A DNA stretch of 57,115 bases from a virus (IMGVR_UViG_3300048587_000396:1-57115); one strand, 5' to 3'; positions 1-57,115 are shown, counted from the stretch's first letter. Program-made: numbers and translations. Notes: generated by a model not told the origin, from the letters alone.

Positions 1-37
1 CGGCGAAAAACCTTGGCCCAATCTACTGCAAACCGGC
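1..37. repeat. Terminal direct repeat, left copy
   Basis: cggcgaaaaaccttggcccaatctactgcaaaccggc matches 57079-57115 at 36/37 positions (A/T difference at position 30). Confidence 0.9.
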
Positions 38-111
38 GGGGGGTTCCCCAACGACGTAATGATTCAACCGGTTCTGAATGTCCACAGTAACGGATTCGAG
101 GAGCTCAAGTA

Positions 112-603
112 ATGGCGGGATTCGTTAGTGAGACGGTCAACGCGAATGGCCATGTCTTGCAGGTCTCCAAGGAGCCCATGGCGCTCGAGAAGTTCCCGCC
201 GCCAGCGGAGCTGACCAGCGCAGAGCGAGCCGTGTGGACCAACGCGCTTCGCGAGATTCCGTTGCGCGTCTTTCGCGAGCGCAACGTGCATCTGCTGCGC
301 GAATACTGCCGCGTGCGCATCCGGTTCGAAGAGAAGGACTTCGAGCCGTTCACGCGCGAATACAAGCTCGCGTTCAACTTCATTCTTCGCCTCGAAGGAC
401 TTCTCGGGATCTCCATCCCTGCGGAGTTTGCCCGTCAGCGTTACCTGTCGAGGGTCCAGACGCAGGCCGAGGCCCTGGCGCTCAAGCGCGACATGCTCAA
501 GGCTCAGCGGGAGGGCAAACTTCCGGCCGGATCTCACCAGGAGGACGCTCCCACGGGTCCGTCTCGGCAGAAATTCTCGTATGTGGGTGGGAGACCATCG
601 TGA
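112..603 (+). CDS. terS: Terminase small subunit (putative)
   Basis: Directly upstream of and overlapping the large terminase (GTGA); PPAELTSAERAVW resembles P27-family small terminases; GAGGAG RBS. Confidence 0.7.
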   Translation: MAGFVSETVNANGHVLQVSKEPMALEKFPPPAELTSAERAVWTNALREIPLRVFRERNVHLLREYCRVRIRFEEKDFEPFTREYKLAFNFILRLEGLLGISIPAEFARQRYLSRVQTQAEALALKRDMLKAQREGKLPAGSHQEDAPTGPSRQKFSYVGGRPS

Positions 604-2237
604 AGCTGATACTTCCACCGGGGGTCGCTCGCCCGAAAGTCCCGGCCGCTCCGAAGACGCCGCGGTCGCCGGACGATTGGCCTCTAGCGGAGAAGGTCAT
701 CTTCTACATCGAGACGTTCAAGGTCCCCGACGGACCGGACGTGGGGCAGAACATCAGGCTTCGAGACTGGCAGAAGGACTTCCTCCGCGCGGTCTACAAT
801 CCGATGATGTTCACTTCCAAAGGCGACCGGGTTCGAGCGGTGCGGCAGGCCACGATGACTATCGCCCGCAAGAACGGCAAGACATCCCTCGCGGGGGCGC
901 TCCTGCTCGTTCACCTCATCGGACCCTGCGCGATCTGGAACGGACAGCTGTTCAGCGTCGCCTACGACACTGGACAGGCCGCGCTCGCCTATCGCGCTCT
1001 GTCGAGTATCGTTCGGCAGGACGCTGAGCTGTCAGAAATGGTCTTCTTGACAGATTCAGCCAAGCTGGCTCGCGCACCGCAGAGCGCGTCGAGCTACCGA
1101 GCCGTCTCGGCTGAATCTCGGAACAAGCATGGCCTCAATCCGCAGTTCGTGCTGTTCGACGAGCTCAGCCAGTTCGGCAAGGACCGCGAGCTGTTCGATG
1201 TCATGGCAACGTCCATGGGCGCTCAGCAGCAGCCGCTGATGCTCATTATCTCCACGCAGGCGTCGGACGACTCCGCGGTGCTGAGCGAGATCATCGACTA
1301 TGGCAGGAAGGTCAACACGGGCGAAGTCGTCGACCCCACGGTCCATCTGACCGAATACTCCGTGCCCAACGAACTCGACGCGTGGGACGAGGCAAACTGG
1401 AAGCTGGCGAACCCTGCTCTGGGGGATTTCCGCTCGTTGGACGAGATGCGTCAGTTCGCGCAGCGCGCACGAGCCATGCCGAGCATGGAGCTGACTTTCC
1501 GCAATCTCTACCTCAACCAGCGCGTGATGCCGACCGGCTCCTTCGTCAGCCCGGACGTGTGGGAGGCGAACGCCAGAGACATCGACCCCGAGATGTTGAT
1601 CGGCCGGACATGCTACGGCGGACTCGACCTTTCCGCCAAGACGGACTTGACCAGCTTCGAATTGGCCTTCGAGCCCGAGGAACCGGGCGAGCCGATCTGG
1701 ATATTGTCTTTCTTCTGGACGCCTGAAGGCACCCTGGAGATCCGCGAGAAGCGCGACAAGGCTCCGTATGGTCAGTGGGTCGCGGAAGGCTTCCTCGAGA
1801 CCACTCCGGGCAATGCCGTGGACTATCGCTACGTCGCCTCGCGTATTGCCGAGCTCAGCGCCCTCTACAACATCAAGTCCATCGGCTTCGACCGCTGGCG
1901 TATCGACATCATGAAGACGTGGTTCGACGAATACGGACTGGAGGTGCCGCTGATCCCCATTGGTCAGGGCTTCAAGGACGGAAGCTTGATGGTGGACGCG
2001 CTTGAGGCGGAGTTGCTGGCCGGAACGCTCGCCCACGGGGGACATCCAGTCCTTCGCTGGAACGCCGCCTCCGCGGTCATCATGCAGGACCCGTCGGGCA
2101 ACCGAAAGTTCGCCAAGAACAAGAGCCTCGGCCGCATCGACGGGATTGTCGCTATGGCGATGGCGATTCGCACACGGGAGATACTCGGTTCGATGGTTGA
2201 TCAGGCCGGATCACCCGGGATCCTTGTCCTGGGCTAA
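600..2237 (+). CDS. terL: Terminase large subunit
   Basis: LRDWQ Q-motif, IARKNGKTS Walker A, FVLFDE Walker B, GGLDLSAKTDLT nuclease motif, RIDGIVA C-terminal motif; likely GTG start at 600 within ORF 234-2237. Confidence 0.95.
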   Translation: MKLILPPGVARPKVPAAPKTPRSPDDWPLAEKVIFYIETFKVPDGPDVGQNIRLRDWQKDFLRAVYNPMMFTSKGDRVRAVRQATMTIARKNGKTSLAGALLLVHLIGPCAIWNGQLFSVAYDTGQAALAYRALSSIVRQDAELSEMVFLTDSAKLARAPQSASSYRAVSAESRNKHGLNPQFVLFDELSQFGKDRELFDVMATSMGAQQQPLMLIISTQASDDSAVLSEIIDYGRKVNTGEVVDPTVHLTEYSVPNELDAWDEANWKLANPALGDFRSLDEMRQFAQRARAMPSMELTFRNLYLNQRVMPTGSFVSPDVWEANARDIDPEMLIGRTCYGGLDLSAKTDLTSFELAFEPEEPGEPIWILSFFWTPEGTLEIREKRDKAPYGQWVAEGFLETTPGNAVDYRYVASRIAELSALYNIKSIGFDRWRIDIMKTWFDEYGLEVPLIPIGQGFKDGSLMVDALEAELLAGTLAHGGHPVLRWNAASAVIMQDPSGNRKFAKNKSLGRIDGIVAMAMAIRTREILGSMVDQAGSPGILVLG

Positions 2238-2246
2238 AAACGGCGC

Positions 2247-2275
2247 TTGCGCCTGGGTTTGGGCCGTGCTAGGCT
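2247..2275 (+). promoter_or_regulatory. sigma70-type promoter for the head operon
   Basis: TTGCGC-N17-TAGGCT; the same consensus recurs genome-wide. Confidence 0.7.
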
Positions 2276-2313
2276 GGCACAACGCCCATGGGCAGCACGG
2301 AGATCTGTTCAAA

Positions 2314-4221
2314 ATGACAATGCCCGTCGTCATTCGGGGTCAGCAGTCCGCCGCGGACCCGTGGGAGTTCGTTGCCTCCAGCGAGGCGGTCGACCGATAC
2401 GGCGACGTGGTCATGGCCTCGGCCTGGGACCTTCGCAACTTCAAGAAGAACCCCATCGCGCTGTGGCTCCACTCCGGCGCCAATCCCATTGGCGTCTGGG
2501 AGAATGTCCGCGTCGAAGGCGGAAAGCTGCTCGCCCGGCTGGTCATGGCGAAGCCCGGCACCTCCAGCGTCATCGACATGCTCCGCGGTCTGATCGAGCA
2601 GCGCATTCTGCGCGCCGTCAGCGTGGGGTTCATGCCCAAGAAGTGGGAGGATCTCGACCCCGAAAATCCCAGGGCTGGCCGCCGATACACGAAGGCCGAG
2701 CTTCTGGAGATCTCGGTGGTCACCATCCCCGCGAACCCCGAGGCCCTGGCGGTCGCCAAGTCCCTCGGCATGACCGACGAACTTCAGTCGGCCCTGTTCC
2801 TGCCCAGCGAGTCCGCCGGGTCCGTCTCCAAGTCCTTCACCCGGCCGAACGCCGAACGCACCTCCACGAGGAACACTCCGATGAAGACCCTGGCTCAGCA
2901 GATCAAGGCGCTGGAGGAGGAACTCGTTCTCCACCGCGACAAGGTCACCGAACTCTCCGCCGTCGATCCGACCGAGGAGACCGACACCGAACTGGCCGAG
3001 GCCACCGCTCAGCTGAATGCCGTGACGGACCGCCTCGAGCGCCTCCAGGCGGCGCAGGCCGCGATCGCCCGGAAGGCCGTCGCCCCGCGTGTCGAGCCCG
3101 ATGCCGACCCGAATGCGCCGACGGCGCCGCGCGTCTTCGCCCGTGCCAAGCAGAAGGCGCCGCCCGCGGACATCCTGATGAAGGCGGGCTTCGCGACCTT
3201 CCGCTCCATCGTGACCCGCACGCCGATCGACACCGTGATCAAGGACCTCTACGGCAGCGAGGCCAAGGAGATCGACGTCATCGTGCGCGCCGCGACCGCG
3301 GCGGCGAGCACCACCGTCCCGGCCTGGGCGGGGGAGCTCATCGAGGAGCAGACCGCCGAGTTCGCCACGCTGCTCGTTCCCACGTCCGTGTTCGCGGCCT
3401 TCCCGGGCTTCGGCGTCTCGTTCGACACCACCGGCAAGATCCGCATTCCGGGCCGGAACTACGCGGTCGGCGTGTCCGGCGGCTTCGTGGGCGAGGGTGG
3501 CGCCATCCCGGTGAAGGCCGGTGCGCTCACGTCCATCCTGATGACGCCGCACAAGGTCGCGGTCATCATCGCGCTGACCCGTGAGCTGGCGCAGCGGAGC
3601 TCGCCCGCCGCCCTGCCGCTGTTCCGGCAGATGGTGCTCGAGGATACCAGCATCACGCTGGACACGCTGTTCCTCGACAACACGGCGGCGGTCGCCGGCA
3701 TCCGTCCCGCCGGCATGCAGACCTTCGCCACCGGCGACAACACCCGTGCCTCGTCCGGCTCCACGCTCCAGAACATCATCGCCGATGTGAAGGACATGGT
3801 CAGTCAGATGGGCACGAACCGCCTCGGCCGTCGGCCGGTGTGGATCATGAACGAGGCCAATCGTCTCGGTCTGTCCATGCTGACCAACGACCTCGGCCAG
3901 TTCATGTTCAAGGATGAGATCGGCCGGGGGACCTTCTTCGGCTATCCCATCATCTCGTCGCTGAACGTCCCGACGGGCATCGTGTTCCTCATCGATGCCA
4001 ACGAGATCGTGAAGGCGGCGGAGGGTGCGCCGAACTTCGACGTGTCCGAGAGCGCCACGCTCCACATGGACACCGTGCCGAATGCGGACATCGCGGTTCC
4101 CACCACCGGGATCGTCAGCCTGTGGCAGACGGACCAGATGGGCCTCCGGATGATCTGGGATCTCACGTGGGCCGCGCGTCAGGCGGGTGCCGTGCAGACC
4201 CTCACCGGCGTCGCCTGGTGA
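2314..4221 (+). CDS. HK97-type prohead protease fused to major capsid protein
   Basis: N-terminal protease motifs (VDRYGDVV, NPIALWLH, AVSVGF, LLEISVVTIPANPEA), coiled-coil scaffold, HK97 capsid motifs (FVGEGGAIP, WIMN, FFGYPII, SLWQTDQMGLR). Confidence 0.92.
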   Translation: MTMPVVIRGQQSAADPWEFVASSEAVDRYGDVVMASAWDLRNFKKNPIALWLHSGANPIGVWENVRVEGGKLLARLVMAKPGTSSVIDMLRGLIEQRILRAVSVGFMPKKWEDLDPENPRAGRRYTKAELLEISVVTIPANPEALAVAKSLGMTDELQSALFLPSESAGSVSKSFTRPNAERTSTRNTPMKTLAQQIKALEEELVLHRDKVTELSAVDPTEETDTELAEATAQLNAVTDRLERLQAAQAAIARKAVAPRVEPDADPNAPTAPRVFARAKQKAPPADILMKAGFATFRSIVTRTPIDTVIKDLYGSEAKEIDVIVRAATAAASTTVPAWAGELIEEQTAEFATLLVPTSVFAAFPGFGVSFDTTGKIRIPGRNYAVGVSGGFVGEGGAIPVKAGALTSILMTPHKVAVIIALTRELAQRSSPAALPLFRQMVLEDTSITLDTLFLDNTAAVAGIRPAGMQTFATGDNTRASSGSTLQNIIADVKDMVSQMGTNRLGRRPVWIMNEANRLGLSMLTNDLGQFMFKDEIGRGTFFGYPIISSLNVPTGIVFLIDANEIVKAAEGAPNFDVSESATLHMDTVPNADIAVPTTGIVSLWQTDQMGLRMIWDLTWAARQAGAVQTLTGVAW

Positions 4222-4225
4222 TCTC

Positions 4226-4256
4226 GGCGGGCGGAGCTTCACGGCTCCGCCCGTCT
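4226..4256 (+). terminator. GC-rich hairpin after capsid gene (terminator or stabiliser)
   Basis: ggcgggcggagc-ttcacg-gctccgcccgtc; weak U tract. Confidence 0.5.
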
Positions 4257-4281
4257 CCCTCTTGTCAGAAGGACCGTTTCG

Positions 4282-4878
4282 ATGGCTGTCGCCCCGTTCC
4301 TGCCGCGAAGCGGCACTCCCTACATTCCGCGTCCCGCGCTGGACATCATCGCGCAGAACGCGAGTGGGAATACCGTCGACATCCTGGTGGGTGGAATCAC
4401 GACCGATCTCGCCGATGGCAAGGTCACGCTTCGTGTGTTCAACCCCATGGGTGCCCGCGTGCATGATCTCCAGGAGGACGTTCTCGAAGACGAGGACGAG
4501 GTCACCTTCGCGGGGGTGACCGTCGACACTCCGGGTCCGCATCGTGTCGTGGCCGTCACCAGCCTCGGGCAGGTCGGTCGCGAGATCGTTGTCACCGCCG
4601 CTCCGGCGGCTCCCACGAATTCCGCCGTTCCGACCATCACCGGCACTCCGACGGTCGGCCAGACGCTGACCTCGGCGAACGGAGCGTGGACGGGCAGCCC
4701 GACGTTCACGCGTCAGTGGCTCGCGGATGATGTCGAGATCGCCGGCGCCACGAATACCACGCTCGTCCTCGGCGCCGAACAGGAAGGCGCCGTTATCAAG
4801 GTTCGCGTGACCGGCACGAACGCCGGAGGAAGCGCCTCGGCCACCTCCGCGGGCACCTCCGCCGTCGCTCCGGCCTGA
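4282..4878 (+). CDS. Ig-like domain virion (head decoration) protein
   Basis: PTITGTPTVGQTLT...GAWTGSPTFTRQW...IAGAT..T..L....G..I.VRVT..N beta-sandwich pattern; follows capsid gene. Confidence 0.65.
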   Translation: MAVAPFLPRSGTPYIPRPALDIIAQNASGNTVDILVGGITTDLADGKVTLRVFNPMGARVHDLQEDVLEDEDEVTFAGVTVDTPGPHRVVAVTSLGQVGREIVVTAAPAAPTNSAVPTITGTPTVGQTLTSANGAWTGSPTFTRQWLADDVEIAGATNTTLVLGAEQEGAVIKVRVTGTNAGGSASATSAGTSAVAPA

Positions 4879-4882
4879 TCCG

Positions 4883-6265
4883 ATGGGAGCGCTCCAGACC
4901 TTCGCGCGCGGAGCGGTGGCGCTGGTTCAGCGCTCCTTCCCCCGAACATCGGGGGAACCGACTCCGCCGCCCTGGTTCCCGACGAACTGGTGGCAGCTTG
5001 GATTGCGGGTTCCGTCCCGGGGCGTGAACCCGGTGGTCGAGTCCTGCGTCTCGGCCATCACCCAGACCGTCGCCTCGCTTCCGCTGCATCACTGGCGGAT
5101 GCTCCCGAACAACGGCCAGGAGCTCATCCTCAACAGCCCTGCCGCCCGACTGCTCCGCAAGCCGAACCGATATCAGACACGGACGGACTTCATCCTCAAC
5201 TTGCTCCGCAACGAGCTGTTCAACGGGAACGGCTATGCGGTCGGGCTCAAGGACGAGAACTTCAAGTTCGAGAGCCTGCATCTCGTCAACCCGAACTCGT
5301 GCCAGCCGCTTGTCTCGCCCGAGGGCGACGTGTTCTACCAGATCGGTCTGTCGGATATCGCCGCCGGGGTCGCCGGGGTCCAGTCGCTCGTTGTTCCGGC
5401 GGAGGACATGCTGCACATTCGCATGCAGACTCCGCGCAGCCCGCTGATCGGTGAAACTCCGCTCATGGCAGCCGCGCTGTCCATCGACGCAGGGAACGCC
5501 ATCCATCGGCATCTCGCCGGCTTCTTCTCGAACATGACGCGGCCGAGCGGCTTCCTCAAGTCGACCACCGCTCTCAAGCCCGAGCAGGCTGAGATCCTTC
5601 GGACCGAGTGGCAGCAGGCATTCGCCTCCGGAAATGCGGGCCGGGTGGCCGTGCTCCAGGGGGGACTCGACTGGCAGGCTCTGACGATGTCCGCGGTCGA
5701 TGCTGCCATCGTTGAATCCTACCGCATGACGGTGCATGACATCGCGCGCATTTTCCGTGTTCCCCTCTCCGTCATTGGCGAGCCGGGCGGCACGACCTAC
5801 GCGAACACCGAGACGCTGATCCGTCACTGGCTCAGCACCGGCCTCGGTTTCATTGTCGAACATATCGAACTGGCCCTCGACGCGTTGTTCGAGCTCCCGC
5901 CCAACGAGTTCATTTCGTTCGATCTGGAGTATCTGCTGCGAGCTGATTTCGTGGCGCGCGTCGAGGGTCTGACCAAAGGCATCCAGGGTGGCCTGTTCTC
6001 GCCGAACGAGGCCCGAGCCAAGGAAGGTCTGGCGCGTGCCGTCGATGGAGATGAGCCGAGGCTCCAGGCGCAGGTCGTGCCTCTGTCGTTCGCGTCCAAG
6101 ACGCTTCAGGCCGCGACCAACACGCCTCCCGCCGCAGGCAAGGACCCTCCGCCACCCGAAGACGAGCCCGAGGAGGACGAGACCTCCGACGAGCCCGATG
6201 AGAAGTCCACCGAGGCCCTTCACAAGGAGGCTCTCTTCGTGCTGAAGGTGAAAGCCGATGCCTGA
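4883..6265 (+). CDS. Portal protein (HK97 family)
   Basis: VESCVSAI..TVASLP, LLRKPNRYQT, NGNGY, DMLHIR, IARIFRVP, FSPNEARAKEGL motifs. Confidence 0.95.
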   Translation: MGALQTFARGAVALVQRSFPRTSGEPTPPPWFPTNWWQLGLRVPSRGVNPVVESCVSAITQTVASLPLHHWRMLPNNGQELILNSPAARLLRKPNRYQTRTDFILNLLRNELFNGNGYAVGLKDENFKFESLHLVNPNSCQPLVSPEGDVFYQIGLSDIAAGVAGVQSLVVPAEDMLHIRMQTPRSPLIGETPLMAAALSIDAGNAIHRHLAGFFSNMTRPSGFLKSTTALKPEQAEILRTEWQQAFASGNAGRVAVLQGGLDWQALTMSAVDAAIVESYRMTVHDIARIFRVPLSVIGEPGGTTYANTETLIRHWLSTGLGFIVEHIELALDALFELPPNEFISFDLEYLLRADFVARVEGLTKGIQGGLFSPNEARAKEGLARAVDGDEPRLQAQVVPLSFASKTLQAATNTPPAAGKDPPPPEDEPEEDETSDEPDEKSTEALHKEALFVLKVKADA

Positions 6266-7535
6266 GCTCACGTCCCGGGAGTTCGCTCTCCTGCGTGCGG
6301 TGGATGCCGCCCTGGACCAGCGACTCGGTGCCGTCAAGGCCGAAATCATGACCGCCTTCACGGGGGAGTTGGTCAAGCGCGATATCGAGCATCGCGAGCA
6401 GATCGTGTCGTTCCGCGAGCAGTTCATTGGACTGCGCGAGAGTCCACCGCTTGGTGAGGACGATGTCATCCGGCTCATCGGCAGCACCGTTCAGACCATC
6501 GAGGGTCCGCCCGGTGAGCGTGGGCTCGATGGAGCGCCCGGTCGTGACGGCGAGCGGGGTCCACCCGGTGAGCGTGGGCTCGATGGAGCGCCCGGTCGAG
6601 ACGGTGCGGATGGACAGCAGGGTCCGCCCGGTGAGCGTGGGATGCCTGGTGACCGGGGTCCGCCCGGCGAGCCCGGTGAGCGTGGACTGGATGGCGAGCC
6701 CGGACCTCAGGGCCTGCCCGGTGAGCGAGGGCTCGACGGAGCCCCCGGCCGAGACGGTGTCGACGGAGCCCCCGGCAAGGACGGTGAGCGTGGGCTCCAG
6801 GGCGAGCAGGGTCCGCCCGGCCGAGACGGTGTCGACGGAGCTCCCGGCCGAGACGGTGAACGTGGACTCGATGGTGCGCCCGGCCAGGACGGCGGCATCA
6901 CCAGCATCAGTCGCTGGACCGAGGACTATGTCCATCGCGGGCTCGGCCATGTCGTGCTGCACAACGGAAGCTCGTGGTCCGCGGTAGCGGATCCCGAAGG
7001 AGCGGAGCCTGGGACGGACGATCGTTGGAGATGCGTTTCGGCTGGCGTCTCCGATATCACGCTGGAGCAGTCGACTGAGGACCCTCGTAGCCTTGAGCTG
7101 TCGCTGCGTCTCGGTTCCGGTGATGTCACCACCTTCGCGCTCAGTCTGCCGGGGTTCGTGTTTCGTGGGCTGTATTCCGCGGAGGAGGTCTATGGCCTGG
7201 GGGATGTCGTGGCCTGCAACGGTGGGAGTTGGGTCGCAGTCACGGCTGGGAGGCTTGATTCGCCTGGAACCTGCCCTGCATGGGGCTTGCTGACCAAGCA
7301 AGGCAAGCCCGGCAGGCCAGGGCAGTCCGGCGAGCGTGGACCGCCAGGACTGAAGGGCGATGTCGGCCCTCCCGGCACTGGGATCTCGAACATCATGCTC
7401 GAGGGATCGCACTTCGTGGTGGAACTGTCCACGGGGGATGTCAAGACGCTTCCGGTTCCGGGCCTGGAGTCGCTGTTCCATAGGCTCAGCGCCGTCGAAG
7501 CGCATCTCAGCGGGGAGTCGGGCCATGTTTCCTGA
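6258..7535 (+). CDS. Collagen-like (Gly-X-Y repeat) virion protein
   Basis: Long GPPGERGLDGAPGRD repeats, then FRGLYS..EVY..GDVV..NGGSW module; lies between portal and head-tail connector. Confidence 0.8.
   Translation: MPELTSREFALLRAVDAALDQRLGAVKAEIMTAFTGELVKRDIEHREQIVSFREQFIGLRESPPLGEDDVIRLIGSTVQTIEGPPGERGLDGAPGRDGERGPPGERGLDGAPGRDGADGQQGPPGERGMPGDRGPPGEPGERGLDGEPGPQGLPGERGLDGAPGRDGVDGAPGKDGERGLQGEQGPPGRDGVDGAPGRDGERGLDGAPGQDGGITSISRWTEDYVHRGLGHVVLHNGSSWSAVADPEGAEPGTDDRWRCVSAGVSDITLEQSTEDPRSLELSLRLGSGDVTTFALSLPGFVFRGLYSAEEVYGLGDVVACNGGSWVAVTAGRLDSPGTCPAWGLLTKQGKPGRPGQSGERGPPGLKGDVGPPGTGISNIMLEGSHFVVELSTGDVKTLPVPGLESLFHRLSAVEAHLSGESGHVS
6500..6895 (+). repeat. Collagen-coding imperfect tandem repeats
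   Basis: Recurrent ggtccgcccggtgagcgtgggctcgatggagcgcccgg units. Confidence 0.85.
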
Positions 7536-8169
7536 GCTCACGCCGCCGGACCCCATTCCGCCGTTGATGTCCACGGCCGATCTTCGTGCGCTTCTCGGCC
7601 TGACCGGTGCGACGGAACCCACCGATGCTCAGATTGAGTTCGCTCGGGACGTTGCGACGAGTGTCATCCGTGATCACACGGGTCGGCTCCTGTCCTTCGG
7701 CTCCTACGTGGACAAGTTCCTCGGAGTGGTTCCGAGGTTCCAGCTGGTCACTTCGGAGTTCCCCATCAAGACGGTCTCCGGAGTGACGGTCAACGGAAGC
7801 CCGCTCGACCTGGCGAACATGGAGATTCGCCCGCATCTGGGGATGTTCAATCTCAAGTTCTCGTCCTCGTTCTCCGAAGTCGTGATCACTTACGACGGTG
7901 GATACGAAAAGATGCCGGCGAATCTCCAGGCGGTAATCCTGGAGTTCACGCGGCGCCAGCTTCAGGCGATGGGCTTGCCGACAGGCGCGGTCACGCTCGA
8001 TGCGCCAGTCAAGGGAGTTTCCATCGGCAATCTGCGCATGGACTACGCCATTGCACCGACTGCGGACTACATGCCGGGAACTCTGTCGCCGGTCGTGACC
8101 GACGTCAATAGCGCGTTCACCGACACGCTTGATCGCTATCGCCATCCGCGGATACTGGGAGCGTTCTGA
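7525..8169 (+). CDS. Head-tail connector (gp6/gp15-like)
   Basis: Synteny; VIRDHTGR and VVITYDGGY..MPANLQ motifs. Confidence 0.7.
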   Translation: MFPELTPPDPIPPLMSTADLRALLGLTGATEPTDAQIEFARDVATSVIRDHTGRLLSFGSYVDKFLGVVPRFQLVTSEFPIKTVSGVTVNGSPLDLANMEIRPHLGMFNLKFSSSFSEVVITYDGGYEKMPANLQAVILEFTRRQLQAMGLPTGAVTLDAPVKGVSIGNLRMDYAIAPTADYMPGTLSPVVTDVNSAFTDTLDRYRHPRILGAF

Positions 8170-8486
8170 TGGCGCTGCCACTCGATCTCATCTCGCCTCT
8201 CCGAAAGCTGATTGGCCTGTTCGGGGAGAGCGTGACCTACACGTCGCCCGACGGAACCGAGACGTGGACCATCGTGGCGTCGGTTCAGGTGCCGGTCGAG
8301 GCGCAACTCATGCAGGACTTCGACCAGAACGCGCTGATGGTGTTCGTTGTGGCGGCCGATGTCAATGTCGTGCCCGTGTCCATGGGAACCGTTCTGGTTC
8401 GTGGACGCACACGGACAGTGGAGGAGGTAGTGGTGGAGGCTCCGCAGGGAATCGCCATTTACTATCGCCTGAGGGTGCGCGGATGA
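8169..8486 (+). CDS. Head-tail joining (stopper) protein, putative
   Basis: Synteny, size, LFGESVTY motif, TGATG coupling. Confidence 0.55.
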   Translation: MALPLDLISPLRKLIGLFGESVTYTSPDGTETWTIVASVQVPVEAQLMQDFDQNALMVFVVAADVNVVPVSMGTVLVRGRTRTVEEVVVEAPQGIAIYYRLRVRG

Positions 8487-8908
8487 GCTCGAACACCGTT
8501 CGCGAAGCCTTTCGTATGGGATGGCCGGTCCTCACGCCGACGCTGCCCTACATCGAAACCCTCAACGTTCCGATCTCCGATGCGGAAGCGGAAGCACTCC
8601 CCGACGTCTGGGGGAGTTTCGCGTTCAACGCAGAGCGAGATGCCGCCATCACCATGGGCTCGCGTCCGTGGTATGAAGAGACCGGGACTGCCTCGGTTAT
8701 GATCTTCGCCAAGTCCGGCAAAGGAGATCTGGCAGCGGCCGCGATGGCCGAACAGGTGAAAGTCGCTTGGTCCGCATGGATCAACGATGCGAAAGACGTC
8801 TGGGTGCGTGAGACTGCGGGTCCGCGTCCCTACCTCGACTCCTCCGTGGGAAATTGGCTGGTGATCACGGTGGATCTTTCCTACATCTACCAGCGTCGAA
8901 CCCCATAG
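8483..8908 (+). CDS. Tail terminator, putative
   Basis: Synteny; ETGTASVMIFAKSGKG resembles DUF4128-like tail completion proteins; ATGA coupling. Confidence 0.6.
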   Translation: MSSNTVREAFRMGWPVLTPTLPYIETLNVPISDAEAEALPDVWGSFAFNAERDAAITMGSRPWYEETGTASVMIFAKSGKGDLAAAAMAEQVKVAWSAWINDAKDVWVRETAGPRPYLDSSVGNWLVITVDLSYIYQRRTP

Positions 8909-8922
8909 GAAAGGAAGACACC

Positions 8923-9570
8923 ATGGCCCGCGAAAGCACCATTGGTTCGATGTTCTACCTCGAGGCCTCCCGTGCAACGGCCGTCGCCTTCTCGGCCGTC
9001 ACCAAGGGAGCCACCACCAGCCTCACCGTTGCGTCCGCTCCGCCGGGCGTCGAGGCAGGATCCTGGATTGTGATCAGCGGCAGCGACCTTCCGTCGCTCG
9101 ATCGCACGAGCCCGCATCGCGTGATCAGCGCCAGCGCATCGGCCGTGGTCGTCGACACCGACACGACGGCCGACGTTCCGGCAGGGACCGCGGGGGAGCT
9201 CGTGCTCCTGACGATGCAGGAGGTCTGCCTGACCGAATTCACGCCGAGCGCGCCCGAGCCGGGCGAGGTCGATGTCACCACGATGTGTGATACGGTGCGT
9301 CGGACGGTCGCGGGTCTGTCCAGCCCCGGTTCGATCTCGTTCGGCGGTCCGTTCGACATGGAGGAGGCCGGAATGCTGGCCCTCATCGCAGCGCAGAAGG
9401 ACGGCGTGGCGCGCGGGTTCTCCTGGGTCACGCGTGGTGGTCAGGCCGCCAGCATGTTCGGTCAGGTGGCGAGCTTCGTGGGCGCTCCGCAGGGCGTCGA
9501 GCAGGCCGTCACCTACTCCGGCAGCTTCCAGGTCCAGGATGGACCGTTCTACTACAAGGAGCTTCCCTGA
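8923..9570 (+). CDS. Major tail tube protein
   Basis: EVDVTTMCD..RRTVAGLSSPGSISF motif; AAGGAAG RBS; precedes tail chaperones. Confidence 0.8.
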   Translation: MARESTIGSMFYLEASRATAVAFSAVTKGATTSLTVASAPPGVEAGSWIVISGSDLPSLDRTSPHRVISASASAVVVDTDTTADVPAGTAGELVLLTMQEVCLTEFTPSAPEPGEVDVTTMCDTVRRTVAGLSSPGSISFGGPFDMEEAGMLALIAAQKDGVARGFSWVTRGGQAASMFGQVASFVGAPQGVEQAVTYSGSFQVQDGPFYYKELP

Positions 9571-9857
9571 TGCTGCGTGAGATCGATGTCGAAGCGCCCT
9601 CCTGGCAGGAGGGCGTCACTCGCATTCGAGAGCCCCGAGTGCGCGATTTCATCGCCGCTCGGAAGATCGACGACGAGCAGGAGCGGACAGTCAACTTGCT
9701 CGGCGCGATGGTGCTGGACAAGGATGGCAAGCCGGTCGGTGTGGAGGCGATCCTCGAAGCTTCGGTTGCGGCCCTCGAGGAGCTCGCGACGGTCGTGCCT
9801 CGTCTTCTGAAGCGCGAGGTCACGGCTGATCCCCCTTTGGACCAGACGAGCGGCTGA
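9570..9857 (+). CDS. Tail assembly chaperone (lambda G-like)
   Basis: Between tail tube and tape measure genes; slippery heptamer near the end. Confidence 0.75.
   Translation: MLREIDVEAPSWQEGVTRIREPRVRDFIAARKIDDEQERTVNLLGAMVLDKDGKPVGVEAILEASVAALEELATVVPRLLKREVTADPPLDQTSG
9833..9839 (+). other. Programmed -1 frameshift site C CCT TTG
   Basis: X XXY YYZ pattern in the chaperone frame; the -1 frame is open into 9884-10168 and reads PFGPDERLSFRLALSLGMTVEEL. Confidence 0.75.
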
Positions 9858-9883
9858 GCTTCCGTCTGGCCCTGTCGCTGGGA

Positions 9884-10168
9884 ATGACTGTCGAGGAGCT
9901 CCACAATCGCATGTCTCTGGGGGAGTTCCGTCGCTGGGCTATGTTCCTGTCCGAGGAGCCGACGGTAGGGGAGCGCATTGATCTTGTCGGGGGCATCATA
10001 GCGTCGACCCTCGCCAATATCAATCGGGGCAAGACTAGCAAAGTCTACGTCCCTACGGACTTCATGCCCATCGCGGCGAGACAGCGAGAGGCTGCCGAGG
10101 ACGCACTTAGCGAAGAGGAGTTCGCCGCGCTTCAACTCAAGAAGTTCCGCGCAGCTATGGGAGGGTGA
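9884..10168 (+). CDS. Tail assembly chaperone C-terminal part (T, made as GT frameshift product)
   Basis: GMTVEEL..RMSLGEF..W motif; no clear RBS of its own. Confidence 0.7.
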   Translation: MTVEELHNRMSLGEFRRWAMFLSEEPTVGERIDLVGGIIASTLANINRGKTSKVYVPTDFMPIAARQREAAEDALSEEEFAALQLKKFRAAMGG

Positions 10169-10174
10169 TGTATC

Positions 10175-10651
10175 GTGGCTTCGGGTGTGACAGTCACTGG
10201 AGTGCCGGAGCTCCTGGCCTCCCTTCGGAAGCTCCCGGACAACCTTCAGAAGAAGGTGCTGAAAGCCTGGACCATGAGGAAGGCGCGCGAGGCTGCCAAG
10301 GCGGCTCAGGCCGCGGCTCCGCGAGGACGGACAGGCAATCTTCGCAAGGGAATCTCCGCCAAGGCATCCGGCCCCGGGAAGCTCCGTAAGATGGGCAGTC
10401 TGGCCCGAGCGGTGGTGATCGGTAAGAAGCCCGCCTATCATTTTCATCTGGTCAACCTCGGCGTGTCGAGGTCCCGGCAAACCGAGTCGGGGGCTAATCG
10501 CGGCACGATGCCGGCGAACCCCTTCTTCCAGCGGTCTGCTCAGCCCATCCTGTCTCAGGCACAGGCGGATGTCAAGACGGAGCTGGCCCGAGAAGTTCAG
10601 CGTCTTCTTGACTCAGCGGTCAAGCGGACCATGGCGCGTGGAGGCCGCTGA
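10175..10651 (+). CDS. HK97 gp10-family tail completion protein
   Basis: VTGVPELLASLRKL, APRGRTGNLRKGI, YHFHLVNLG, MPANPFFQ motifs. Confidence 0.75.
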   Translation: MASGVTVTGVPELLASLRKLPDNLQKKVLKAWTMRKAREAAKAAQAAAPRGRTGNLRKGISAKASGPGKLRKMGSLARAVVIGKKPAYHFHLVNLGVSRSRQTESGANRGTMPANPFFQRSAQPILSQAQADVKTELAREVQRLLDSAVKRTMARGGR

Positions 10652-12849
10652 TGGCTAGTGCAGACCTCGTAATCGCATTCGACGCACGCATCGGCAACCT
10701 TGAGGCCGCGCTGCGTAGAACCGAGACATCACTTCGCAGGACCGAACAGCAGGCGAAGGAGACAGGGTCCGCCATGGCGGCGGCCCTCACGGCCGGAGCA
10801 TCGAGCGCAGGAAATTCGCTGCTACTTCTGTCGCGTAATCTGCTTGGCGTCGGCCTGGGCTTCCTCGCCCTTCAGCGCGCGGGGCAGGCCATTGGCGGCG
10901 CGCTCTCGGCCATCGACGCACTCGCGGACGAGGCCGCTTCCATCGGCGCCACCACGAACCAGCTTCGAGCTCTTCAGGTGGCGTTCGAGGAGGCCGGAGG
11001 CAACGGAGACAAGGCGGCCGATGCTTTCGGTAAGCTGAACAACATCATCGGTCAGGCCGGAGACGGAACTGAATCCGCCATCAATCGCTTCGCTTCCTTG
11101 GGAGTCGCTTTCCGCAACACTGACGGAACTCTACGAGGCTCCGCTGACGTCTTCGATGACATCATTGAGAAGCTGCAAGGCATGGAGTCTGCTGCGGAGC
11201 AGATGGCCGTTGCTCAGGAGTTCTTTGGTCGTGGCGCCGCCCGCACCGTAATCGCCGCTCTTGGTGAGATGGAGGGCGGGCTCACGGCAGTTGAGCAACG
11301 ACTCCGCGACATGGGTGCGGCTCTGGGGGACGAGACTCCACAGAGGCTAGACGCTCTGGGAACGGCCTTCGCCAATCTCGGTCGCGTGCTCGGCTCAGCC
11401 ATTGCGAATGCCATCGCGTATGTATCTCCCGTCATTGTGTCGTTCCTGGAGTGGCTCACGGCGCGAGTCGCTGATGCCATCAGATTCATCGAGCGCGTCG
11501 TGCTGGCCGTCGAGCGGATGGCTCGTAGAATTGGTCAGGCATTCGGTGTCATCACGACCACTCCACTGGAGGCTGCTGAGCGCAATCTCCAGGCGCTCGA
11601 GACCCGGATGCAGGGGACCCTTCAGCAGGAACAGCGTCTCCTTGCAGCGCAGCAGAACGCCGCCCGAGACCCAGACTCGTATGCTGCCCGGCTGAACGCC
11701 ACGAACTTGGCGCGTGTCCAGGAGGAGGCTCGCACCGCGACGGATGCCATCGCTATCGCCCGTCGTGAACTGGCCGGTCTTCGTCGTGATGCCGAGCTTC
11801 CGACTCCGCCTACGGTTCCCCCTCTGGCCGCCGCGCCTCCGCAGGCTGTCGGGGGTGGAGGTGGAGGGTCGACTCAGGTTGACGAAATGATTAAGATGGC
11901 GGAGCGACTGTATGAACAGACCCGCACTCCGCTTGAGCGTTTCCGTATTGAGTCGTCTCAGGCAGTAGCGATTTGGAACTCCCGTAACCCCGAAGTTCAG
12001 GCCGCACTCGGCGGGTTCGACACGATCCAGCGTGCGGTGGTGGAGTATGCCGAGAACGCCTATCAGGCTCAGCTTGGTCTGGGTCGCACTTCGGCGGAAG
12101 CTCAGGCCGCCATTCAGCAGTCGATCACTGCCACGGGGGAACTTCTGGTCGGACGAGGCGCTCTGTCGTGGGAGCAATGGGCTCAGGTTGCCACGGCAGC
12201 GAATGCCGCAGTCGGGCGAGCGGCTGACGACACCGCGAAAAGAACGCAGCAGTCCATCGATTCGGCGGCAGGAGCTATCAACGGAGCTCTTTCCAGTTCT
12301 TTCGTTGCTCTCGGCACCGGAGCTGCGACCATCGAGGATACGTGGAAGAAGCTGCTGTCCAACATCCTGCAGACGGTCATCCAGTTCGTGTATGAGATGA
12401 CCATCCAGGCTGCCATCCTGAGACTTCTGAAGTCGGCCTTCTCGGCTTTCGGTGGCGCGTTCACCGGAACAAGTGATCCAACCCCCATTCCGGGAGGCGG
12501 GGGCGGATTGGGTCTGCTGTCTTTCTCCGGATTTTCCGAGACCTCCGGCGCCTTGCTCGGCGACGGAGAGGCGGCGACGTTCGCCTCGTCCCTGACGGCA
12601 GGAGGCGGGGCTGCTGGTGTCGGTCGCGGTCTGGTGACCGTTGAGCCGAGACAGGACACTGAGGTGAACGTCGCCGTCTACAATAACTCGTCAAACACCA
12701 CTACTCGCCAACAGGAACGGACCAATGGTCTCGGCGGGAAGGAGGTCGATATCTACATCGAGAATGTGGTCCGTCAGGGACTGATGACCGGGCGCTACGA
12801 TAACGTCATGGGTCAGTCCTTCGGGGCCTCTCGTAGGGGAGTCGTCTGA
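10651..12849 (+). CDS. Tape measure protein
   Basis: 732 aa Ala-rich helical protein after chaperones; RTPLERF motif. Confidence 0.85.
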   Translation: MASADLVIAFDARIGNLEAALRRTETSLRRTEQQAKETGSAMAAALTAGASSAGNSLLLLSRNLLGVGLGFLALQRAGQAIGGALSAIDALADEAASIGATTNQLRALQVAFEEAGGNGDKAADAFGKLNNIIGQAGDGTESAINRFASLGVAFRNTDGTLRGSADVFDDIIEKLQGMESAAEQMAVAQEFFGRGAARTVIAALGEMEGGLTAVEQRLRDMGAALGDETPQRLDALGTAFANLGRVLGSAIANAIAYVSPVIVSFLEWLTARVADAIRFIERVVLAVERMARRIGQAFGVITTTPLEAAERNLQALETRMQGTLQQEQRLLAAQQNAARDPDSYAARLNATNLARVQEEARTATDAIAIARRELAGLRRDAELPTPPTVPPLAAAPPQAVGGGGGGSTQVDEMIKMAERLYEQTRTPLERFRIESSQAVAIWNSRNPEVQAALGGFDTIQRAVVEYAENAYQAQLGLGRTSAEAQAAIQQSITATGELLVGRGALSWEQWAQVATAANAAVGRAADDTAKRTQQSIDSAAGAINGALSSSFVALGTGAATIEDTWKKLLSNILQTVIQFVYEMTIQAAILRLLKSAFSAFGGAFTGTSDPTPIPGGGGGLGLLSFSGFSETSGALLGDGEAATFASSLTAGGGAAGVGRGLVTVEPRQDTEVNVAVYNNSSNTTTRQQERTNGLGGKEVDIYIENVVRQGLMTGRYDNVMGQSFGASRRGVV

Positions 12850-13205
12850 TGTCCGGTTCATACTCCACTTGGCCCTTCTCGTGCCCGCGCTCCTGGGTTC
12901 GGATGCCGAAGCCGTCCCTTGTTCGCAGCTCTGTCGAGGATGGATATCCCAAGGTCCGCCGTAGGTTCACGAAGTCCTGGGACGAATATCAGGCTGAATG
13001 GCTGTTGGAATGGGACCAGGAACAAGATCTCATCAACTTCTTCACGAACGACTGCCAGGATGGAGCCTACCCATTCTACCTCGAAGATCCATACACCGAG
13101 CAGCCGATCTTGGTCCGATGGAAGGAACCTCCGACGGTAGTTGGAGGCGTCGACTCGAAACCTGTGATTAGAGTTTCCGGCAATCTGGAACGGGTGTTCT
13201 CCTGA
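12849..13205 (+). CDS. Distal tail protein, putative
   Basis: GYPKVRRRFT and FF....DGAYPF..DP motifs; follows tape measure. Confidence 0.65.
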   Translation: MSGSYSTWPFSCPRSWVRMPKPSLVRSSVEDGYPKVRRRFTKSWDEYQAEWLLEWDQEQDLINFFTNDCQDGAYPFYLEDPYTEQPILVRWKEPPTVVGGVDSKPVIRVSGNLERVFS

Positions 13206-13684
13206 TGCCTCGCTCGCTGACCATACCGGCCATTCGCCAAGCGCAGAGCGAGCACGGTGATGATCCATTTCTGGTGTTGATTGCCATCGAGGCGGGAACT
13301 CCGGGCACCTACATTCGGGTGGTCAACAATACGGAGAACATCATCTCCAGAGGAGAGACCTTCATCGGGTGCCCGTTCAGCCTGTCCCTGCCCGATGTGA
13401 CGGACACTGGACTTTCAGATTTCTCGATCAGCGTTGACAATGTCGATCCACAGATCTGGCAGGGAATCCGTGCGCTGAACGCAGCTCCTCTGGTGTTCAT
13501 AGAGGTCATTCTGGCTAGCGATCCGGACACTCCGCTGCTAACCACGAGCGGGCTTCGCCTGAGAGAGGCGAGTGCGACTGCTCAGGTCATTACCGGGAAG
13601 CTGGTGCCAGACACGATGTGGCAGCTCGGCTTTCCGGCCCACGAATTCGATCCGTCGCAGAACGCAGGAATGTTCGGGACATGA
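13205..13684 (+). CDS. Minor tail protein (DUF1833-like)
   Basis: IRVVNNTENI.SRG..F..CPF.LSLP, ISVDNVD, VILASDPD motifs. Confidence 0.75.
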   Translation: MPRSLTIPAIRQAQSEHGDDPFLVLIAIEAGTPGTYIRVVNNTENIISRGETFIGCPFSLSLPDVTDTGLSDFSISVDNVDPQIWQGIRALNAAPLVFIEVILASDPDTPLLTTSGLRLREASATAQVITGKLVPDTMWQLGFPAHEFDPSQNAGMFGT

Positions 13685-14070
13685 TCAACGCCGCTTTCAT
13701 CGGTATCCCGTATGTCAATCGTGGCTCCACGTTCCAGGGCTGCGATTGTTGGGGATTGGTGTGGCTCTATCATGCCGAAGTCCTACATAAGCTGATCCCT
13801 CGTTACGACGGATACGAGAACGCCGAGTCGCCAGATATGGGCGGATACATATCAGAGCGATGGAACCAGTGGGAGACGGTAGAGCCGGCGAACATGGAGC
13901 CGGGGGATGTAGTCGCGCTGCGTCTGGGCAGACTTCCCGTTCATTGCGGTGTCTATGTGGGAGGTGGCCGGATGCTTCACATACTTGAGGGCCGCATGTC
14001 GTGCTTGGAGCGCGTCAACGTGGGGTTCTGGAAGACAGCAATCGCGAGGATTGGTCGATGGAAGTCGTAA
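13681..14070 (+). CDS. NlpC/P60 tail tip assembly protein
   Basis: FIGIPY..RG....GCDCWGLV and HCGVYVGGGRMLH. Confidence 0.88.
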   Translation: MINAAFIGIPYVNRGSTFQGCDCWGLVWLYHAEVLHKLIPRYDGYENAESPDMGGYISERWNQWETVEPANMEPGDVVALRLGRLPVHCGVYVGGGRMLHILEGRMSCLERVNVGFWKTAIARIGRWKS

Positions 14071-17000
14071 CCCGCGAGAAGTTCATCTCGTCCCATCAAG
14101 AAACCCACTCCCTTCCTGAGGGTCTCACGATCGACGAGATGCTGGCCTCAATCTCGTGGAGCCGTGAGCTGCATCAGTGGACCTATGTGTCGATTGGCGG
14201 CAGGGAGGTTCCCGCAGAATTCTGGAAGCAGGTTCGGCCGAAGCAGGGACATCAAATTCTGGTGGCGCTTCGTCCGGCTGGCGGAGGCGGAGGAGGCGGC
14301 GGAAGCGGAAAGCAGATCCTCACGGCTGTAGCGGCGGTCGCTATCGCGGTGGTCGCGTGGTATGCTGCTCCAGCTATCGTGGGGGCCTTCGCAGGCGTCA
14401 GTGCTGCGACAGCCTCGGCGACCATGGGGACTGCAGTCGCGCTCACTCAGGCTGGTCTGGCTATCGCCGGCACTCTGGCTCTTGGGGCTCTCGTCAAGCC
14501 GGGGCGTTTGGGAGCTCAGACGCTTACGAACTCCGGTTCGGCTGGGAACGGTCCTCAGGAGAGCGCGACCTACGGAGTTTCCGGTGCCCAGAATGCGATC
14601 AATAGATACGGTGTCGTTCCCAGGGTCTATGGCCGACATCGTGTCACGCCGCCCATGGCCGCCGAGCCGTATGTCGTATCTTCGGGCACCACTCAGACGA
14701 TCAATATCCTACTGGACTTCGGCTATGGCCCGCTTCTGGTGGAGGACATTCGTATCGGCAACACGCCGATAACTCAGTTCCCGACCGCGCGGTGGTGGGT
14801 TCATCCGAACTTCCTTCCAGGTCAGGCGTTGCAGTTCTATCAGAACGACCAGTCGACCCTTCAGGTGGGAGCCATCTTGGCCGAGGGAACCAACAATGTC
14901 CGGGTGGTCCCCCAGGATGGGTCGTTCATCACCTTGGAGTTCCAGTTCCCGAATGGCCTGATCCGGTTCAACGAACAGGGAGGGTCCTTCCAGCAGAACG
15001 AAAACGTCGCCATCTTCGCTGCTCCGGCCGGGGGGACTTATCAGCCCATTGCGGATTTTCACCCCTATGCGCTGTTCGGCGGCGAGGGCGGCGTCCAGAC
15101 GGCCGGTCCCGTTCAGCAGGGGTCTGTCGGGATTGTGCGATGGAGCCGCGGAACGACTTCCGGTCTCCCTCAAGGCTTCACGTCCAGCGATCCCGCTGTC
15201 CTCCAGATGCAGATCGGTTCGACGCTCACCTACAACGGAGTTCAGTATACGATCCTTGGAATATCCGACACTCCAGGGGAGCCGGGCGATCGCGTAGTCG
15301 AGCTGAGCGCTGTTCCCCCCGATGTGTCGTGGATCTATACTAACACCGGCATCATTCCGGGACAGGAGGGCTGGCCGGGGACGTTCATTCTGCCGGGGTC
15401 GGCAGGGACATTCGGTCCCCTGTGGGTGACCTTCGGTCCGGGCATTCAGGACGTGGCCTTTCATGGTCAGACCCGGACTCCCCGCACGATCTCAATCTGC
15501 ATGCAGATGCCCTACGAATCTGAGTGGCAGGTCCTGGTCGTTCGCACGAGCCCGGTCAGCACCAGTCAGCTTGTCGCCAATCAGATCATCTGGTCCACTC
15601 TGCGGTCCAGTCGCGGCAACATGCCGATCGCGCCCCGCAAGGGTCGCACGATCATGGAGGTGCAGGTCACGGCATCCGAGCAGATCAGCGGTCAGGTGCA
15701 GAATATCAACGCTCTCTGCACGTCTATTCTGTATGATCCACGCTTGAATGCCTGGGTTCCAACCCGTAATCCTGCATGGGTCTACGCCGACATACTGACG
15801 GGCTCGGCCAATCCCCGAGCGGTGCCTTGGTCTCAGCTGGATGTTCCAAAGCTGATCGAGTTTGCGAATAAGTGCGACGCCCTCACGGTGCAGGGAGACA
15901 TCTTCGCCACATGCGATATGGTGGTGGACTTCCGCACCACGATTGGTGAGCTGTCTCAGACCGTGTGCAGCGCAGGGCGGGCCGCACCGGCAATGCTAGA
16001 CGGTCTCTACAGCGTGTTTCTAGAGGACGAAGACCGCGATCCGGTTCAGATGTTCACGAACCGAAACGCGTCGAACTTCTCTGCGACACGTTCCTGGGTG
16101 GATCAGCCGCACGCTTTGAACGTGAAGTATCTGTCGGAATGGTCCTGGGATCGCCAGGAGCTGGTGGTCTATGCGGACGGATACGACGCGCTGAATGCGA
16201 CCAAGTTCGAAACCCTGGAGTTGATGGGCATTACTCGCGCTCCTCAGGCTTGGAGGTTCGGTCGTTATTTCCTGGCGGCGGCCACTCTGCGCCGTGAGCG
16301 TCTGTCGATTCAAACTGACGTGGAAAATCTGGTCTGCCAGCGGGGGGACTTGGTTCGCATCGCCCATGATCGCCTGTTGCAGAATTTCGCTGCCCGAGCT
16401 CGCGTGATCGAGAGCGCCGTCATCGAGATGGACGCCTTCCTGGTCACTGAGATGTTCAGCAATTCGTTCTTCATCAACGAAGCGAACACCGGAGTCAGCG
16501 GTTGGCCCACGGGCTGGTCTGGCGGAAATCTGACCCCTCCCGCAATCGGGTTTGCATGGCTCGGCCGCGGAGTCGATGAGCGAGGCAGAGCGTATCTAGA
16601 CATACGCATGGCGAAGGCCGCCGCCGGGGGGTCGACTAACTCCTACTCTATCTGGCCCACCATATTCATGGGGGAAGTGAACTCCGATGATCAGATAGTT
16701 TCGGACTGGGAGGTCGAACTACTGGATCAGGTTAACTTCGTCAGTGACTATATTCGGATCAACACTCAGCCCACGAACAGCACAGGGGGGACCGGGCTGG
16801 GAAGTCCGAATGCCCTCAAATCATGGCCGTCTGTAGGGGAGAGAAAGTCGCTTACGGACTCCAAGATCCTGGGCAGCACCTTAGGTCTGGTCAATGGTTG
16901 GAGGCCGAATATTGAATTCGCATGGCAGCCTACCACCGACTATCCGTGCTCGATGGACATTCGCATATTCACCCCCCGCTTCTGGATCAACAACCCTAAG

Positions 17001-19268
17001 CCCAGCCTTCTGTCGCGTGTTGAGGATGCGGGCGTCAATACGATCCCGAACGCTGCGGCCGCCGGGGCAGTCCTAGGCGTCCTTGGCTCGGGGGGCGCCC
17101 TACCGACTGGATGGTTCCTGGGGCTCAGCACCGGATGGACCTGCACTATCGCCCGTATCGATCAGGTGTGGGAATACTGGGACTTCGACATTCGGATCCA
17201 GGCCCCTGCTGGGACGGGTTCGTTGGTGATCACTTTGAACCCCAGCCAGGACCTGCCGGTTTCCAAGATCGTGTATGGATCTGTTCAGCTTCGCCGGGTG
17301 GCGCTTACCGGGACCGCTGCTCCCGTATATCTCCGCATGACGGCTAGGACCGCGGGCGATGTCCACGTGGCTGATTTCACCACCGCTGCTCTGTCGCTGA
17401 ACACAACGAACGAAACTCGCCAGGTGACGGGGGCGGCGAACTTCACTGCTCATGCGACGGCGGCGAAGTATCGTTTTTCGATAGTGGTCACTCCCGCCCC
17501 CGGCGATGCTACGGACATGACGATCCGTATCCGCCTGCCCCTCGCCGGCGCTTCTGATCCGGCCACCGACTTGCCGGCAGTTCCAAACGCCGAAGCGATC
17601 TATTGTCAGCTGCGGACTCAGGACGGGGTGCTGACTGACTCCCTGCCTATCCTCGCTCGCCCAGCGGAAGACGAGATCATGTTGGCGGACTCGGACGCTG
17701 CCCTGGTCAGCCCAGGCGATGTCCTTGCTATCGGCACGCTGGACACCGAGACGAGCGACTGGCTGGTGGACAAGATCACGCCCGGCCCAGACTTCGCCGC
17801 GAACATCGAGTTCATCGAGTATGCTCCTGCCGTGCTGGACGCGGACAAGGGGCCTATTCCGCCCTATGTCCCCGCGAATGGCAACGGCATCCTGGTGGAC
17901 CTGCCTCCGGTTCGTAACCTGATGATGAGCTCCACGCTCTACATTTACACGACCGACGGGGTGCCTAATCACACGATCCTGCTACAGTGGGATCCTCCGT
18001 CGTTCCAGGTAGCCTTCTATATCGTTTCGCGGCTGTATGTCGTGGCTGACCCTGGAATGGGGGTGTCTCCTCCCTATCAAAGCGAGAATGTTCTGCTGGA
18101 AATTGCACGAGTCCAGAACACTGAGTATGTGGACACGATCGACACCCGAACCCTTCGTCGAGCAGGCACCACGCTCCGCTATTTCGTCGTGCCAGTCTCC
18201 GTAAGCGGCCGCAGGGGGGAGAGCGAGGACGTAGAGGACATCTTCTTCCCGGATACCACTCCGCCCCCGGCGGTCGTGTTCAATACGAACGTCCTGTCCG
18301 AAACGACGATGCTCATCTGGGAGAGGCCGAATATCCCTGACTTGGCCGGCTATCAGGTTCGGTTCATCGATCAGACTTGGGCTCCGGTCAACCCCTCGTG
18401 GGAACAGATGGTCTCGGCGGTTGATTCAATCAGTCCAGGGCTGACCTCGCTGACCGTTCATATCCAGACCGGCATCTACGCTATTCGGGCATTTGACACG
18501 AGCGGGAACTTTGGTCCGCCTTCGTACTCGCTGACGAAGGTGGAACTGCTCCCGCACGTGGATGAGGTGACTCGGCTGACCGAGGGGCCTACCTGGACTG
18601 GCACCTTTGACCGGACAGTGATCGTCGACGATGAGCTCCGTCTGGCCACCGATCTGGACGGAAACTACTACTCCACCGGATGGTTCTACTCGGACTCCGC
18701 GGTGTCCTACGATGACTCGTGGTTGTTCCGGGTCCGGGGGGCGTTCGAATCGTATTCGTTCCCTGTTGGTCCCGACCCCGAGGGCGACTGGAATGCTCAG
18801 ATCTGGGTGGCGATCCAGCGTGAAGCACCGAAGCTTGACAGCCCGTGGTTCGACCCGTTGACGACGGCTGATCCGCTGGCGGGCGGGGTGGGCGTCTATA
18901 TTCCGCTCGGCAACGTGGCGCAGACAGACCTCGTGGGGCGCCTGATCAATTGGGCTGTTCGCCTCACCAGCAATCGAGTGGACCTCACGCCATCGGTGGT
19001 CCACGCTACGTTGATCGTGGATCACTCCGAGCGCACGGAGTTCGGCGACGATGTGCCAACAGGGACCGGGGGGTTGAACATTCCGTTCAGCAGTCCGTTC
19101 TTCACGCCCCCTACGGCAGCGGTTACGCTGAACAACGGGCAGAGCGGGGATCGCATCGTCAAGTCTACCTCGACCACGGCATTGACCGTGGAGGTCTTCA
19201 ACGCCGCCGGGACTTCGGTCGACCGAAGTATCGACTGGCAGGTCATCGGCTACGGCAGAGGAATCTAG
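14058..19268 (+). CDS. Tail tip / central tail fibre (lambda J-like with fused ubiquitin-like N-terminus)
   Basis: VPRVYGRHRVTP, TRNPAWVYADIL, VQMFTNRN, GDLVRIAHD, YAIRAFDTSGN (FN3), DWQVIGYG terminus. Confidence 0.88.
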   Translation: MEVVTREKFISSHQETHSLPEGLTIDEMLASISWSRELHQWTYVSIGGREVPAEFWKQVRPKQGHQILVALRPAGGGGGGGGSGKQILTAVAAVAIAVVAWYAAPAIVGAFAGVSAATASATMGTAVALTQAGLAIAGTLALGALVKPGRLGAQTLTNSGSAGNGPQESATYGVSGAQNAINRYGVVPRVYGRHRVTPPMAAEPYVVSSGTTQTINILLDFGYGPLLVEDIRIGNTPITQFPTARWWVHPNFLPGQALQFYQNDQSTLQVGAILAEGTNNVRVVPQDGSFITLEFQFPNGLIRFNEQGGSFQQNENVAIFAAPAGGTYQPIADFHPYALFGGEGGVQTAGPVQQGSVGIVRWSRGTTSGLPQGFTSSDPAVLQMQIGSTLTYNGVQYTILGISDTPGEPGDRVVELSAVPPDVSWIYTNTGIIPGQEGWPGTFILPGSAGTFGPLWVTFGPGIQDVAFHGQTRTPRTISICMQMPYESEWQVLVVRTSPVSTSQLVANQIIWSTLRSSRGNMPIAPRKGRTIMEVQVTASEQISGQVQNINALCTSILYDPRLNAWVPTRNPAWVYADILTGSANPRAVPWSQLDVPKLIEFANKCDALTVQGDIFATCDMVVDFRTTIGELSQTVCSAGRAAPAMLDGLYSVFLEDEDRDPVQMFTNRNASNFSATRSWVDQPHALNVKYLSEWSWDRQELVVYADGYDALNATKFETLELMGITRAPQAWRFGRYFLAAATLRRERLSIQTDVENLVCQRGDLVRIAHDRLLQNFAARARVIESAVIEMDAFLVTEMFSNSFFINEANTGVSGWPTGWSGGNLTPPAIGFAWLGRGVDERGRAYLDIRMAKAAAGGSTNSYSIWPTIFMGEVNSDDQIVSDWEVELLDQVNFVSDYIRINTQPTNSTGGTGLGSPNALKSWPSVGERKSLTDSKILGSTLGLVNGWRPNIEFAWQPTTDYPCSMDIRIFTPRFWINNPKPSLLSRVEDAGVNTIPNAAAAGAVLGVLGSGGALPTGWFLGLSTGWTCTIARIDQVWEYWDFDIRIQAPAGTGSLVITLNPSQDLPVSKIVYGSVQLRRVALTGTAAPVYLRMTARTAGDVHVADFTTAALSLNTTNETRQVTGAANFTAHATAAKYRFSIVVTPAPGDATDMTIRIRLPLAGASDPATDLPAVPNAEAIYCQLRTQDGVLTDSLPILARPAEDEIMLADSDAALVSPGDVLAIGTLDTETSDWLVDKITPGPDFAANIEFIEYAPAVLDADKGPIPPYVPANGNGILVDLPPVRNLMMSSTLYIYTTDGVPNHTILLQWDPPSFQVAFYIVSRLYVVADPGMGVSPPYQSENVLLEIARVQNTEYVDTIDTRTLRRAGTTLRYFVVPVSVSGRRGESEDVEDIFFPDTTPPPAVVFNTNVLSETTMLIWERPNIPDLAGYQVRFIDQTWAPVNPSWEQMVSAVDSISPGLTSLTVHIQTGIYAIRAFDTSGNFGPPSYSLTKVELLPHVDEVTRLTEGPTWTGTFDRTVIVDDELRLATDLDGNYYSTGWFYSDSAVSYDDSWLFRVRGAFESYSFPVGPDPEGDWNAQIWVAIQREAPKLDSPWFDPLTTADPLAGGVGVYIPLGNVAQTDLVGRLINWAVRLTSNRVDLTPSVVHATLIVDHSERTEFGDDVPTGTGGLNIPFSSPFFTPPTAAVTLNNGQSGDRIVKSTSTTALTVEVFNAAGTSVDRSIDWQVIGYGRGI

Positions 19269-19271
19269 ATC

Positions 19272-20879
19272 ATGGCACAGTTCTCCCGTCCTTCCCTCGT
19301 CGCGGCTATCGACGACGGCATCACTCTCTCGACCAAGGCGAACGGCGCCTGGGAGGCGCTCTACACGAACCACGCCGGGGCGGCACCGCCCCCCGATCCT
19401 GAGAAGGGGCAGGTGTGGGTTGACATCAGCGAGGAGGCGGGGTCTCCCAACCGGCACGAGCTGAAGATCTACACTGGATCGGTGTGGAGGCTCATGGGCA
19501 CGCTCAATCTCACCACGGGCGCCTACTCAGTCGCTGGCAACCTTCCGCTGGCGGGGGGAACAGTGACGGGGCCGATTCTGTTTCCGGCGGGGACCGCGGC
19601 TGCCCCCGCAGTGACTTTCGATGCGGACACGAACACGGGCATCTATCGTATCGGCGCTGACCGTCTAGGGTTCAGCACGAACGGCGTCATCCGAATGGAG
19701 ATCAACGCTGCCGGTCAGATCGGCATGAACAACGTCGCGGTTGATCCATTCCGGCTGTATGTCGCCCAGGCAGCGGCGGACGCCGTTGTCGCAAGTCGCA
19801 ATCGCTTCATCAACCTCAACACGGCGAACGATGCTTCGGTGAACCTGGAGTTCGCCACGGCCTCCGGCGCGCTGCGCGGTGCGGTGCGCGGTCAGCGCGA
19901 GGGCGGCACGAACCATGGTCGACTGATCTTGTCCTCGGCTCTCAGCGGCGCTCAGGTCGATGTGCTGACCCTGGCTTCTGATGGGGACGTCTACCCCTTC
20001 AACCAAATCAAGCTCAACAACGACAAACCGATTTACTTCGGCGGCGTTGCGTCCATCCAGCGTCAGGCTGCTGGGCATGTGATCTTCAATAGGGACACAA
20101 ACTATCGCGATTGGTGGAGTGCCACGGACGGCGCGTGGCGCTGGCAGGGCGGGACCTCTTACGGCACGACGCTGATGACGCTAAACGCCGCAGGCACGCT
20201 CGTTGTCGGCATCATATATAGCCCCCTCCTTCGTGGAGGGCCCAACGACGCTGGACATCTGAACTGCTGGGGAAGTTCAGGTCAGGTGAACTTCCGCTGG
20301 CACGGGGGTATTTCGGGTCTAGCGCAGCGAGTGAACGAAGCTTTAGAGGAGCGGATCTGCACGGCTGTTAACGCTGGGAATCTCGGATACGTCGGCGGCA
20401 GCGGCGGCCCGACTGGTATTGCACTGAACGGACAAGCCTTCGACGGAACGCTGTTCGGCATCTTCGTCGACGCTATATCCGACGAGCGCATCAAGGACAA
20501 TATCCGGAACACCGATCATGATGCGCTAGATACAGTCATGTCGGTGCCTGTTCGGGCATTCGACGTGAAGGGTGAGGTCGCGGCTTGGCAGCGCAGCGTC
20601 GGCTTGACTCCTGAGCAGCGCGCGGAAGCCTTGCTGAACGCGGAGCCTGTTCCGGTCCCTATTGGCTTCGTCACTCAGGAGCTCCAGGCGAAGGTCCCGG
20701 AAGCGGTGCGGGTTCCCCCCGTCGGGCACAAGCAGCCAGAAGGAAGCCCGCTTCCCGATGACGTTCAGACCTATTCACCTGAGACGCTCGTTCCCTATCT
20801 GTGGCGGGCGATCCAACAGCAGCAGGAGATCATCGACACCCTGACGGCACGGGTCGCCTCGCTGGAGGGAAAGACATGA
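19272..20879 (+). CDS. Tail fibre with C-terminal intramolecular chaperone (peptidase S74)
   Basis: DTNTGIYR repeat motif; SDERIKDNI, GFVTQEL..PEAV, LVPYLWRAIQQ coiled coil. Confidence 0.85.
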   Translation: MAQFSRPSLVAAIDDGITLSTKANGAWEALYTNHAGAAPPPDPEKGQVWVDISEEAGSPNRHELKIYTGSVWRLMGTLNLTTGAYSVAGNLPLAGGTVTGPILFPAGTAAAPAVTFDADTNTGIYRIGADRLGFSTNGVIRMEINAAGQIGMNNVAVDPFRLYVAQAAADAVVASRNRFINLNTANDASVNLEFATASGALRGAVRGQREGGTNHGRLILSSALSGAQVDVLTLASDGDVYPFNQIKLNNDKPIYFGGVASIQRQAAGHVIFNRDTNYRDWWSATDGAWRWQGGTSYGTTLMTLNAAGTLVVGIIYSPLLRGGPNDAGHLNCWGSSGQVNFRWHGGISGLAQRVNEALEERICTAVNAGNLGYVGGSGGPTGIALNGQAFDGTLFGIFVDAISDERIKDNIRNTDHDALDTVMSVPVRAFDVKGEVAAWQRSVGLTPEQRAEALLNAEPVPVPIGFVTQELQAKVPEAVRVPPVGHKQPEGSPLPDDVQTYSPETLVPYLWRAIQQQQEIIDTLTARVASLEGKT

Positions 20880-21151
20880 GTGATCAGACCCCGAGATCGA
20901 CAACTGAAATCTCCACGAAGGAGACGATCGTGGGCGGAGTCACCACATCGCTCAAGCGATTGGACCCGAACATGCTGGCGGTGCTCATGCTTGTCATGGT
21001 CCTGAACGGGCTGTTTTTCTGGGCCTATTCCGAGAACCTCAAGCTGAAGCATCAGGAGTTTCTGGTGGCGATTCAGTCCTGCAATGTGTCGGGGTCGAAT
21101 CTCCTTTCCAGAGTTCTTGGATCGTCCATTCCTGGAGGACTCGACCGATGA
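20876..21151 (+). CDS. Holin/antiholin-like membrane protein
   Basis: One hydrophobic TM (MLAVLMLVMVLNGLFFWAY); immediately before endolysin with ATGA coupling. Confidence 0.55.
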   Translation: MSDQTPRSTTEISTKETIVGGVTTSLKRLDPNMLAVLMLVMVLNGLFFWAYSENLKLKHQEFLVAIQSCNVSGSNLLSRVLGSSIPGGLDR

Positions 21152-21843
21152 TTCAGTGGCCGACGCAAGCTGAAGTTCAGGCGTTCTTTGGACCGCCTGC
21201 GCAGAACCAGGTGATGATGAACACTCCCTATCCCTTCCGTCTGGCGTGGGATAGATCCGTCATCGTGAATCGCTTTCAGTGTCATGCCAAGGTTCACGAC
21301 ACCTTCCATGAGGTGTTCAAGCGGACGCTCGAGCACTACGGGATCGGTCGCATCGTCGAACTTCGCTTGGACATGTTCGGTGGATGCTTCAACCATCGAG
21401 CCATGCGCGGGGGATCTCAGCTGTCGATGCATTCGTGGGGCATCGCCATCGATCTCGATCCGGAGCGCAATCAACTCAGCTGGAACCGCTCACGAGCGGC
21501 TTTCGCGCAGCCGGAATACGAGCCGTTCTGGGAGATAGTCGAAAGCCAGGGCCTCGTTTCGCTGGGCCGCGAACGCGACTTCGACTGGATGCACTTCCAG
21601 GCTGCTCGCCTGTCCGGGGGAGCAGCTACCTCCGGTGCGAATACGAAAGCGGCTCCGCTCGCCACTCGAGAACAGATCATCGAAGCTCAGCGTCGACTCG
21701 GGGTGACGCCTGACGGCATCGTCGGACCGCGCACTCGCGCGGCGACGGAGGACTTCCAGCGCAGCAAGGGGATGCAGGTAACTGGCGTGATTGGTCCATT
21801 GACGCTCGCCGCTCTCGGTATCACGCCGAGCGACGCAGGATAA
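21148..21843 (+). CDS. Endolysin: M15-family peptidase with C-terminal peptidoglycan-binding domain
   Basis: FNHRAMRGG..LSMHSWGIAID...DWMHFQ; DGIVGPRT...FQ...G...TGVIGPLT. Confidence 0.9.
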   Translation: MIQWPTQAEVQAFFGPPAQNQVMMNTPYPFRLAWDRSVIVNRFQCHAKVHDTFHEVFKRTLEHYGIGRIVELRLDMFGGCFNHRAMRGGSQLSMHSWGIAIDLDPERNQLSWNRSRAAFAQPEYEPFWEIVESQGLVSLGRERDFDWMHFQAARLSGGAATSGANTKAAPLATREQIIEAQRRLGVTPDGIVGPRTRAATEDFQRSKGMQVTGVIGPLTLAALGITPSDAG

Positions 21844-21850
21844 AAGGCGC

Positions 21851-21878
21851 TTGCTCAACTGCCGCGCCGTGCTACGCT
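21851..21878 (+). promoter_or_regulatory. Promoter for secreted-protein pair
   Basis: TTGCTC-N16-TACGCT; context AAAAGGCGCTTGC...CCGTGCTA.GCTGG matches the 2247 promoter. Confidence 0.6.
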
Positions 21879-21931
21879 GGTAACGCTACCGTGCTCGGCG
21901 GCTCCCGAGCAATTTCACAGGAGACGTTTCC

Positions 21932-22372
21932 ATGCGTTCCAAGTTCCTTGCGGCCTGCGCTGCTCTCGCCTTGCTCGCCGTCCCCGTCACGGCGGCCGAG
22001 ATCGGCATCGGCCTCGGCTCGCTCACCACGGGAGCCGGAGCCGCCGGTGTGACCGGCGCGCAGTCCGCGACCCAGGGTGGCTCGCTGTCGGCGATCGCCG
22101 GCATCACCGCCGGAGGCGTCACCGCTGGCCAGACCTCCTCCACCACCGGCCTCGCCGGCGGGCAGGCGTCCTGCACCAGCGGGCCGAACTGCACGTCCAT
22201 CGCCGAACAGACCGGCACGTCGGGCACGACCGGCGGGGTCACGTCGTTCAGCGGTTCGCTCGGTCTCGCCGGAACGGTCGCCGCCGGGCAGGCGACGGGC
22301 GCGGCGGGCGGCGTCCAGGCCGGTCAGGCCGGGACGACCTTCAACTATCTGAACCTGTTCGCGAACCCGTGA
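21932..22372 (+). CDS. Secreted Gly/Ala/Thr/Ser-rich protein
   Basis: Sec signal peptide MRSKFLAACAALALLAVPVTAA; low-complexity mature region; CAGGAG RBS. Confidence 0.75.
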   Translation: MRSKFLAACAALALLAVPVTAAEIGIGLGSLTTGAGAAGVTGAQSATQGGSLSAIAGITAGGVTAGQTSSTTGLAGGQASCTSGPNCTSIAEQTGTSGTTGGVTSFSGSLGLAGTVAAGQATGAAGGVQAGQAGTTFNYLNLFANP

Positions 22373-22513
22373 TGGCGCGGCGTCCGTGAGGACGTCCGTC
22401 GGCGGATTCGGCCCCCCAGGCGCTTGGACAGGTGCCTTCCCGGCTGAATCAAGTCCTGGTGATCCGACCGGGGGGTAGGATCACCAGGCACTCTCCAACA
22501 TGGGAAAAACGAA

Positions 22514-23209
22514 ATGACCATCCATCGCATTTTTCGCTTGGGACTGATGGCTGCTTTCATCAGCGCTCCCCTGGCGGTTCACGCGCAGACGGCGACCGGC
22601 ACCGGACAGGCGGCGGCTGGAGCGACCGCTGGCGCCGGAGCTCAGAGCGGCTCGGCTGCGATCATCCAGCAGACCTTCACCAGTCCCGGCCAGCAGAGCC
22701 TCACCTACGGTGGCGGGACGACGAACCGCGTGATCCAGGAAGGCGGATATCGGCAGGACTATCGGGCCACCATCCGCAACACGCCGGACGCCTATGCGCC
22801 GAACGTCAGCGGCGGCACGAACTCCTGCCTCGTCGGCATGAGCGGCGCCGGGTCGGTCGCCGGCTTCGGCATCGGTCTCGGCGGGAACTGGTCGGACCCG
22901 GACTGCGAGAGGCGTCAGCTCGCCGCCCTGGCGCACAATACCGGGCAGACTGCCCTCGCGCAGGAAGTTCTGTGCGGATCGCGTGACGTCCGTGAAGCAC
23001 GCGCCAGACTCGGCCAGCCGTGCCTCGCTGACGTCCAGCGTCAGCAGGCGGCCGCAGTTCAGCAGCCTGTCGCCGTGGTCCAGCCGACTCCCGTGGCCTA
23101 TCGGGAAGTCGTGGGTGGCGGCGCGCCCCCCGCCGTGCGGACGGTGCCCGACTGGTGCGCGACGGCCAGCGCGGCCGAACGTCGCCAGTATCGCTCGACC
23201 TGCGGCTGA
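22514..23209 (+). CDS. Secreted Cys-containing protein with amphipathic beta-hairpin
   Basis: Signal peptide ending AVHA-Q; SCLVGMSGAGSVAGFGIGLGGNWSDPDCER...LC motif. Confidence 0.75.
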   Translation: MTIHRIFRLGLMAAFISAPLAVHAQTATGTGQAAAGATAGAGAQSGSAAIIQQTFTSPGQQSLTYGGGTTNRVIQEGGYRQDYRATIRNTPDAYAPNVSGGTNSCLVGMSGAGSVAGFGIGLGGNWSDPDCERRQLAALAHNTGQTALAQEVLCGSRDVREARARLGQPCLADVQRQQAAAVQQPVAVVQPTPVAYREVVGGGAPPAVRTVPDWCATASAAERRQYRSTCG

Positions 23210-23224
23210 CGGAGGACAGGACCG

Positions 23225-23452
23225 ATGAACCCCGCCGAAGTCCTGATCCACCGCATCAACGTAGCCGAGCAGCACAAGCGGATCTCCGAGTTCGAGATCG
23301 CCGAGGCCGAGCGTCAGCTCGAGGCAGTCGCCAGAATTCCGGGCGTCGTGGTCGCCAACGAGGTGATCGAGGGCCTTCTGCCCGAAGCGCGAAATCGAGT
23401 TCTCCCGCGCCTGAACCTCACCGGCCGCTTCGCCTATCTGGGGCGGACGTGA
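23225..23452 (+). CDS. Hypothetical protein
   Basis: CAGGA RBS, phage-like codon use. Confidence 0.6.
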   Translation: MNPAEVLIHRINVAEQHKRISEFEIAEAERQLEAVARIPGVVVANEVIEGLLPEARNRVLPRLNLTGRFAYLGRT

Positions 23453-23504
23453 TCGATTGCTCGCGCTAGATCCCTCACGTTCCCCTGCGGGAGGCGCGAG
23501 CAAC

Positions 23505-23533
23505 GGCTGGCGGGGCTTCGATCTCCGCCAGCC
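23505..23533. terminator. Hairpin between convergent operons
   Basis: ggctggcgggg-cttcgat-ctccgccagcc. Confidence 0.6.
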
Positions 23534-23540
23534 GCCCTAT

Positions 23541-24410
23541 TCAATCCTCACGAATACCTAGGAACACCGGGAACCGCGGCTTCTCTTTGATGCCCGTGGG
23601 CTGGAAGCGATACTTGACAATCTTGCCTACCGGGGGGTTCGCCCAGAACTCGGCTCTCGTTGCCTCGTCCATCCCCGTTCCAATCTCGAACTCGATGCCG
23701 GTCACCAGGTCTCGCACGCGAAGCGAGCCAGTGGTTCCCTTGGGATGGCGGTTCGCCTTGTGGCTGGAGCGCTTCATGGTCCCAAGCGCATTCCTCACTT
23801 GCTCGTTGTCGTTGCGCATCTGCTCGTCGATGCTGAGTATGAGCGCCTCGCTGTCCTCGAACCTCTTAAGCTTGAGGAGCTCGCCCGTGCGGGCGCTGGC
23901 CCGGCCAAACTTGTAGAGGCTCATCGGATCACGCAGCATGATGCCCTCGTATCCCTTCGACAGGATGTGGGCTTCGTAGTCCAGGACCTCAGCCACGGAG
24001 GCGACCTTGACTTGCTGAAGCTTGCGAACGGTGATGTGGCCATCCGGGTCCGCGTCGAACGTTGAGGGCAGACGGGCGAAGCGCGAGACGAATGCGTCCT
24101 GCGGCATATCGAACCTGTCGAATACCCAGAAGCTCACGCGGGGGACGCCATCCTCGCTCATGACCGCCGAGGTCGTGCGATGGAATGCCTGCGGATGCCA
24201 CGATGGCGACGTCACCAGTTCGCCGTCCAGACCGTTGTGCGCGTGGTCCCCCAGATGCGTCTGGAGATAGACGTTGGGGATGGGCTTGATGCGTCTGCTG
24301 ATCAACACTCCGTCGATTACCAGGGCGCGGATGCCGTCCAGCTTGGGACTGGCGAGTAGCGGGAAGGTGAGGCGGTCGATGACCGCTTTTCCTGAGAGCA
24401 TAGGCTTCAT
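23541..24410 (-). CDS. lig: ATP-dependent DNA ligase
   Basis: Motif I SPKLDGIR, LDGEL, YEGIMLR, LLKLKRF, RFPVFLGIR. Confidence 0.95.
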   Translation of the reverse strand: MKPMLSGKAVIDRLTFPLLASPKLDGIRALVIDGVLISRRIKPIPNVYLQTHLGDHAHNGLDGELVTSPSWHPQAFHRTTSAVMSEDGVPRVSFWVFDRFDMPQDAFVSRFARLPSTFDADPDGHITVRKLQQVKVASVAEVLDYEAHILSKGYEGIMLRDPMSLYKFGRASARTGELLKLKRFEDSEALILSIDEQMRNDNEQVRNALGTMKRSSHKANRHPKGTTGSLRVRDLVTGIEFEIGTGMDEATRAEFWANPPVGKIVKYRFQPTGIKEKPRFPVFLGIRED

Positions 24411-25066
24411 GGCTGTAGCGTAACCCCATGGCGTTCGTTAAGCAAGCGCCAGCGGCTCCCTATGAACCGCTGATCGGCCTCGCTGATTGCGACTGGTTGA
24501 GCGTATCTCGCGGCCACCTCCTCCGTGGTTTCGAACTTCCCAGCGTTCATCTTCGTGGAGCGCGTTGGAATTCGCCAGTCTCCAGCGCGGCGCGGCAACG
24601 GTAGCCCCGCCAACACGCTTGCGATGTTCGCCACAAGCTCCTCATAACGAATGTGGTGACGCTTGAGCGGGTGAGTGTAGGACCTGAGCTTCTCGTGATA
24701 GAGCTCCAGCAGCGACGGATAGGTGTGATAGAACACCTGGTCACGGGGGATCGCTATCCACGGCGCTCGAATGAACTCGCTGAACGTCGCCTGCACCGGG
24801 CTCTCGCGATGCTGGATGTTGAAGTCCACCTTGATCGTGCTCTTGCGCGACATCTCGTAAGGACGCCGATACATCGAGACGAGCCAGTTCTCAGGACGCT
24901 TGGAGATCGTCAGGCAGAACACTTGATCGTGCTCGGGAACAAGGTTGATCCTGCCGTGCTTCCATCCAAGTCTGTCCGTCAGTTCGACATCGAAGTTCGC
25001 CTTGATGAGCTGCGACAGGAAACGAGTTCCCGTGTTCCGCTCACCGTAGATCTTACAGCGCATCAC
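24407..25066 (-). CDS. Sulfotransferase-fold P-loop protein
   Basis: GERNTGT (5'-PSB-like), KRPENWLVSMY (3'-PB-like), IRYEEL. Confidence 0.6.
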   Translation of the reverse strand: MMRCKIYGERNTGTRFLSQLIKANFDVELTDRLGWKHGRINLVPEHDQVFCLTISKRPENWLVSMYRRPYEMSRKSTIKVDFNIQHRESPVQATFSEFIRAPWIAIPRDQVFYHTYPSLLELYHEKLRSYTHPLKRHHIRYEELVANIASVLAGLPLPRRAGDWRIPTRSTKMNAGKFETTEEVAARYAQPVAISEADQRFIGSRWRLLNERHGVTLQP

Positions 25067-26522
25067 GCCACCTTCCTTCCATCACCATCGCTGCCAGTGA
25101 CTCCTTCTTGACCCGCTGAGAGCGGATCTTGATCTCGACCGTTCCACGAGTGAACATGTCGATGATGTTGAGATGCTTCGTCTGACCGATACGGTGAGCG
25201 CGATCCTCGGCCTGCCAGCGCACCTCAGCGTCGTCCACGTCGTTGACGAATATCATGGTGTCCGCCACGGCGAGGTTCAAGCCGATGCCGCCCGAATGCG
25301 GGTTCCCGAGGAACACGTCAGGTCCGTTGGGATCGTTGAAGTCGCGCACCGCCTGAGTGTTCCCCCGTGCGAAGCGGACATAGCGGACGCCAGCCTTCTT
25401 GAACTCCTCCTCGATGCGCTCCAGCGAGTAAATGAACGAACTCCACACGATGGACTTGCCGGGGGCATTCTCCAGCTGATCGAGCATCATGTCGAAGCGG
25501 TTCGTCTTGATCGGATGAGCGACCCTGTTCTCGTCAATGAGGAAGCCGATGGCTATCTGTCGCAGCTTCGTGCGAGCGGCGGAGACTGCGTTCACCTTCG
25601 CAAGGAGGTCCAACTCCGGCAGTTCGCGCTCCAATCGGACGAACAGCTCCTCCTTCATGGACTCGTAGGCTTGCGTCTGCTCGTCAGTGAACGGAACGTG
25701 GACCTTCGACGGGATCTTGTCCGGCAGGTCCAGACAGTCCACCTTCCGCAGGATGCGAACGTGAGGCTCGATCTTCTGCATCAAGTTCGAGACGTTACGA
25801 TAGCCGGTGATCCGCTTGCCGACTATCCGCTTGCCGACCACCTTCCCGCGGAACATGCGGTTCACAATCACAGGCTGAGTCTTGCAGTAGAGCGCCTTGA
25901 ACCCAGTGAATGTCTTGCAGTTGATGATCGACGGAGAGAGGAACTCGAACTGCGACCAGAGGTTCTCGAATCCCTTGACCAGGGGGGTTCCGCTTAGGAT
26001 GCGGCGGTAGGCGGCTTTCGGTGCCAGCTCCAGCAGAGCCTTGGTTCGCTCAGCTCGGTGGTTCCGGATCTTGGTGGACTCGTCGATGATGAGGAGGCAG
26101 CGGAGTTCTTCGAGCAGCCACTCCACGAAATTGAATCCACGCTCGGCGTTCACCGCTTCGATGTTGATCGCCACGAACAGCAGACGTCCGTGTTTCCGCG
26201 CTCTGGCGATGGTGGCGTTCGCCTCACGTTTGAACGTCTGTCCTCCCCCGGAGCGGTAGAGCAGCGACTCATACTCGAGATTGAGCGGCGCATGTTCCGG
26301 TATCTGCTCCTCGATCCACTGTTCGTGGACTCCGTTTGGAGCAATGACAACGACGCACTGGATCTCGTCTCGTAACCAGAGCTCGCCGGCCAGGTCAATC
26401 GAGAGTTTCGTTTTCCCGGTGCCGGGCTCCATGAAGTATCCGAAGAACTTCTGGCCGAAGGTCTCGCGAAGGATATTGCGTTGATGATCGTAGGGCGGGA
26501 TGCGAAACTTGACGGTCAGCAT
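25053..26522 (-). CDS. SNF2-family (SF2) helicase
   Basis: PYDHQ, MEPGTGKT, IIDEST, LSGTP, GGIGLNL, QAEDRAHRIGQ; start ATG at 26522 with GGAGG RBS. Confidence 0.93.
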   Translation of the reverse strand: MLTVKFRIPPYDHQRNILRETFGQKFFGYFMEPGTGKTKLSIDLAGELWLRDEIQCVVVIAPNGVHEQWIEEQIPEHAPLNLEYESLLYRSGGGQTFKREANATIARARKHGRLLFVAINIEAVNAERGFNFVEWLLEELRCLLIIDESTKIRNHRAERTKALLELAPKAAYRRILSGTPLVKGFENLWSQFEFLSPSIINCKTFTGFKALYCKTQPVIVNRMFRGKVVGKRIVGKRITGYRNVSNLMQKIEPHVRILRKVDCLDLPDKIPSKVHVPFTDEQTQAYESMKEELFVRLERELPELDLLAKVNAVSAARTKLRQIAIGFLIDENRVAHPIKTNRFDMMLDQLENAPGKSIVWSSFIYSLERIEEEFKKAGVRYVRFARGNTQAVRDFNDPNGPDVFLGNPHSGGIGLNLAVADTMIFVNDVDDAEVRWQAEDRAHRIGQTKHLNIIDMFTRGTVEIKIRSQRVKKESLAAMVMEGRWRDAL

Positions 26523-26851
26523 CACCACCTCCGCGGACGCTTGCCGAAGTTGAACTGTTCGTTGGGATCGTAGCCTTCCCGATAGATCACGGAGCAGGGA
26601 CCGAGGTAGCGGAACTTGCCGATGACGGAGGGGGACGCTTTCGCCCATCCGCAATCCCACTCATCCTGCGTCGAGTCCCAGAGCAGGGCGAATCGCTTGC
26701 CCGTCGTGGGGTCCTCGACGCAGAAGTATCCGTCTCGATCGTAGTGATGCGGCCAGCCAGGGCGACCGGGATGCGGCCAGTTCCGCACTCGATCGGGGAA
26801 CTTCCCCCGCGAGGCCGGCTCGGGCTTTCGGGGTTGAACAGCGAGCTTCAC
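26522..26851 (-). CDS. Hypothetical protein
   Basis: AAGGAGG RBS, GTG start, TGATG coupling to helicase. Confidence 0.65.
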   Translation of the reverse strand: MKLAVQPRKPEPASRGKFPDRVRNWPHPGRPGWPHHYDRDGYFCVEDPTTGKRFALLWDSTQDEWDCGWAKASPSVIGKFRYLGPCSVIYREGYDPNEQFNFGKRPRRW

Positions 26852-26873
26852 GCGGACCCTCCTTGAAAGCCCT

Positions 26874-26902
26874 AGCCTAGCACGGCGCGGCGCCTAGCGC
26901 CA
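26874..26902 (-). promoter_or_regulatory. sigma70-type promoter
   Basis: TGGCGC-N17-TAGGCT. Confidence 0.65.
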
Positions 26903-27112
26903 GCCTAGCGCCCTGCTCACCTCGCTGGGAAGGTAGCTCAGCTGATCTCCCTCAGCCAGATAGAGAATGCCGTTGACGACCGTCGAGCGATCGCTGGTCG
27001 AGTATTCAAACGGATAGGTCGGTTGCATGGCGATCCGCACTTCGGTTTCGCCGGGCAGATCGTGCTCCTCGGTGAGGTCGTCGAGGAGCTGCTTGAGTTC
27101 GTCGAGGGTCAT
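26894..27112 (-). CDS. Hypothetical protein
   Basis: MTLDELKQLL...EVRIAMQPTYPFEYS...LYLAEGDQLSYLP; GGAG RBS. Confidence 0.7.
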   Translation of the reverse strand: MTLDELKQLLDDLTEEHDLPGETEVRIAMQPTYPFEYSTSDRSTVVNGILYLAEGDQLSYLPSEVSRALGWR

Positions 27113-27130
27113 GTTCGTTGCTCCGGTCAT

Positions 27131-27164
27131 GGGAAAAGTCCCCCGGCATCGCTGCCAGGGGGAC
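27131..27164 (-). terminator. Intrinsic terminator
   Basis: gtccccc(t)ggca-gcga-tgccgggggac followed by TTTT on the minus strand. Confidence 0.65.
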
Positions 27165-27173
27165 CGAGGATCC

Positions 27174-27710
27174 CTACGCCTTGATGCGGATTGCACCACG
27201 ACGCAGGAAGTTCTTGAGGACGCCAGGGAAAGACCCCGGCTTGCGCCGAGTGGCGAGATACTCCTTCTCGAAGTCGGCAACCGTCATGCCGTCCTCGATC
27301 AGGCGATACCACCTCAGCAGCATGTTCTTGTCGCTTTCGCGGAACGGCTTGAAGTCAGCGCACTTGACGATCTTGCGCTTGTCGTTCGCGCTGCGCGATT
27401 TGGACTTCGGCTCCTCGTCGACGGGCTGAGGCTCGTCTTCGTCCTCCTGCTCGTCTTCGATCTCCTCCTCGTCGGAGGGAGGCTCCTCGATCTCGGTTTC
27501 CTCCTGCTCGTCGGCGGGAGGCTCCTCGATCTCGGTTTCCTCGGAGGGAGGCGTTTCGATCGGCTGCTCGACCTGCTCCTGGTCGGGCTCGGCTTCGATC
27601 TCCTGCTCGTTGCGTTCCGCATCGGCGGACGCCTCGAGCTGCGGAGGCGCGTCGCTGGCGGGAGCCTCCACGATCGGCGGCTTCGTGCGAGCGCGATTTC
27701 GCTTGCTCAT
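27174..27710 (-). CDS. Acidic low-complexity protein with basic C-terminal (putative DNA-binding) domain
   Basis: AAGGA RBS; EETEIEEPP repeats; C-terminal EDGMTVADF...LRRGAIRI domain. Confidence 0.75.
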   Translation of the reverse strand: MSKRNRARTKPPIVEAPASDAPPQLEASADAERNEQEIEAEPDQEQVEQPIETPPSEETEIEEPPADEQEETEIEEPPSDEEEIEDEQEDEDEPQPVDEEPKSKSRSANDKRKIVKCADFKPFRESDKNMLLRWYRLIEDGMTVADFEKEYLATRRKPGSFPGVLKNFLRRGAIRIKA

Positions 27711-27760
27711 CGTGATTTCCTTTTCAAAGAGCGTTTGCTGGCGATGCTGCCAGCCCGTGA

Positions 27761-27789
27761 AGCCTGCCAGCCGGGGCCTCCCGGCGCAA
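27761..27789 (-). promoter_or_regulatory. sigma70-type promoter
   Basis: TTGCGC-N17-CAGGCT. Confidence 0.55.
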
Positions 27790-28210
27790 GTGTTGCCGAC
27801 CGGCCACAGTGAGGTGGCAAATCTGCAACAGATCGCGGCCAGGGCGCCAGCCGGGGGGCTCCCCAGCCCTGCCTCGGCCGTAAAGCCTCCCAGGCCGACG
27901 CTGGCGCCGCGAGGCCCTGGCGCCATGCTGCCCTAGCCTCGAACTTCGCAGGGCGCCTCTGGCGTCGGTTAGCAATATATACCTACGGCGAAAGGCCCGA
28001 CTCCGGGTGGCAATCCCTAAAATGTGAGCCGGCGATCAATTTAACGATTGCATCATTACGGAAGTAATCGCTATTCGCGCGCACCCTCGCGCTGGCGCCT
28101 TCCGCCGGTGGACCGCCCTGGCGGCGAACCGTTGCGCTGGCGGCTCAGCCCTGGCGTTCGGCCGCCCTGGCGCCCTCCGCCGGCACGTCGCGGCAGGCGT
28201 CGTTTTTTGA

Positions 28211-28239
28211 TTGGCCTGCGGAGGCCCTGGAGGTAGAAC
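28211..28239 (+). promoter_or_regulatory. Putative early promoter
   Basis: TTGGCC-N17-TAGAAC preceded by a T tract. Confidence 0.45.
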
Positions 28240-28586
28240 AACTTCACCGGGGGGCGGCACCCTCCGGGCGGTTCCCAGGGCAAGGGGTTCCGCCCCCCGG
28301 TAATCCCCCGGCCAGGGTCCGGGGCGCAGGGTTAGCAGCCCGAAAAGCGAAACAAAGCCCTCCCGGTAGTTGACCGGGGAGTAATTTGGCAGCATGGTCC
28401 TACGTGCGCCCTGCGGGCTCCGGCCCTGGCGGTAGGGAAATCTGGTCAAGTGAACCCAGCGAGGCAGTCGTCACGGCCTGCTCTGCTCCTTCGGTGTCCG
28501 GTCCAAACGGCGCCATAGGGCAGGACGGCTAACCGTGCGGCGGGGAGGGTCAAACCGTGGCCTCGCATCACAACGAAAAATGAGAC

Positions 28587-28663
28587 AGGCGGCTTCGGCC
28601 GCCTCACTCTCCAAGCCGCCGGTCAATTCGGCGGTTTCGAGAGTGTGCAATCATGCATCACTC
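28587..28663 (+). ncRNA. Repeated structured RNA element, copy 1
   Basis: Hairpin aggcggc-ttcg-gccgcct, then cactctc-c-aagccgcc-loop-ggcggttt-c-gagagtg. Confidence 0.65.
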
Positions 28664-28681
28664 AGTCAAGGGAATTCTATC

Positions 28682-28942
28682 ATGTCCACTTCCAACCTGC
28701 GTTGCGGCGAGTTCAAGTTCGACTTCACCGGCGTCAAGCCGAAGGTCACGCGCTACCGTGGCAAGGTCGCCAATACCGTCAAGAACTTCGCGCTCATGCG
28801 CGTCTGCAAGGACTACGCCGGCTATGTCGCCGCCTGCCAGCGTCGCGGTCAGTCCCGCGCTCACGCGTGGGGCATGGTGGACTGGGCCGCGCGTCGCGGC
28901 CTGCTCCGCACTCCGGGCACCGAGGCGTGGCGCGGGGAGTAA
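28682..28942 (+). CDS. Early basic protein (putative DNA-binding)
   Basis: AAGGGA RBS; strong C/G third-position bias; NFALM...WAARRGLL. Confidence 0.75.
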   Translation: MSTSNLRCGEFKFDFTGVKPKVTRYRGKVANTVKNFALMRVCKDYAGYVAACQRRGQSRAHAWGMVDWAARRGLLRTPGTEAWRGE

Positions 28943-28958
28943 TCCCTGCGCTGCGTCA

Positions 28959-29037
28959 GGGGGAACCTCAGCGTTCCCCCGGTCGCCAAAGTCGCCGGTT
29001 AATCTGGCGGCTCCGGCGACCGGAAATCCTTCCGGTC
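28959..29037 (+). ncRNA. Repeated structured RNA element, copy 2
   Basis: gggggaac-ctcagc-gttccccc, then ccggtcgcc-aa-agtcgcc-loop-ggcggct-cc-ggcgaccgg. Confidence 0.65.
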
Positions 29038-29054
29038 ATTCGCAGGAGGCCATC

Positions 29055-29315
29055 GTGGCGAAGCGAAAGTATCAGCGCATCAACATCACGCTCAACGCGC
29101 GCCAGCGCGACGCCATCATCAAGCGCGTCCGCGCTGACAAGTTGATCGGCATCGGCACCTGCTCGTCAATCGACGAGTGCATGACCGACGAGGAAGTCAT
29201 CGAATACTGCGAGCGCCTCGGCATCAGCGGCGCTTGCATGGCGGTCGCCGAACTGCGCCGCAAGGAAGCCCTCTACCGCGAGATGGAACGCTCCGTCCGC
29301 AACGAAATCTTCTGA
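29055..29315 (+). CDS. Early hypothetical protein
   Basis: AGGAGG RBS, GTG start. Confidence 0.75.
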   Translation: MAKRKYQRINITLNARQRDAIIKRVRADKLIGIGTCSSIDECMTDEEVIEYCERLGISGACMAVAELRRKEALYREMERSVRNEIF

Positions 29316-29327
29316 AAGGAAATCAGC

Positions 29328-29573
29328 ATGTCACCGTTCGAGAGAGTTCTGGCCGCGTTCGAGGCGGATGTCGGCGTCAAGTATGACCAGGCTCAGCGCA
29401 CGCTGGCCGCGTTCGAGTGGGGGAAACTCCCCGTCTCGGATGTCGCCTTCGTCAACAGCCTCACCGACGAACAGCTCGACGAGCTCTGCAACGCGGATCC
29501 CGAGGAGCGCCCCTACATCAGCGACGAGCTGCACGCGGCTCTCGAGGAAATCTTCGAAATCATCGGTTCGTGA
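29328..29573 (+). CDS. Early acidic hypothetical protein
   Basis: AAGGA RBS; codon bias. Confidence 0.75.
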   Translation: MSPFERVLAAFEADVGVKYDQAQRTLAAFEWGKLPVSDVAFVNSLTDEQLDELCNADPEERPYISDELHAALEEIFEIIGS

Positions 29574-29587
29574 AAGGAACCTCCATC

Positions 29588-29803
29588 ATGCCGAAATTCA
29601 TCGTCGTCTCGTCCAAGGAAAACGAGATCAAGGGGCTCGCGTGGTATCTGCGCGGCACGACCTGGGCGGGCTCCACGGAGCGCGCCGACAAGTTCGACTC
29701 GCGCGAGGCGGCGCAGGCTGCGCTCGACCGAGCCAAGAAGTTCAGCGTCCGGCGCATCTACAAGGACTGGTTCATCCGGGAGCTGGGCGACGTCCACGTC
29801 TAA
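29588..29803 (+). CDS. Early hypothetical protein
   Basis: AAGGA RBS; codon bias. Confidence 0.75.
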   Translation: MPKFIVVSSKENEIKGLAWYLRGTTWAGSTERADKFDSREAAQAALDRAKKFSVRRIYKDWFIRELGDVHV

Positions 29804-29810
29804 CGGCCTC

Positions 29811-29883
29811 GCGGGGGAGTTCGCGCTCCCCCGCTCGCTCGAGCCGCCTCGCGGGGCGGTTCCAGCGAGCGGTATCCGCTGCT
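29811..29883 (+). ncRNA. Repeated structured RNA element, copy 3
   Basis: gggggag-ttcgcg-ctccccc, then ccgctcgct-c-gagccgcc-tcgcgg-ggcggttc-c-agcgagcgg. Confidence 0.65.
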
Positions 29884-29902
29884 CGAGTTCAGGAGAAACG
29901 AA

Positions 29903-30121
29903 ATGATCACGCACATCACCAAGGACCACGCCGTCGAGGTGTTCATCCACGACTTCAGCGCCTTCGCGTCGGACCTCGGCTGGCCTCCCGGCACGGTCCC
30001 GACCAAGGTCGGCACCGATCTCGGCAATCGCCAGCCCTTCCTGCTCGCGAAGGCGGACGGCGAGATGTTCGTCTATCAGCAGGCGAACGGCTGCATCAGC
30101 CTCACCGTGTTCAACGACTAG
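29903..30121 (+). CDS. Early hypothetical protein
   Basis: CAGGAG RBS; FASDLG...GN...F...LTVFND pattern. Confidence 0.75.
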   Translation: MITHITKDHAVEVFIHDFSAFASDLGWPPGTVPTKVGTDLGNRQPFLLAKADGEMFVYQQANGCISLTVFND

Positions 30122-30131
30122 AGCTCGCGCG

Positions 30132-30160
30132 TTGCGCGACGCTCAACAGCCTGCTACCAT
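30132..30160 (+). promoter_or_regulatory. sigma70-type promoter
   Basis: TTGCGC-N17-TACCAT. Confidence 0.65.
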
Positions 30161-30214
30161 GCGCCAGCCGGGGGGGCGCACCTCCCCCGGCGCTCTTCAA
30201 CAGGAGATCCCAAC

Positions 30215-30919
30215 GTGGATAAGATAGTCGCCCGTATCAAGAAGCTGCTCGCCCTCGCCGGGAACAACTCGAGCGAGGCCGAGGCCCTGCTCGCCATGGA
30301 AAAGGCCCACGAGCTGCTCGCGCAGCACGGCCTCAGCATGTCGAGCGTCACGCAGGAGCACGCCGAGAAGCGGCTCAACCAGCCTCAGCGCGTCATGCGG
30401 ATGCCGTGGGAGATCACGGTCTTCAGCGCGCTCGGCAAGCTGAACTTCTGCTCCACCTACACGATGCGCTACGGCGGAGGCAAGACGGTCTTCTTCGTGG
30501 GTCGCGAGTCGAGCATCGAGACCGCGCGCCTCATGGCGGAGTTCGTCATCGAGACCATCACCCGGCTGTCCAGCGAGGCCGCTCGGGAGTTCCGCAAGGC
30601 GGAGGGCGCCACCGAAAAGCAATGGTTCGACTATCGCCGGTCGTTCCGCTTCGCGGCCGCGACCCGCATCCACGAACGCTGCCTCGACCTTCGCCGGGAG
30701 CGCGAAGCCGGTCCGACGACCACCTCCTCGGGCACGAACCTCCCCGCCCTGGCCTCGCTCTACTCGCAGGAAACCAAGGCGAACCAGCTCACGCTCCAGC
30801 AGCACGGCATCACCCTCAAGAAGGGACCGGCCAGCCGCATCAAGCTCAAGTCGAGCAGCGGATATGCGGCGGGTCGTGCGGCGGGGGACACCATCGCACT
30901 CAACCGACAGGTCCGGTGA
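30215..30919 (+). CDS. DUF2786-domain protein
   Basis: DKIVARIKKLLALA...SEAEA..A..KA.ELLAQHGL N-terminus; GYAAGRAAG..I.L C-terminus. Confidence 0.85.
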   Translation: MDKIVARIKKLLALAGNNSSEAEALLAMEKAHELLAQHGLSMSSVTQEHAEKRLNQPQRVMRMPWEITVFSALGKLNFCSTYTMRYGGGKTVFFVGRESSIETARLMAEFVIETITRLSSEAAREFRKAEGATEKQWFDYRRSFRFAAATRIHERCLDLRREREAGPTTTSSGTNLPALASLYSQETKANQLTLQQHGITLKKGPASRIKLKSSSGYAAGRAAGDTIALNRQVR

Positions 30920-30923
30920 CGGG

Positions 30924-30987
30924 CAGGGGGAACTTCCCCCTGATCCCCCGAGCCGCCTTGCGGGGCGGTTCCGGGGATCGGCATCCC
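30924..30987 (+). ncRNA. Repeated structured RNA element, copy 4
   Basis: caggggga-act-tccccctg, then ctgatcccc-c-gagccgcc-ttgcgg-ggcggttc-c-ggggatcgg. Confidence 0.65.
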
Positions 30988-31011
30988 GCCGTCCATTCAG
31001 GAGAACGGAAA

Positions 31012-31299
31012 ATGAACAGCGTCATGAACGCCATGCGGGACAGGCTGCACCGTCAGGTGACCGCCTTCACCGGATGGAAGCTCGACTGGAGCGAGACCGA
31101 CGTCTCCGACCTGGTGACCGAGGCGTCGTTCGAGATCCCGGATCGGGACTTCAACCTCTGGGTCGAGCTTCGGCCCGCGAACAAGGTTCGCCTCGCCTTC
31201 TTCAACGAGCAGGACGAGGACATCCAGGACGCCATGCCCGAGATGCTTCCCCGTCTGATCGGCGAGCTCACCCTCGCCGGCTTCCAGGTGGAGGGCTGA
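31012..31299 (+). CDS. Early acidic hypothetical protein
   Basis: CAGGAG RBS, ATG at 31012. Confidence 0.75.
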   Translation: MNSVMNAMRDRLHRQVTAFTGWKLDWSETDVSDLVTEASFEIPDRDFNLWVELRPANKVRLAFFNEQDEDIQDAMPEMLPRLIGELTLAGFQVEG

Positions 31300-31300
31300 C

Positions 31301-31636
31301 ATGGGCGTGCTCAAGATCATGGGGATCGCCAGCGCGGCGATCGTCGGGTGGTATGTCGTCGACGTCAAGGTGCTCGGCAACGAGCCCGCTCCCCCGGAGC
31401 GCACGCCGGAGTTGCAACGGCGATGCGAGGCGCTCGGCGTCATCGCTGAGACCGCGTTCGAGGCGAAGCTGCGAGGCGTCCCCCTGGAGGCCTATCGCGC
31501 CATCGTGGATCAGCAGGCGCGGGCGAACCGCACCAGCGACGCCAATCGCCAGAGCATCAGGGAAGCGGCGTCCATCGGATACGAGACCCGGACCAGGGAG
31601 GGCGCTCGCCACCGCGCCGTCACGCTATGCCGGTGA
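31301..31636 (+). CDS. Membrane-anchored hypothetical protein
   Basis: N-terminal hydrophobic segment; GGAGG RBS. Confidence 0.65.
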   Translation: MGVLKIMGIASAAIVGWYVVDVKVLGNEPAPPERTPELQRRCEALGVIAETAFEAKLRGVPLEAYRAIVDQQARANRTSDANRQSIREAASIGYETRTREGARHRAVTLCR

Positions 31637-31863
31637 GGCTCCCCGCCCTGGCGGCGCTCGCATTCCTCACGGGATGCGGGCTGCCTCCGCCGAACAGCAC
31701 CCTCGGCCGTCACTACCGCCTTCAGGCGACGGCTGACTGCCCCGAGCTCGCCCGACCGGGGGAATCTCATGCGGCCTGCATCGAGAGACTTGCGGCGGCG
31801 CGATATGAGTCTTGGATCAACACGCCTCCCCCGGAGCGCGTCTACGTAGTGAGGGTTCGATGA
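31627..31863 (+). CDS. Lipoprotein
   Basis: RLPALAALAFLTG-C lipobox. Confidence 0.65.
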   Translation: MPVRLPALAALAFLTGCGLPPPNSTLGRHYRLQATADCPELARPGESHAACIERLAAARYESWINTPPPERVYVVRVR

Positions 31864-32048
31864 GCACCGAGCGCGTCCACTTCCGCCTGATCCAGATGCC
31901 GTGCTGCAAGCATCTGTTCTGCAACGTGAACCCGCGTCTACCGAGCTACTGCCCGGAGTGCGGGACGCACGTCTATTCCGAGATCAGGGCGTGCATCCTG
32001 ATCAGCGATGACAACGCGACCCTCAAGTATCGGGAGATCAAGCCGTGA
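31860..32048 (+). CDS. Zinc-ribbon protein
   Basis: PCCKH...CPECG; ATGA coupling. Confidence 0.65.
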   Translation: MSTERVHFRLIQMPCCKHLFCNVNPRLPSYCPECGTHVYSEIRACILISDDNATLKYREIKP

Positions 32049-32245
32049 CAGTCGGACCAGTGAGGGCGCACCATCGCGTGCGCCTTCCGTATCAGCGAGT
32101 GAGGCCGCTGGAGCGCGCCGAGCTCGAGACCATGATCCGCAGGCTGCGTCGCGCCGGCGACCACCTTGCCCTCCGCATGGCCGTTGCTGCCCTGGAGCAC
32201 TACCGTAATGAATGCCAGGGCATTGAATCGCATAAGAGCCCCTAG
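32045..32245 (+). CDS. Hypothetical protein
   Basis: GTGA coupling, GGAG RBS. Confidence 0.5.
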   Translation: MTVGPVRAHHRVRLPYQRVRPLERAELETMIRRLRRAGDHLALRMAVAALEHYRNECQGIESHKSP

Positions 32246-32259
32246 GGCCGACGCCTAGA

Positions 32260-32475
32260 GCCCTCCACGGCGCCCCGGTATGGCGCCCCGCGCCTAGGCG
32301 CCCCGGCTGGCGCCCTGCCCTGCCCTGGCGGCGCCCTGGCGCCCTCTAGGCTGGCGCCCTGCCCTGCCCTGGCGCCCCGGCTGGCGCCCCGGCTGGCGCC
32401 CTGCCCTGGGAGGCGCCCTGCCCTGGCGCCCCGGCTGGCGAGGCCCGGCTGGCGCCCTGCCCTGCCCTGGCGCGG
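32260..32475. repeat. GC-rich degenerate tandem repeat (GGCGCC / CCCTG units)
   Basis: About 13 GGCGCC sites interleaved with CCCTG and CCGGCT units, between convergent operons. Confidence 0.85.
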
Positions 32476-32486
32476 TCGGGACCGCC

Positions 32487-32618
32487 CTAGCGTGGCCTCC
32501 CGATGATGGCCGCGATCAGCCCTGCCATCGCGAACCATGCGGCCTTCCCCGGCTGTCCCGAGAACAGGCTCAGCATCGCGCCCATGAACGCGAGCACCAT
32601 CGCTAGAGCGGTCAGCAC
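32487..32618 (-). CDS. Small two-TM membrane protein
   Basis: GGAG RBS, GTG start, hydrophobic 43 aa. Confidence 0.5.
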   Translation of the reverse strand: MLTALAMVLAFMGAMLSLFSGQPGKAAWFAMAGLIAAIIGRPR

Positions 32619-32619
32619 G

Positions 32620-33048
32620 TCAGACTCCGGTGCTGCCGAATCCCCCTGCACCGCGCTCGGTGGGTGACAACTCCGGGACGTGGTTGAGGCTCGCCCGAAT
32701 GAACGGAGCAAGGACAGCCTGCGCGATGCGATCGCCGCGAGTGACCTCGTAATTCGCGTCGCCCAGGTTCATGAGCACGATGAACAGCTCCCCGCGATAG
32801 TCGTAGTCCAGAGTGCCGGGCGAGTTGAGCACGAAAATCTTGTGCTTCGCCGCGAGGCCCGATCGGCTGCGGATCTGCAACTCGTATCCGGGCGGCACCT
32901 CGAACATCAGGCCGGTGCGATAGATGCGGTGCATCCCGTAGTAGATCGTTCCCGTATCGGCGCTGGAGATGTCCATCCCTGCCGAGCCGTCGGTGGCATA
33001 CTCCGGGAGACGAACGTAGTGCTCCAGTGTCGCGATTTTGATTTCCAC
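32620..33048 (-). CDS. dut: dUTPase (trimeric)
   Basis: GSAGMDI, RSRSGLA, NSPGTLDYDYRGE, GDRIAQ, RGAGGFGSTG. Confidence 0.97.
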   Translation of the reverse strand: MEIKIATLEHYVRLPEYATDGSAGMDISSADTGTIYYGMHRIYRTGLMFEVPPGYELQIRSRSGLAAKHKIFVLNSPGTLDYDYRGELFIVLMNLGDANYEVTRGDRIAQAVLAPFIRASLNHVPELSPTERGAGGFGSTGV

Positions 33049-33070
33049 GAGTCAGCTCCTTGTTGGATTG

Positions 33071-34963
33071 TCAATCAACTTCCACCGTCTTGCCCTGTCC
33101 CCAGGACGGGCCGACCTCCAGGTCACAGACGACCGGCACCAGAAGCTCGGCCGCGCTGTTCATGACCTTGGCGCATTCACGTGCCTCATCCTCCGATTCC
33201 ACCGCGAAGCCGAGCTCGTCGTGGACCGACACCAGCACGCGGAACCCCGCCTTGTCAGCTGCGATCATAGCCGCCTTGGTCATGTCGGCCGCCGAGCCCT
33301 GGATCAGCTTGTTGAACGCCTTGTGGAGATACCACCGTTCACCCGCGACCATCGGGAAGCGGCACTTCCGACCGAGCAGCGTCTTGATGTAGCCTCGGCG
33401 CCTCGCCGCCTTGCCGACCTCGTTGGACAATTCGCGCATGAACGGAACGAGCTCGTCGTATTTCTCCAGAAGCTCCTCCCCCTCAGGCCCTGGCCGCAGG
33501 ACCACCCGCTTCTTCGCCGCCCACCAATCCTCGGTGAACGGCAGGCCGAGCGCCGCGCACAGACTGCCGGCTCCCTGCCCATACATCTGCGCGAGGTTGA
33601 GGATCTTGGCCTTCTTGCGGGGGATCTCCATCAAGTCAGCCACGAGCTGGTGAAGGTCGAGGCGCGGGTTCTCGCGATACTTGGCCGCGAGCTCGAGCGC
33701 GCTCTCGATCTCGATGGCAGCGCCGAAATGCACGGCGAGTCGTGGCTCCTGCGAGGAGTAGTCGCACGCCGCCCAGAGCGGCTTGTCCTCGTCTCCGACG
33801 AACAGACCGCGGACAGCCCTCGCCGCTTCCTCGTCTCGCGCTGGAAGCTGCTGGAGGTTCGGATCGGAACACGAGAAGCGACCGGTGACGGTGCCTCCGT
33901 CTTCGCCACGCAGAGACGAGAAGCTGGCGTGGATGCGTCCGTTGTGATGGTGATCGAAGATGAGCCGCTCGACGAATGTCACCCGTTGTCGATCGACGCG
34001 CCGCAGACGCAGGATGGATTGAGCCACGTCGTTGTCCGTCAGCGATTCCAGCCATCCCGCCTTGAGCGACGGATCGCCCTTCACCTTGGTCAGGGGGAAT
34101 TCCTCGATGCCGCTCTTTCGCAGCGCAGCGATCTGGACCTCGGTGTCCCACGGGCTGATGGTCTCCCCCGTGATCTCCAGCAGATGCGCGCTGACCTCCT
34201 CCTGCTCGATGATCAGCTTCTCGTGCAGCTTCTTCGCCTTGCTGAGCGAGACTGCCACGCCGCGCCGCCGCATACGATAGAGCACCGCGAGGAGCTCCAT
34301 CTCCATGTCGTAGATCTCGCGCACCTCGTCGTTGTCCAGCATCGGCATGAAGTGCTGGTGAAGACGCCACGTGACTTCCACATCCTGCTCGGCGTAGGGA
34401 CCGATAATCGTGCTCGGCATCATGTGGATGTTCGCGCCTCGCTTGCTCTTCTTGATGCCGTAGGCTTTCGCCCAATCGTCCATCAGCGAGGTGTCCTTGC
34501 CGACACCGAGATAGTCCTTGCCGAGATTGTCCAGAGAATATGACCGGCGATATTCGTCGAGAAGCGGAGCCTGCACCTGGACATCGTGGATGGCGCCCGC
34601 GAACAAGACCCCCTCGTTCTCGAGCCAGCCGATATCGTAGTTCGCGTTGGCGAAACACCACGAAAGGTCCTTGCGCTTCGCCTGATACGCGAGCCAGCTG
34701 AAGAAGCTCAGCTCGGACTTGTGCCAGTTATTCCCGCCGCGGTGACGGAGCGGATAGTAGAGCGGTGGAGTGTTGTTGACTTTCAGCGCCACGCCCACGA
34801 TGTGTCCGTTGTCGAACGCCCATCCCGGTCCACGCTCGATGAGCTCAGGGTCCTTGGTCTCGGTATCGCAGGCGATCACCGATCCCTCGGGGATGTCGGG
34901 CAGCTCACGCGGGGGAACCCAGCTGACATCCACCTTGTAGTCTCCTCTGAGTTTGACTTTCAT
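33071..34963 (-). CDS. polA: DNA polymerase family A with 3'-5' exonuclease
   Basis: DTET exo I, NANYD exo II, YAEQD exo III, TVTGRFS...PNLQQ, DYSSQEPR motif A, KILNLAQMYG motif B, VHDE motif C. Confidence 0.96.
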   Translation of the reverse strand: MKVKLRGDYKVDVSWVPPRELPDIPEGSVIACDTETKDPELIERGPGWAFDNGHIVGVALKVNNTPPLYYPLRHRGGNNWHKSELSFFSWLAYQAKRKDLSWCFANANYDIGWLENEGVLFAGAIHDVQVQAPLLDEYRRSYSLDNLGKDYLGVGKDTSLMDDWAKAYGIKKSKRGANIHMMPSTIIGPYAEQDVEVTWRLHQHFMPMLDNDEVREIYDMEMELLAVLYRMRRRGVAVSLSKAKKLHEKLIIEQEEVSAHLLEITGETISPWDTEVQIAALRKSGIEEFPLTKVKGDPSLKAGWLESLTDNDVAQSILRLRRVDRQRVTFVERLIFDHHHNGRIHASFSSLRGEDGGTVTGRFSCSDPNLQQLPARDEEAARAVRGLFVGDEDKPLWAACDYSSQEPRLAVHFGAAIEIESALELAAKYRENPRLDLHQLVADLMEIPRKKAKILNLAQMYGQGAGSLCAALGLPFTEDWWAAKKRVVLRPGPEGEELLEKYDELVPFMRELSNEVGKAARRRGYIKTLLGRKCRFPMVAGERWYLHKAFNKLIQGSAADMTKAAMIAADKAGFRVLVSVHDELGFAVESEDEARECAKVMNSAAELLVPVVCDLEVGPSWGQGKTVEVD

Positions 34964-35082
34964 GGGACTAGAAGCCCTCCCGGCCGGAGCAGATGTCCCC
35001 CTGCTGACAGAGGTCAGCCGCCTCGTCGATCGTGGCGGTGCGGATTATGCGGCCGCAATCCAGACACCGGAAGTGGCTGCCC

Positions 35083-35859
35083 TCACGGAGCAGGCCAGAC
35101 GTATTCGAGGTCGGTGCCTTCGGTCCATCCGTTGAGGGAGTAGTAGAGGGCGTCTTTTCGGAGGAGGTTGGATCGGTGGGATGCATGGAAGTCTGGGTCT
35201 CCGAACCAGGGTGGAAGGACGTAGACTCGAGGTTTGAGGAGCAGCATCGTGTTGCGGAAACCTCGACGTCGCCACTCCTTGATGCAGACATCGGAATACT
35301 TGGCGAGCGCCGCCTCGTAGCCTCGCCACATGCGGGTCGCTGGATGATTACGCCAGCCTCGCGACACTCCCGTCAACGCATTGAGGATCTGGCGCGCTTC
35401 GAGTCGCTGTTTGCCAAGGCGCTTGTCGTCGAGCACGCGAGCAGATGCATGGAAGTCGGGGTATGGAAGAAATGTTTGGATTGGGTCTCTCCTTGCTTCT
35501 CTCCATTGACGCAGAGCAGCTTCTCGCAGTTTCTGTTTCGTCGCCTCTGACTTAGGACGACCCAACATGAACGCTCGAGCGGCTGCGGCAGTTCCCGGCT
35601 TCTTAAGACCGGCATGGTGATATCTGTGATGGCAGGTGACGCACATTAATTCGAGATTCGACAGGAAGTTATCTGCGGGGTTCCCATTAACGTGATGAAC
35701 GTGACCAGATCCACGAGTAGTCCCCAGCTGAGATATTTGAAGTCCGCACCTAGCGCACGACAGGGGGAGGTCGTTGAACAGTGTCCACAGGGATCTCGCT
35801 ATTGCAGCGGATCCACCAGCGTGCTCCCCGCTTCTGACTGAGTGTATCACCTTGACCAT
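35083..35859 (-). CDS. HNH/NUMOD3 endonuclease module in frame with pyrimidine-dimer DNA glycosylase (DenV/MSMEG_6728-like)
   Basis: CARC...HVHHVNGNPADN.LSNLELMCVTCH; KSEATKQKLREA; QTFLPYPDF...RLGKQRLEA..HPA..MW...LPPW.GD..FHASHRSNLLRKD. Confidence 0.85.
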   Translation of the reverse strand: MVKVIHSVRSGEHAGGSAAIARSLWTLFNDLPLSCARCGLQISQLGTTRGSGHVHHVNGNPADNFLSNLELMCVTCHHRYHHAGLKKPGTAAAARAFMLGRPKSEATKQKLREAALRQWREARRDPIQTFLPYPDFHASARVLDDKRLGKQRLEARQILNALTGVSRGWRNHPATRMWRGYEAALAKYSDVCIKEWRRRGFRNTMLLLKPRVYVLPPWFGDPDFHASHRSNLLRKDALYYSLNGWTEGTDLEYVWPAP

Positions 35860-35900
35860 GTTGTCCCTGCCGCGGACCCCCTATTTGAGCGCCTAGCGCA

Positions 35901-35929
35901 AGCCTAGCCTGCCACGGTGCGGCGCGCAA
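35901..35929 (-). promoter_or_regulatory. sigma70-type promoter
   Basis: TTGCGC-N17-TAGGCT. Confidence 0.7.
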
Positions 35930-35931
35930 GC

Positions 35932-36546
35932 CTACGAGGTGGCGCTCACTCCCAGGATGTTCACGTCATGGACATGGGCGTCGATCCACGATTGGAACTC
36001 CTCTTCCTGGCCCGGTCGAACCTTCGTGCGAAGCTCTTCGATGCCCGTCTCGACGGATTGGGTGAATTCGTAGAGCGTGGCTCGGCGGCCCTCCTTCCAC
36101 GCCTCTAGCTTCTGGTGCGGACCCAGGTGATATACGATGTTGTTCCGCGTCTCGACAGCGAACCGCTTCGCCATGTAGACCAGGGTCACGCCCGGATTGC
36201 GATCCAGGGGGGTTCCGTCGACGGTGGTGTCGGTCTCGATCCGCTTTCGCTTCGGGTTCAGCATGAACGGGCAGGTCTGGACCGAGAAACGGGCGCAGTC
36301 GAGGTGCATCGGAGGCTCGGTGCAGATGCGGCTGAACAAGGACATGGGGCCGAGCACGAAGGTGCGCTTTCCCTCGGCCATCGGCCCGCCGCAGATCCAG
36401 CAGAGTCCCCGGACGTAGGCATCTAACGGACGGCGCGGATTGATGTGGACGAAGTCAGGTTCGCCTTTCTCGTTCGTCTCGGTGACGAACCACGGGATTG
36501 GCCTCCCCCGGCTGTCCTTCGGCAGATTGGCGAGAGCTGATCTCAT
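35932..36546 (-). CDS. Hypothetical Zn-binding protein
   Basis: RGRPIPWFV, CWICG, EPPMHLDC...CPFM. Confidence 0.75.
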   Translation of the reverse strand: MRSALANLPKDSRGRPIPWFVTETNEKGEPDFVHINPRRPLDAYVRGLCWICGGPMAEGKRTFVLGPMSLFSRICTEPPMHLDCARFSVQTCPFMLNPKRKRIETDTTVDGTPLDRNPGVTLVYMAKRFAVETRNNIVYHLGPHQKLEAWKEGRRATLYEFTQSVETGIEELRTKVRPGQEEEFQSWIDAHVHDVNILGVSATS

Positions 36547-36776
36547 GAGGGCGTAACCTTCTCGGTGGTGGTCAGGCGGACGTTCATGTGGAGGTGGATG
36601 TTCTCCTCCGCTCCATGACGTCCCTGCGACCAGACGAGATCCACCTTCTCGTGGGGGACGCCATCCATGTGCGTCGAGAAGTCGGCGCAGAAGCCCATAT
36701 GGATCTGCGTCATGTGATGCTCGCGGGCAAGCGCCACGACAGCCTTCGCGAACGCGACATGCTTCGGGTGGATCAT
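36543..36776 (-). CDS. Hypothetical protein
   Basis: GGAGG RBS, ATGA couplings. Confidence 0.6.
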   Translation of the reverse strand: MIHPKHVAFAKAVVALAREHHMTQIHMGFCADFSTHMDGVPHEKVDLVWSQGRHGAEENIHLHMNVRLTTTEKVTPS

Positions 36777-37039
36777 ACTGGCCTCCATCCAGGGATCCAC
36801 GAGCAATCGTGCTCGGGTTGAACGAGAAGGTAGCCTCCGAGCCGCCCGACGTAGGGAAAGACCGGCACCGAGTAGGTCTCGATGGGTCCGACAGTCTCGG
36901 GAGGCGGAGTGACCGTGAGCTTCACGGGCTTGCGGACCACGAGATACTTCGTGTCGGACTCGACGATCGTTCTCTCGCAGTGACCCACGAGAATGATGTC
37001 GCCGTTGGGAGCGCGCCTCCGCACGTCTTGGATGATCAT
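36773..37039 (-). CDS. Hypothetical protein
   Basis: ATGA couplings on both sides. Confidence 0.6.
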   Translation of the reverse strand: MIIQDVRRRAPNGDIILVGHCERTIVESDTKYLVVRKPVKLTVTPPPETVGPIETYSVPVFPYVGRLGGYLLVQPEHDCSWIPGWRPV

Positions 37040-37368
37040 GACCGGGTCACCGAACGGATGCGATATTCGGCGTTCTGCAGCGCGACGCAGAGACTGCCGA
37101 TCTTCATGGTTCGCGACTCGGTGTGCGGCATGTTGATCACGAGCATGAGGTCACGCAGCGCCTCGGCGATCTCAGCCGCCGCCAGAGCATAGGCCGATTT
37201 GACGGAGGCTTCCGGCGGGGGAGCGATCTGCACCGTCGGATGCATGAAGCCCAGCGCGATCGCCCCCCGGTCTGCGAGCAGCGCAGCCGAAGGAACCATC
37301 GTGCCGTCTTCGGTCTGGATCCAGGCGTCCTTCGTGTAGAACTCGAGGACCTTGGCGAGAGCGCTCAC
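37036..37368 (-). CDS. Hypothetical protein
   Basis: GGAGG RBS, GTGA coupling. Confidence 0.6.
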   Translation of the reverse strand: MSALAKVLEFYTKDAWIQTEDGTMVPSAALLADRGAIALGFMHPTVQIAPPPEASVKSAYALAAAEIAEALRDLMLVINMPHTESRTMKIGSLCVALQNAEYRIRSVTRS

Positions 37369-37754
37369 GTCGGTTCCTCCGACAGACCATCCAGGGTGTC
37401 GGCGTGATCCATCGTGGGTTCGCCGATGTCTTCGGGGATGGTGATCTCCAAAGCGTCCGGGATGTCGGCGCTCTGCAGTTCGTCGATCCATGAGCTCACA
37501 GCGTCTCCCTTCTCGCCCTCCTGCCACTTCTCCGACTTCTCGTCGTAGGCATCCTGCGCCTCGGTGGCGATGGCGTCCACGAACTCCTTGGCGCTTTCGA
37601 GCTTCGCGTCGTATTCCTCGACCGCGGTGCGGAGCTCGGCCAAGGCGGCGTTCGCTGCTTCAACCTTCTCCTTCACCTGCTCGGCGGCGTCGTTGAGGCC
37701 TTTTGAGAAGCCGTCGCGCTCCTTCAACTGCGCTTTGGTCATCTTGAATGCCAT
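37365..37754 (-). CDS. Acidic coiled-coil protein
   Basis: YDEKSEKWQEGEKG motif; GGAG RBS. Confidence 0.75.
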   Translation of the reverse strand: MAFKMTKAQLKERDGFSKGLNDAAEQVKEKVEAANAALAELRTAVEEYDAKLESAKEFVDAIATEAQDAYDEKSEKWQEGEKGDAVSSWIDELQSADIPDALEITIPEDIGEPTMDHADTLDGLSEEPT

Positions 37755-37756
37755 CG

Positions 37757-37957
37757 CTACTTCTCCACCTTGATGATGAACACCCGACGCCCTGGACGGA
37801 GCGCCTTCTCCTCGCGCGCGATCTGCTTCGCTTGCTCCTCGGTGAAGCGACCCGCCTGCTCGCGAGTGACTTCGGCCATCCCCTTGTAGCTGATTGCGAA
37901 CAGCGAAGGGAAGTGGTCGCTTCGAAGTTCGACGATATACGGAATGGGAACCTCCAT
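37757..37957 (-). CDS. Hypothetical protein
   Basis: Follows the promoter at 37974. Confidence 0.55.
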   Translation of the reverse strand: MEVPIPYIVELRSDHFPSLFAISYKGMAEVTREQAGRFTEEQAKQIAREEKALRPGRRVFIIKVEK

Positions 37958-37973
37958 GCGTTGCGCCAGCCCT

Positions 37974-38002
37974 AGCCTAGCCCGGCGGGCCTCCAGCCGC
38001 AA
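37974..38002 (-). promoter_or_regulatory. sigma70-type promoter
   Basis: TTGCGG-N17-TAGGCT. Confidence 0.65.
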
Positions 38003-38360
38003 GTAGCAGCCGCTCCAGAGACATCTTCGCGATGCTCAACAGCTCTGGGGAGCCGGTGTCATCGAACGTCGCGATGAGCGCGATGATCGCTTGCTCCTCC
38101 GCCCCCAGATCTCCGTTGGCGTCCAGATACTCCCCGATGGAGATGGGAGCGATGGGGTTCCTGCTCACGTCGATCAACTTGTCCAGGAAGTGCGCGGCCT
38201 TCTGCAGATCCTGGATGCCGTTCTTCTTGCGCCAGCGGGCGACATACTTGGTGATCTGCCCGCCGAGATAGGACATGTCTCGACTGGACACGAGATCCCA
38301 ATGCTGGATCGGCGACTGATAGTGATCGCCGCCGACTTGACGCTCGTTGGGGTCGCTCAT
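37977..38360 (-). CDS. DUF3310 (T7 gp1.7/SaV-like) protein
   Basis: QVGGDHY..IQHWD....KYVARWRKKNGIQDLQKAAHFLDKLI. Confidence 0.85.
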   Translation of the reverse strand: MSDPNERQVGGDHYQSPIQHWDLVSSRDMSYLGGQITKYVARWRKKNGIQDLQKAAHFLDKLIDVSRNPIAPISIGEYLDANGDLGAEEQAIIALIATFDDTGSPELLSIAKMSLERLLLAAGGPPG

Positions 38361-39202
38361 AGCAGTCCTGCCTCCTTCGCGTAATACCACAGCTCGCGGG
38401 GGATTTCCCGCTCGCTTCGTTGCAGATAGTCGGCGATGCGCAACGACACCGCGACGTAGTTCTGGTTGCCGAGCTTCATCTCTCGCAGAGTGTAGAGGCC
38501 CGCCTCGATGAGGTCCGCCCACTCCAGCCACGGACGGAGCTTCGGGGGAACGTCCCTCAGGCCCATCATCTTGGACATGACAATCTCGAGATTCTTGTGA
38601 TCGTCAGTTCGGCCGGGGCGCGGCATGTCGCCGATCTCCCCCTCGACCAGGTCATGGTCGAGCGCCGCCTCGACGAGCGTCAGCCTGTCCTTCGCGGAGC
38701 CTGGGAACAGCCGAGACAGCAGGAAGGCGACCGCCCACGAATGCTCGGCGATGGTCTGGCGATGCAGCGACTGCATCGTGTGCCAGCGCGTGACCGAGTG
38801 TCCGTAGTCGATCAGTGTAGAGATGTCGGCCGGGCCTCCTTCCTTGGAGGGCTGCTCCCTCGATGGCGCATGAGCAGGTCGGACAGTATCGTGTCCACCT
38901 CGGCCACCGTCGTCCCCGAGTGCAGGAGTTCCCAGAGCATCACCTCCACTCGGCGAAGGGTTATCTCCGAGGACTCCCCCGTCGGGAGCATCGGTGTCTT
39001 GTGATGCTCGTTCTGAATCCGCTGAAGCGATCGGCAATGTCGGCACGCGCAGCCTCCTACGTTGATCTTCGGGGACATTGTGATAGGCCCTCCATAGATG
39101 ATGGTCGCAATACGGACGGCCCTGAACAATTGGATCTCCGCACATTCTGTCGTCTTCGATCCATTGGCAAGTTCCGGGGGGCGAACTTATGTATCTAGGC
39201 AC
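38357..39202 (-). CDS. HD-domain 5'-deoxynucleotidase (YfbR-like), in frame with an N-terminal GcrA-like Cys/His domain
   Basis: VTRWH...QTIAEHSW...ALDHDLVE..IGDMP...WADLIEA; N-terminal CQWI...CG.P...PYCDHH..RAY. Confidence 0.8.
   Translation of the reverse strand: MPRYISSPPGTCQWIEDDRMCGDPIVQGRPYCDHHLWRAYHNVPEDQRRRLRVPTLPIASADSERASQDTDAPDGGVLGDNPSPSGGDALGTPALGDDGGRGGHDTVRPAHAPSREQPSKEGGPADISTLIDYGHSVTRWHTMQSLHRQTIAEHSWAVAFLLSRLFPGSAKDRLTLVEAALDHDLVEGEIGDMPRPGRTDDHKNLEIVMSKMMGLRDVPPKLRPWLEWADLIEAGLYTLREMKLGNQNYVAVSLRIADYLQRSEREIPRELWYYAKEAGLL
38812..39078 (-). CDS. Hypothetical protein nested in a different frame within 38357-39202
   Basis: GGAGG upstream of ATG; CACRHC motif and protein-like composition. 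Confidence 0.4.
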   Translation of the reverse strand: MSPKINVGGCACRHCRSLQRIQNEHHKTPMLPTGESSEITLRRVEVMLWELLHSGTTVAEVDTILSDLLMRHRGSSPPRKEARPTSLH

Positions 39203-40160
39203 GACGGTTGAGCCACCTCCTCGCTGCTACGATCCAGTCGTTGTTGGTCTCGGGCAGGATATCGACCGCCTGAGTGTCGCCCTTCTTGTGCTCGCGATGG
39301 GCGTGGACCATCGGAACGACCACCGACTGGAAGAAGTGAGACGTGAACTGGCTCGGATTGATGGGCGCTCGTGCGGTGAGCAGGCTCATCAGGACGTTGG
39401 CATCCTCGAGCGTGACCTCGGGGGAGAGGGTCGCCAGAGGAGTCGAGTAGACCTCGCCGGTATCATATTCCGTCGAGACCGCATCAGGTATCGATTGGAG
39501 ATTCTTGCCCGGCCCGAAGCCCGTGTAGATGTGCGCGTTCGTGCTGATCTGCGTCAGCGTGCCGACCCTGGTCTGGGTGGATGCCGACAGATACTCCAGC
39601 AGGAAGCTGAACTGCACGATGTTGGCGCCGAGCATTCCCCAGAACAGGTCGTTGCTCCGATTGAAGACGGTGAGGTGCATCGTGTCGTCGATGATGCGCG
39701 GGACCGCCATCAGGTTGCAGGGAATGTCGCGGCTGACAATGCCTAGATCTCGCTCCGCCTCCCAGATGCTCAGCACAGCTCGCCGGTTTCCTGGTTCCTG
39801 GTTGAGCATCATGACGACTTCCGAGAACTGCTCGTGGAGGCGCGCTCCGTAATGCCCCCGGAGGGTCTGGCCGTCGTCGCTGAACGTGTAGAACCGGTCG
39901 GCGATGTCTGCCAGGGGAATCACGGAGTCCACCTTGCTGAGGATCGACAGGCCGTCGACGAGGTGCAGGAACGGATTGATCTTGCGCCACGGGTTGAACA
40001 TCACCCGCTCGACGGGATTCAGCGTCTCGACAGCGAACGGTCCCGGATGGGAGATCACGTCGCCGTTGCGCGAGCCCTGCCGAACTCCGAAGTTCGACAG
40101 CCTCCGAGCCGCCTGGAACAGCAGATGGTCGCCGTTGCGACCGGTCAAGTGACTGAACAT
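39195..40160 (-). CDS. Thymidylate synthase family, probable dUMP hydroxymethylase
   Basis: NPFLHL.D, YGARL, RRAVLSIW, DIPCN, NRSNDLFWG.LGANIVQFS (Asn indicates dUMP specificity), NAHIY. Confidence 0.85.
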   Translation of the reverse strand: MFSHLTGRNGDHLLFQAARRLSNFGVRQGSRNGDVISHPGPFAVETLNPVERVMFNPWRKINPFLHLVDGLSILSKVDSVIPLADIADRFYTFSDDGQTLRGHYGARLHEQFSEVVMMLNQEPGNRRAVLSIWEAERDLGIVSRDIPCNLMAVPRIIDDTMHLTVFNRSNDLFWGMLGANIVQFSFLLEYLSASTQTRVGTLTQISTNAHIYTGFGPGKNLQSIPDAVSTEYDTGEVYSTPLATLSPEVTLEDANVLMSLLTARAPINPSQFTSHFFQSVVVPMVHAHREHKKGDTQAVDILPETNNDWIVAARRWLNRRA

Positions 40161-40184
40161 GATGGTCCCCTGTTGCGTGCGCCT

Positions 40185-40213
40185 AGCCTAGCGCGGCCTG
40201 CCGCCGCGCGCCA
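40185..40213 (-). promoter_or_regulatory. sigma70-type promoter
   Basis: TGGCGC-N17-TAGGCT. Confidence 0.65.
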
Positions 40214-40217
40214 GCCC

Positions 40218-41141
40218 CTACAACTCCTTGGCTACGAAGTCGGCCAGGATACGCGCGACAGTCGCTGGATCATGGTGGCTCCTCAGATAGTCGTAGGCGT
40301 CCACCGGCTTCCGAGAGCGGTCACGCATGAGATCGATGATGTCCTGCGCCGACGAGATCGGCACAACGTAGTCCTGCAGAGGGCTCGGCCACGCCTTCAG
40401 CCAATCCGCAGCGACTGCCGTGATGCAGCCCGCCTTCAGACCGTAGAGGGTCGCATATTCGCTACCTCCGCCATCGCCCTTCCACGGCTTCGTCAGATTG
40501 AACGCGATCTCCGTGCTCGCTGCCAGAGCGCCCGTCTCGTCAGGCTCGTAGGCCATCTGGTCGTCGGGAGCGAAGCCGGGCCAGGGCGGATTGCCGAAAT
40601 GCTTGCGGAGGTAGTGGAACGCGTAGAGGCGGCTGATCTCGCCACGGAACTGCACCGGCTCCTTCCTGAGCCAGATGTTCGCCTCCATGATGAGCTCGAT
40701 GTTCTTGCGCGAAGTGACGCGCGTGAACGACATCCCCCGGAACTTGCGGGCAGGGGGAATCGGCTTCGCCGAGATCGGATGCGGCACGAACTGGCAGCCG
40801 GGATAGCGGCTCGCATACGACTCGCGGATCACGAACGTCTTCTCGTTGGGATATTCGGAGAGGACCTTGCAGTGATCCTGCTCGGTGGAATTGTGCAGGA
40901 AGCGATAGAAGCCCGCGTCCAGCATCCGCCGCTGATCGTCCTCCGAATGTGACTGATAGTTCGTGTGGAGTAGGATCTTCGGGCCTCGCTCCGCCAGAAT
41001 GTCGGCGAGCGTCTCGTCGCGGCTCATGGTCCAGAAGCGATACGGGATCTTCGCGCGCTTGAACCCGAGCACCATGTATCGCATGAACGGGCCGATACCG
41101 TTGCGGCGATGTTTCATGCCCTGCGAAATGAGGTGGATCAC
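40218..41141 (-). CDS. GT-B-fold glycosyltransferase, putative
   Basis: SFTRVTSRKNIELIMEAN and DGGGSEYATLYGLKAGCITAV resemble GT-B nucleotide-sugar binding segments; HDP..VA C-terminus. Confidence 0.55.
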   Translation of the reverse strand: MIHLISQGMKHRRNGIGPFMRYMVLGFKRAKIPYRFWTMSRDETLADILAERGPKILLHTNYQSHSEDDQRRMLDAGFYRFLHNSTEQDHCKVLSEYPNEKTFVIRESYASRYPGCQFVPHPISAKPIPPARKFRGMSFTRVTSRKNIELIMEANIWLRKEPVQFRGEISRLYAFHYLRKHFGNPPWPGFAPDDQMAYEPDETGALAASTEIAFNLTKPWKGDGGGSEYATLYGLKAGCITAVAADWLKAWPSPLQDYVVPISSAQDIIDLMRDRSRKPVDAYDYLRSHHDPATVARILADFVAKEL

Positions 41142-41389
41142 GCCCGCCCCTCCAACACGTCATTGCCGAACTTCTCGAGCTCTTCGCTGAGGTTGTCCAG
41201 CAGGTTCAGGTCCTCATCGGTGATCTCGTCCGGATCTTCCGTCTCGGACAGGTGGCCCGTCATGATCCCGAGGAACGCCTGAGCTCCCGCATAGAAGGCT
41301 CGACGCATCTCCTGCCGCTGGATCGGCGGCGCCTCCTGCAACAGGGCGGCTTCGAAGGACTCCCATTGCTCCTTGATGGTCTTGCTCAT
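41138..41389 (-). CDS. Hypothetical protein
   Basis: QRQEMRRAFYAGA motif; AAGGAG RBS. Confidence 0.75.
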   Translation of the reverse strand: MSKTIKEQWESFEAALLQEAPPIQRQEMRRAFYAGAQAFLGIMTGHLSETEDPDEITDEDLNLLDNLSEELEKFGNDVLEGRA

Positions 41390-42381
41390 TCGTAGATCTC
41401 CTTCACTCGCGGTGTGAACGGGTCCCCCTCGATGGCGCGAGCGGCCACTCGGTAGGTCGCTTCGGTAGGAGCCAGCAGCTCCTCCTTGCCGAACTTGTCG
41501 GGCAGCAGACCGGGGCGGTTCACCGCCTCGTTGCATCCCAAGCACGGAATCATTGCGCGGCCATCGTGCATCAGGATGCGGCGCGCGGCCTGGAAATGCT
41601 TGTGATTCCACAGCTCGTCGAGCGGCATCTGTCCAACGTTCGCAATCTTGTAGTGTCCAGGCCAGTCCACGCAGCAGAGAGCGACATCGCCATTCCAGCG
41701 TATCGCCAGCTCTCGGAACGGCTTCGCGCACCGCTTCTTGGCATACGACTCGTCGGGAGGCCCGCTGTTCAGCGCGTGATTGCTGAGATGCGAGTGCGTT
41801 CCCTTGGTCGAGACGCTGATGTCCTTCACCCAGACCAGCTTCTTGCCGCGATGACGCTGATGCGGATTGCCTTCCGGGTTCTCGGGATACTCGATGAACT
41901 GGACCCCGTTCACACTCCCTGGGGGATATTTCTCGCGAAGCGCCGGAACGATGCGCGCGTGCCGATAATCGTCGAGCGCGAAGGTGTTCAGGCCAGCGTC
42001 GAAGAGCTCCTGGAGCATGTTCCCCTTGAGTAGTCCCCCGCCGTTCGAGGTCACCATGATGTAAGAACGAGGGAGGTAGTGGCGGAACTTCCAGACGATG
42101 GTCGGAAGATCCTTGTTGAGCGTGGGCTCGCCGTGCATGGCGAACTCCAGACGCGGGTTCCAGCTGAGCCGCTTGATCTCCTTGGCGATGTGGGTCGCCA
42201 GATCGATGTTCATATACTTGAACGGGCCGGAGTTCCTGCCGTGGTTCATGCCGACGGAATGCGCTCCGTTCGCACGAATCGATTGGATGCCGCAGAAAGC
42301 GCAGGCGAGATTGCATCCCTCGACCGGCTCCATCTGGATGGCGAACGGTGGTGTCTGTTCAACCACGGGAATTCCTTTCAC
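41386..42381 (-). CDS. Radical SAM protein with SPASM/twitch domain
   Basis: CNLACAFC, HGEPTL, VTSNG, CAKPF...GDVALCC.DW...CLGC. Confidence 0.92.
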   Translation of the reverse strand: MKGIPVVEQTPPFAIQMEPVEGCNLACAFCGIQSIRANGAHSVGMNHGRNSGPFKYMNIDLATHIAKEIKRLSWNPRLEFAMHGEPTLNKDLPTIVWKFRHYLPRSYIMVTSNGGGLLKGNMLQELFDAGLNTFALDDYRHARIVPALREKYPPGSVNGVQFIEYPENPEGNPHQRHRGKKLVWVKDISVSTKGTHSHLSNHALNSGPPDESYAKKRCAKPFRELAIRWNGDVALCCVDWPGHYKIANVGQMPLDELWNHKHFQAARRILMHDGRAMIPCLGCNEAVNRPGLLPDKFGKEELLAPTEATYRVAARAIEGDPFTPRVKEIYE

Positions 42382-42604
42382 GGAGGAGCGCGGCCAGTCG
42401 GCTGCGATGCTGAACGAGGGTCGAGGCGAAGCGGATGCAATGGCCGAGGTGGCTGTCGGTCATCTCGTGCATGTAGAAAATGACGTTGCGATCCTTGGTT
42501 CGCCATTGATCCTGGCCGCATCGCGGTTCGGTGGCCCGACGCTGAGCGTGCCAGTCTCGCTTGCCGACGCCAGAGACGCAATTCGCTTGTTTCTCGTCGA
42601 TCAT
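42359..42604 (-). CDS. Hypothetical protein
   Basis: WRTKD....EMTDSHL..CIR motif; ATGA coupling. Confidence 0.6.
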   Translation of the reverse strand: MIDEKQANCVSGVGKRDWHAQRRATEPRCGQDQWRTKDRNVIFYMHEMTDSHLGHCIRFASTLVQHRSRLAALLRERNSRG

Positions 42605-43395
42605 GTCTTGGCGCTCTTCAACGCTTGTTCCCACTTGATGCGAACGTCCTTGCGGTTACCGAACGCTCCCCCGGTGGAGTTCTGCTTCTGCACGATCTCG
42701 ACGAACGCCGGATGGAGACGCTTGAGCTCCTCCGCCGCCGCGCTCTGCTTCTCGTGGTCGCGGTAGTCGGAACACCCGCCGGGAAGCTGCGTCTGCTGCT
42801 GATCCTGCACCCAATTCGTCAAGATGAAGTTCGGGTAGCCGCGACGGAGCAATTGGAGGGTGACGTCGAAGTCCTCCATGACCGGCACTCGGCCGTGGAC
42901 GGAGGCCAGGAACGGGATCGTCTGGTATCCCAGGACGCGCAGCATTCGGCCCACGATCTTGACGGGATATTTCTTGTCGTTGTTGCGAGCGTTGTTCCCC
43001 TGGCGGATGTCCACGCTCCCGTGAGCATACTTGTTGAGGTATGCCGCCACGAGCTCGATCATCTCGACGGTCTGCTCGGGGGAGTTCCGGTGCAGATGCC
43101 AGTCTTCCAGCGACAGCCGATGGTAGAAGCGGAGGTCGTCGTCCATCATGATGAACCTGTCGCGGTCCAGCTGACGAGAGTGCTTTCCGCACCACCAGCG
43201 CGTCTTGGCGATGCCGTCCAACGGACACGACAGCAGGCTCGCACGGTGACGCTCGGCCATCTTGGCATAGCGATCTCGTTGCTCCTTGGGCACCACGAGA
43301 TAGACCGTGAAATCGCGCTTGGCGCCGTCCAGAGCCTCCAGCGTCAGGGATCGATCGAACCGAGACCGGCTCGGCACATAGACTGCGAAACTCAC
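42601..43395 (-). CDS. GT-A-fold glycosyltransferase (TAGT/GREB1-like)
   Basis: VYVPSRSR, GIAKTR, FIMMDDDL (DxD), MEDFDVTLQLLRRGY.N, GGCSDYR. Confidence 0.8.
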   Translation of the reverse strand: MSFAVYVPSRSRFDRSLTLEALDGAKRDFTVYLVVPKEQRDRYAKMAERHRASLLSCPLDGIAKTRWWCGKHSRQLDRDRFIMMDDDLRFYHRLSLEDWHLHRNSPEQTVEMIELVAAYLNKYAHGSVDIRQGNNARNNDKKYPVKIVGRMLRVLGYQTIPFLASVHGRVPVMEDFDVTLQLLRRGYPNFILTNWVQDQQQTQLPGGCSDYRDHEKQSAAAEELKRLHPAFVEIVQKQNSTGGAFGNRKDVRIKWEQALKSAKT

Positions 43396-43601
43396 TGCAC
43401 TCCCCTCCGCTTCTGCGATGCTGCGACCTTCTCTCGATGCCTCGCCGCCTCGTCGAGGTCGGTCAGGACTTCGGGATCATACGGGTTCCGCATGGACTGC
43501 GGCAGGGGGAGTCCGTAGAACCTCCCTTCCGGCATCTGAATGTGCCGATGTTCCTTATAGGCGCCCTTCGCGATGAGGGTCCCCCGGAACCGCTTCGCCA
43601 T
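43392..43601 (-). CDS. Hypothetical protein
   Basis: Translational coupling on both sides. Confidence 0.55.
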   Translation of the reverse strand: MAKRFRGTLIAKGAYKEHRHIQMPEGRFYGLPLPQSMRNPYDPEVLTDLDEAARHREKVAASQKRRGVQ

Positions 43602-43807
43602 CAGAACGACTCCCTCTCTGCCGCCTCGCTGAGCAGCCGACCAGCTTCGGCGGTGTTGCGATCATAGGCTTTCTGATCGCCGCGCTCCAAATCCTGCGCT
43701 GCGATCCACACGCGAACTGTCGCCCGAGCCCTCAAGGCTGCGGGACTGGTGAGGATGGACTGCGTGGGTTCGGGCACCGCCCTCCCGCGAGTGTCGAGGA
43801 GCGTCAT
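43601..43807 (-). CDS. Hypothetical protein
   Basis: ATGA and TGATG coupling. Confidence 0.55.
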   Translation of the reverse strand: MTLLDTRGRAVPEPTQSILTSPAALRARATVRVWIAAQDLERGDQKAYDRNTAEAGRLLSEAAERESF

Positions 43808-43995
43808 CCGAAGGTGGCCTTCCAGTCTTCGGCGGTCATGCCGCTCATGAGGAACTCGCGCTGGTCGGCCGTGAGGCCGGGCATGGCCTTCTGAATGAGC
43901 TCACCGGACTGCCACCGCAGAAGCTGCTCCGGAGTGACGGGGATTTCGAGAGTATTCTCGCGCTGCGTGACGGGGCTTTTTCTGGTGACGAGCAT
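43804..43995 (-). CDS. Small phage protein
   Basis: GELIQ.AMPGLTADQREFLMSG.T.EDW motif; CAGGAGG RBS. Confidence 0.75.
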   Translation of the reverse strand: MLVTRKSPVTQRENTLEIPVTPEQLLRWQSGELIQKAMPGLTADQREFLMSGMTAEDWKATFG

Positions 43996-44023
43996 GCGAA
44001 CCTCCTGAACGTGCCGCACCGCA

Positions 44024-44052
44024 AGCATAGCGCGCCCGCGCCTCTAGGGCAA
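44024..44052 (-). promoter_or_regulatory. sigma70-type promoter for GT/rSAM operon
   Basis: TTGCCC-N17-TATGCT. Confidence 0.7.
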
Positions 44053-44901
44053 GTGCGGCCTGTAAACGGAACGCACGGATCCCTGGCTCAGCTGAAGTCG
44101 ACGATACTTGTCGAACTCGCAACAGCAGTTCTGCACATCGTGGAGCTCCATGCGCTCAGCGATGCGGGGGAGTTCGCGTCTTACGATCTTGAGGAGATTG
44201 ACCATCATTGGGACTGCCTCGTGCTGGAAGACCCGCTTCACGCGGAAGGTCCCCCGCAATCGTGCCAGCCCGCGAGTCGAGCCTGGTCCAAGGGGAGCCC
44301 ACTCGTAGCGGTCCTCCCATTCGCCGGGATAGACGTGGCGCAGATCGGCGACAATCTGGCCCGCCATAAAGCTGCCAAGCCCCGGCCTGCCGCGCAAGGC
44401 GCTCCACGTGGCCTCCATACTTGAGGTGTCGATCTCGGGAGGGTCATTCCACAACGGAGTCAGGATGCGCTCCACGATCTGCAGATACTTCGGGCCTCCG
44501 TAGGCTCCGTTGATGATGTAGGCTCCCGTGAATATCTTCTCGCCCTTCAACGCTCGCTTGCTCAGCGCGCGGATGTATGCGGTCGGATCGAACGGGATTG
44601 GCGGAGGGAGAGCGGCGAGGGTGTCGGGCCAGTTGATCAAGCGACCAACGGCGCACGCGAGCACGGCCTCACTCGGCGAGGAATAGATATAGCTGCGATG
44701 CCAATTGAGGAGCCAGCGGCTCACTCGATCGTCCATGCGAACGACATTGCACCAGCGAAATCTGTCGAGGAAGGGGTCGGTGGACCAGGGACGCGGGAGT
44801 CCTTGCTCTTTGCGGAGACGAACGGCCTCCCGCTCCTGTATCCAATAGAGGAACTTGTCGACTTCAGCCGGGACGAAGGCCTCGGGGGAGAGCACCTTCA
44901 T
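44044..44901 (-). CDS. aGPT-Pplase1 / 5hmdU-DNA-kinase-type helical protein (thymidine hypermodification)
   Basis: WIQERE....KE.G.P.PWS.DP....RWCNV.R.DDRVS, RLINWP.TL, FTGAYII, G.GSFMAGQIVADL, GPGSTRGL, DVQNCCCEFDKY. Confidence 0.85.
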   Translation of the reverse strand: MKVLSPEAFVPAEVDKFLYWIQEREAVRLRKEQGLPRPWSTDPFLDRFRWCNVVRMDDRVSRWLLNWHRSYIYSSPSEAVLACAVGRLINWPDTLAALPPPIPFDPTAYIRALSKRALKGEKIFTGAYIINGAYGGPKYLQIVERILTPLWNDPPEIDTSSMEATWSALRGRPGLGSFMAGQIVADLRHVYPGEWEDRYEWAPLGPGSTRGLARLRGTFRVKRVFQHEAVPMMVNLLKIVRRELPRIAERMELHDVQNCCCEFDKYRRLQLSQGSVRSVYRPHLP

Positions 44902-44942
44902 GGCGGCATGATCTCCCCCGAGCTCGGCTAGTCAGCCGTCGA

Positions 44943-45929
44943 TCACTCGGCGACCTTGACGCAACCGCGGCGAACGAGGTTCGAGATGATGCCGCCCGCG
45001 TTCGGCTTCTTCTCGGCGCCCTTGAAGGTCGTGTTGATGGCCTCCAGCGCGTCGCCGTAGGTCATGCCGTCCTCGAGCGCGGAGTAGGCGTCGCCCAGGA
45101 TGGAACCCTCGCGCGGCTTGCTCTCGGCGTCGTCGAGCAGCTCCAGCGTCGCATCCTTCTTGATGCGCGGCGTGAAGTCGGGCTTCTCGCCCTTCTTCGG
45201 AGCGCCCTTCTTGGGCTCCTTCGCGGCCTTCTCCACCTTCGCCGGCGCCTTGGCCGACTTCTTGGCGGGCTTGGTCTCCTCCTCCTCGATTTCCTCCTCG
45301 TTCTCCTCCGGCTCGGGCTCCTTCGTCTTGGCCTTCGCCTTGGCCTTCGGCGCGGGCTTCTCCTCCTCGATCTCCTCCTCGGTCTCCTCCTCCGGCTCGG
45401 GCTCCTTCGTCTTGGCCTTCTTGACAGGCTTCAGCGGCTCGATGGCGAGGTCGCCGTCGTCGTCGAAGAAGAGGCCCATGTTCTTCTCGGCCAGTGCCTC
45501 GGTCAGCGCCTCGCGGGCCTCGTCGTCATCCTTCGTCTTGAGGATGTTGCCGGTGACCTGCTTGAAGGCCGACTTCAGAACCGGAAGCTCCAGTTCGCTG
45601 ATATCCACGGTCTGCACGTTGGGGAATCCCTTGATGCGTGAGCCGGTCGCCAGTCGACTCAGGTTCTTCGGGGAACGGATGGCCTGGCGAATGGCCTCCG
45701 GTAGGTCAGTCCACCCCGTCTTGGGACGAGGACCGGGGGAGTAGGTGCGTCCTCGGGGGAGTGTCCGTCGGACGAGGTGGACCGCTTCGCCGTCCGCTGT
45801 CATGGTGAAGCCGGACCAGTCCGGGCCTGCCGCCTGAGCAAAGATCTCAGTGGCGACGGGTGACGGCGTCTTGAGGACGGCGACTCCCCAGCCCATTCTA
45901 TCGCGGTATCGGAACATGACAGCGAACAT
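44943..45929 (-). CDS. Lys/Glu-rich protein with C-terminal putative DNA-binding domain
   Basis: KAKTKEPEPEE repeats; C-terminal EDGMTYGD...LVRRGCVKV. Confidence 0.75.
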   Translation of the reverse strand: MFAVMFRYRDRMGWGVAVLKTPSPVATEIFAQAAGPDWSGFTMTADGEAVHLVRRTLPRGRTYSPGPRPKTGWTDLPEAIRQAIRSPKNLSRLATGSRIKGFPNVQTVDISELELPVLKSAFKQVTGNILKTKDDDEAREALTEALAEKNMGLFFDDDGDLAIEPLKPVKKAKTKEPEPEEETEEEIEEEKPAPKAKAKAKTKEPEPEENEEEIEEEETKPAKKSAKAPAKVEKAAKEPKKGAPKKGEKPDFTPRIKKDATLELLDDAESKPREGSILGDAYSALEDGMTYGDALEAINTTFKGAEKKPNAGGIISNLVRRGCVKVAE

Positions 45930-45935
45930 GCTTGA

Positions 45936-45964
45936 AGCCTATACTGCCCGGTTACTGAATGCAA
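45936..45964 (-). promoter_or_regulatory. sigma70-type promoter (likely leaderless transcript)
   Basis: TTGCAT-N17-TAGGCT; ATG begins 7 nt past the -10. Confidence 0.7.
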
Positions 45965-45972
45965 TCGGGTAT

Positions 45973-46830
45973 TTAGAACGCCGTCTTGCGACGGGTCTTC
46001 GGCTCCTTCGCTTCGTCTTCGTCCGTGGCGAGATCCGCGTCCTCCTCCTCGGAAGCGGCGACACGACCCTGGGCAGTGAGTTCGTGGAACGAGCGCGCGA
46101 CCTTGTAGAGTTCCGCTCCGCCGTCGAACACCTCCTCGCCGTTCACGTTGATGAGCTCCGACTCCAGCGAGATGATCGGGACGTGGAAGTCCCCCTGGTC
46201 GTTGGACTGGGGGCTCGACTTCATGCGGTAGATGTTCATGAAGGACGGCGCCACGAACGTATTCCCGCCCTCGTCGCGGATCTTCTGATTGGAGATCAGC
46301 GTCAGCCAGCGCCGCGAATGCGTGGCTTTCGTGCCGGTCATCGAGAACACGACGCGCTCGTATTCGCCGGACTCCTCGTCCACGATCATGAAGTAGTGCT
46401 CGGGCGTCTCGATGATCTCGTGGCCGTCCTCGGTGACCCACTTCGCCTGGGATACCTTCTCCAGCCCGTTCGTGACATCCTTGCTGTCGTGCGAACCGAC
46501 GATGCCGCCGCCCTGGTCACGGGGGATCCACTCGACCCAGCGACGGGTGAAGTAGCAAGGGATCACCAGGATGCCGGTCTCCTCGCCCTCGTAGAGCTTC
46601 TGGATGCTCGCGAGGCAGAACATGCCGGGCTTCGCACCCTTGATGAACTCGGGCCTGGTCTTCTTCGTGACGCGGCTCATCTCATGCACGAGAGTCAGTC
46701 GTGGGATGATGAGATCGGCGCTGGTGACGTTCTCCGTCCCCCGGCCTGCATCGGCGAGCGTGGAGATCGACGGCCGCTTGGCGACCGCCTGCGTCTTGTT
46801 CGTGGTGGTGGTGGTGGCGAGCTTCGCCAT
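45973..46830 (-). CDS. ssDNA-binding/annealing-like replication protein, putative
   Basis: DLIIPRL, GAKPG, WVEW.PRD.GGG.VG.H; acidic tail ending in Phe. Confidence 0.55.
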   Translation of the reverse strand: MAKLATTTTTNKTQAVAKRPSISTLADAGRGTENVTSADLIIPRLTLVHEMSRVTKKTRPEFIKGAKPGMFCLASIQKLYEGEETGILVIPCYFTRRWVEWIPRDQGGGIVGSHDSKDVTNGLEKVSQAKWVTEDGHEIIETPEHYFMIVDEESGEYERVVFSMTGTKATHSRRWLTLISNQKIRDEGGNTFVAPSFMNIYRMKSSPQSNDQGDFHVPIISLESELINVNGEEVFDGGAELYKVARSFHELTAQGRVAASEEEDADLATDEDEAKEPKTRRKTAF

Positions 46831-46845
46831 GTCGGTCCAGTCCCT

Positions 46846-47112
46846 TCAGATGTTCGTGCGCGACGGGGGAAGCTTGTCGAACCCGGGAGTCGCCGCATTA
46901 TCCAGGGTCATGCGAACCACGGTGTCGTCCACCTTGATCCGCTGGATGTCGAAGAAGTGGCCGTCCGGCAGCTTGTTGTCCTCTCCGACTTTCGGCGCCA
47001 GCAGAACCTGGACGCATCCACTGAGGTAGGTCACCACGCCGGTGATCCGTCCCCGGAAGCCCGTGATGCGGTCCTCGCCGTATCGGCCGAGCAGCGAGCG
47101 TTCGTCGTTCAT
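46846..47112 (-). CDS. Hypothetical protein
   Basis: D.ITGF.G..TG...YLSGC.Q.L..P motif; GAGGAG RBS. Confidence 0.75.
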   Translation of the reverse strand: MNDERSLLGRYGEDRITGFRGRITGVVTYLSGCVQVLLAPKVGEDNKLPDGHFFDIQRIKVDDTVVRMTLDNAATPGFDKLPPSRTNI

Positions 47113-47113
47113 G

Positions 47114-47692
47114 TTATCTCCTCTTCGGTTTGACGGGCTTGACGACAGCCCGGCGAGCCTGATACAGGTTCAGGTCGTCGACGGGCAGCTTCCCTCCCTT
47201 TCGGATGAGCTCGCGCGCCCATGCCGCATAGGAGGAATGGTGAGCGGTGAGGTCCACCACGACATCCTGGTTCGTAGCCTTGCGGATGCGCCGCGCCAGA
47301 GATTCGGCTGACTCGAGATCGCCTTTCGGGAATTCGATCTGGATGGTGGCTCGGAGGATGTCTTCTCCCCCGTTCTCGTGCATGAAGGCGATGGCGCGCT
47401 CGCGCTTGTCCGGCTCCTTGGGGAGCGAGCCCTGCACGATGTCCTCGATCTTGACCTTGCGATCCTGGCTGACGAACTCCGTCATCTGAAGCTCAGCCAT
47501 CATCGTGGGCAGCTCGCGTTCGGTGATCTCGCGCAGTTCCTCCCTGCGTTTCTTGAGTTCCGTCTCCAGATGGTCGATAGCCGACTCCAGACCCAGAGAT
47601 TTGCGAACGAGGATGCCGAGTTGACCGAGTTTGTTCTCGTCGCGGGACATTCCCTTGACGTCGGCCAGTGGATTGAGAGCGACTTTCGCCAT
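47114..47692 (-). CDS. Phage coiled-coil protein
   Basis: ELPTMMAELQM, F..ENG..DI, HHSSY.AW.RE; CAGGAG RBS. Confidence 0.75.
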   Translation of the reverse strand: MAKVALNPLADVKGMSRDENKLGQLGILVRKSLGLESAIDHLETELKKRREELREITERELPTMMAELQMTEFVSQDRKVKIEDIVQGSLPKEPDKRERAIAFMHENGGEDILRATIQIEFPKGDLESAESLARRIRKATNQDVVVDLTAHHSSYAAWARELIRKGGKLPVDDLNLYQARRAVVKPVKPKRR

Positions 47693-47716
47693 AGACGTCT
47701 CCTGAGCGGGCAGGCA

Positions 47717-47745
47717 AGCCTAGCAGGGCGGGCGCCGCGCGGCAA
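47717..47745 (-). promoter_or_regulatory. sigma70-type promoter
   Basis: TTGCCG-N17-TAGGCT. Confidence 0.7.
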
Positions 47746-48075
47746 TCAGCCTAGATTCTTCACGTAGGCGTCCAAGGCGATCTCCGCTTCGGTCCTCGTG
47801 CGATATGGTCCGTGTCGATTCGACCATGTCTCGTCCCAGAACCAGACCCTGTTCTGGAACAAGTGGATGGGGTCCTTCGGCAGCGAGAGACCCGCCGCCT
47901 CGATGATCGCCTTCGCGGCGTGATACTCCATGAGGATGCGGGCCTTCTGCGACGGGGGCTTTCGCTGCGCCTCCGCCTGCTCCATGCGCGCACACTCGCT
48001 GCGGAATCGCCACATCGCCTTCGCAATGGGATTCCCCTTGTCGATGAACAGCAGGAAGGCTTCGTCTTCGGTCAT
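47746..48075 (-). CDS. Hypothetical protein
   Basis: WFWDETW...GPY.T..EA..AL..Y motif. Confidence 0.7.
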   Translation of the reverse strand: MTEDEAFLLFIDKGNPIAKAMWRFRSECARMEQAEAQRKPPSQKARILMEYHAAKAIIEAAGLSLPKDPIHLFQNRVWFWDETWSNRHGPYRTRTEAEIALDAYVKNLG

Positions 48076-48344
48076 TCGCCGATCTCCCAGACTCGGTGAG
48101 CACGGATCATCTCGTGCTGGCGCTCGGTCAGCCGACAGGCGTGGTCAACGATCACGGCCCTACCGGTCCCGCGGATGCGATATTCCAACTCCTCCGGAAC
48201 GATGGGGTTCAGATCGAGTCTGCCCAGGTGATGAGCCAGATGTCTCGTGTATTCCCTTGCTGCGGTGGTGGGACACACGAAGAATGCGCCTCGCGGAGCG
48301 TCGAGCATCTGCTTCGTCGTTCGGCCGGTGCCGCGGTCGCTCAT
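48072..48344 (-). CDS. Small degenerate P-loop-like protein
   Basis: RGTGRTT at the N-terminus; RG...AVIVDH near the C-terminus. Confidence 0.6.
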   Translation of the reverse strand: MSDRGTGRTTKQMLDAPRGAFFVCPTTAAREYTRHLAHHLGRLDLNPIVPEELEYRIRGTGRAVIVDHACRLTERQHEMIRAHRVWEIGE

Positions 48345-48694
48345 GACCGTGACTCCCAATATCGCCCCTCAGGGCCGCAGTTCATCTCGGCTCGCTGCTC
48401 CAAAGGAGCCGGAGTCAGCGGGGGATAGTCCACCGAGAAGCGGGCATACTGCTGACCTCGAGCGAGGGAGCACGGCATCCGCACGCTTCCGGGAGCCCCC
48501 GTGACCGGGTTCGCCGCGTGAACCGGTCCGCCGTCCATGAAGCTTGGCAGCATGTAGCCCTGGCTCGCCGCCTTAGGAGCTCCCGACAGCACCTTCGGAT
48601 GGATGCAGAGGGCGTTGCCTCCGTCTCGAAAGATGTATCGGTCGATCCAGTGGATCTTGGCCCATCGGCAGGTCATGCAGGATGGTGCTTTCAT
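48341..48694 (-). CDS. Cys-rich hypothetical protein
   Basis: CMTCRW...C.HP...C..AR...CGPEGRYWE. Confidence 0.65.
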   Translation of the reverse strand: MKAPSCMTCRWAKIHWIDRYIFRDGGNALCIHPKVLSGAPKAASQGYMLPSFMDGGPVHAANPVTGAPGSVRMPCSLARGQQYARFSVDYPPLTPAPLEQRAEMNCGPEGRYWESRS

Positions 48695-49002
48695 CGGACG
48701 GCCCTCAGCGGCACCACCGTCGAGCGACGCTGGAGGAGCGCCGCGCGCATGGTCCTGGTGGAGTTGATCGACGGGGGAATCTGGTTGAGGCAGACGCGAT
48801 ACCATGCGTCTCGCATCGCTGCCGACTCGCAGCGGAACGGGCCTCCCTCCATCGTGCCGCACATCCAATACCCTCCGGTGAAGATTGGCGGTTCGCCGAT
48901 CCCCCGCAGTCGGTTCCAGATGGCGATGGTTTCGCGATTGGCGAAGGTGATCTGGACCCGCGAGTGGGTGAGATCCTTCTGAATGGCTTCGGTTAGCTTC
49001 AT
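48691..49002 (-). CDS. Hypothetical protein
   Basis: AGGAGG RBS; GPF..ESAA.RDA motif. Confidence 0.7.
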   Translation of the reverse strand: MKLTEAIQKDLTHSRVQITFANRETIAIWNRLRGIGEPPIFTGGYWMCGTMEGGPFRCESAAMRDAWYRVCLNQIPPSINSTRTMRAALLQRRSTVVPLRAVR

Positions 49003-49031
49003 GCCTTGATTGCCTCCTGAACGGCACCGCC

Positions 49032-49060
49032 AGCCTAGCGCGGCCGCGCTCGTTGAGCAA
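49032..49060 (-). promoter_or_regulatory. sigma70-type promoter
   Basis: TTGCTC-N17-TAGGCT. Confidence 0.7.
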
Positions 49061-49193
49061 GCTGTTGATTCAGGAGAGCTTCGGCGATGCGGAGTGCGGC
49101 TCGGCCAGCCGGGCTCAACATCGATGTCCCTGGAGCCACGGGAACGCTGACTTCGATGCCAGTCTCCTCGTCACGGATGGTGAGGGTGTCCAT
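49035..49193 (-). CDS. Small hypothetical protein
   Basis: MDTLTIRDEETG...; TGATG coupling with the upstream frame. Confidence 0.5.
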   Translation of the reverse strand: MDTLTIRDEETGIEVSVPVAPGTSMLSPAGRAALRIAEALLNQQLAQRARPR

Positions 49194-49460
49194 CACGGAT
49201 GCTCGTAAAGATGCCAGACGAAACCGGTCCACCAGGATGGTCGCGCGATGCTCCAGACCGCTCTCGATCGTCCATCCGGTGCCGACGATGGAGAAAGTCC
49301 GCATGACCGACGGCTCGGTTCCCGACTCCACCTCCATCCAGATGAACAGATCGCTGCCCTGCTGGTCGAAGTGAATGAACTTCGAGTTCGCCGTCACGTG
49401 GCACCTGACGAGATTGCCAGTCGTGGGGTTCGCCAGGAACTTGTAGAAGGTGCGGCTCAT
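49193..49460 (-). pseudogene. Small beta-rich phage protein with an apparent +1 indel near its 3' end
   Basis: YKF...Q...IW..V...RTF.IVGTG..I...T continues as GFVWHLYEHP* only after removing one base near 49226. Confidence 0.55.
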
Positions 49461-49819
49461 GGCTTCTTGATCTCCTCGATCCACGCCAGAACGGCGGCGA
49501 TGTGCTGTTCGTTGATGATGCGGCACCGAACATCGTAGCCGGTTCGGTAGAACTTGGAGCGAGGGCCGGGCCACCGCGTTCGTTGCTCCAGCTCCCGCAG
49601 ATAGGCCACGAGCTCGCTGGGCCAGCCGAGCCACTCCTGCATGAAGCGACGGAAGTGGACCGTGCCCTTCGAGTGGAGGGCCTTGATCAGCGTTCGTCGA
49701 TCCGGCTTCGGGCGCTCGCCGAAGACATGGATCGTGTATTCGATGGAGCTTCGGCAGATGATGTCCCTGCGCGCCATGTCGTTCAGGATGGTCGGCAGAT
49801 GCAGCGGGGGAACACTCAT
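49457..49819 (-). CDS. Hypothetical protein
   Basis: GGAG RBS with ATGA coupling; flanked by 20-bp direct repeats. Confidence 0.6.
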   Translation of the reverse strand: MSVPPLHLPTILNDMARRDIICRSSIEYTIHVFGERPKPDRRTLIKALHSKGTVHFRRFMQEWLGWPSELVAYLRELEQRTRWPGPRSKFYRTGYDVRCRIINEQHIAAVLAWIEEIKKP

Positions 49820-50007
49820 GGCTTCTTGATCTCCGGTTCGGGTTTCTCGGGCTTCCATCCACGATTGCCGTCGGGAACGTGGAACACGTCGCGGCTCGTG
49901 TCGCCGGTGTTGCGGATCTCCCCCGTCGTGAAGAAGCTGCAGTCGCAGCATCCCCACGCGAGGTTGTCATCCCAGAGCCGATGGCTCCCGCACTTCGGGC
50001 AGGGCAT
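49816..50007 (-). CDS. Zinc-ribbon protein
   Basis: CPKCGS.....CCDC. Confidence 0.6.
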   Translation of the reverse strand: MPCPKCGSHRLWDDNLAWGCCDCSFFTTGEIRNTGDTSRDVFHVPDGNRGWKPEKPEPEIKKP

Positions 50008-50495
50008 CAGCCAGCCGGATTCAGGCTGACGTCGAGCTCGCGCTTCTGCGCCTCCGGCGTGAACAGCACGGGGGACAGCTCCTTGAACGAGTTCTTGCCC
50101 CCGAAGTCGTTGCGGTAGATCATGAACCGCGCGAACTGGCTCGGGCGGCAGACGACGATCACCACCTCGCCCATCGGGCTGGACGGGAACGGCGCGCCGA
50201 AAGCCTTGTAGAAGGCGTCGCGCGTGGGTTGATCCAGGCCGTAGGGCTGGAGGTTGAACCGCACGCGATCACGGGGCATGGACATGTGGGCGAGTATCCT
50301 TGCTTCGATTGAGGAGTAGTCGGCGTGAATCAGCGGGTCATCGATGATGACTGCGCTGGGAGTGAGGCCCTGCCATCCGGCTGAGGCGGACTCGTAGTCA
50401 ACGTAGACCACTCGGCCGGTCGGGCTCGGGCCATACATCGCGGCGAAGTTACGACGCTTCGCAGCGTGGTATCGCCAGTTCTTGGCTCGGCTCAT
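50007..50495 (-). CDS. Hypothetical mosaic protein with PolA- and terminase-like motif snippets
   Basis: SPTGR, VDYES, GLTPSAVIIDDP, ADYSSIEARILAH; AAGGA RBS. Confidence 0.65.
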   Translation of the reverse strand: MSRAKNWRYHAAKRRNFAAMYGPSPTGRVVYVDYESASAGWQGLTPSAVIIDDPLIHADYSSIEARILAHMSMPRDRVRFNLQPYGLDQPTRDAFYKAFGAPFPSSPMGEVVIVVCRPSQFARFMIYRNDFGGKNSFKELSPVLFTPEAQKRELDVSLNPAG

Positions 50496-50791
50496 TCGAT
50501 GGTCTTCCTTGCGTCGCCGCAGAGCGGGCACTTGAGGGTGATGTTCCGACGATTGACGGAGACGGTCCCCCGGCAGTCGTGGGCGTCGCCTCGCTGTTCG
50601 CAATGAACCTCGAGGAACTTCTTGTAGATCTCGGCCTCCCTGCCCTCCACCCTCGTGGGGACGTGGCAGGCATTGACCTCGCGCTTGACCTTCACTGGCT
50701 CCTCCAGGAACAGGGTTGAATCGGGGTCACGCATGAATCTCGCCCAGAAGCGGGATTGCAGGGCCAGCCAATCACTTCGTGTCCGGATCAT
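50492..50791 (-). CDS. Zinc-binding hypothetical protein
   Basis: HC...HDC...CPLCG; GAGGA RBS. Confidence 0.55.
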   Translation of the reverse strand: MIRTRSDWLALQSRFWARFMRDPDSTLFLEEPVKVKREVNACHVPTRVEGREAEIYKKFLEVHCEQRGDAHDCRGTVSVNRRNITLKCPLCGDARKTIE

Positions 50792-51281
50792 GGGCCTTCC
50801 TCTGATCTGGTCGCGGGCCGGTCGCCACCAGACGGCTGCCTCCCTTCGGGACCCTGGCCCTCTGCATCTTGGCGGCCTTGATCTTCCCACGCTCGCTCGC
50901 GTTGTGCTTCGTCGAGGCATTCGCATTGTCATGCGGGGACTTGATGCGCTCGAAAGTCACACGGCAGTCGACAATGGCCGCGAACATGGACGGAAGCATT
51001 CTTCGAGCCTCCTTCTCGGCTTCTGGATTGCTCTCCTGAAGGGCGATGAGCTCGTCTCGATAGCGATCCCCGTGACCCATTCTAGAAAGGAACGCTTCGG
51101 GAGTGGGCCTCTTTCCGCAAGTCGTTCTGACGTGCGGAAACTTCTTCCACATGACTCGAGCTGCGTCAATCAGTCGAGCTCCGGACATGCCGACCCGACC
51201 CAAGGCGATCCTCAACGCTGGATATTGTCCTACCCAATCCACCAGAGGGCGAGCGTCGGACTCAGCGGCTATCTTCATCAT
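50772..51281 (-). CDS. Basic hypothetical protein
   Basis: ORF fills the operon gap with overlapping starts and stops. Confidence 0.6.
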   Translation of the reverse strand: MMKIAAESDARPLVDWVGQYPALRIALGRVGMSGARLIDAARVMWKKFPHVRTTCGKRPTPEAFLSRMGHGDRYRDELIALQESNPEAEKEARRMLPSMFAAIVDCRVTFERIKSPHDNANASTKHNASERGKIKAAKMQRARVPKGGSRLVATGPRPDQRKAHDPDTK

Positions 51282-51444
51282 GATTCCACTCTCCGCACCA
51301 GTCGTTCGGGCTCACCAGCGGCCAGAAGGTCTTGCTGTAGATCTCGGCGGCCGTGACCACGGTCGGGGGATATCGCCGGCACTCGAACTTGTCGATCACC
51401 AGCATTCCCTCGCGCCTGTGGATGCAGGTCCGGCACTCCCTCAC
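51262..51444 (-). CDS. Cys-rich small protein
   Basis: CRTC...ECRRYPP...WPLV..NDWCGEW; GTGA coupling. Confidence 0.7.
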   Translation of the reverse strand: MRECRTCIHRREGMLVIDKFECRRYPPTVVTAAEIYSKTFWPLVSPNDWCGEWNHDEDSR

Positions 51445-52631
51445 AGGACCACCAGAGTGTTCTGCGATCTCGTGACCGCCGTGTAGAGCCATTGCCTCAC
51501 CTCCCTCTCGGGCATGACCCGCTTCATGCCCGCTCGTTGATCCACGACAACGACGTGCTTCCACTCGTTGCCCTGCGCTCGGTGCGCCGTGATGCAGTAA
51601 CCGAACGAGAACAGGTTCTGCCCGTCCGTATCTCGCGGCACCTTCGACGTCACCATCTGAAAGTCCTCGACCTCGACCATCTGGCCGAATTCATTACGGA
51701 CCAGCAGCGAGGGCTCCGTCGCAACGACGGTGACGATCTCGTTGTTGAGCAAGTCCCCCGCGTTCGAGCGGGAGATCAGACGTTCGCCGACCTGCGGATC
51801 CTCGCCAACGTAGCCGAGTTTCGAACGAATACGGTCGTTCCACTCGTCAACAGTGTCGTTTCGCCACGCTACGATCATTGCGTCGCCGGTCGCTATGAGC
51901 ATTCCCAGACGCTCGCCATCGACCGATTTCCGCCGGAACGGCTTCAAGTCGAACTCGTCCGAGGTCCTGATTTCCTGCGCGAGCTGCAGAATTGGCCCAT
52001 CGTGGCGATGGACATGCGTGAGGGTCACGGTGGGCTCGTAGTCGGAGTAGATGTTGCGACCCTTGACCGGGGGAAGCTGGAACTCGTCGCCGACCATCAC
52101 GATGAGGCGTCCATCGCGGCGCATCTCTTCGAAATATCCCGTGGTGACCATGGAGGATTCGTCCATGACAGCGACGGGACGGATGAACCGATCTCGCTTA
52201 TCCTGGAGCGCTCCCCGCAGGTCATCGCCCTCAAACTCGCTGATGTGCGTGAATCCCAGCTTGCGCTTTTCCTTCAGCGAGTCGCGCTTCGCCCGGACGG
52301 TCGCTATCTTGTCGACATTCTGGGGGCGTTCCGCCAGGGCTTCCTGGAGCTCGTCGTCCAACTCGCGGAACCGCTTCGTGTATTCCGATCGCGAGACGAA
52401 TTCCCCCCGGTAGAAGGTCATTGCCTCGTCGATCCCCTTCGACTGGAGGCGCCTCGCGGCAGCATTCGTGGGAGCATAGACCACCGCGTCAGTCCCGAGG
52501 CGACGCTTGAGCTCAGAGATTGTCGTGGTCTTGCCCGTCCCTGCCTGACCGTCGATGATGACCAGCCCCCGTCCCTGCTCGCGCGCTCGCAGAACAGTGG
52601 TGATGGCCTCCTCTTGACTGTCACTGAGCAC
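51441..52631 (-). CDS. SF1B (RecD/Dda-like) DNA helicase
   Basis: GQAGTGKTT, APTNAAA, MDESSM, VGDEFQLPPV, GYCITAHRAQGNEW, LYTAVTR. Confidence 0.93.
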   Translation of the reverse strand: MLSDSQEEAITTVLRAREQGRGLVIIDGQAGTGKTTTISELKRRLGTDAVVYAPTNAAARRLQSKGIDEAMTFYRGEFVSRSEYTKRFRELDDELQEALAERPQNVDKIATVRAKRDSLKEKRKLGFTHISEFEGDDLRGALQDKRDRFIRPVAVMDESSMVTTGYFEEMRRDGRLIVMVGDEFQLPPVKGRNIYSDYEPTVTLTHVHRHDGPILQLAQEIRTSDEFDLKPFRRKSVDGERLGMLIATGDAMIVAWRNDTVDEWNDRIRSKLGYVGEDPQVGERLISRSNAGDLLNNEIVTVVATEPSLLVRNEFGQMVEVEDFQMVTSKVPRDTDGQNLFSFGYCITAHRAQGNEWKHVVVVDQRAGMKRVMPEREVRQWLYTAVTRSQNTLVVL

Positions 52632-53076
52632 TGACCTTCCTCCCTGCGAGCACGAACGCGAAGGGCTCACGTTTGAGGTTGATACCCGCGTGGCAGAAGT
52701 AGAAGCGGCCAGGAACGGGTTCGGCCTTGAGCGCCAGCATGAGGACGCGAGTGGCCTCCTCGAAGGCCTCCTGCGTCGCTCGGTGTTCCGGTCCCATGAG
52801 GTCCATCAGTGCGATGATGTTCGCGGTGAAGATCGGGAGCACCTTCCGCGCCTCGTCCTCAGATATGGGCGCCGTGCTCGCAACAGCCTGATTACGCGCG
52901 AGGCCCTCGTTGTCCGCGCCGCAGATCATGAGACCGCTCCTCGTGGAGAAGGCGACGAGGCTGAGGCCCGGCAGACGAGGCTGACGCTGGATCTCGTCGA
53001 TGGCATTTCGCATTCGGTCGAGCTCCACTCCAGAGACCTCACCGATAAGCGTGTCGATTTCGCTGTTGACGTCCAT
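52621..53076 (-). CDS. Hypothetical protein
   Basis: CAGGAG RBS before ATG at 53076. Confidence 0.65.
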   Translation of the reverse strand: MDVNSEIDTLIGEVSGVELDRMRNAIDEIQRQPRLPGLSLVAFSTRSGLMICGADNEGLARNQAVASTAPISEDEARKVLPIFTANIIALMDLMGPEHRATQEAFEEATRVLMLALKAEPVPGRFYFCHAGINLKREPFAFVLAGRKVSAQ

Positions 53077-53194
53077 GTAATGCTCCTGAACAAGCGGCGC
53101 CATGCTGCGCCCATTACTTGCTCGTGGCAAGCCTTTTACTTCATCACTACATATTGTGTCAGTGAAATGCGGTCGCACGCAAGGTATAGCGCGC

Positions 53195-53223
53195 TTGCGC
53201 TGGCGCGCCGTTGCGCCTAGCGT
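53195..53223 (+). promoter_or_regulatory. sigma70-type promoter for primase operon
   Basis: TTGCGC-N17-TAGCGT. Confidence 0.6.
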
Positions 53224-53228
53224 AAAAG

Positions 53229-54302
53229 GTGGCCCGGAAGCACGATGCCTCCGGGCCGAGTTGCTCTTTGTTCAGGAGACCGCTCGATGGAGCGGGCAGG
53301 GCTCGCGCCGTGCCGCAGCACCGTAGCAGGGCGCGGTCTCTTGAGCAAGCGTGGCATGGCTCAGGGGGAATCGTGGCGATGGGGGAAGTTCCGTGGTCTG
53401 TTGATGCGCCGTCAAGCATCGCGGAGTATGCCCCCGCGCTCGTTCCCATTCTACTTCGCAAATATCCAGCAATGCGGCCCGACTCGGCGAAGTGGGACGA
53501 GTTCCTGCGTGAGGTCGCCCGAAGGTGTCAGACGACAACACGAGAGGTCAACGTCCAAGCCCTCCGCTGGATCCAGATGAACGAGACCGAGAAGCGGCCG
53601 AAAGGCGACTACGACAGCCTCGGCTACTATCTCCTTCCGTCCGTCACGCAGATCAGGGCGAAGTGGACGCGATTAGAGGAAGGTCCTCGACCTTACCTCC
53701 AGTCTCGCTGCCTCTGGCCGCTCCTCCCTCAAGAGAAGGCGGTGGTGAAGTCCTGGTCCGACCTCGGCTACGGATATTCCATCGATAAGGGAGGAGGGCG
53801 CAAGGTTCCCGTGCAGTTCACTCGCAACTCGTTGATCGTGTGCATCAGCGATGGACGATCGTTGGTCGGCTTTCAGGCGCTCGCGCTCAGCTCGAACTGG
53901 ACGTGGGCCGAGACGGTCGGCGGGGGAACTAAGGACGTCAAGATCCGCTCGACGCTCCTCGAGGGAGGCCGGATGAGCGAGCATGCGGCGGTGAGGTTGT
54001 CGGCGCCGACTAGAACGGGAGTTCTAGCCGTAGCCGAAGGTGTCGAGACCGCCATGTCCTACACTCGTCTGACCGGGACGCCATGCTGGGCGAGGCTGGG
54101 CGGAAAGAACCTTGGGACCTTCACGCCTCCCCCTGGAGTGCGGAAGCTCATTCACGTTCACGATGGAGACGACGAAGCTGACCGAGCGTATGAGCGGCTC
54201 AAGCGTCGTCTGATGGGGAGGATAGAAGTGGTGTTTCACCGAGACGAGGACGGGGATATGAACGATCGGCTTGTCAGGGAGACCTCCCGTGGCGAAGGTT
54301 GA
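53229..54302 (+). CDS. Toprim-domain DNA primase
   Basis: YLQSRC, AVRL, LAVAEGVETAMS, HDGD...DMND; start uncertain (53229 or 53379). Confidence 0.75.
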   Translation: MARKHDASGPSCSLFRRPLDGAGRARAVPQHRSRARSLEQAWHGSGGIVAMGEVPWSVDAPSSIAEYAPALVPILLRKYPAMRPDSAKWDEFLREVARRCQTTTREVNVQALRWIQMNETEKRPKGDYDSLGYYLLPSVTQIRAKWTRLEEGPRPYLQSRCLWPLLPQEKAVVKSWSDLGYGYSIDKGGGRKVPVQFTRNSLIVCISDGRSLVGFQALALSSNWTWAETVGGGTKDVKIRSTLLEGGRMSEHAAVRLSAPTRTGVLAVAEGVETAMSYTRLTGTPCWARLGGKNLGTFTPPPGVRKLIHVHDGDDEADRAYERLKRRLMGRIEVVFHRDEDGDMNDRLVRETSRGEG

Positions 54303-55863
54303 GTTTGAGGACCAATCCAGCAAGGACTGTCCACTGTCGCCACTCGTCGAAGAGAACGTTGAGGCGATGCGGGCTCACATGACATCTGCGGATGACATCT
54401 TCCGACAGGGTGAGTTTCTGGTGCGAGTATATCAGTCACCTGAGACGGGTGAGTTCGAGATCGTGCGCATCACGCCCAATCTACTGCGAGTCTACGCGGC
54501 ACGACACATCCACTTCTACGTGGTCAAGAAGAGCGAGCGGATACGAGTGTCGGTCCCCATTGATGCAGCACGAGCCTATCTCGACGCTCCGGGGGACACT
54601 CCTCATAAGACATTCGGTGGGCTGACGAACTCCCCGATCATCGATCATCGTTCCGGCAAGGTGGTGTCGAAACAGGGCTACGACATTCGCTCGCGGCTCT
54701 ACGTTGACTCCCCCGCCGTTGAAATCCCCGACAAGCCCACGAAGGTCCAAGCGAAGGAGGCCCTGCTCAAGCTGCGTCACGCCTTCCGCACGCTGCCCTA
54801 TGCTGATAGTGAGCGGTGCAGTGACGAGGACGGGAATAACAGCGTGCGACTGGATCTCGACCCCGGAGACGACGAAAGCTCGTTCCTCATCGGAGGTGTT
54901 CTGTCAGCGGTGGCCCGAGCCTCGGTGCCGCTGTCACCTCTGCTGGTGCTGGATGCACCGTCGAGCTCAGGCTCCGGTGTCGGCAAGGGATTAGCGACTC
55001 ACGCGTGTTCAGTGCTCTCGCAAGGACGGAAGGCTCTGCCCATCACGTTCGGCGATACTCAGGAGGAGTTCGACAAGCGGCTGACTGCCACGGTGATGTC
55101 TGGCGCTCCCACGCTCATGCTGGATAACTTCAACGCTCGACACCTCGGCGGCTCCACGCTGAACTCGTTGCTGACTGAATCGCCGTCACGCATCCGTCCT
55201 CTCGGTTCGTCCAACATGATCGACATTCACCACCGGATGTGGGCGTGCGCGAACGGCACCGGAATCCGCATCAGGGAGGACTTGGCGCGAAGGTCTGTTC
55301 TCTGCACGCTCGACTCCCATGTTGAGCATCCAGAGGGACGGAAGTTCACGTTCAACCTCCTGCATGAGATCGCGGAGAGGCGCGCGGAGCTGCTGAGCGC
55401 AGCCTTCCTGATACTTCGCTGGGGAGTGCAGAATCCGTGTCCCCCTGGCGATTCGCTCGGCTCCTTCGAGGTGTGGTCCCGTCTGGTCCGGGATCCTCTC
55501 ATCGCTCTGGGCTGTCGAGATCCAGCAAAGCTCAGGGCGAAAATCAAGGAACAGGACCCCGAGCGTGAGATGTGGACCGAGATCCTCGAGCTCTGGTGGC
55601 AGCATCACAAGAACGCAGCCGTCTGTTTCAGCAGGCACGAGAAGGGATACACCATGATGCATCCCGAGTTGAGGCACATGCTCTACGAGGCATTGACGCC
55701 GAAAATGGACCCTGACTCGTTGGTCGCCAAGCGAACACTCGGTCGAATACTCGGTGGAAAGAACCGCATGATGTTGAATGACTATCGGCTGTCCGTGATC
55801 CCGCGCAAGAACAGCAGGGCTCAGGCTGAGTATCGCATCGAGCAAGTCGCGGCCAAATCCTAG
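54289..55863 (+). CDS. Primase-associated replicative helicase (SF3-like P-loop ATPase)
   Basis: SGSGVGKG Walker A, LMLDN Walker B, RPLGSS, ANG...DLARR; likely GTG start at 54289. Confidence 0.75.
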   Translation: MAKVEFEDQSSKDCPLSPLVEENVEAMRAHMTSADDIFRQGEFLVRVYQSPETGEFEIVRITPNLLRVYAARHIHFYVVKKSERIRVSVPIDAARAYLDAPGDTPHKTFGGLTNSPIIDHRSGKVVSKQGYDIRSRLYVDSPAVEIPDKPTKVQAKEALLKLRHAFRTLPYADSERCSDEDGNNSVRLDLDPGDDESSFLIGGVLSAVARASVPLSPLLVLDAPSSSGSGVGKGLATHACSVLSQGRKALPITFGDTQEEFDKRLTATVMSGAPTLMLDNFNARHLGGSTLNSLLTESPSRIRPLGSSNMIDIHHRMWACANGTGIRIREDLARRSVLCTLDSHVEHPEGRKFTFNLLHEIAERRAELLSAAFLILRWGVQNPCPPGDSLGSFEVWSRLVRDPLIALGCRDPAKLRAKIKEQDPEREMWTEILELWWQHHKNAAVCFSRHEKGYTMMHPELRHMLYEALTPKMDPDSLVAKRTLGRILGGKNRMMLNDYRLSVIPRKNSRAQAEYRIEQVAAKS

Positions 55864-55868
55864 GGCGT

Positions 55869-56003
55869 TGTGGCAACAGTGGCATGAGTGGCATCTCGAT
55901 ACCCCACTACAGACCATAGAACGAATACACACCATCCTTGCAACAATTCAGTTCGCGCTCTAAAGGGGTTATGGCTGTTGCCACTCATGCCACTGTTGCC
56001 ACA
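55869..56003. repeat. 25-bp perfect inverted repeat of 9-bp iterons; candidate replication origin
   Basis: tgtggcaacagtggcatgagtggca (55869-55893) and its exact reverse complement (55979-56003) around an AT-richer core. Confidence 0.75.
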
Positions 56004-56107
56004 TTTCCGACTGTAGTGCTGCGATTGTTGCTTGACGCTCTACGACTCACGTCGCTCGGGGGAAAAGAGCGATTGCATTCCGCGCTGGCGATATGCCAGG
56101 GTGGCAC

Positions 56108-56734
56108 ATGAAGGTCCACACGAGAGAGTCGATAGTCCATCAGAAGATAAGGCGGGTGGCCCGACTCCGACCTGACGTGCGAGTGAAACGGATAGAGAAC
56201 CTCACCGATGTAGGGATGCCCGACATGGTCGTTCTGCTCGGGGGAGTCACCTACTTCGTGGAGGCCAAGATGGGGAGGCTCAGGGTCAACGATGTCCCAG
56301 CAGTCCACGTCCGTCCATCTCAGGTCAATTGGATAGAGGGCTGGAGCGAGGCAGGAGGCCACGTCCTAGTGATAGTCGCACTCCCTGATGGGAGCCTGCA
56401 CTCAGTCGGGCCTGAGTTCGTGCGAGGACTACGACTGGAAGGACTACGGAGCGAGTTCGTCGTGCGGTCCGTGCGGGGACAGCTGACTTACGAGGGATTG
56501 TATTCGCTGTTGAGCGCGTGCCAGTATGGCGCCCATGTCAAAACGCCCAGGTCCTCCAAGGTGGAAATCCCAGGGTCGCGCAGAGAGCGCGCCGATGCCA
56601 CCCGATTGGCCGCGCGTTCGCGCTCAGGTGTTGCGAGAGGAGCCGATGTGCCGTTCGTGCTCGAACAACCTGAGACGAAGTCCGTCAGAGGAAGTGGATC
56701 ACATCGTGCCTCGATCTCAAGGAGGGTCCGATGA
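56108..56734 (+). CDS. VRR-NUC (PD-(D/E)xK) nuclease
   Basis: RIEN...GMPD....G..YFVEAK...RPSQ..W......GG; C-terminal ~70 aa overlap HNH and may be spurious. Confidence 0.8.
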   Translation: MKVHTRESIVHQKIRRVARLRPDVRVKRIENLTDVGMPDMVVLLGGVTYFVEAKMGRLRVNDVPAVHVRPSQVNWIEGWSEAGGHVLVIVALPDGSLHSVGPEFVRGLRLEGLRSEFVVRSVRGQLTYEGLYSLLSACQYGAHVKTPRSSKVEIPGSRRERADATRLAARSRSGVARGADVPFVLEQPETKSVRGSGSHRASISRRVR

Positions 56735-56939
56735 CCGAGCGAACCTTCAAGCACTCTGTCGTGAGTGTCACGGATTCAAAACGGTGAGGGAGTCTCACAA
56801 CCTCCCCCCTAAGCCGACCATCACCTGGACTGGTGCGCCGGAAGGCGAGTGGGCTCGCGCGACTCCGGCTCTGCCTCAGTCCTCTCCGCAGAACCTGCTG
56901 AAACGTTTCCGTCAGCGGAAGAAGCCGGACTTCTCGTGA
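56526..56939 (+). CDS. HNH endonuclease (HK97 gp74-like terminase cofactor)
   Basis: R..VLREEP.CRSC...EVDHIVP..GG.DD..NLQALCRECH..KT; directly upstream of terS on the circular map. Confidence 0.9.
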   Translation: MAPMSKRPGPPRWKSQGRAESAPMPPDWPRVRAQVLREEPMCRSCSNNLRRSPSEEVDHIVPRSQGGSDDRANLQALCRECHGFKTVRESHNLPPKPTITWTGAPEGEWARATPALPQSSPQNLLKRFRQRKKPDFS

Positions 56940-57078
56940 TGGCTGGAGCAGGGAGTCATTACGAGTCCGGTTCATGCCGTTCCCGCACGGATTCGACTAT
57001 TGAATGCGGTTCTGCAATGAACATCGCAAAGCGATCACAAATGGGCACCAAAATCAGCGGGGGACCTCGCCGGGGGGG

Positions 57079-57115
57079 CGGCGAAAAACCTTGGCCCAAT
57101 CTACTGCTAACCGGC
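57079..57115. repeat. Terminal direct repeat, right copy
   Basis: 36/37 identical to positions 1-37. Confidence 0.9.

Follow-up and report, generated by a model that had tools for sequence, protein, structure and literature searches.

What would a phage gain from a thymidylate synthase (TS) homologue, two glycosyltransferases (GTs) and a radical SAM (rSAM) enzyme carried in a single block of genes? The window analyzed here is a whole IMG/VR viral record (IMGVR_UViG_3300048587_000396; 57,115 nucleotides), which is about 93% complete. From ORFs and GC3-based gene calls, all six genes of the cassette are located on the minus strand within 38357-44901; they are co-oriented and overlapping, and no credible internal promoter or terminator was found in the block. 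A previous sequence-only reading had described one co-oriented six-gene block adjoined by DUF3310, dUTPase and PolA genes, and our analysis confirmed both the layout and the neighbours. We consider that this uncultivated tailed phage probably uses the block for thymidine hypermodification without a kinase, such that 5hmdU in the DNA would be glycosylated and the sugar tailored by the rSAM enzyme. We infer the product of the cassette, its sugar and what each enzyme acts on (DNA, or a free nucleotide or sugar) from family signatures for the pre-replicative steps and from context for the post-replicative ones.

The TS homologue (321 aa, 39195-40160, minus strand; PF00303 6.9e-13, PHROG 5131 6.4e-71) is a predicted dUMP hydroxymethylase carrying the motif FNRSNDLFWGMLGAN. 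In an eight-sequence alignment with E. coli ThyA, residues N177, C146, R166, S167, D169 and G173 (E. coli numbering) were invariant, so the dUMP-specifying Asn noted earlier was retained, together with a dUMP-hydroxymethylase signature. Since the catalytic C146, D169 and N177 are kept, the substrate should be dUMP; a D169N 5-hydroxylase was ruled out. An Asp is found three residues ahead of the catalytic Cys at the position of E. coli L143, an equivalence that is positional since MAFFT put a gap at that place. According to the accessible part of one study (PMC13326640), such an Asp-before-Cys pattern of TS homologues is linked to hydroxymethyl products. The nearest relatives are TS homologues of M6/PaMx11-like, Bordetella, phiRSL1, SPO1-like and ViI/CBA120-like phages, the groups with established 5hmdU synthesis, while the best PDB match was MilA, a CMP hydroxymethylase.

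The HD nucleotidase expected in the block was recovered as a 5'-deoxynucleotidase-like (YfbR-like) protein (38357-39202, minus strand; PF12917 6.5e-11 at aa 136-196, PHROG 6047 1.5e-20), which scored below the cut-off of the NCBIfam 5'-deoxynucleotidase model (29 vs 122 bits). Its ORF also bears an unexplained N-terminal extension of 135 aa. The DUF3310 ORF as listed (37977-38531, minus strand; PF11753 4.5e-7, PHROGs 5839, 236 and others) overlaps the HD ORF and its true start is therefore probably near 38360. This family is labelled 'nucleotide kinase' in PHROGs, and its member here is a candidate 5hmdUMP kinase. The dUTPase (32620-33048, minus strand; PF00692 1e-25) would supply dUMP and exclude dUTP, and the family A DNA polymerase PolA (33071-34963, minus strand) was 34-36% identical to PolA of PhiJL001, Pam3 and RHph_TM26 by tblastn. 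Before replication, dUMP from the dUTPase would be converted by the TS homologue into 5-hydroxymethyl-dUMP, which the DUF3310 protein and host kinases would bring to the triphosphate; the HD nucleotidase would deplete competing dTMP or other dNMPs, and the phage PolA would put 5hmdU into DNA, replacing T.

The TAGT-family GT-A glycosyltransferase (264 aa, 42601-43395, minus strand) matched Pfam TAGT (PF20691) at 1.2e-18, with 68 bits vs a cut-off of 27.5, and D85-D86-D87 are invariant in the family, in agreement with the TAGT-like GT-A enzyme with an MDDD motif proposed previously. The protein matched PHROG 842 (7.3e-49), which is annotated as DNA glucosyltransferase, was 35% identical to PhiJL001 gp22 and was distant to T-even beta-glucosyl-HMC-alpha-glucosyltransferases. 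It is predicted to be a DNA 5hmU glycosyltransferase. The accessory second GT (307 aa, 40218-41141, minus strand) had no sequence match in Pfam, PHROG, NCBIfam or PDB, and it belongs to a family of 15 homologues within rSAM loci. Its AlphaFold (AF2) model (pLDDT 86, pTM 0.84) showed a GT-B fold (GT4-like), as had been suspected. Foldseek matches in PDB included a UDP-Glc:tetrahydrobiopterin GT (3e-8), SenB, tll1591 and the T4 DNA alpha-glucosyltransferase AGT (1y6f, 1xv5 and 1y6g; TMq 0.65-0.67), the top ones being small-molecule glucosyltransferases, not DNA enzymes, and those in BFVD were phage GTs, including SP-15 GTs and a 'DNA alpha-GT'. Small ORFs are also present on the minus strand. 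Three of them (69, 68 and 74 aa; 43392-44028), between the HMUDK_hel and TAGT genes, had no Pfam match at or above threshold and no homologue across 80 rSAM loci (tblastn). Another of 87 aa (41138-41401), which overlaps the stop of the rSAM gene as well as the start of the GT-B gene, had no family match and was not conserved in related loci.

The rSAM enzyme (331 aa, 41386-42381, minus strand; Radical_SAM 1e-8, SPASM 3.5e-12) is BtrN-like with one auxiliary-cluster (twitch-type) domain. The cysteines C23, C27 and C30 as well as C218, C236, C237, C280 and C283 are invariant, which agrees with the CxxxCxxC and SPASM/twitch cysteines reported earlier. BtrN, the twitch-domain 2-deoxy-scyllo-inosamine dehydrogenase of butirosin synthesis to which the enzyme had been likened, is its closest solved relative (profile vs PDB, 4.2e-23 across both domains), followed by anSME (6e-6). 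Both share the CX3CX2C cluster and a C-terminal auxiliary cluster with all four Cys aligned, but the cassette enzyme is viral, is fused or adjacent to DNA-type GTs and has one extra invariant Cys (C236/C237 pair). BtrN oxidizes C-OH to C=O. At least 1456 relatives were found, essentially all viral. The phage collection yielded only six matches, to Campylobacter phages (24% identity). Seven relatives are longer: two TAGT-rSAM, two rSAM-TAGT and one GT-B-rSAM fusions, and two intein-bearing proteins.

When IMG/VR loci were seeded with the rSAM gene, 45 had full flanks; of these, 44 contained a GT, 43 TS, 41 HMUDK_hel and 40 all three. The neighbourhood survey suggested by the sequence-only reading, seeded with TAGT and covering the best 80 of 393 relatives, recovered TS in 76 loci, HMUDK_hel in 71, rSAM in only 13 and GT-B in three, leaving 67 with the GT and no rSAM; at least nine contigs are shared by the two sets. 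The HMMs behind these counts were built from the rSAM-seeded loci, and phage kinship inflates the numbers. The cassette is modular and common. The rSAM enzyme needs the GT but not vice versa, as would fit a reaction that follows glycosylation or is coupled to it. After replication, the TAGT enzyme would use a host NDP-sugar to glycosylate the 5-hydroxymethyl oxygen, giving a base-J-like O-glycoside, from which the rSAM enzyme would take a hydrogen at a sugar carbon, most likely leading to oxidation of C-OH to keto, with epimerisation, dehydration or decarboxylation as alternatives. GT-B may attach a second sugar or glycosylate a different subset of sites. The earlier proposals of a 5hmdU-based hypermodification, of glycosylation instead of amino-acid transfer and of sugar tailoring by the rSAM enzyme are thus supported by context, not by chemistry, the last of them by the GT in 44 of 45 loci and the GT fusions.

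The rSAM enzyme might instead act on the donor, turning a host NDP-sugar into an unusual one (e.g., keto-, deoxy- or epimerised) that TAGT and GT-B would transfer to 5hmdU. BtrN works on a free small molecule, the record contains no other sugar-nucleotide enzymes, and the GT fusions fit donor channelling no less than successive reactions on the DNA. However, with both domain orders and both GT folds represented, these fusions give no directional hint. We regard this explanation as unlikely. The base would still be a novel glycoside, but the radical chemistry would not take place on DNA.

Action of the rSAM enzyme on the base itself appears improbable. It could oxidize 5hmU to 5-formyl-U, in parallel with the oxidation of a serine CH2OH by anSME, the second-best PDB relative, or build a carbon-linked side chain, later glycosylated, through a new C-C bond at the 5-methylene, as in SP-15-type dihydroxypentyluracil. 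Indeed, SP-15, YerA41 and Carin-5 have glycosylated carbon-linked T derivatives for which the available part of PMC12686479 gives linker biosynthesis as unknown, and GT-B has SP-15 GTs among its structural matches. Yet 5-formyl-U has no hydroxyl for a GT, no relative of the rSAM enzyme was found in SP-15-like phages of the phage collection, and the counts above (44 of 45 rSAM loci with a GT; 67 of the best 80 TAGT loci without rSAM) make the enzyme an add-on to glycosylation, not a prerequisite.

The remaining gene encodes an HMUDK_hel/aGPT-Pplase1 (clade 1) protein (285 aa, 44044-44901, minus strand; PF18723 2.8e-39). The clade-1 helical family assigned to it previously was upheld, but not the 5hmdU-DNA-kinase activity: in the known systems a P-loop protein, either separate or fused, is the kinase (described in parts of PMC5889632 and PMC8989533), and we rejected a kinase role for this protein, which has only a helical, distantly HhH-glycosylase-like domain and no P-loop kinase domain. 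Its AF2 model (pLDDT 92) had no significant PDB fold match, the best being MutY, archaeal 8-oxoG glycosylase and EndoIII (E 0.3-0.8). Searches of the window (tblastn; HMMs with positive controls), the PhiJL001 locus and 160 related loci detected no P-loop 5-HMUDK or clade-2 aGPT-Pplase, with three of three positive controls recovered, and the suggestion that the sugar might be phosphorylated is thus unsupported. The record also yielded no PALP enzyme, DegT aminotransferase or NAD-epimerase (positive controls detected in 14 of 14 genomes) and, in a search run without positive control, no Tet_JBP. The absence of aGPT-Pplase2, PLP decarboxylase and TET/JBP seen earlier was borne out with the same qualification for the latter, and a gene may be missing from a record of this completeness. 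NDP-sugar, PLP and aminotransferase genes were all lacking in the record, which implies host sugar donors. HMUDK_hel is probably a protein for 5hmU-DNA recognition or base flipping, or a Cys-dependent enzyme, common to all 5hmdU-based pathways. The family invariants (R24, R55, D58, R87, K138, D186, D197, GPG205-207, C261, E262 and K265) include a Cys-Glu pair that suggests catalysis absent from the favoured model.

HMUDK_hel could itself be the key transferase, resembling the clade-2 amino-acid:DNA transferases, with its Cys attacking C6 of 5hmU or glycosyl-5hmU so that a different nucleophile replaces the expelled 5-substituent; in that case, the base finally made would be something other than an O-glycoside. 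Besides Cys261-Glu262 in 'LCEFDK' and the invariant Asp and Lys, hhalign sets Cys261 opposite the invariant Cys of clade-2 'ETxLCKWK' (E-value only 0.01, 4% probability), mapped by motif as probably the catalytic Cys247 of PaMx11 gp46 (available part of PMC11472151), and the clade-2 HMM weakly matched a stretch at the clade-1 protein position in locus L051. On the other hand, the PaMx11 gp46 structures were absent from the Foldseek matches, no kinase is present to form a leaving group, and the accessible text of PMC8989533 gives clade-1 M6 gp55 as dispensable for in-vitro reconstitution, so we give this possibility little credence. Finally, an ordinary block, in which TS makes dTMP and the GTs and rSAM enzyme act on proteins of the virion or glycans of the host surface instead of DNA, would suit the non-DNA top fold matches of GT-B and the indirect nature of the evidence for DNA as substrate, but is very improbable given the TS hydroxymethylase signature and 5hmdU-phage relatives, the location in a replication/nucleotide module beside PolA and not in a structural module, the tight linkage of TAGT to TS and HMUDK_hel in the loci of the best 80 of 393 relatives and the annotation of PHROG 842.

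Returning to the glycosylated and tailored 5hmdU, we compared the cassette with known systems. In M6, ViI, PhiW-14, SP10 and PaMx11, 5hmdU is converted to 5-PmdU by the P-loop 5-HMUDK, to which a clade-2 aGPT-Pplase/AADT adds an amino acid or amine before PLP, rSAM or FAD tailoring. The cassette shares with them a same-clade TS homologue (35-38% identity), a clade-1 aGPT-Pplase/HMUDK_hel gene, the same spot beside PolA and a related backbone with Pam3 gp33-/gp34-like genes, but has glycosyltransferases in place of the P-loop kinase, clade-2 transferase, PLP enzyme, Nmad5 and M6-type rSAM. Its BtrN-like rSAM is not of the M6 gp53 type, and a tblastn comparison with the Pam3 rSAM gave no match. 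In T-even phages, a TS-family hydroxymethylase likewise leads to a hydroxymethyl-pyrimidine in DNA that is glycosylated; the T2/T6 beta-glucosyl-HMC-alpha-glucosyltransferase shares PHROG 842 with TAGT, and T4 AGT resembles GT-B structurally. However, uracil (Asn at position 177) takes the place of cytosine in this cassette, and rSAM and HMUDK_hel, which T-even phages are not known to use, are present. The predicted first product, O-glycosylated 5hmU, resembles base J (beta-D-glucosyl-5hmU) of kinetoplastids, made by JBP1/2 oxidation and the glucosyltransferase JGT, the latter reportedly a TAGT-family relative. Here, however, the TS homologue would produce 5hmU before replication, with no need for a dioxygenase that oxidizes DNA; the search for Tet_JBP, run without positive control, was negative, and extra tailoring genes are present. 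Phage TET/5mYOX pathways on 5hmC (Burke 2021; Pyle 2023/2024) use the same GT families (TAGT, GT-B) on DNA, but those characterised begin with 5mC oxidation. The available text of Pyle et al. (10.1101/2023.12.21.572611) reports GT-A/GT-B genes often adjoining ThyS in metaviromes and contains neither 'radical SAM' nor 'kinase'. SP-15, YerA41 and Carin-5 also have glycosylated thymidine derivatives, hypermodified with oligosaccharides, but are large myoviruses with a carbon-linked (di)hydroxypentyl linker and phosphate, a UDG-fused PolA and their own sugar-nucleotide genes (part of PMC12686479).

The core cassette is already noticed in print, though without characterisation. The cultured PhiJL001 shares the core genes and their order (gp19, gp22, gp24, gp25, gp26 and gp28) and lacks rSAM and GT-B in that locus, and a pelagiphage paper reports core genes co-located near PolA, with no occurrence of 'radical SAM' in its accessible portion (PMC9599517). 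The earlier claim of a candidate new pathway therefore needs narrowing as regards the core; of the rSAM link we found no mention in print. The expected result of the cassette would be a glycosylated, radically tailored 5hmdU that protects the phage DNA from host nucleases, and this product would be a DNA base so far undescribed.

With a CheckV completeness of 93% (57,115 bp) and a GC content of about 59-67% in 2-kb windows, the phage carries its structural genes on the plus strand, among them those for a fused protease and capsid, a portal and a tail tube protein, and a long minus-strand run from about 23.5 to 53 kb holds the replication and nucleotide module. In the fusion, a Peptidase_S78 prohead protease and a Phage_capsid domain share one 739-aa ORF (2002-4221, +). 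The window also encodes proteins similar to gp33 and gp34 of phage Pam3, and its PolA is 34-36% identical to the PolA of PhiJL001, Pam3 and RHph_TM26, which places the phage in the broad M6 / PhiJL001 / Pam3-like group. At the DNA level, no close relative was found among 50,697 phage records, which gave only three short matches.

The six genes recognized in the sequence-only reading are all real, co-oriented and tightly packed, and stop and start codons overlap between several genes of the block. The minus-strand block comprises the gene for HMUDK_hel, a clade-1 aGPT-Pplase (44044-44901; Pfam 2.8e-39), three small ORFs without assigned family (43392-44028; ORF calls), the GT-A glycosyltransferase TAGT (42601-43395; Pfam 1.2e-18, PHROG 842 7.3e-49), a radical SAM (rSAM) enzyme with Pfam rSAM and SPASM domains (41386-42381), an 87-aa ORF call (41138-41401), a 307-aa protein assigned to GT-B from its predicted fold and without sequence-family match (40218-41141), a thymidylate synthase (TS) homologue (39195-40160; Pfam and PHROG) and an HD/YfbR-like protein (38357-39202; Pfam and PHROG). 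Genes for DUF3310, PolA and dUTPase lie downstream. The small ORFs had no family match above threshold. Promoter- and terminator-like sites in the block were not above chance, and no terminator-like site was found on the minus strand. The sole sizeable gap, a 219-bp stretch between TAGT and rSAM without a convincing ORF (42382-42600), contained no promoter or terminator site in the scan.

Several neighboring features were also recorded. The HD ORF, whose GC3 (0.684) is lower than that of any other gene in the block, carries a 135-aa N-terminal extension (38798-39202, -) with a Cys-rich segment and only sub-threshold matches (GcrA C-terminus, E 0.066; WRC, E 0.026); this extension may belong to a distinct gene or reflect a wrong start. 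Directly upstream of HMUDK_hel lies a 328-aa protein (44943-45929, -) with a Lys/Glu/Pro/Ala-rich low-complexity center and no family match, whose C-terminus resembles, by eye, that of proteins of about 205 aa (cluster 14) that are encoded at this place in some 20 related loci. The cluster 14 proteins were rejected as candidate kinases, as they had no Pfam match and no Walker A motif. Another single ORF (35083-35859, -) combines an HNH-like segment (PHROG 7545, 3.7e-10; Pfam HNH_3 below cut-off) with a Pyr_excise domain (5e-23), the T4 endonuclease V-type pyrimidine-dimer glycosylase, and a Pyr_excise gene (cluster 10) was near the cassette in 30 of 80 loci retrieved with the rSAM enzyme.

The TS homologue was aligned with E. 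coli ThyA and the homologues of PhiJL001, Pam3, RHph_TM26, an M6-like phage, a SPO1-like phage and CBA120. Residues C146, R166, S167, D169, G173 and N177 (E. coli numbering) were invariant in the eight sequences, and the window protein keeps the catalytic C146 as well as R166/S167, which contact phosphate and pyrimidine. The invariant N177 column bears out the dUMP-specifying Asn claimed from the sequence. In the relevant passages of Lee et al. (2026; PMC13326640), an Asn at position 177 denotes a dUMP substrate and an Asp a dCMP substrate, 5-hydroxy-dCMP synthases are marked by D169N (section 28), and methyl products are associated with the hydrophobic L143, hydroxymethyl products with an acidic residue there (section 24). 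MilA has an Asp at the place aligned with N177. A 5-hydroxy-dCMP synthase of the RB69 gp48 type was discarded, as D169 is the invariant Asp and no D169N occurs. The window protein reads 'DIPC' versus 'LAPC' in E. coli, so that an Asp stands three positions ahead of the catalytic Cys; its equivalence to residue 143 is positional, MAFFT having gapped that column, and 'DIPC' is common to the SPO1-like, M6-like and CBA120 homologues. The closest relatives were from M6/PaMx11-like, Bordetella, phiRSL1, SPO1-like and ViI-like phages, and the best solved relative was the CMP hydroxymethylase MilA. We read the TS homologue as a predicted dUMP hydroxymethylase. In the jumbo phage phiRSL1 (AB366653, 163155-170762), a TAGT homologue lies about 6 kb from a TS homologue whose annotation is deoxyuridylate hydroxymethyltransferase, and a TAGT homologue is also present in Brevibacterium phage LuckyBarnes; both phages are cultured candidates for glycosylated 5hmU.

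The sequence-only reading had also suggested that the sugar could be phosphorylated. The window HMUDK_hel protein matched PF18723, the helical HMUDK_hel domain, with 135.6 bits. In the portions of Lee 2018 and Lee 2021 that treat these proteins (PMC5889632, PMC8989533), the kinase is a P-loop protein and the clade-1 aGPT-Pplase a separate HhH-glycosylase-like protein, the two are fused in SP10, and the clade-1 protein M6 gp55 is dispensable for the in-vitro reaction (PMC8989533). Pam3, RHph_TM26 and an M6-like phage each have a P-loop gene immediately upstream of their clade-1 gene, and the window has none. When the window was searched by tblastn with Pam3 and RHph_TM26 proteins, no kinase, clade-2 transferase (aGPT-Pplase2), PLP enzyme, Nmad5 or M6-type rSAM was detected. 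HMMs of three phage kinases and of six clade-2 proteins detected each of the three controls (E < 1e-85) and found nothing in the window, where AAA_33 gave one 12.8-bit match only, inside the helicase. The claimed absence of aGPT-Pplase2 and of a PLP enzyme thus held, and phosphorylation was left unsupported: HMUDK_hel consists of the helical domain only, no P-loop kinase is present in the window, and HMUDK_hel is not a kinase.

The HMUDK_hel family has an invariant Cys261-Glu262 pair as well as invariant Asp, Arg and Lys residues. With hhalign, C261 fell opposite the invariant Cys of the clade-2 motif 'ETxLCKWK', at a weak score (E 0.01). A Foldseek search of the PDB with the HMUDK_hel model (pLDDT 92) gave no significant match, the best being HhH glycosylases (E 0.3-0.8), and did not recover the clade-2 structures of PaMx11 gp46; a catalytic site structurally shown to be shared with clade 2 was therefore dropped. 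The HMUDK_hel profile found nothing meaningful in the PDB.

A gene-neighborhood survey, proposed as a check alongside the initial claim, bore out the association of these genes. Seeding with rSAM gave 123 confirmed relatives from 129 matched stretches; 80 loci were kept, 45 of them flanked by about 8 kb on either side (full-flank subset), and presence was scored by HMM at E <= 1e-5. The TS gene was present in 73/80 loci (43/45 full-flank), HMUDK_hel in 68/80 (41/45), TAGT in 70/80 (40/45), GT-B in 18/80 (13/45) and any glycosyltransferase (GT) in 75/80 (44/45). TS, HMUDK_hel and a GT occurred together in 66/80 loci (40/45) and both GT types in 13/80 (9/45), while the P-loop kinase and the clade-2 transferase were each found in 0/80 (0/45). 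Counts obtained by tblastn were similar. Seeding with TAGT gave 393 confirmed IMG/VR relatives from 536 stretches; among the best 80 of these 393, TS was present in 76 loci, HMUDK_hel in 71 loci, rSAM in 13 and GT-B in 3, with neither kinase nor clade-2 transferase (0/80 each by HMM). TS, HMUDK_hel and TAGT are a widespread core, as in PhiJL001. To this core rSAM is an addition, hardly ever present where a GT is missing; GT-B is a less frequent addition and is enriched in loci that have rSAM (16/91 loci with rSAM versus 1/69 without). The HMMs behind these counts were built from the rSAM-seeded loci, the two locus sets have at least nine contigs in common, and many loci are related phages, so that the counts do not represent independent events. 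The window carries the fullest version of the cassette, and one related locus (L057) has an identical gene order.

Other genes covarying with rSAM (PD-(D/E)XK nuclease, Mor-like, Pam3 gp33-like) were rejected as pathway members, as they look like lineage backbone genes. A cytidylyltransferase-like gene (PF01467; e.g., L119:11234-11662) was present in 20/69 rSAM-negative and 0/91 rSAM-positive loci and could either mark a lineage or encode an alternative enzyme for donor activation. Among the related loci, we also observed two rSAM and two TAGT genes in tandem (L082:7998-10710), two adjacent GT-B genes (L065:5960-7989) and two TAGT paralogues in each of L053, L058 and L081; such duplicates suggest further diversification of the glycan.

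TAGT matched PF20691 with 68.3 bits (gathering cut-off 27.5) over profile positions 1-205 of 205, and its D85-D86-D87, a DxD-type metal/NDP-sugar motif, was invariant in alignments of 22 and of 30 sequences. The protein is 35% identical to PhiJL001 gp22 and has distant matches to T-even beta-glucosyl-HMC-alpha-glucosyltransferases. From the locus context, its predicted acceptor is a 5-hydroxymethylpyrimidine in DNA. The TAGT profile found nothing meaningful in the PDB, and single-sequence scans of viral contigs with TAGT or GT-B returned no relatives. A predicted complex of TAGT and HMUDK_hel (score 0.00, mark 0.32) is evidence neither way.

The 307-aa protein had been called a putative GT-B glycosyltransferase, and this assignment was right, because a confident model matches GT-B glycosyltransferases. 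The AF2 model (pLDDT 86, pTM 0.84), for which 15 homologues were gathered from related loci, has the two Rossmann-like domains of the GT-B fold and gave 56 PDB matches at E <= 0.001, those listed being glycosyltransferases. Matches included UDP-Glc:tetrahydrobiopterin glucosyltransferase (3e-8), SenB and tll1591, as well as the T4 DNA alpha-glucosyltransferase AGT (TMq 0.65-0.67), including its complex with HMU-containing DNA. Its matches among viral models were phage GTs, two SP-15 proteins and some named DNA alpha-GT among them. By sequence, no Pfam, PHROG or NCBIfam match was obtained, so that membership in a curated GT family was not found by profile, and a PDB sequence search gave nothing meaningful. 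A conserved 'DGGG(T/S)QY..EA.DAG' segment resembles the GT4 E-x7-E region by eye only.

The claimed CX3CX2C motif of the rSAM enzyme was confirmed, with C23, C27 and C30 invariant in 36 family sequences, which also share five invariant C-terminal Cys. A full SPASM domain, with two auxiliary clusters, has a seven-Cys motif; with five rather than seven such Cys, a full SPASM was rejected for the window enzyme in favor of a twitch-type single auxiliary cluster. Against the PDB, the family profile matched BtrN (4.2e-23) over the core and the auxiliary-cluster domain, followed by anSME (6e-6), and the four BtrN cluster Cys aligned with C218, C236 or C237, C280 and C283 in the HMM alignment. These features point to a twitch-type, BtrN-like enzyme with a single auxiliary 4Fe-4S site, for which BtrN-like dehydrogenase chemistry on a carbinol carbon is putative. 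Of 2594 candidates, at least 1456 sequence clusters fall in the family at E <= 1e-10, with generic names, a few being labeled uncultured Caudovirales; the ESM Atlas returned only generic viral rSAM clusters (97-100% viral). The collection of 50,697 records held no close relative in a cultured phage, the only relatives being in six Campylobacter phages (24% identity).

The strongest evidence on the rSAM substrate came from seven longer relatives (P0124 to P0130). P0124 and P0126 are TAGT-rSAM-SPASM proteins, P0129 and P0130 are rSAM-SPASM-TAGT proteins, and P0125 has GT-B (4e-96) followed by rSAM (5e-141). P0127 and P0128 contain intein-type domains (PF14890 Intein_splicing, PF07591 PT-HINT), and their rSAM HMM matches are in two pieces. 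Three fusion architectures thus join rSAM to a glycosyltransferase of either fold, which argues that rSAM acts on a sugar or sugar donor and not on the bare base.

The initial interpretation is thus partly supported, the cassette being consistent with a 5hmdU-based thymidine hypermodification that is widespread. As family signatures suggest, the TS homologue would produce 5hmdUMP, aided by the dUTPase, the HD nucleotidase and the DUF3310 'nucleotide kinase', and the phage PolA would incorporate 5hmdU. From the gene context, TAGT would then O-glycosylate 5hmU in DNA using host NDP-sugars, the sugar would undergo radical tailoring, on the DNA or at the donor stage, and GT-B may add a second glycosylation. 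No sugar-nucleotide, PLP or aminotransferase gene was found in the window record. Tentatively, and as a possibility rather than a probability, the GT-rSAM pair may build a new keto, deoxy, epimerized or cross-linked sugar directly on 5hmU in dsDNA, and HMUDK_hel may serve in all 5hmdU pathways as an autonomous Cys-dependent enzyme or a base-flipping factor; both would then make up a third, kinase-independent route of thymidine hypermodification widespread in environmental phages. If true, rSAM would be the first enzyme of the radical SAM class with demonstrated activity on a glycan linked to DNA.

To our knowledge, every 5hmdU-derived thymidine hypermodification route proceeds through phosphorylation by a P-loop kinase followed by amino-acid or amine transfer. 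Our full-text literature search found nothing joining SPASM, thymidylate synthase, glycosyltransferase and phage, and a search on radical SAM, glycosyltransferase, 5hmdU and phage found nothing on this cassette, although supplements may depict such clusters. In the titles and abstract openings of the papers listed on glycosylated 5hmU or thymidine, kinetoplastid base J, methods and chemistry dominated, with no phage carrying glycosylated 5hmU. The main text of a pelagiphage paper (PMC9599517) notes the core genes without characterizing them and does not contain 'radical SAM'. According to Pyle et al. (bioRxiv 2023.12.21.572611), ThyS often has GT-A and GT-B genes as neighbors; 'radical SAM' and 'kinase' do not appear in that text. 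The metavirome survey described in the text of Lee 2021 (PMC8989533) was seeded with P-loop kinases and would thus not have retrieved kinase-less clusters.

A cassette with glycosyltransferases and rSAM, and without the kinase and amino-acid transfer, suggests that there is a family of DNA bases not yet described, together with a new enzyme activity. It is no curiosity, given the size of the rSAM and TAGT families, and its core is also carried by cultured PhiJL001 and by phages related to pelagiphages. The modular series, from TS, HMUDK_hel and TAGT to the addition of rSAM and then of GT-B, offers an experimental ladder. Such bases bear on the evasion of restriction and CRISPR, on sequencing bias in viromes and on tools for enzymatic DNA labeling.
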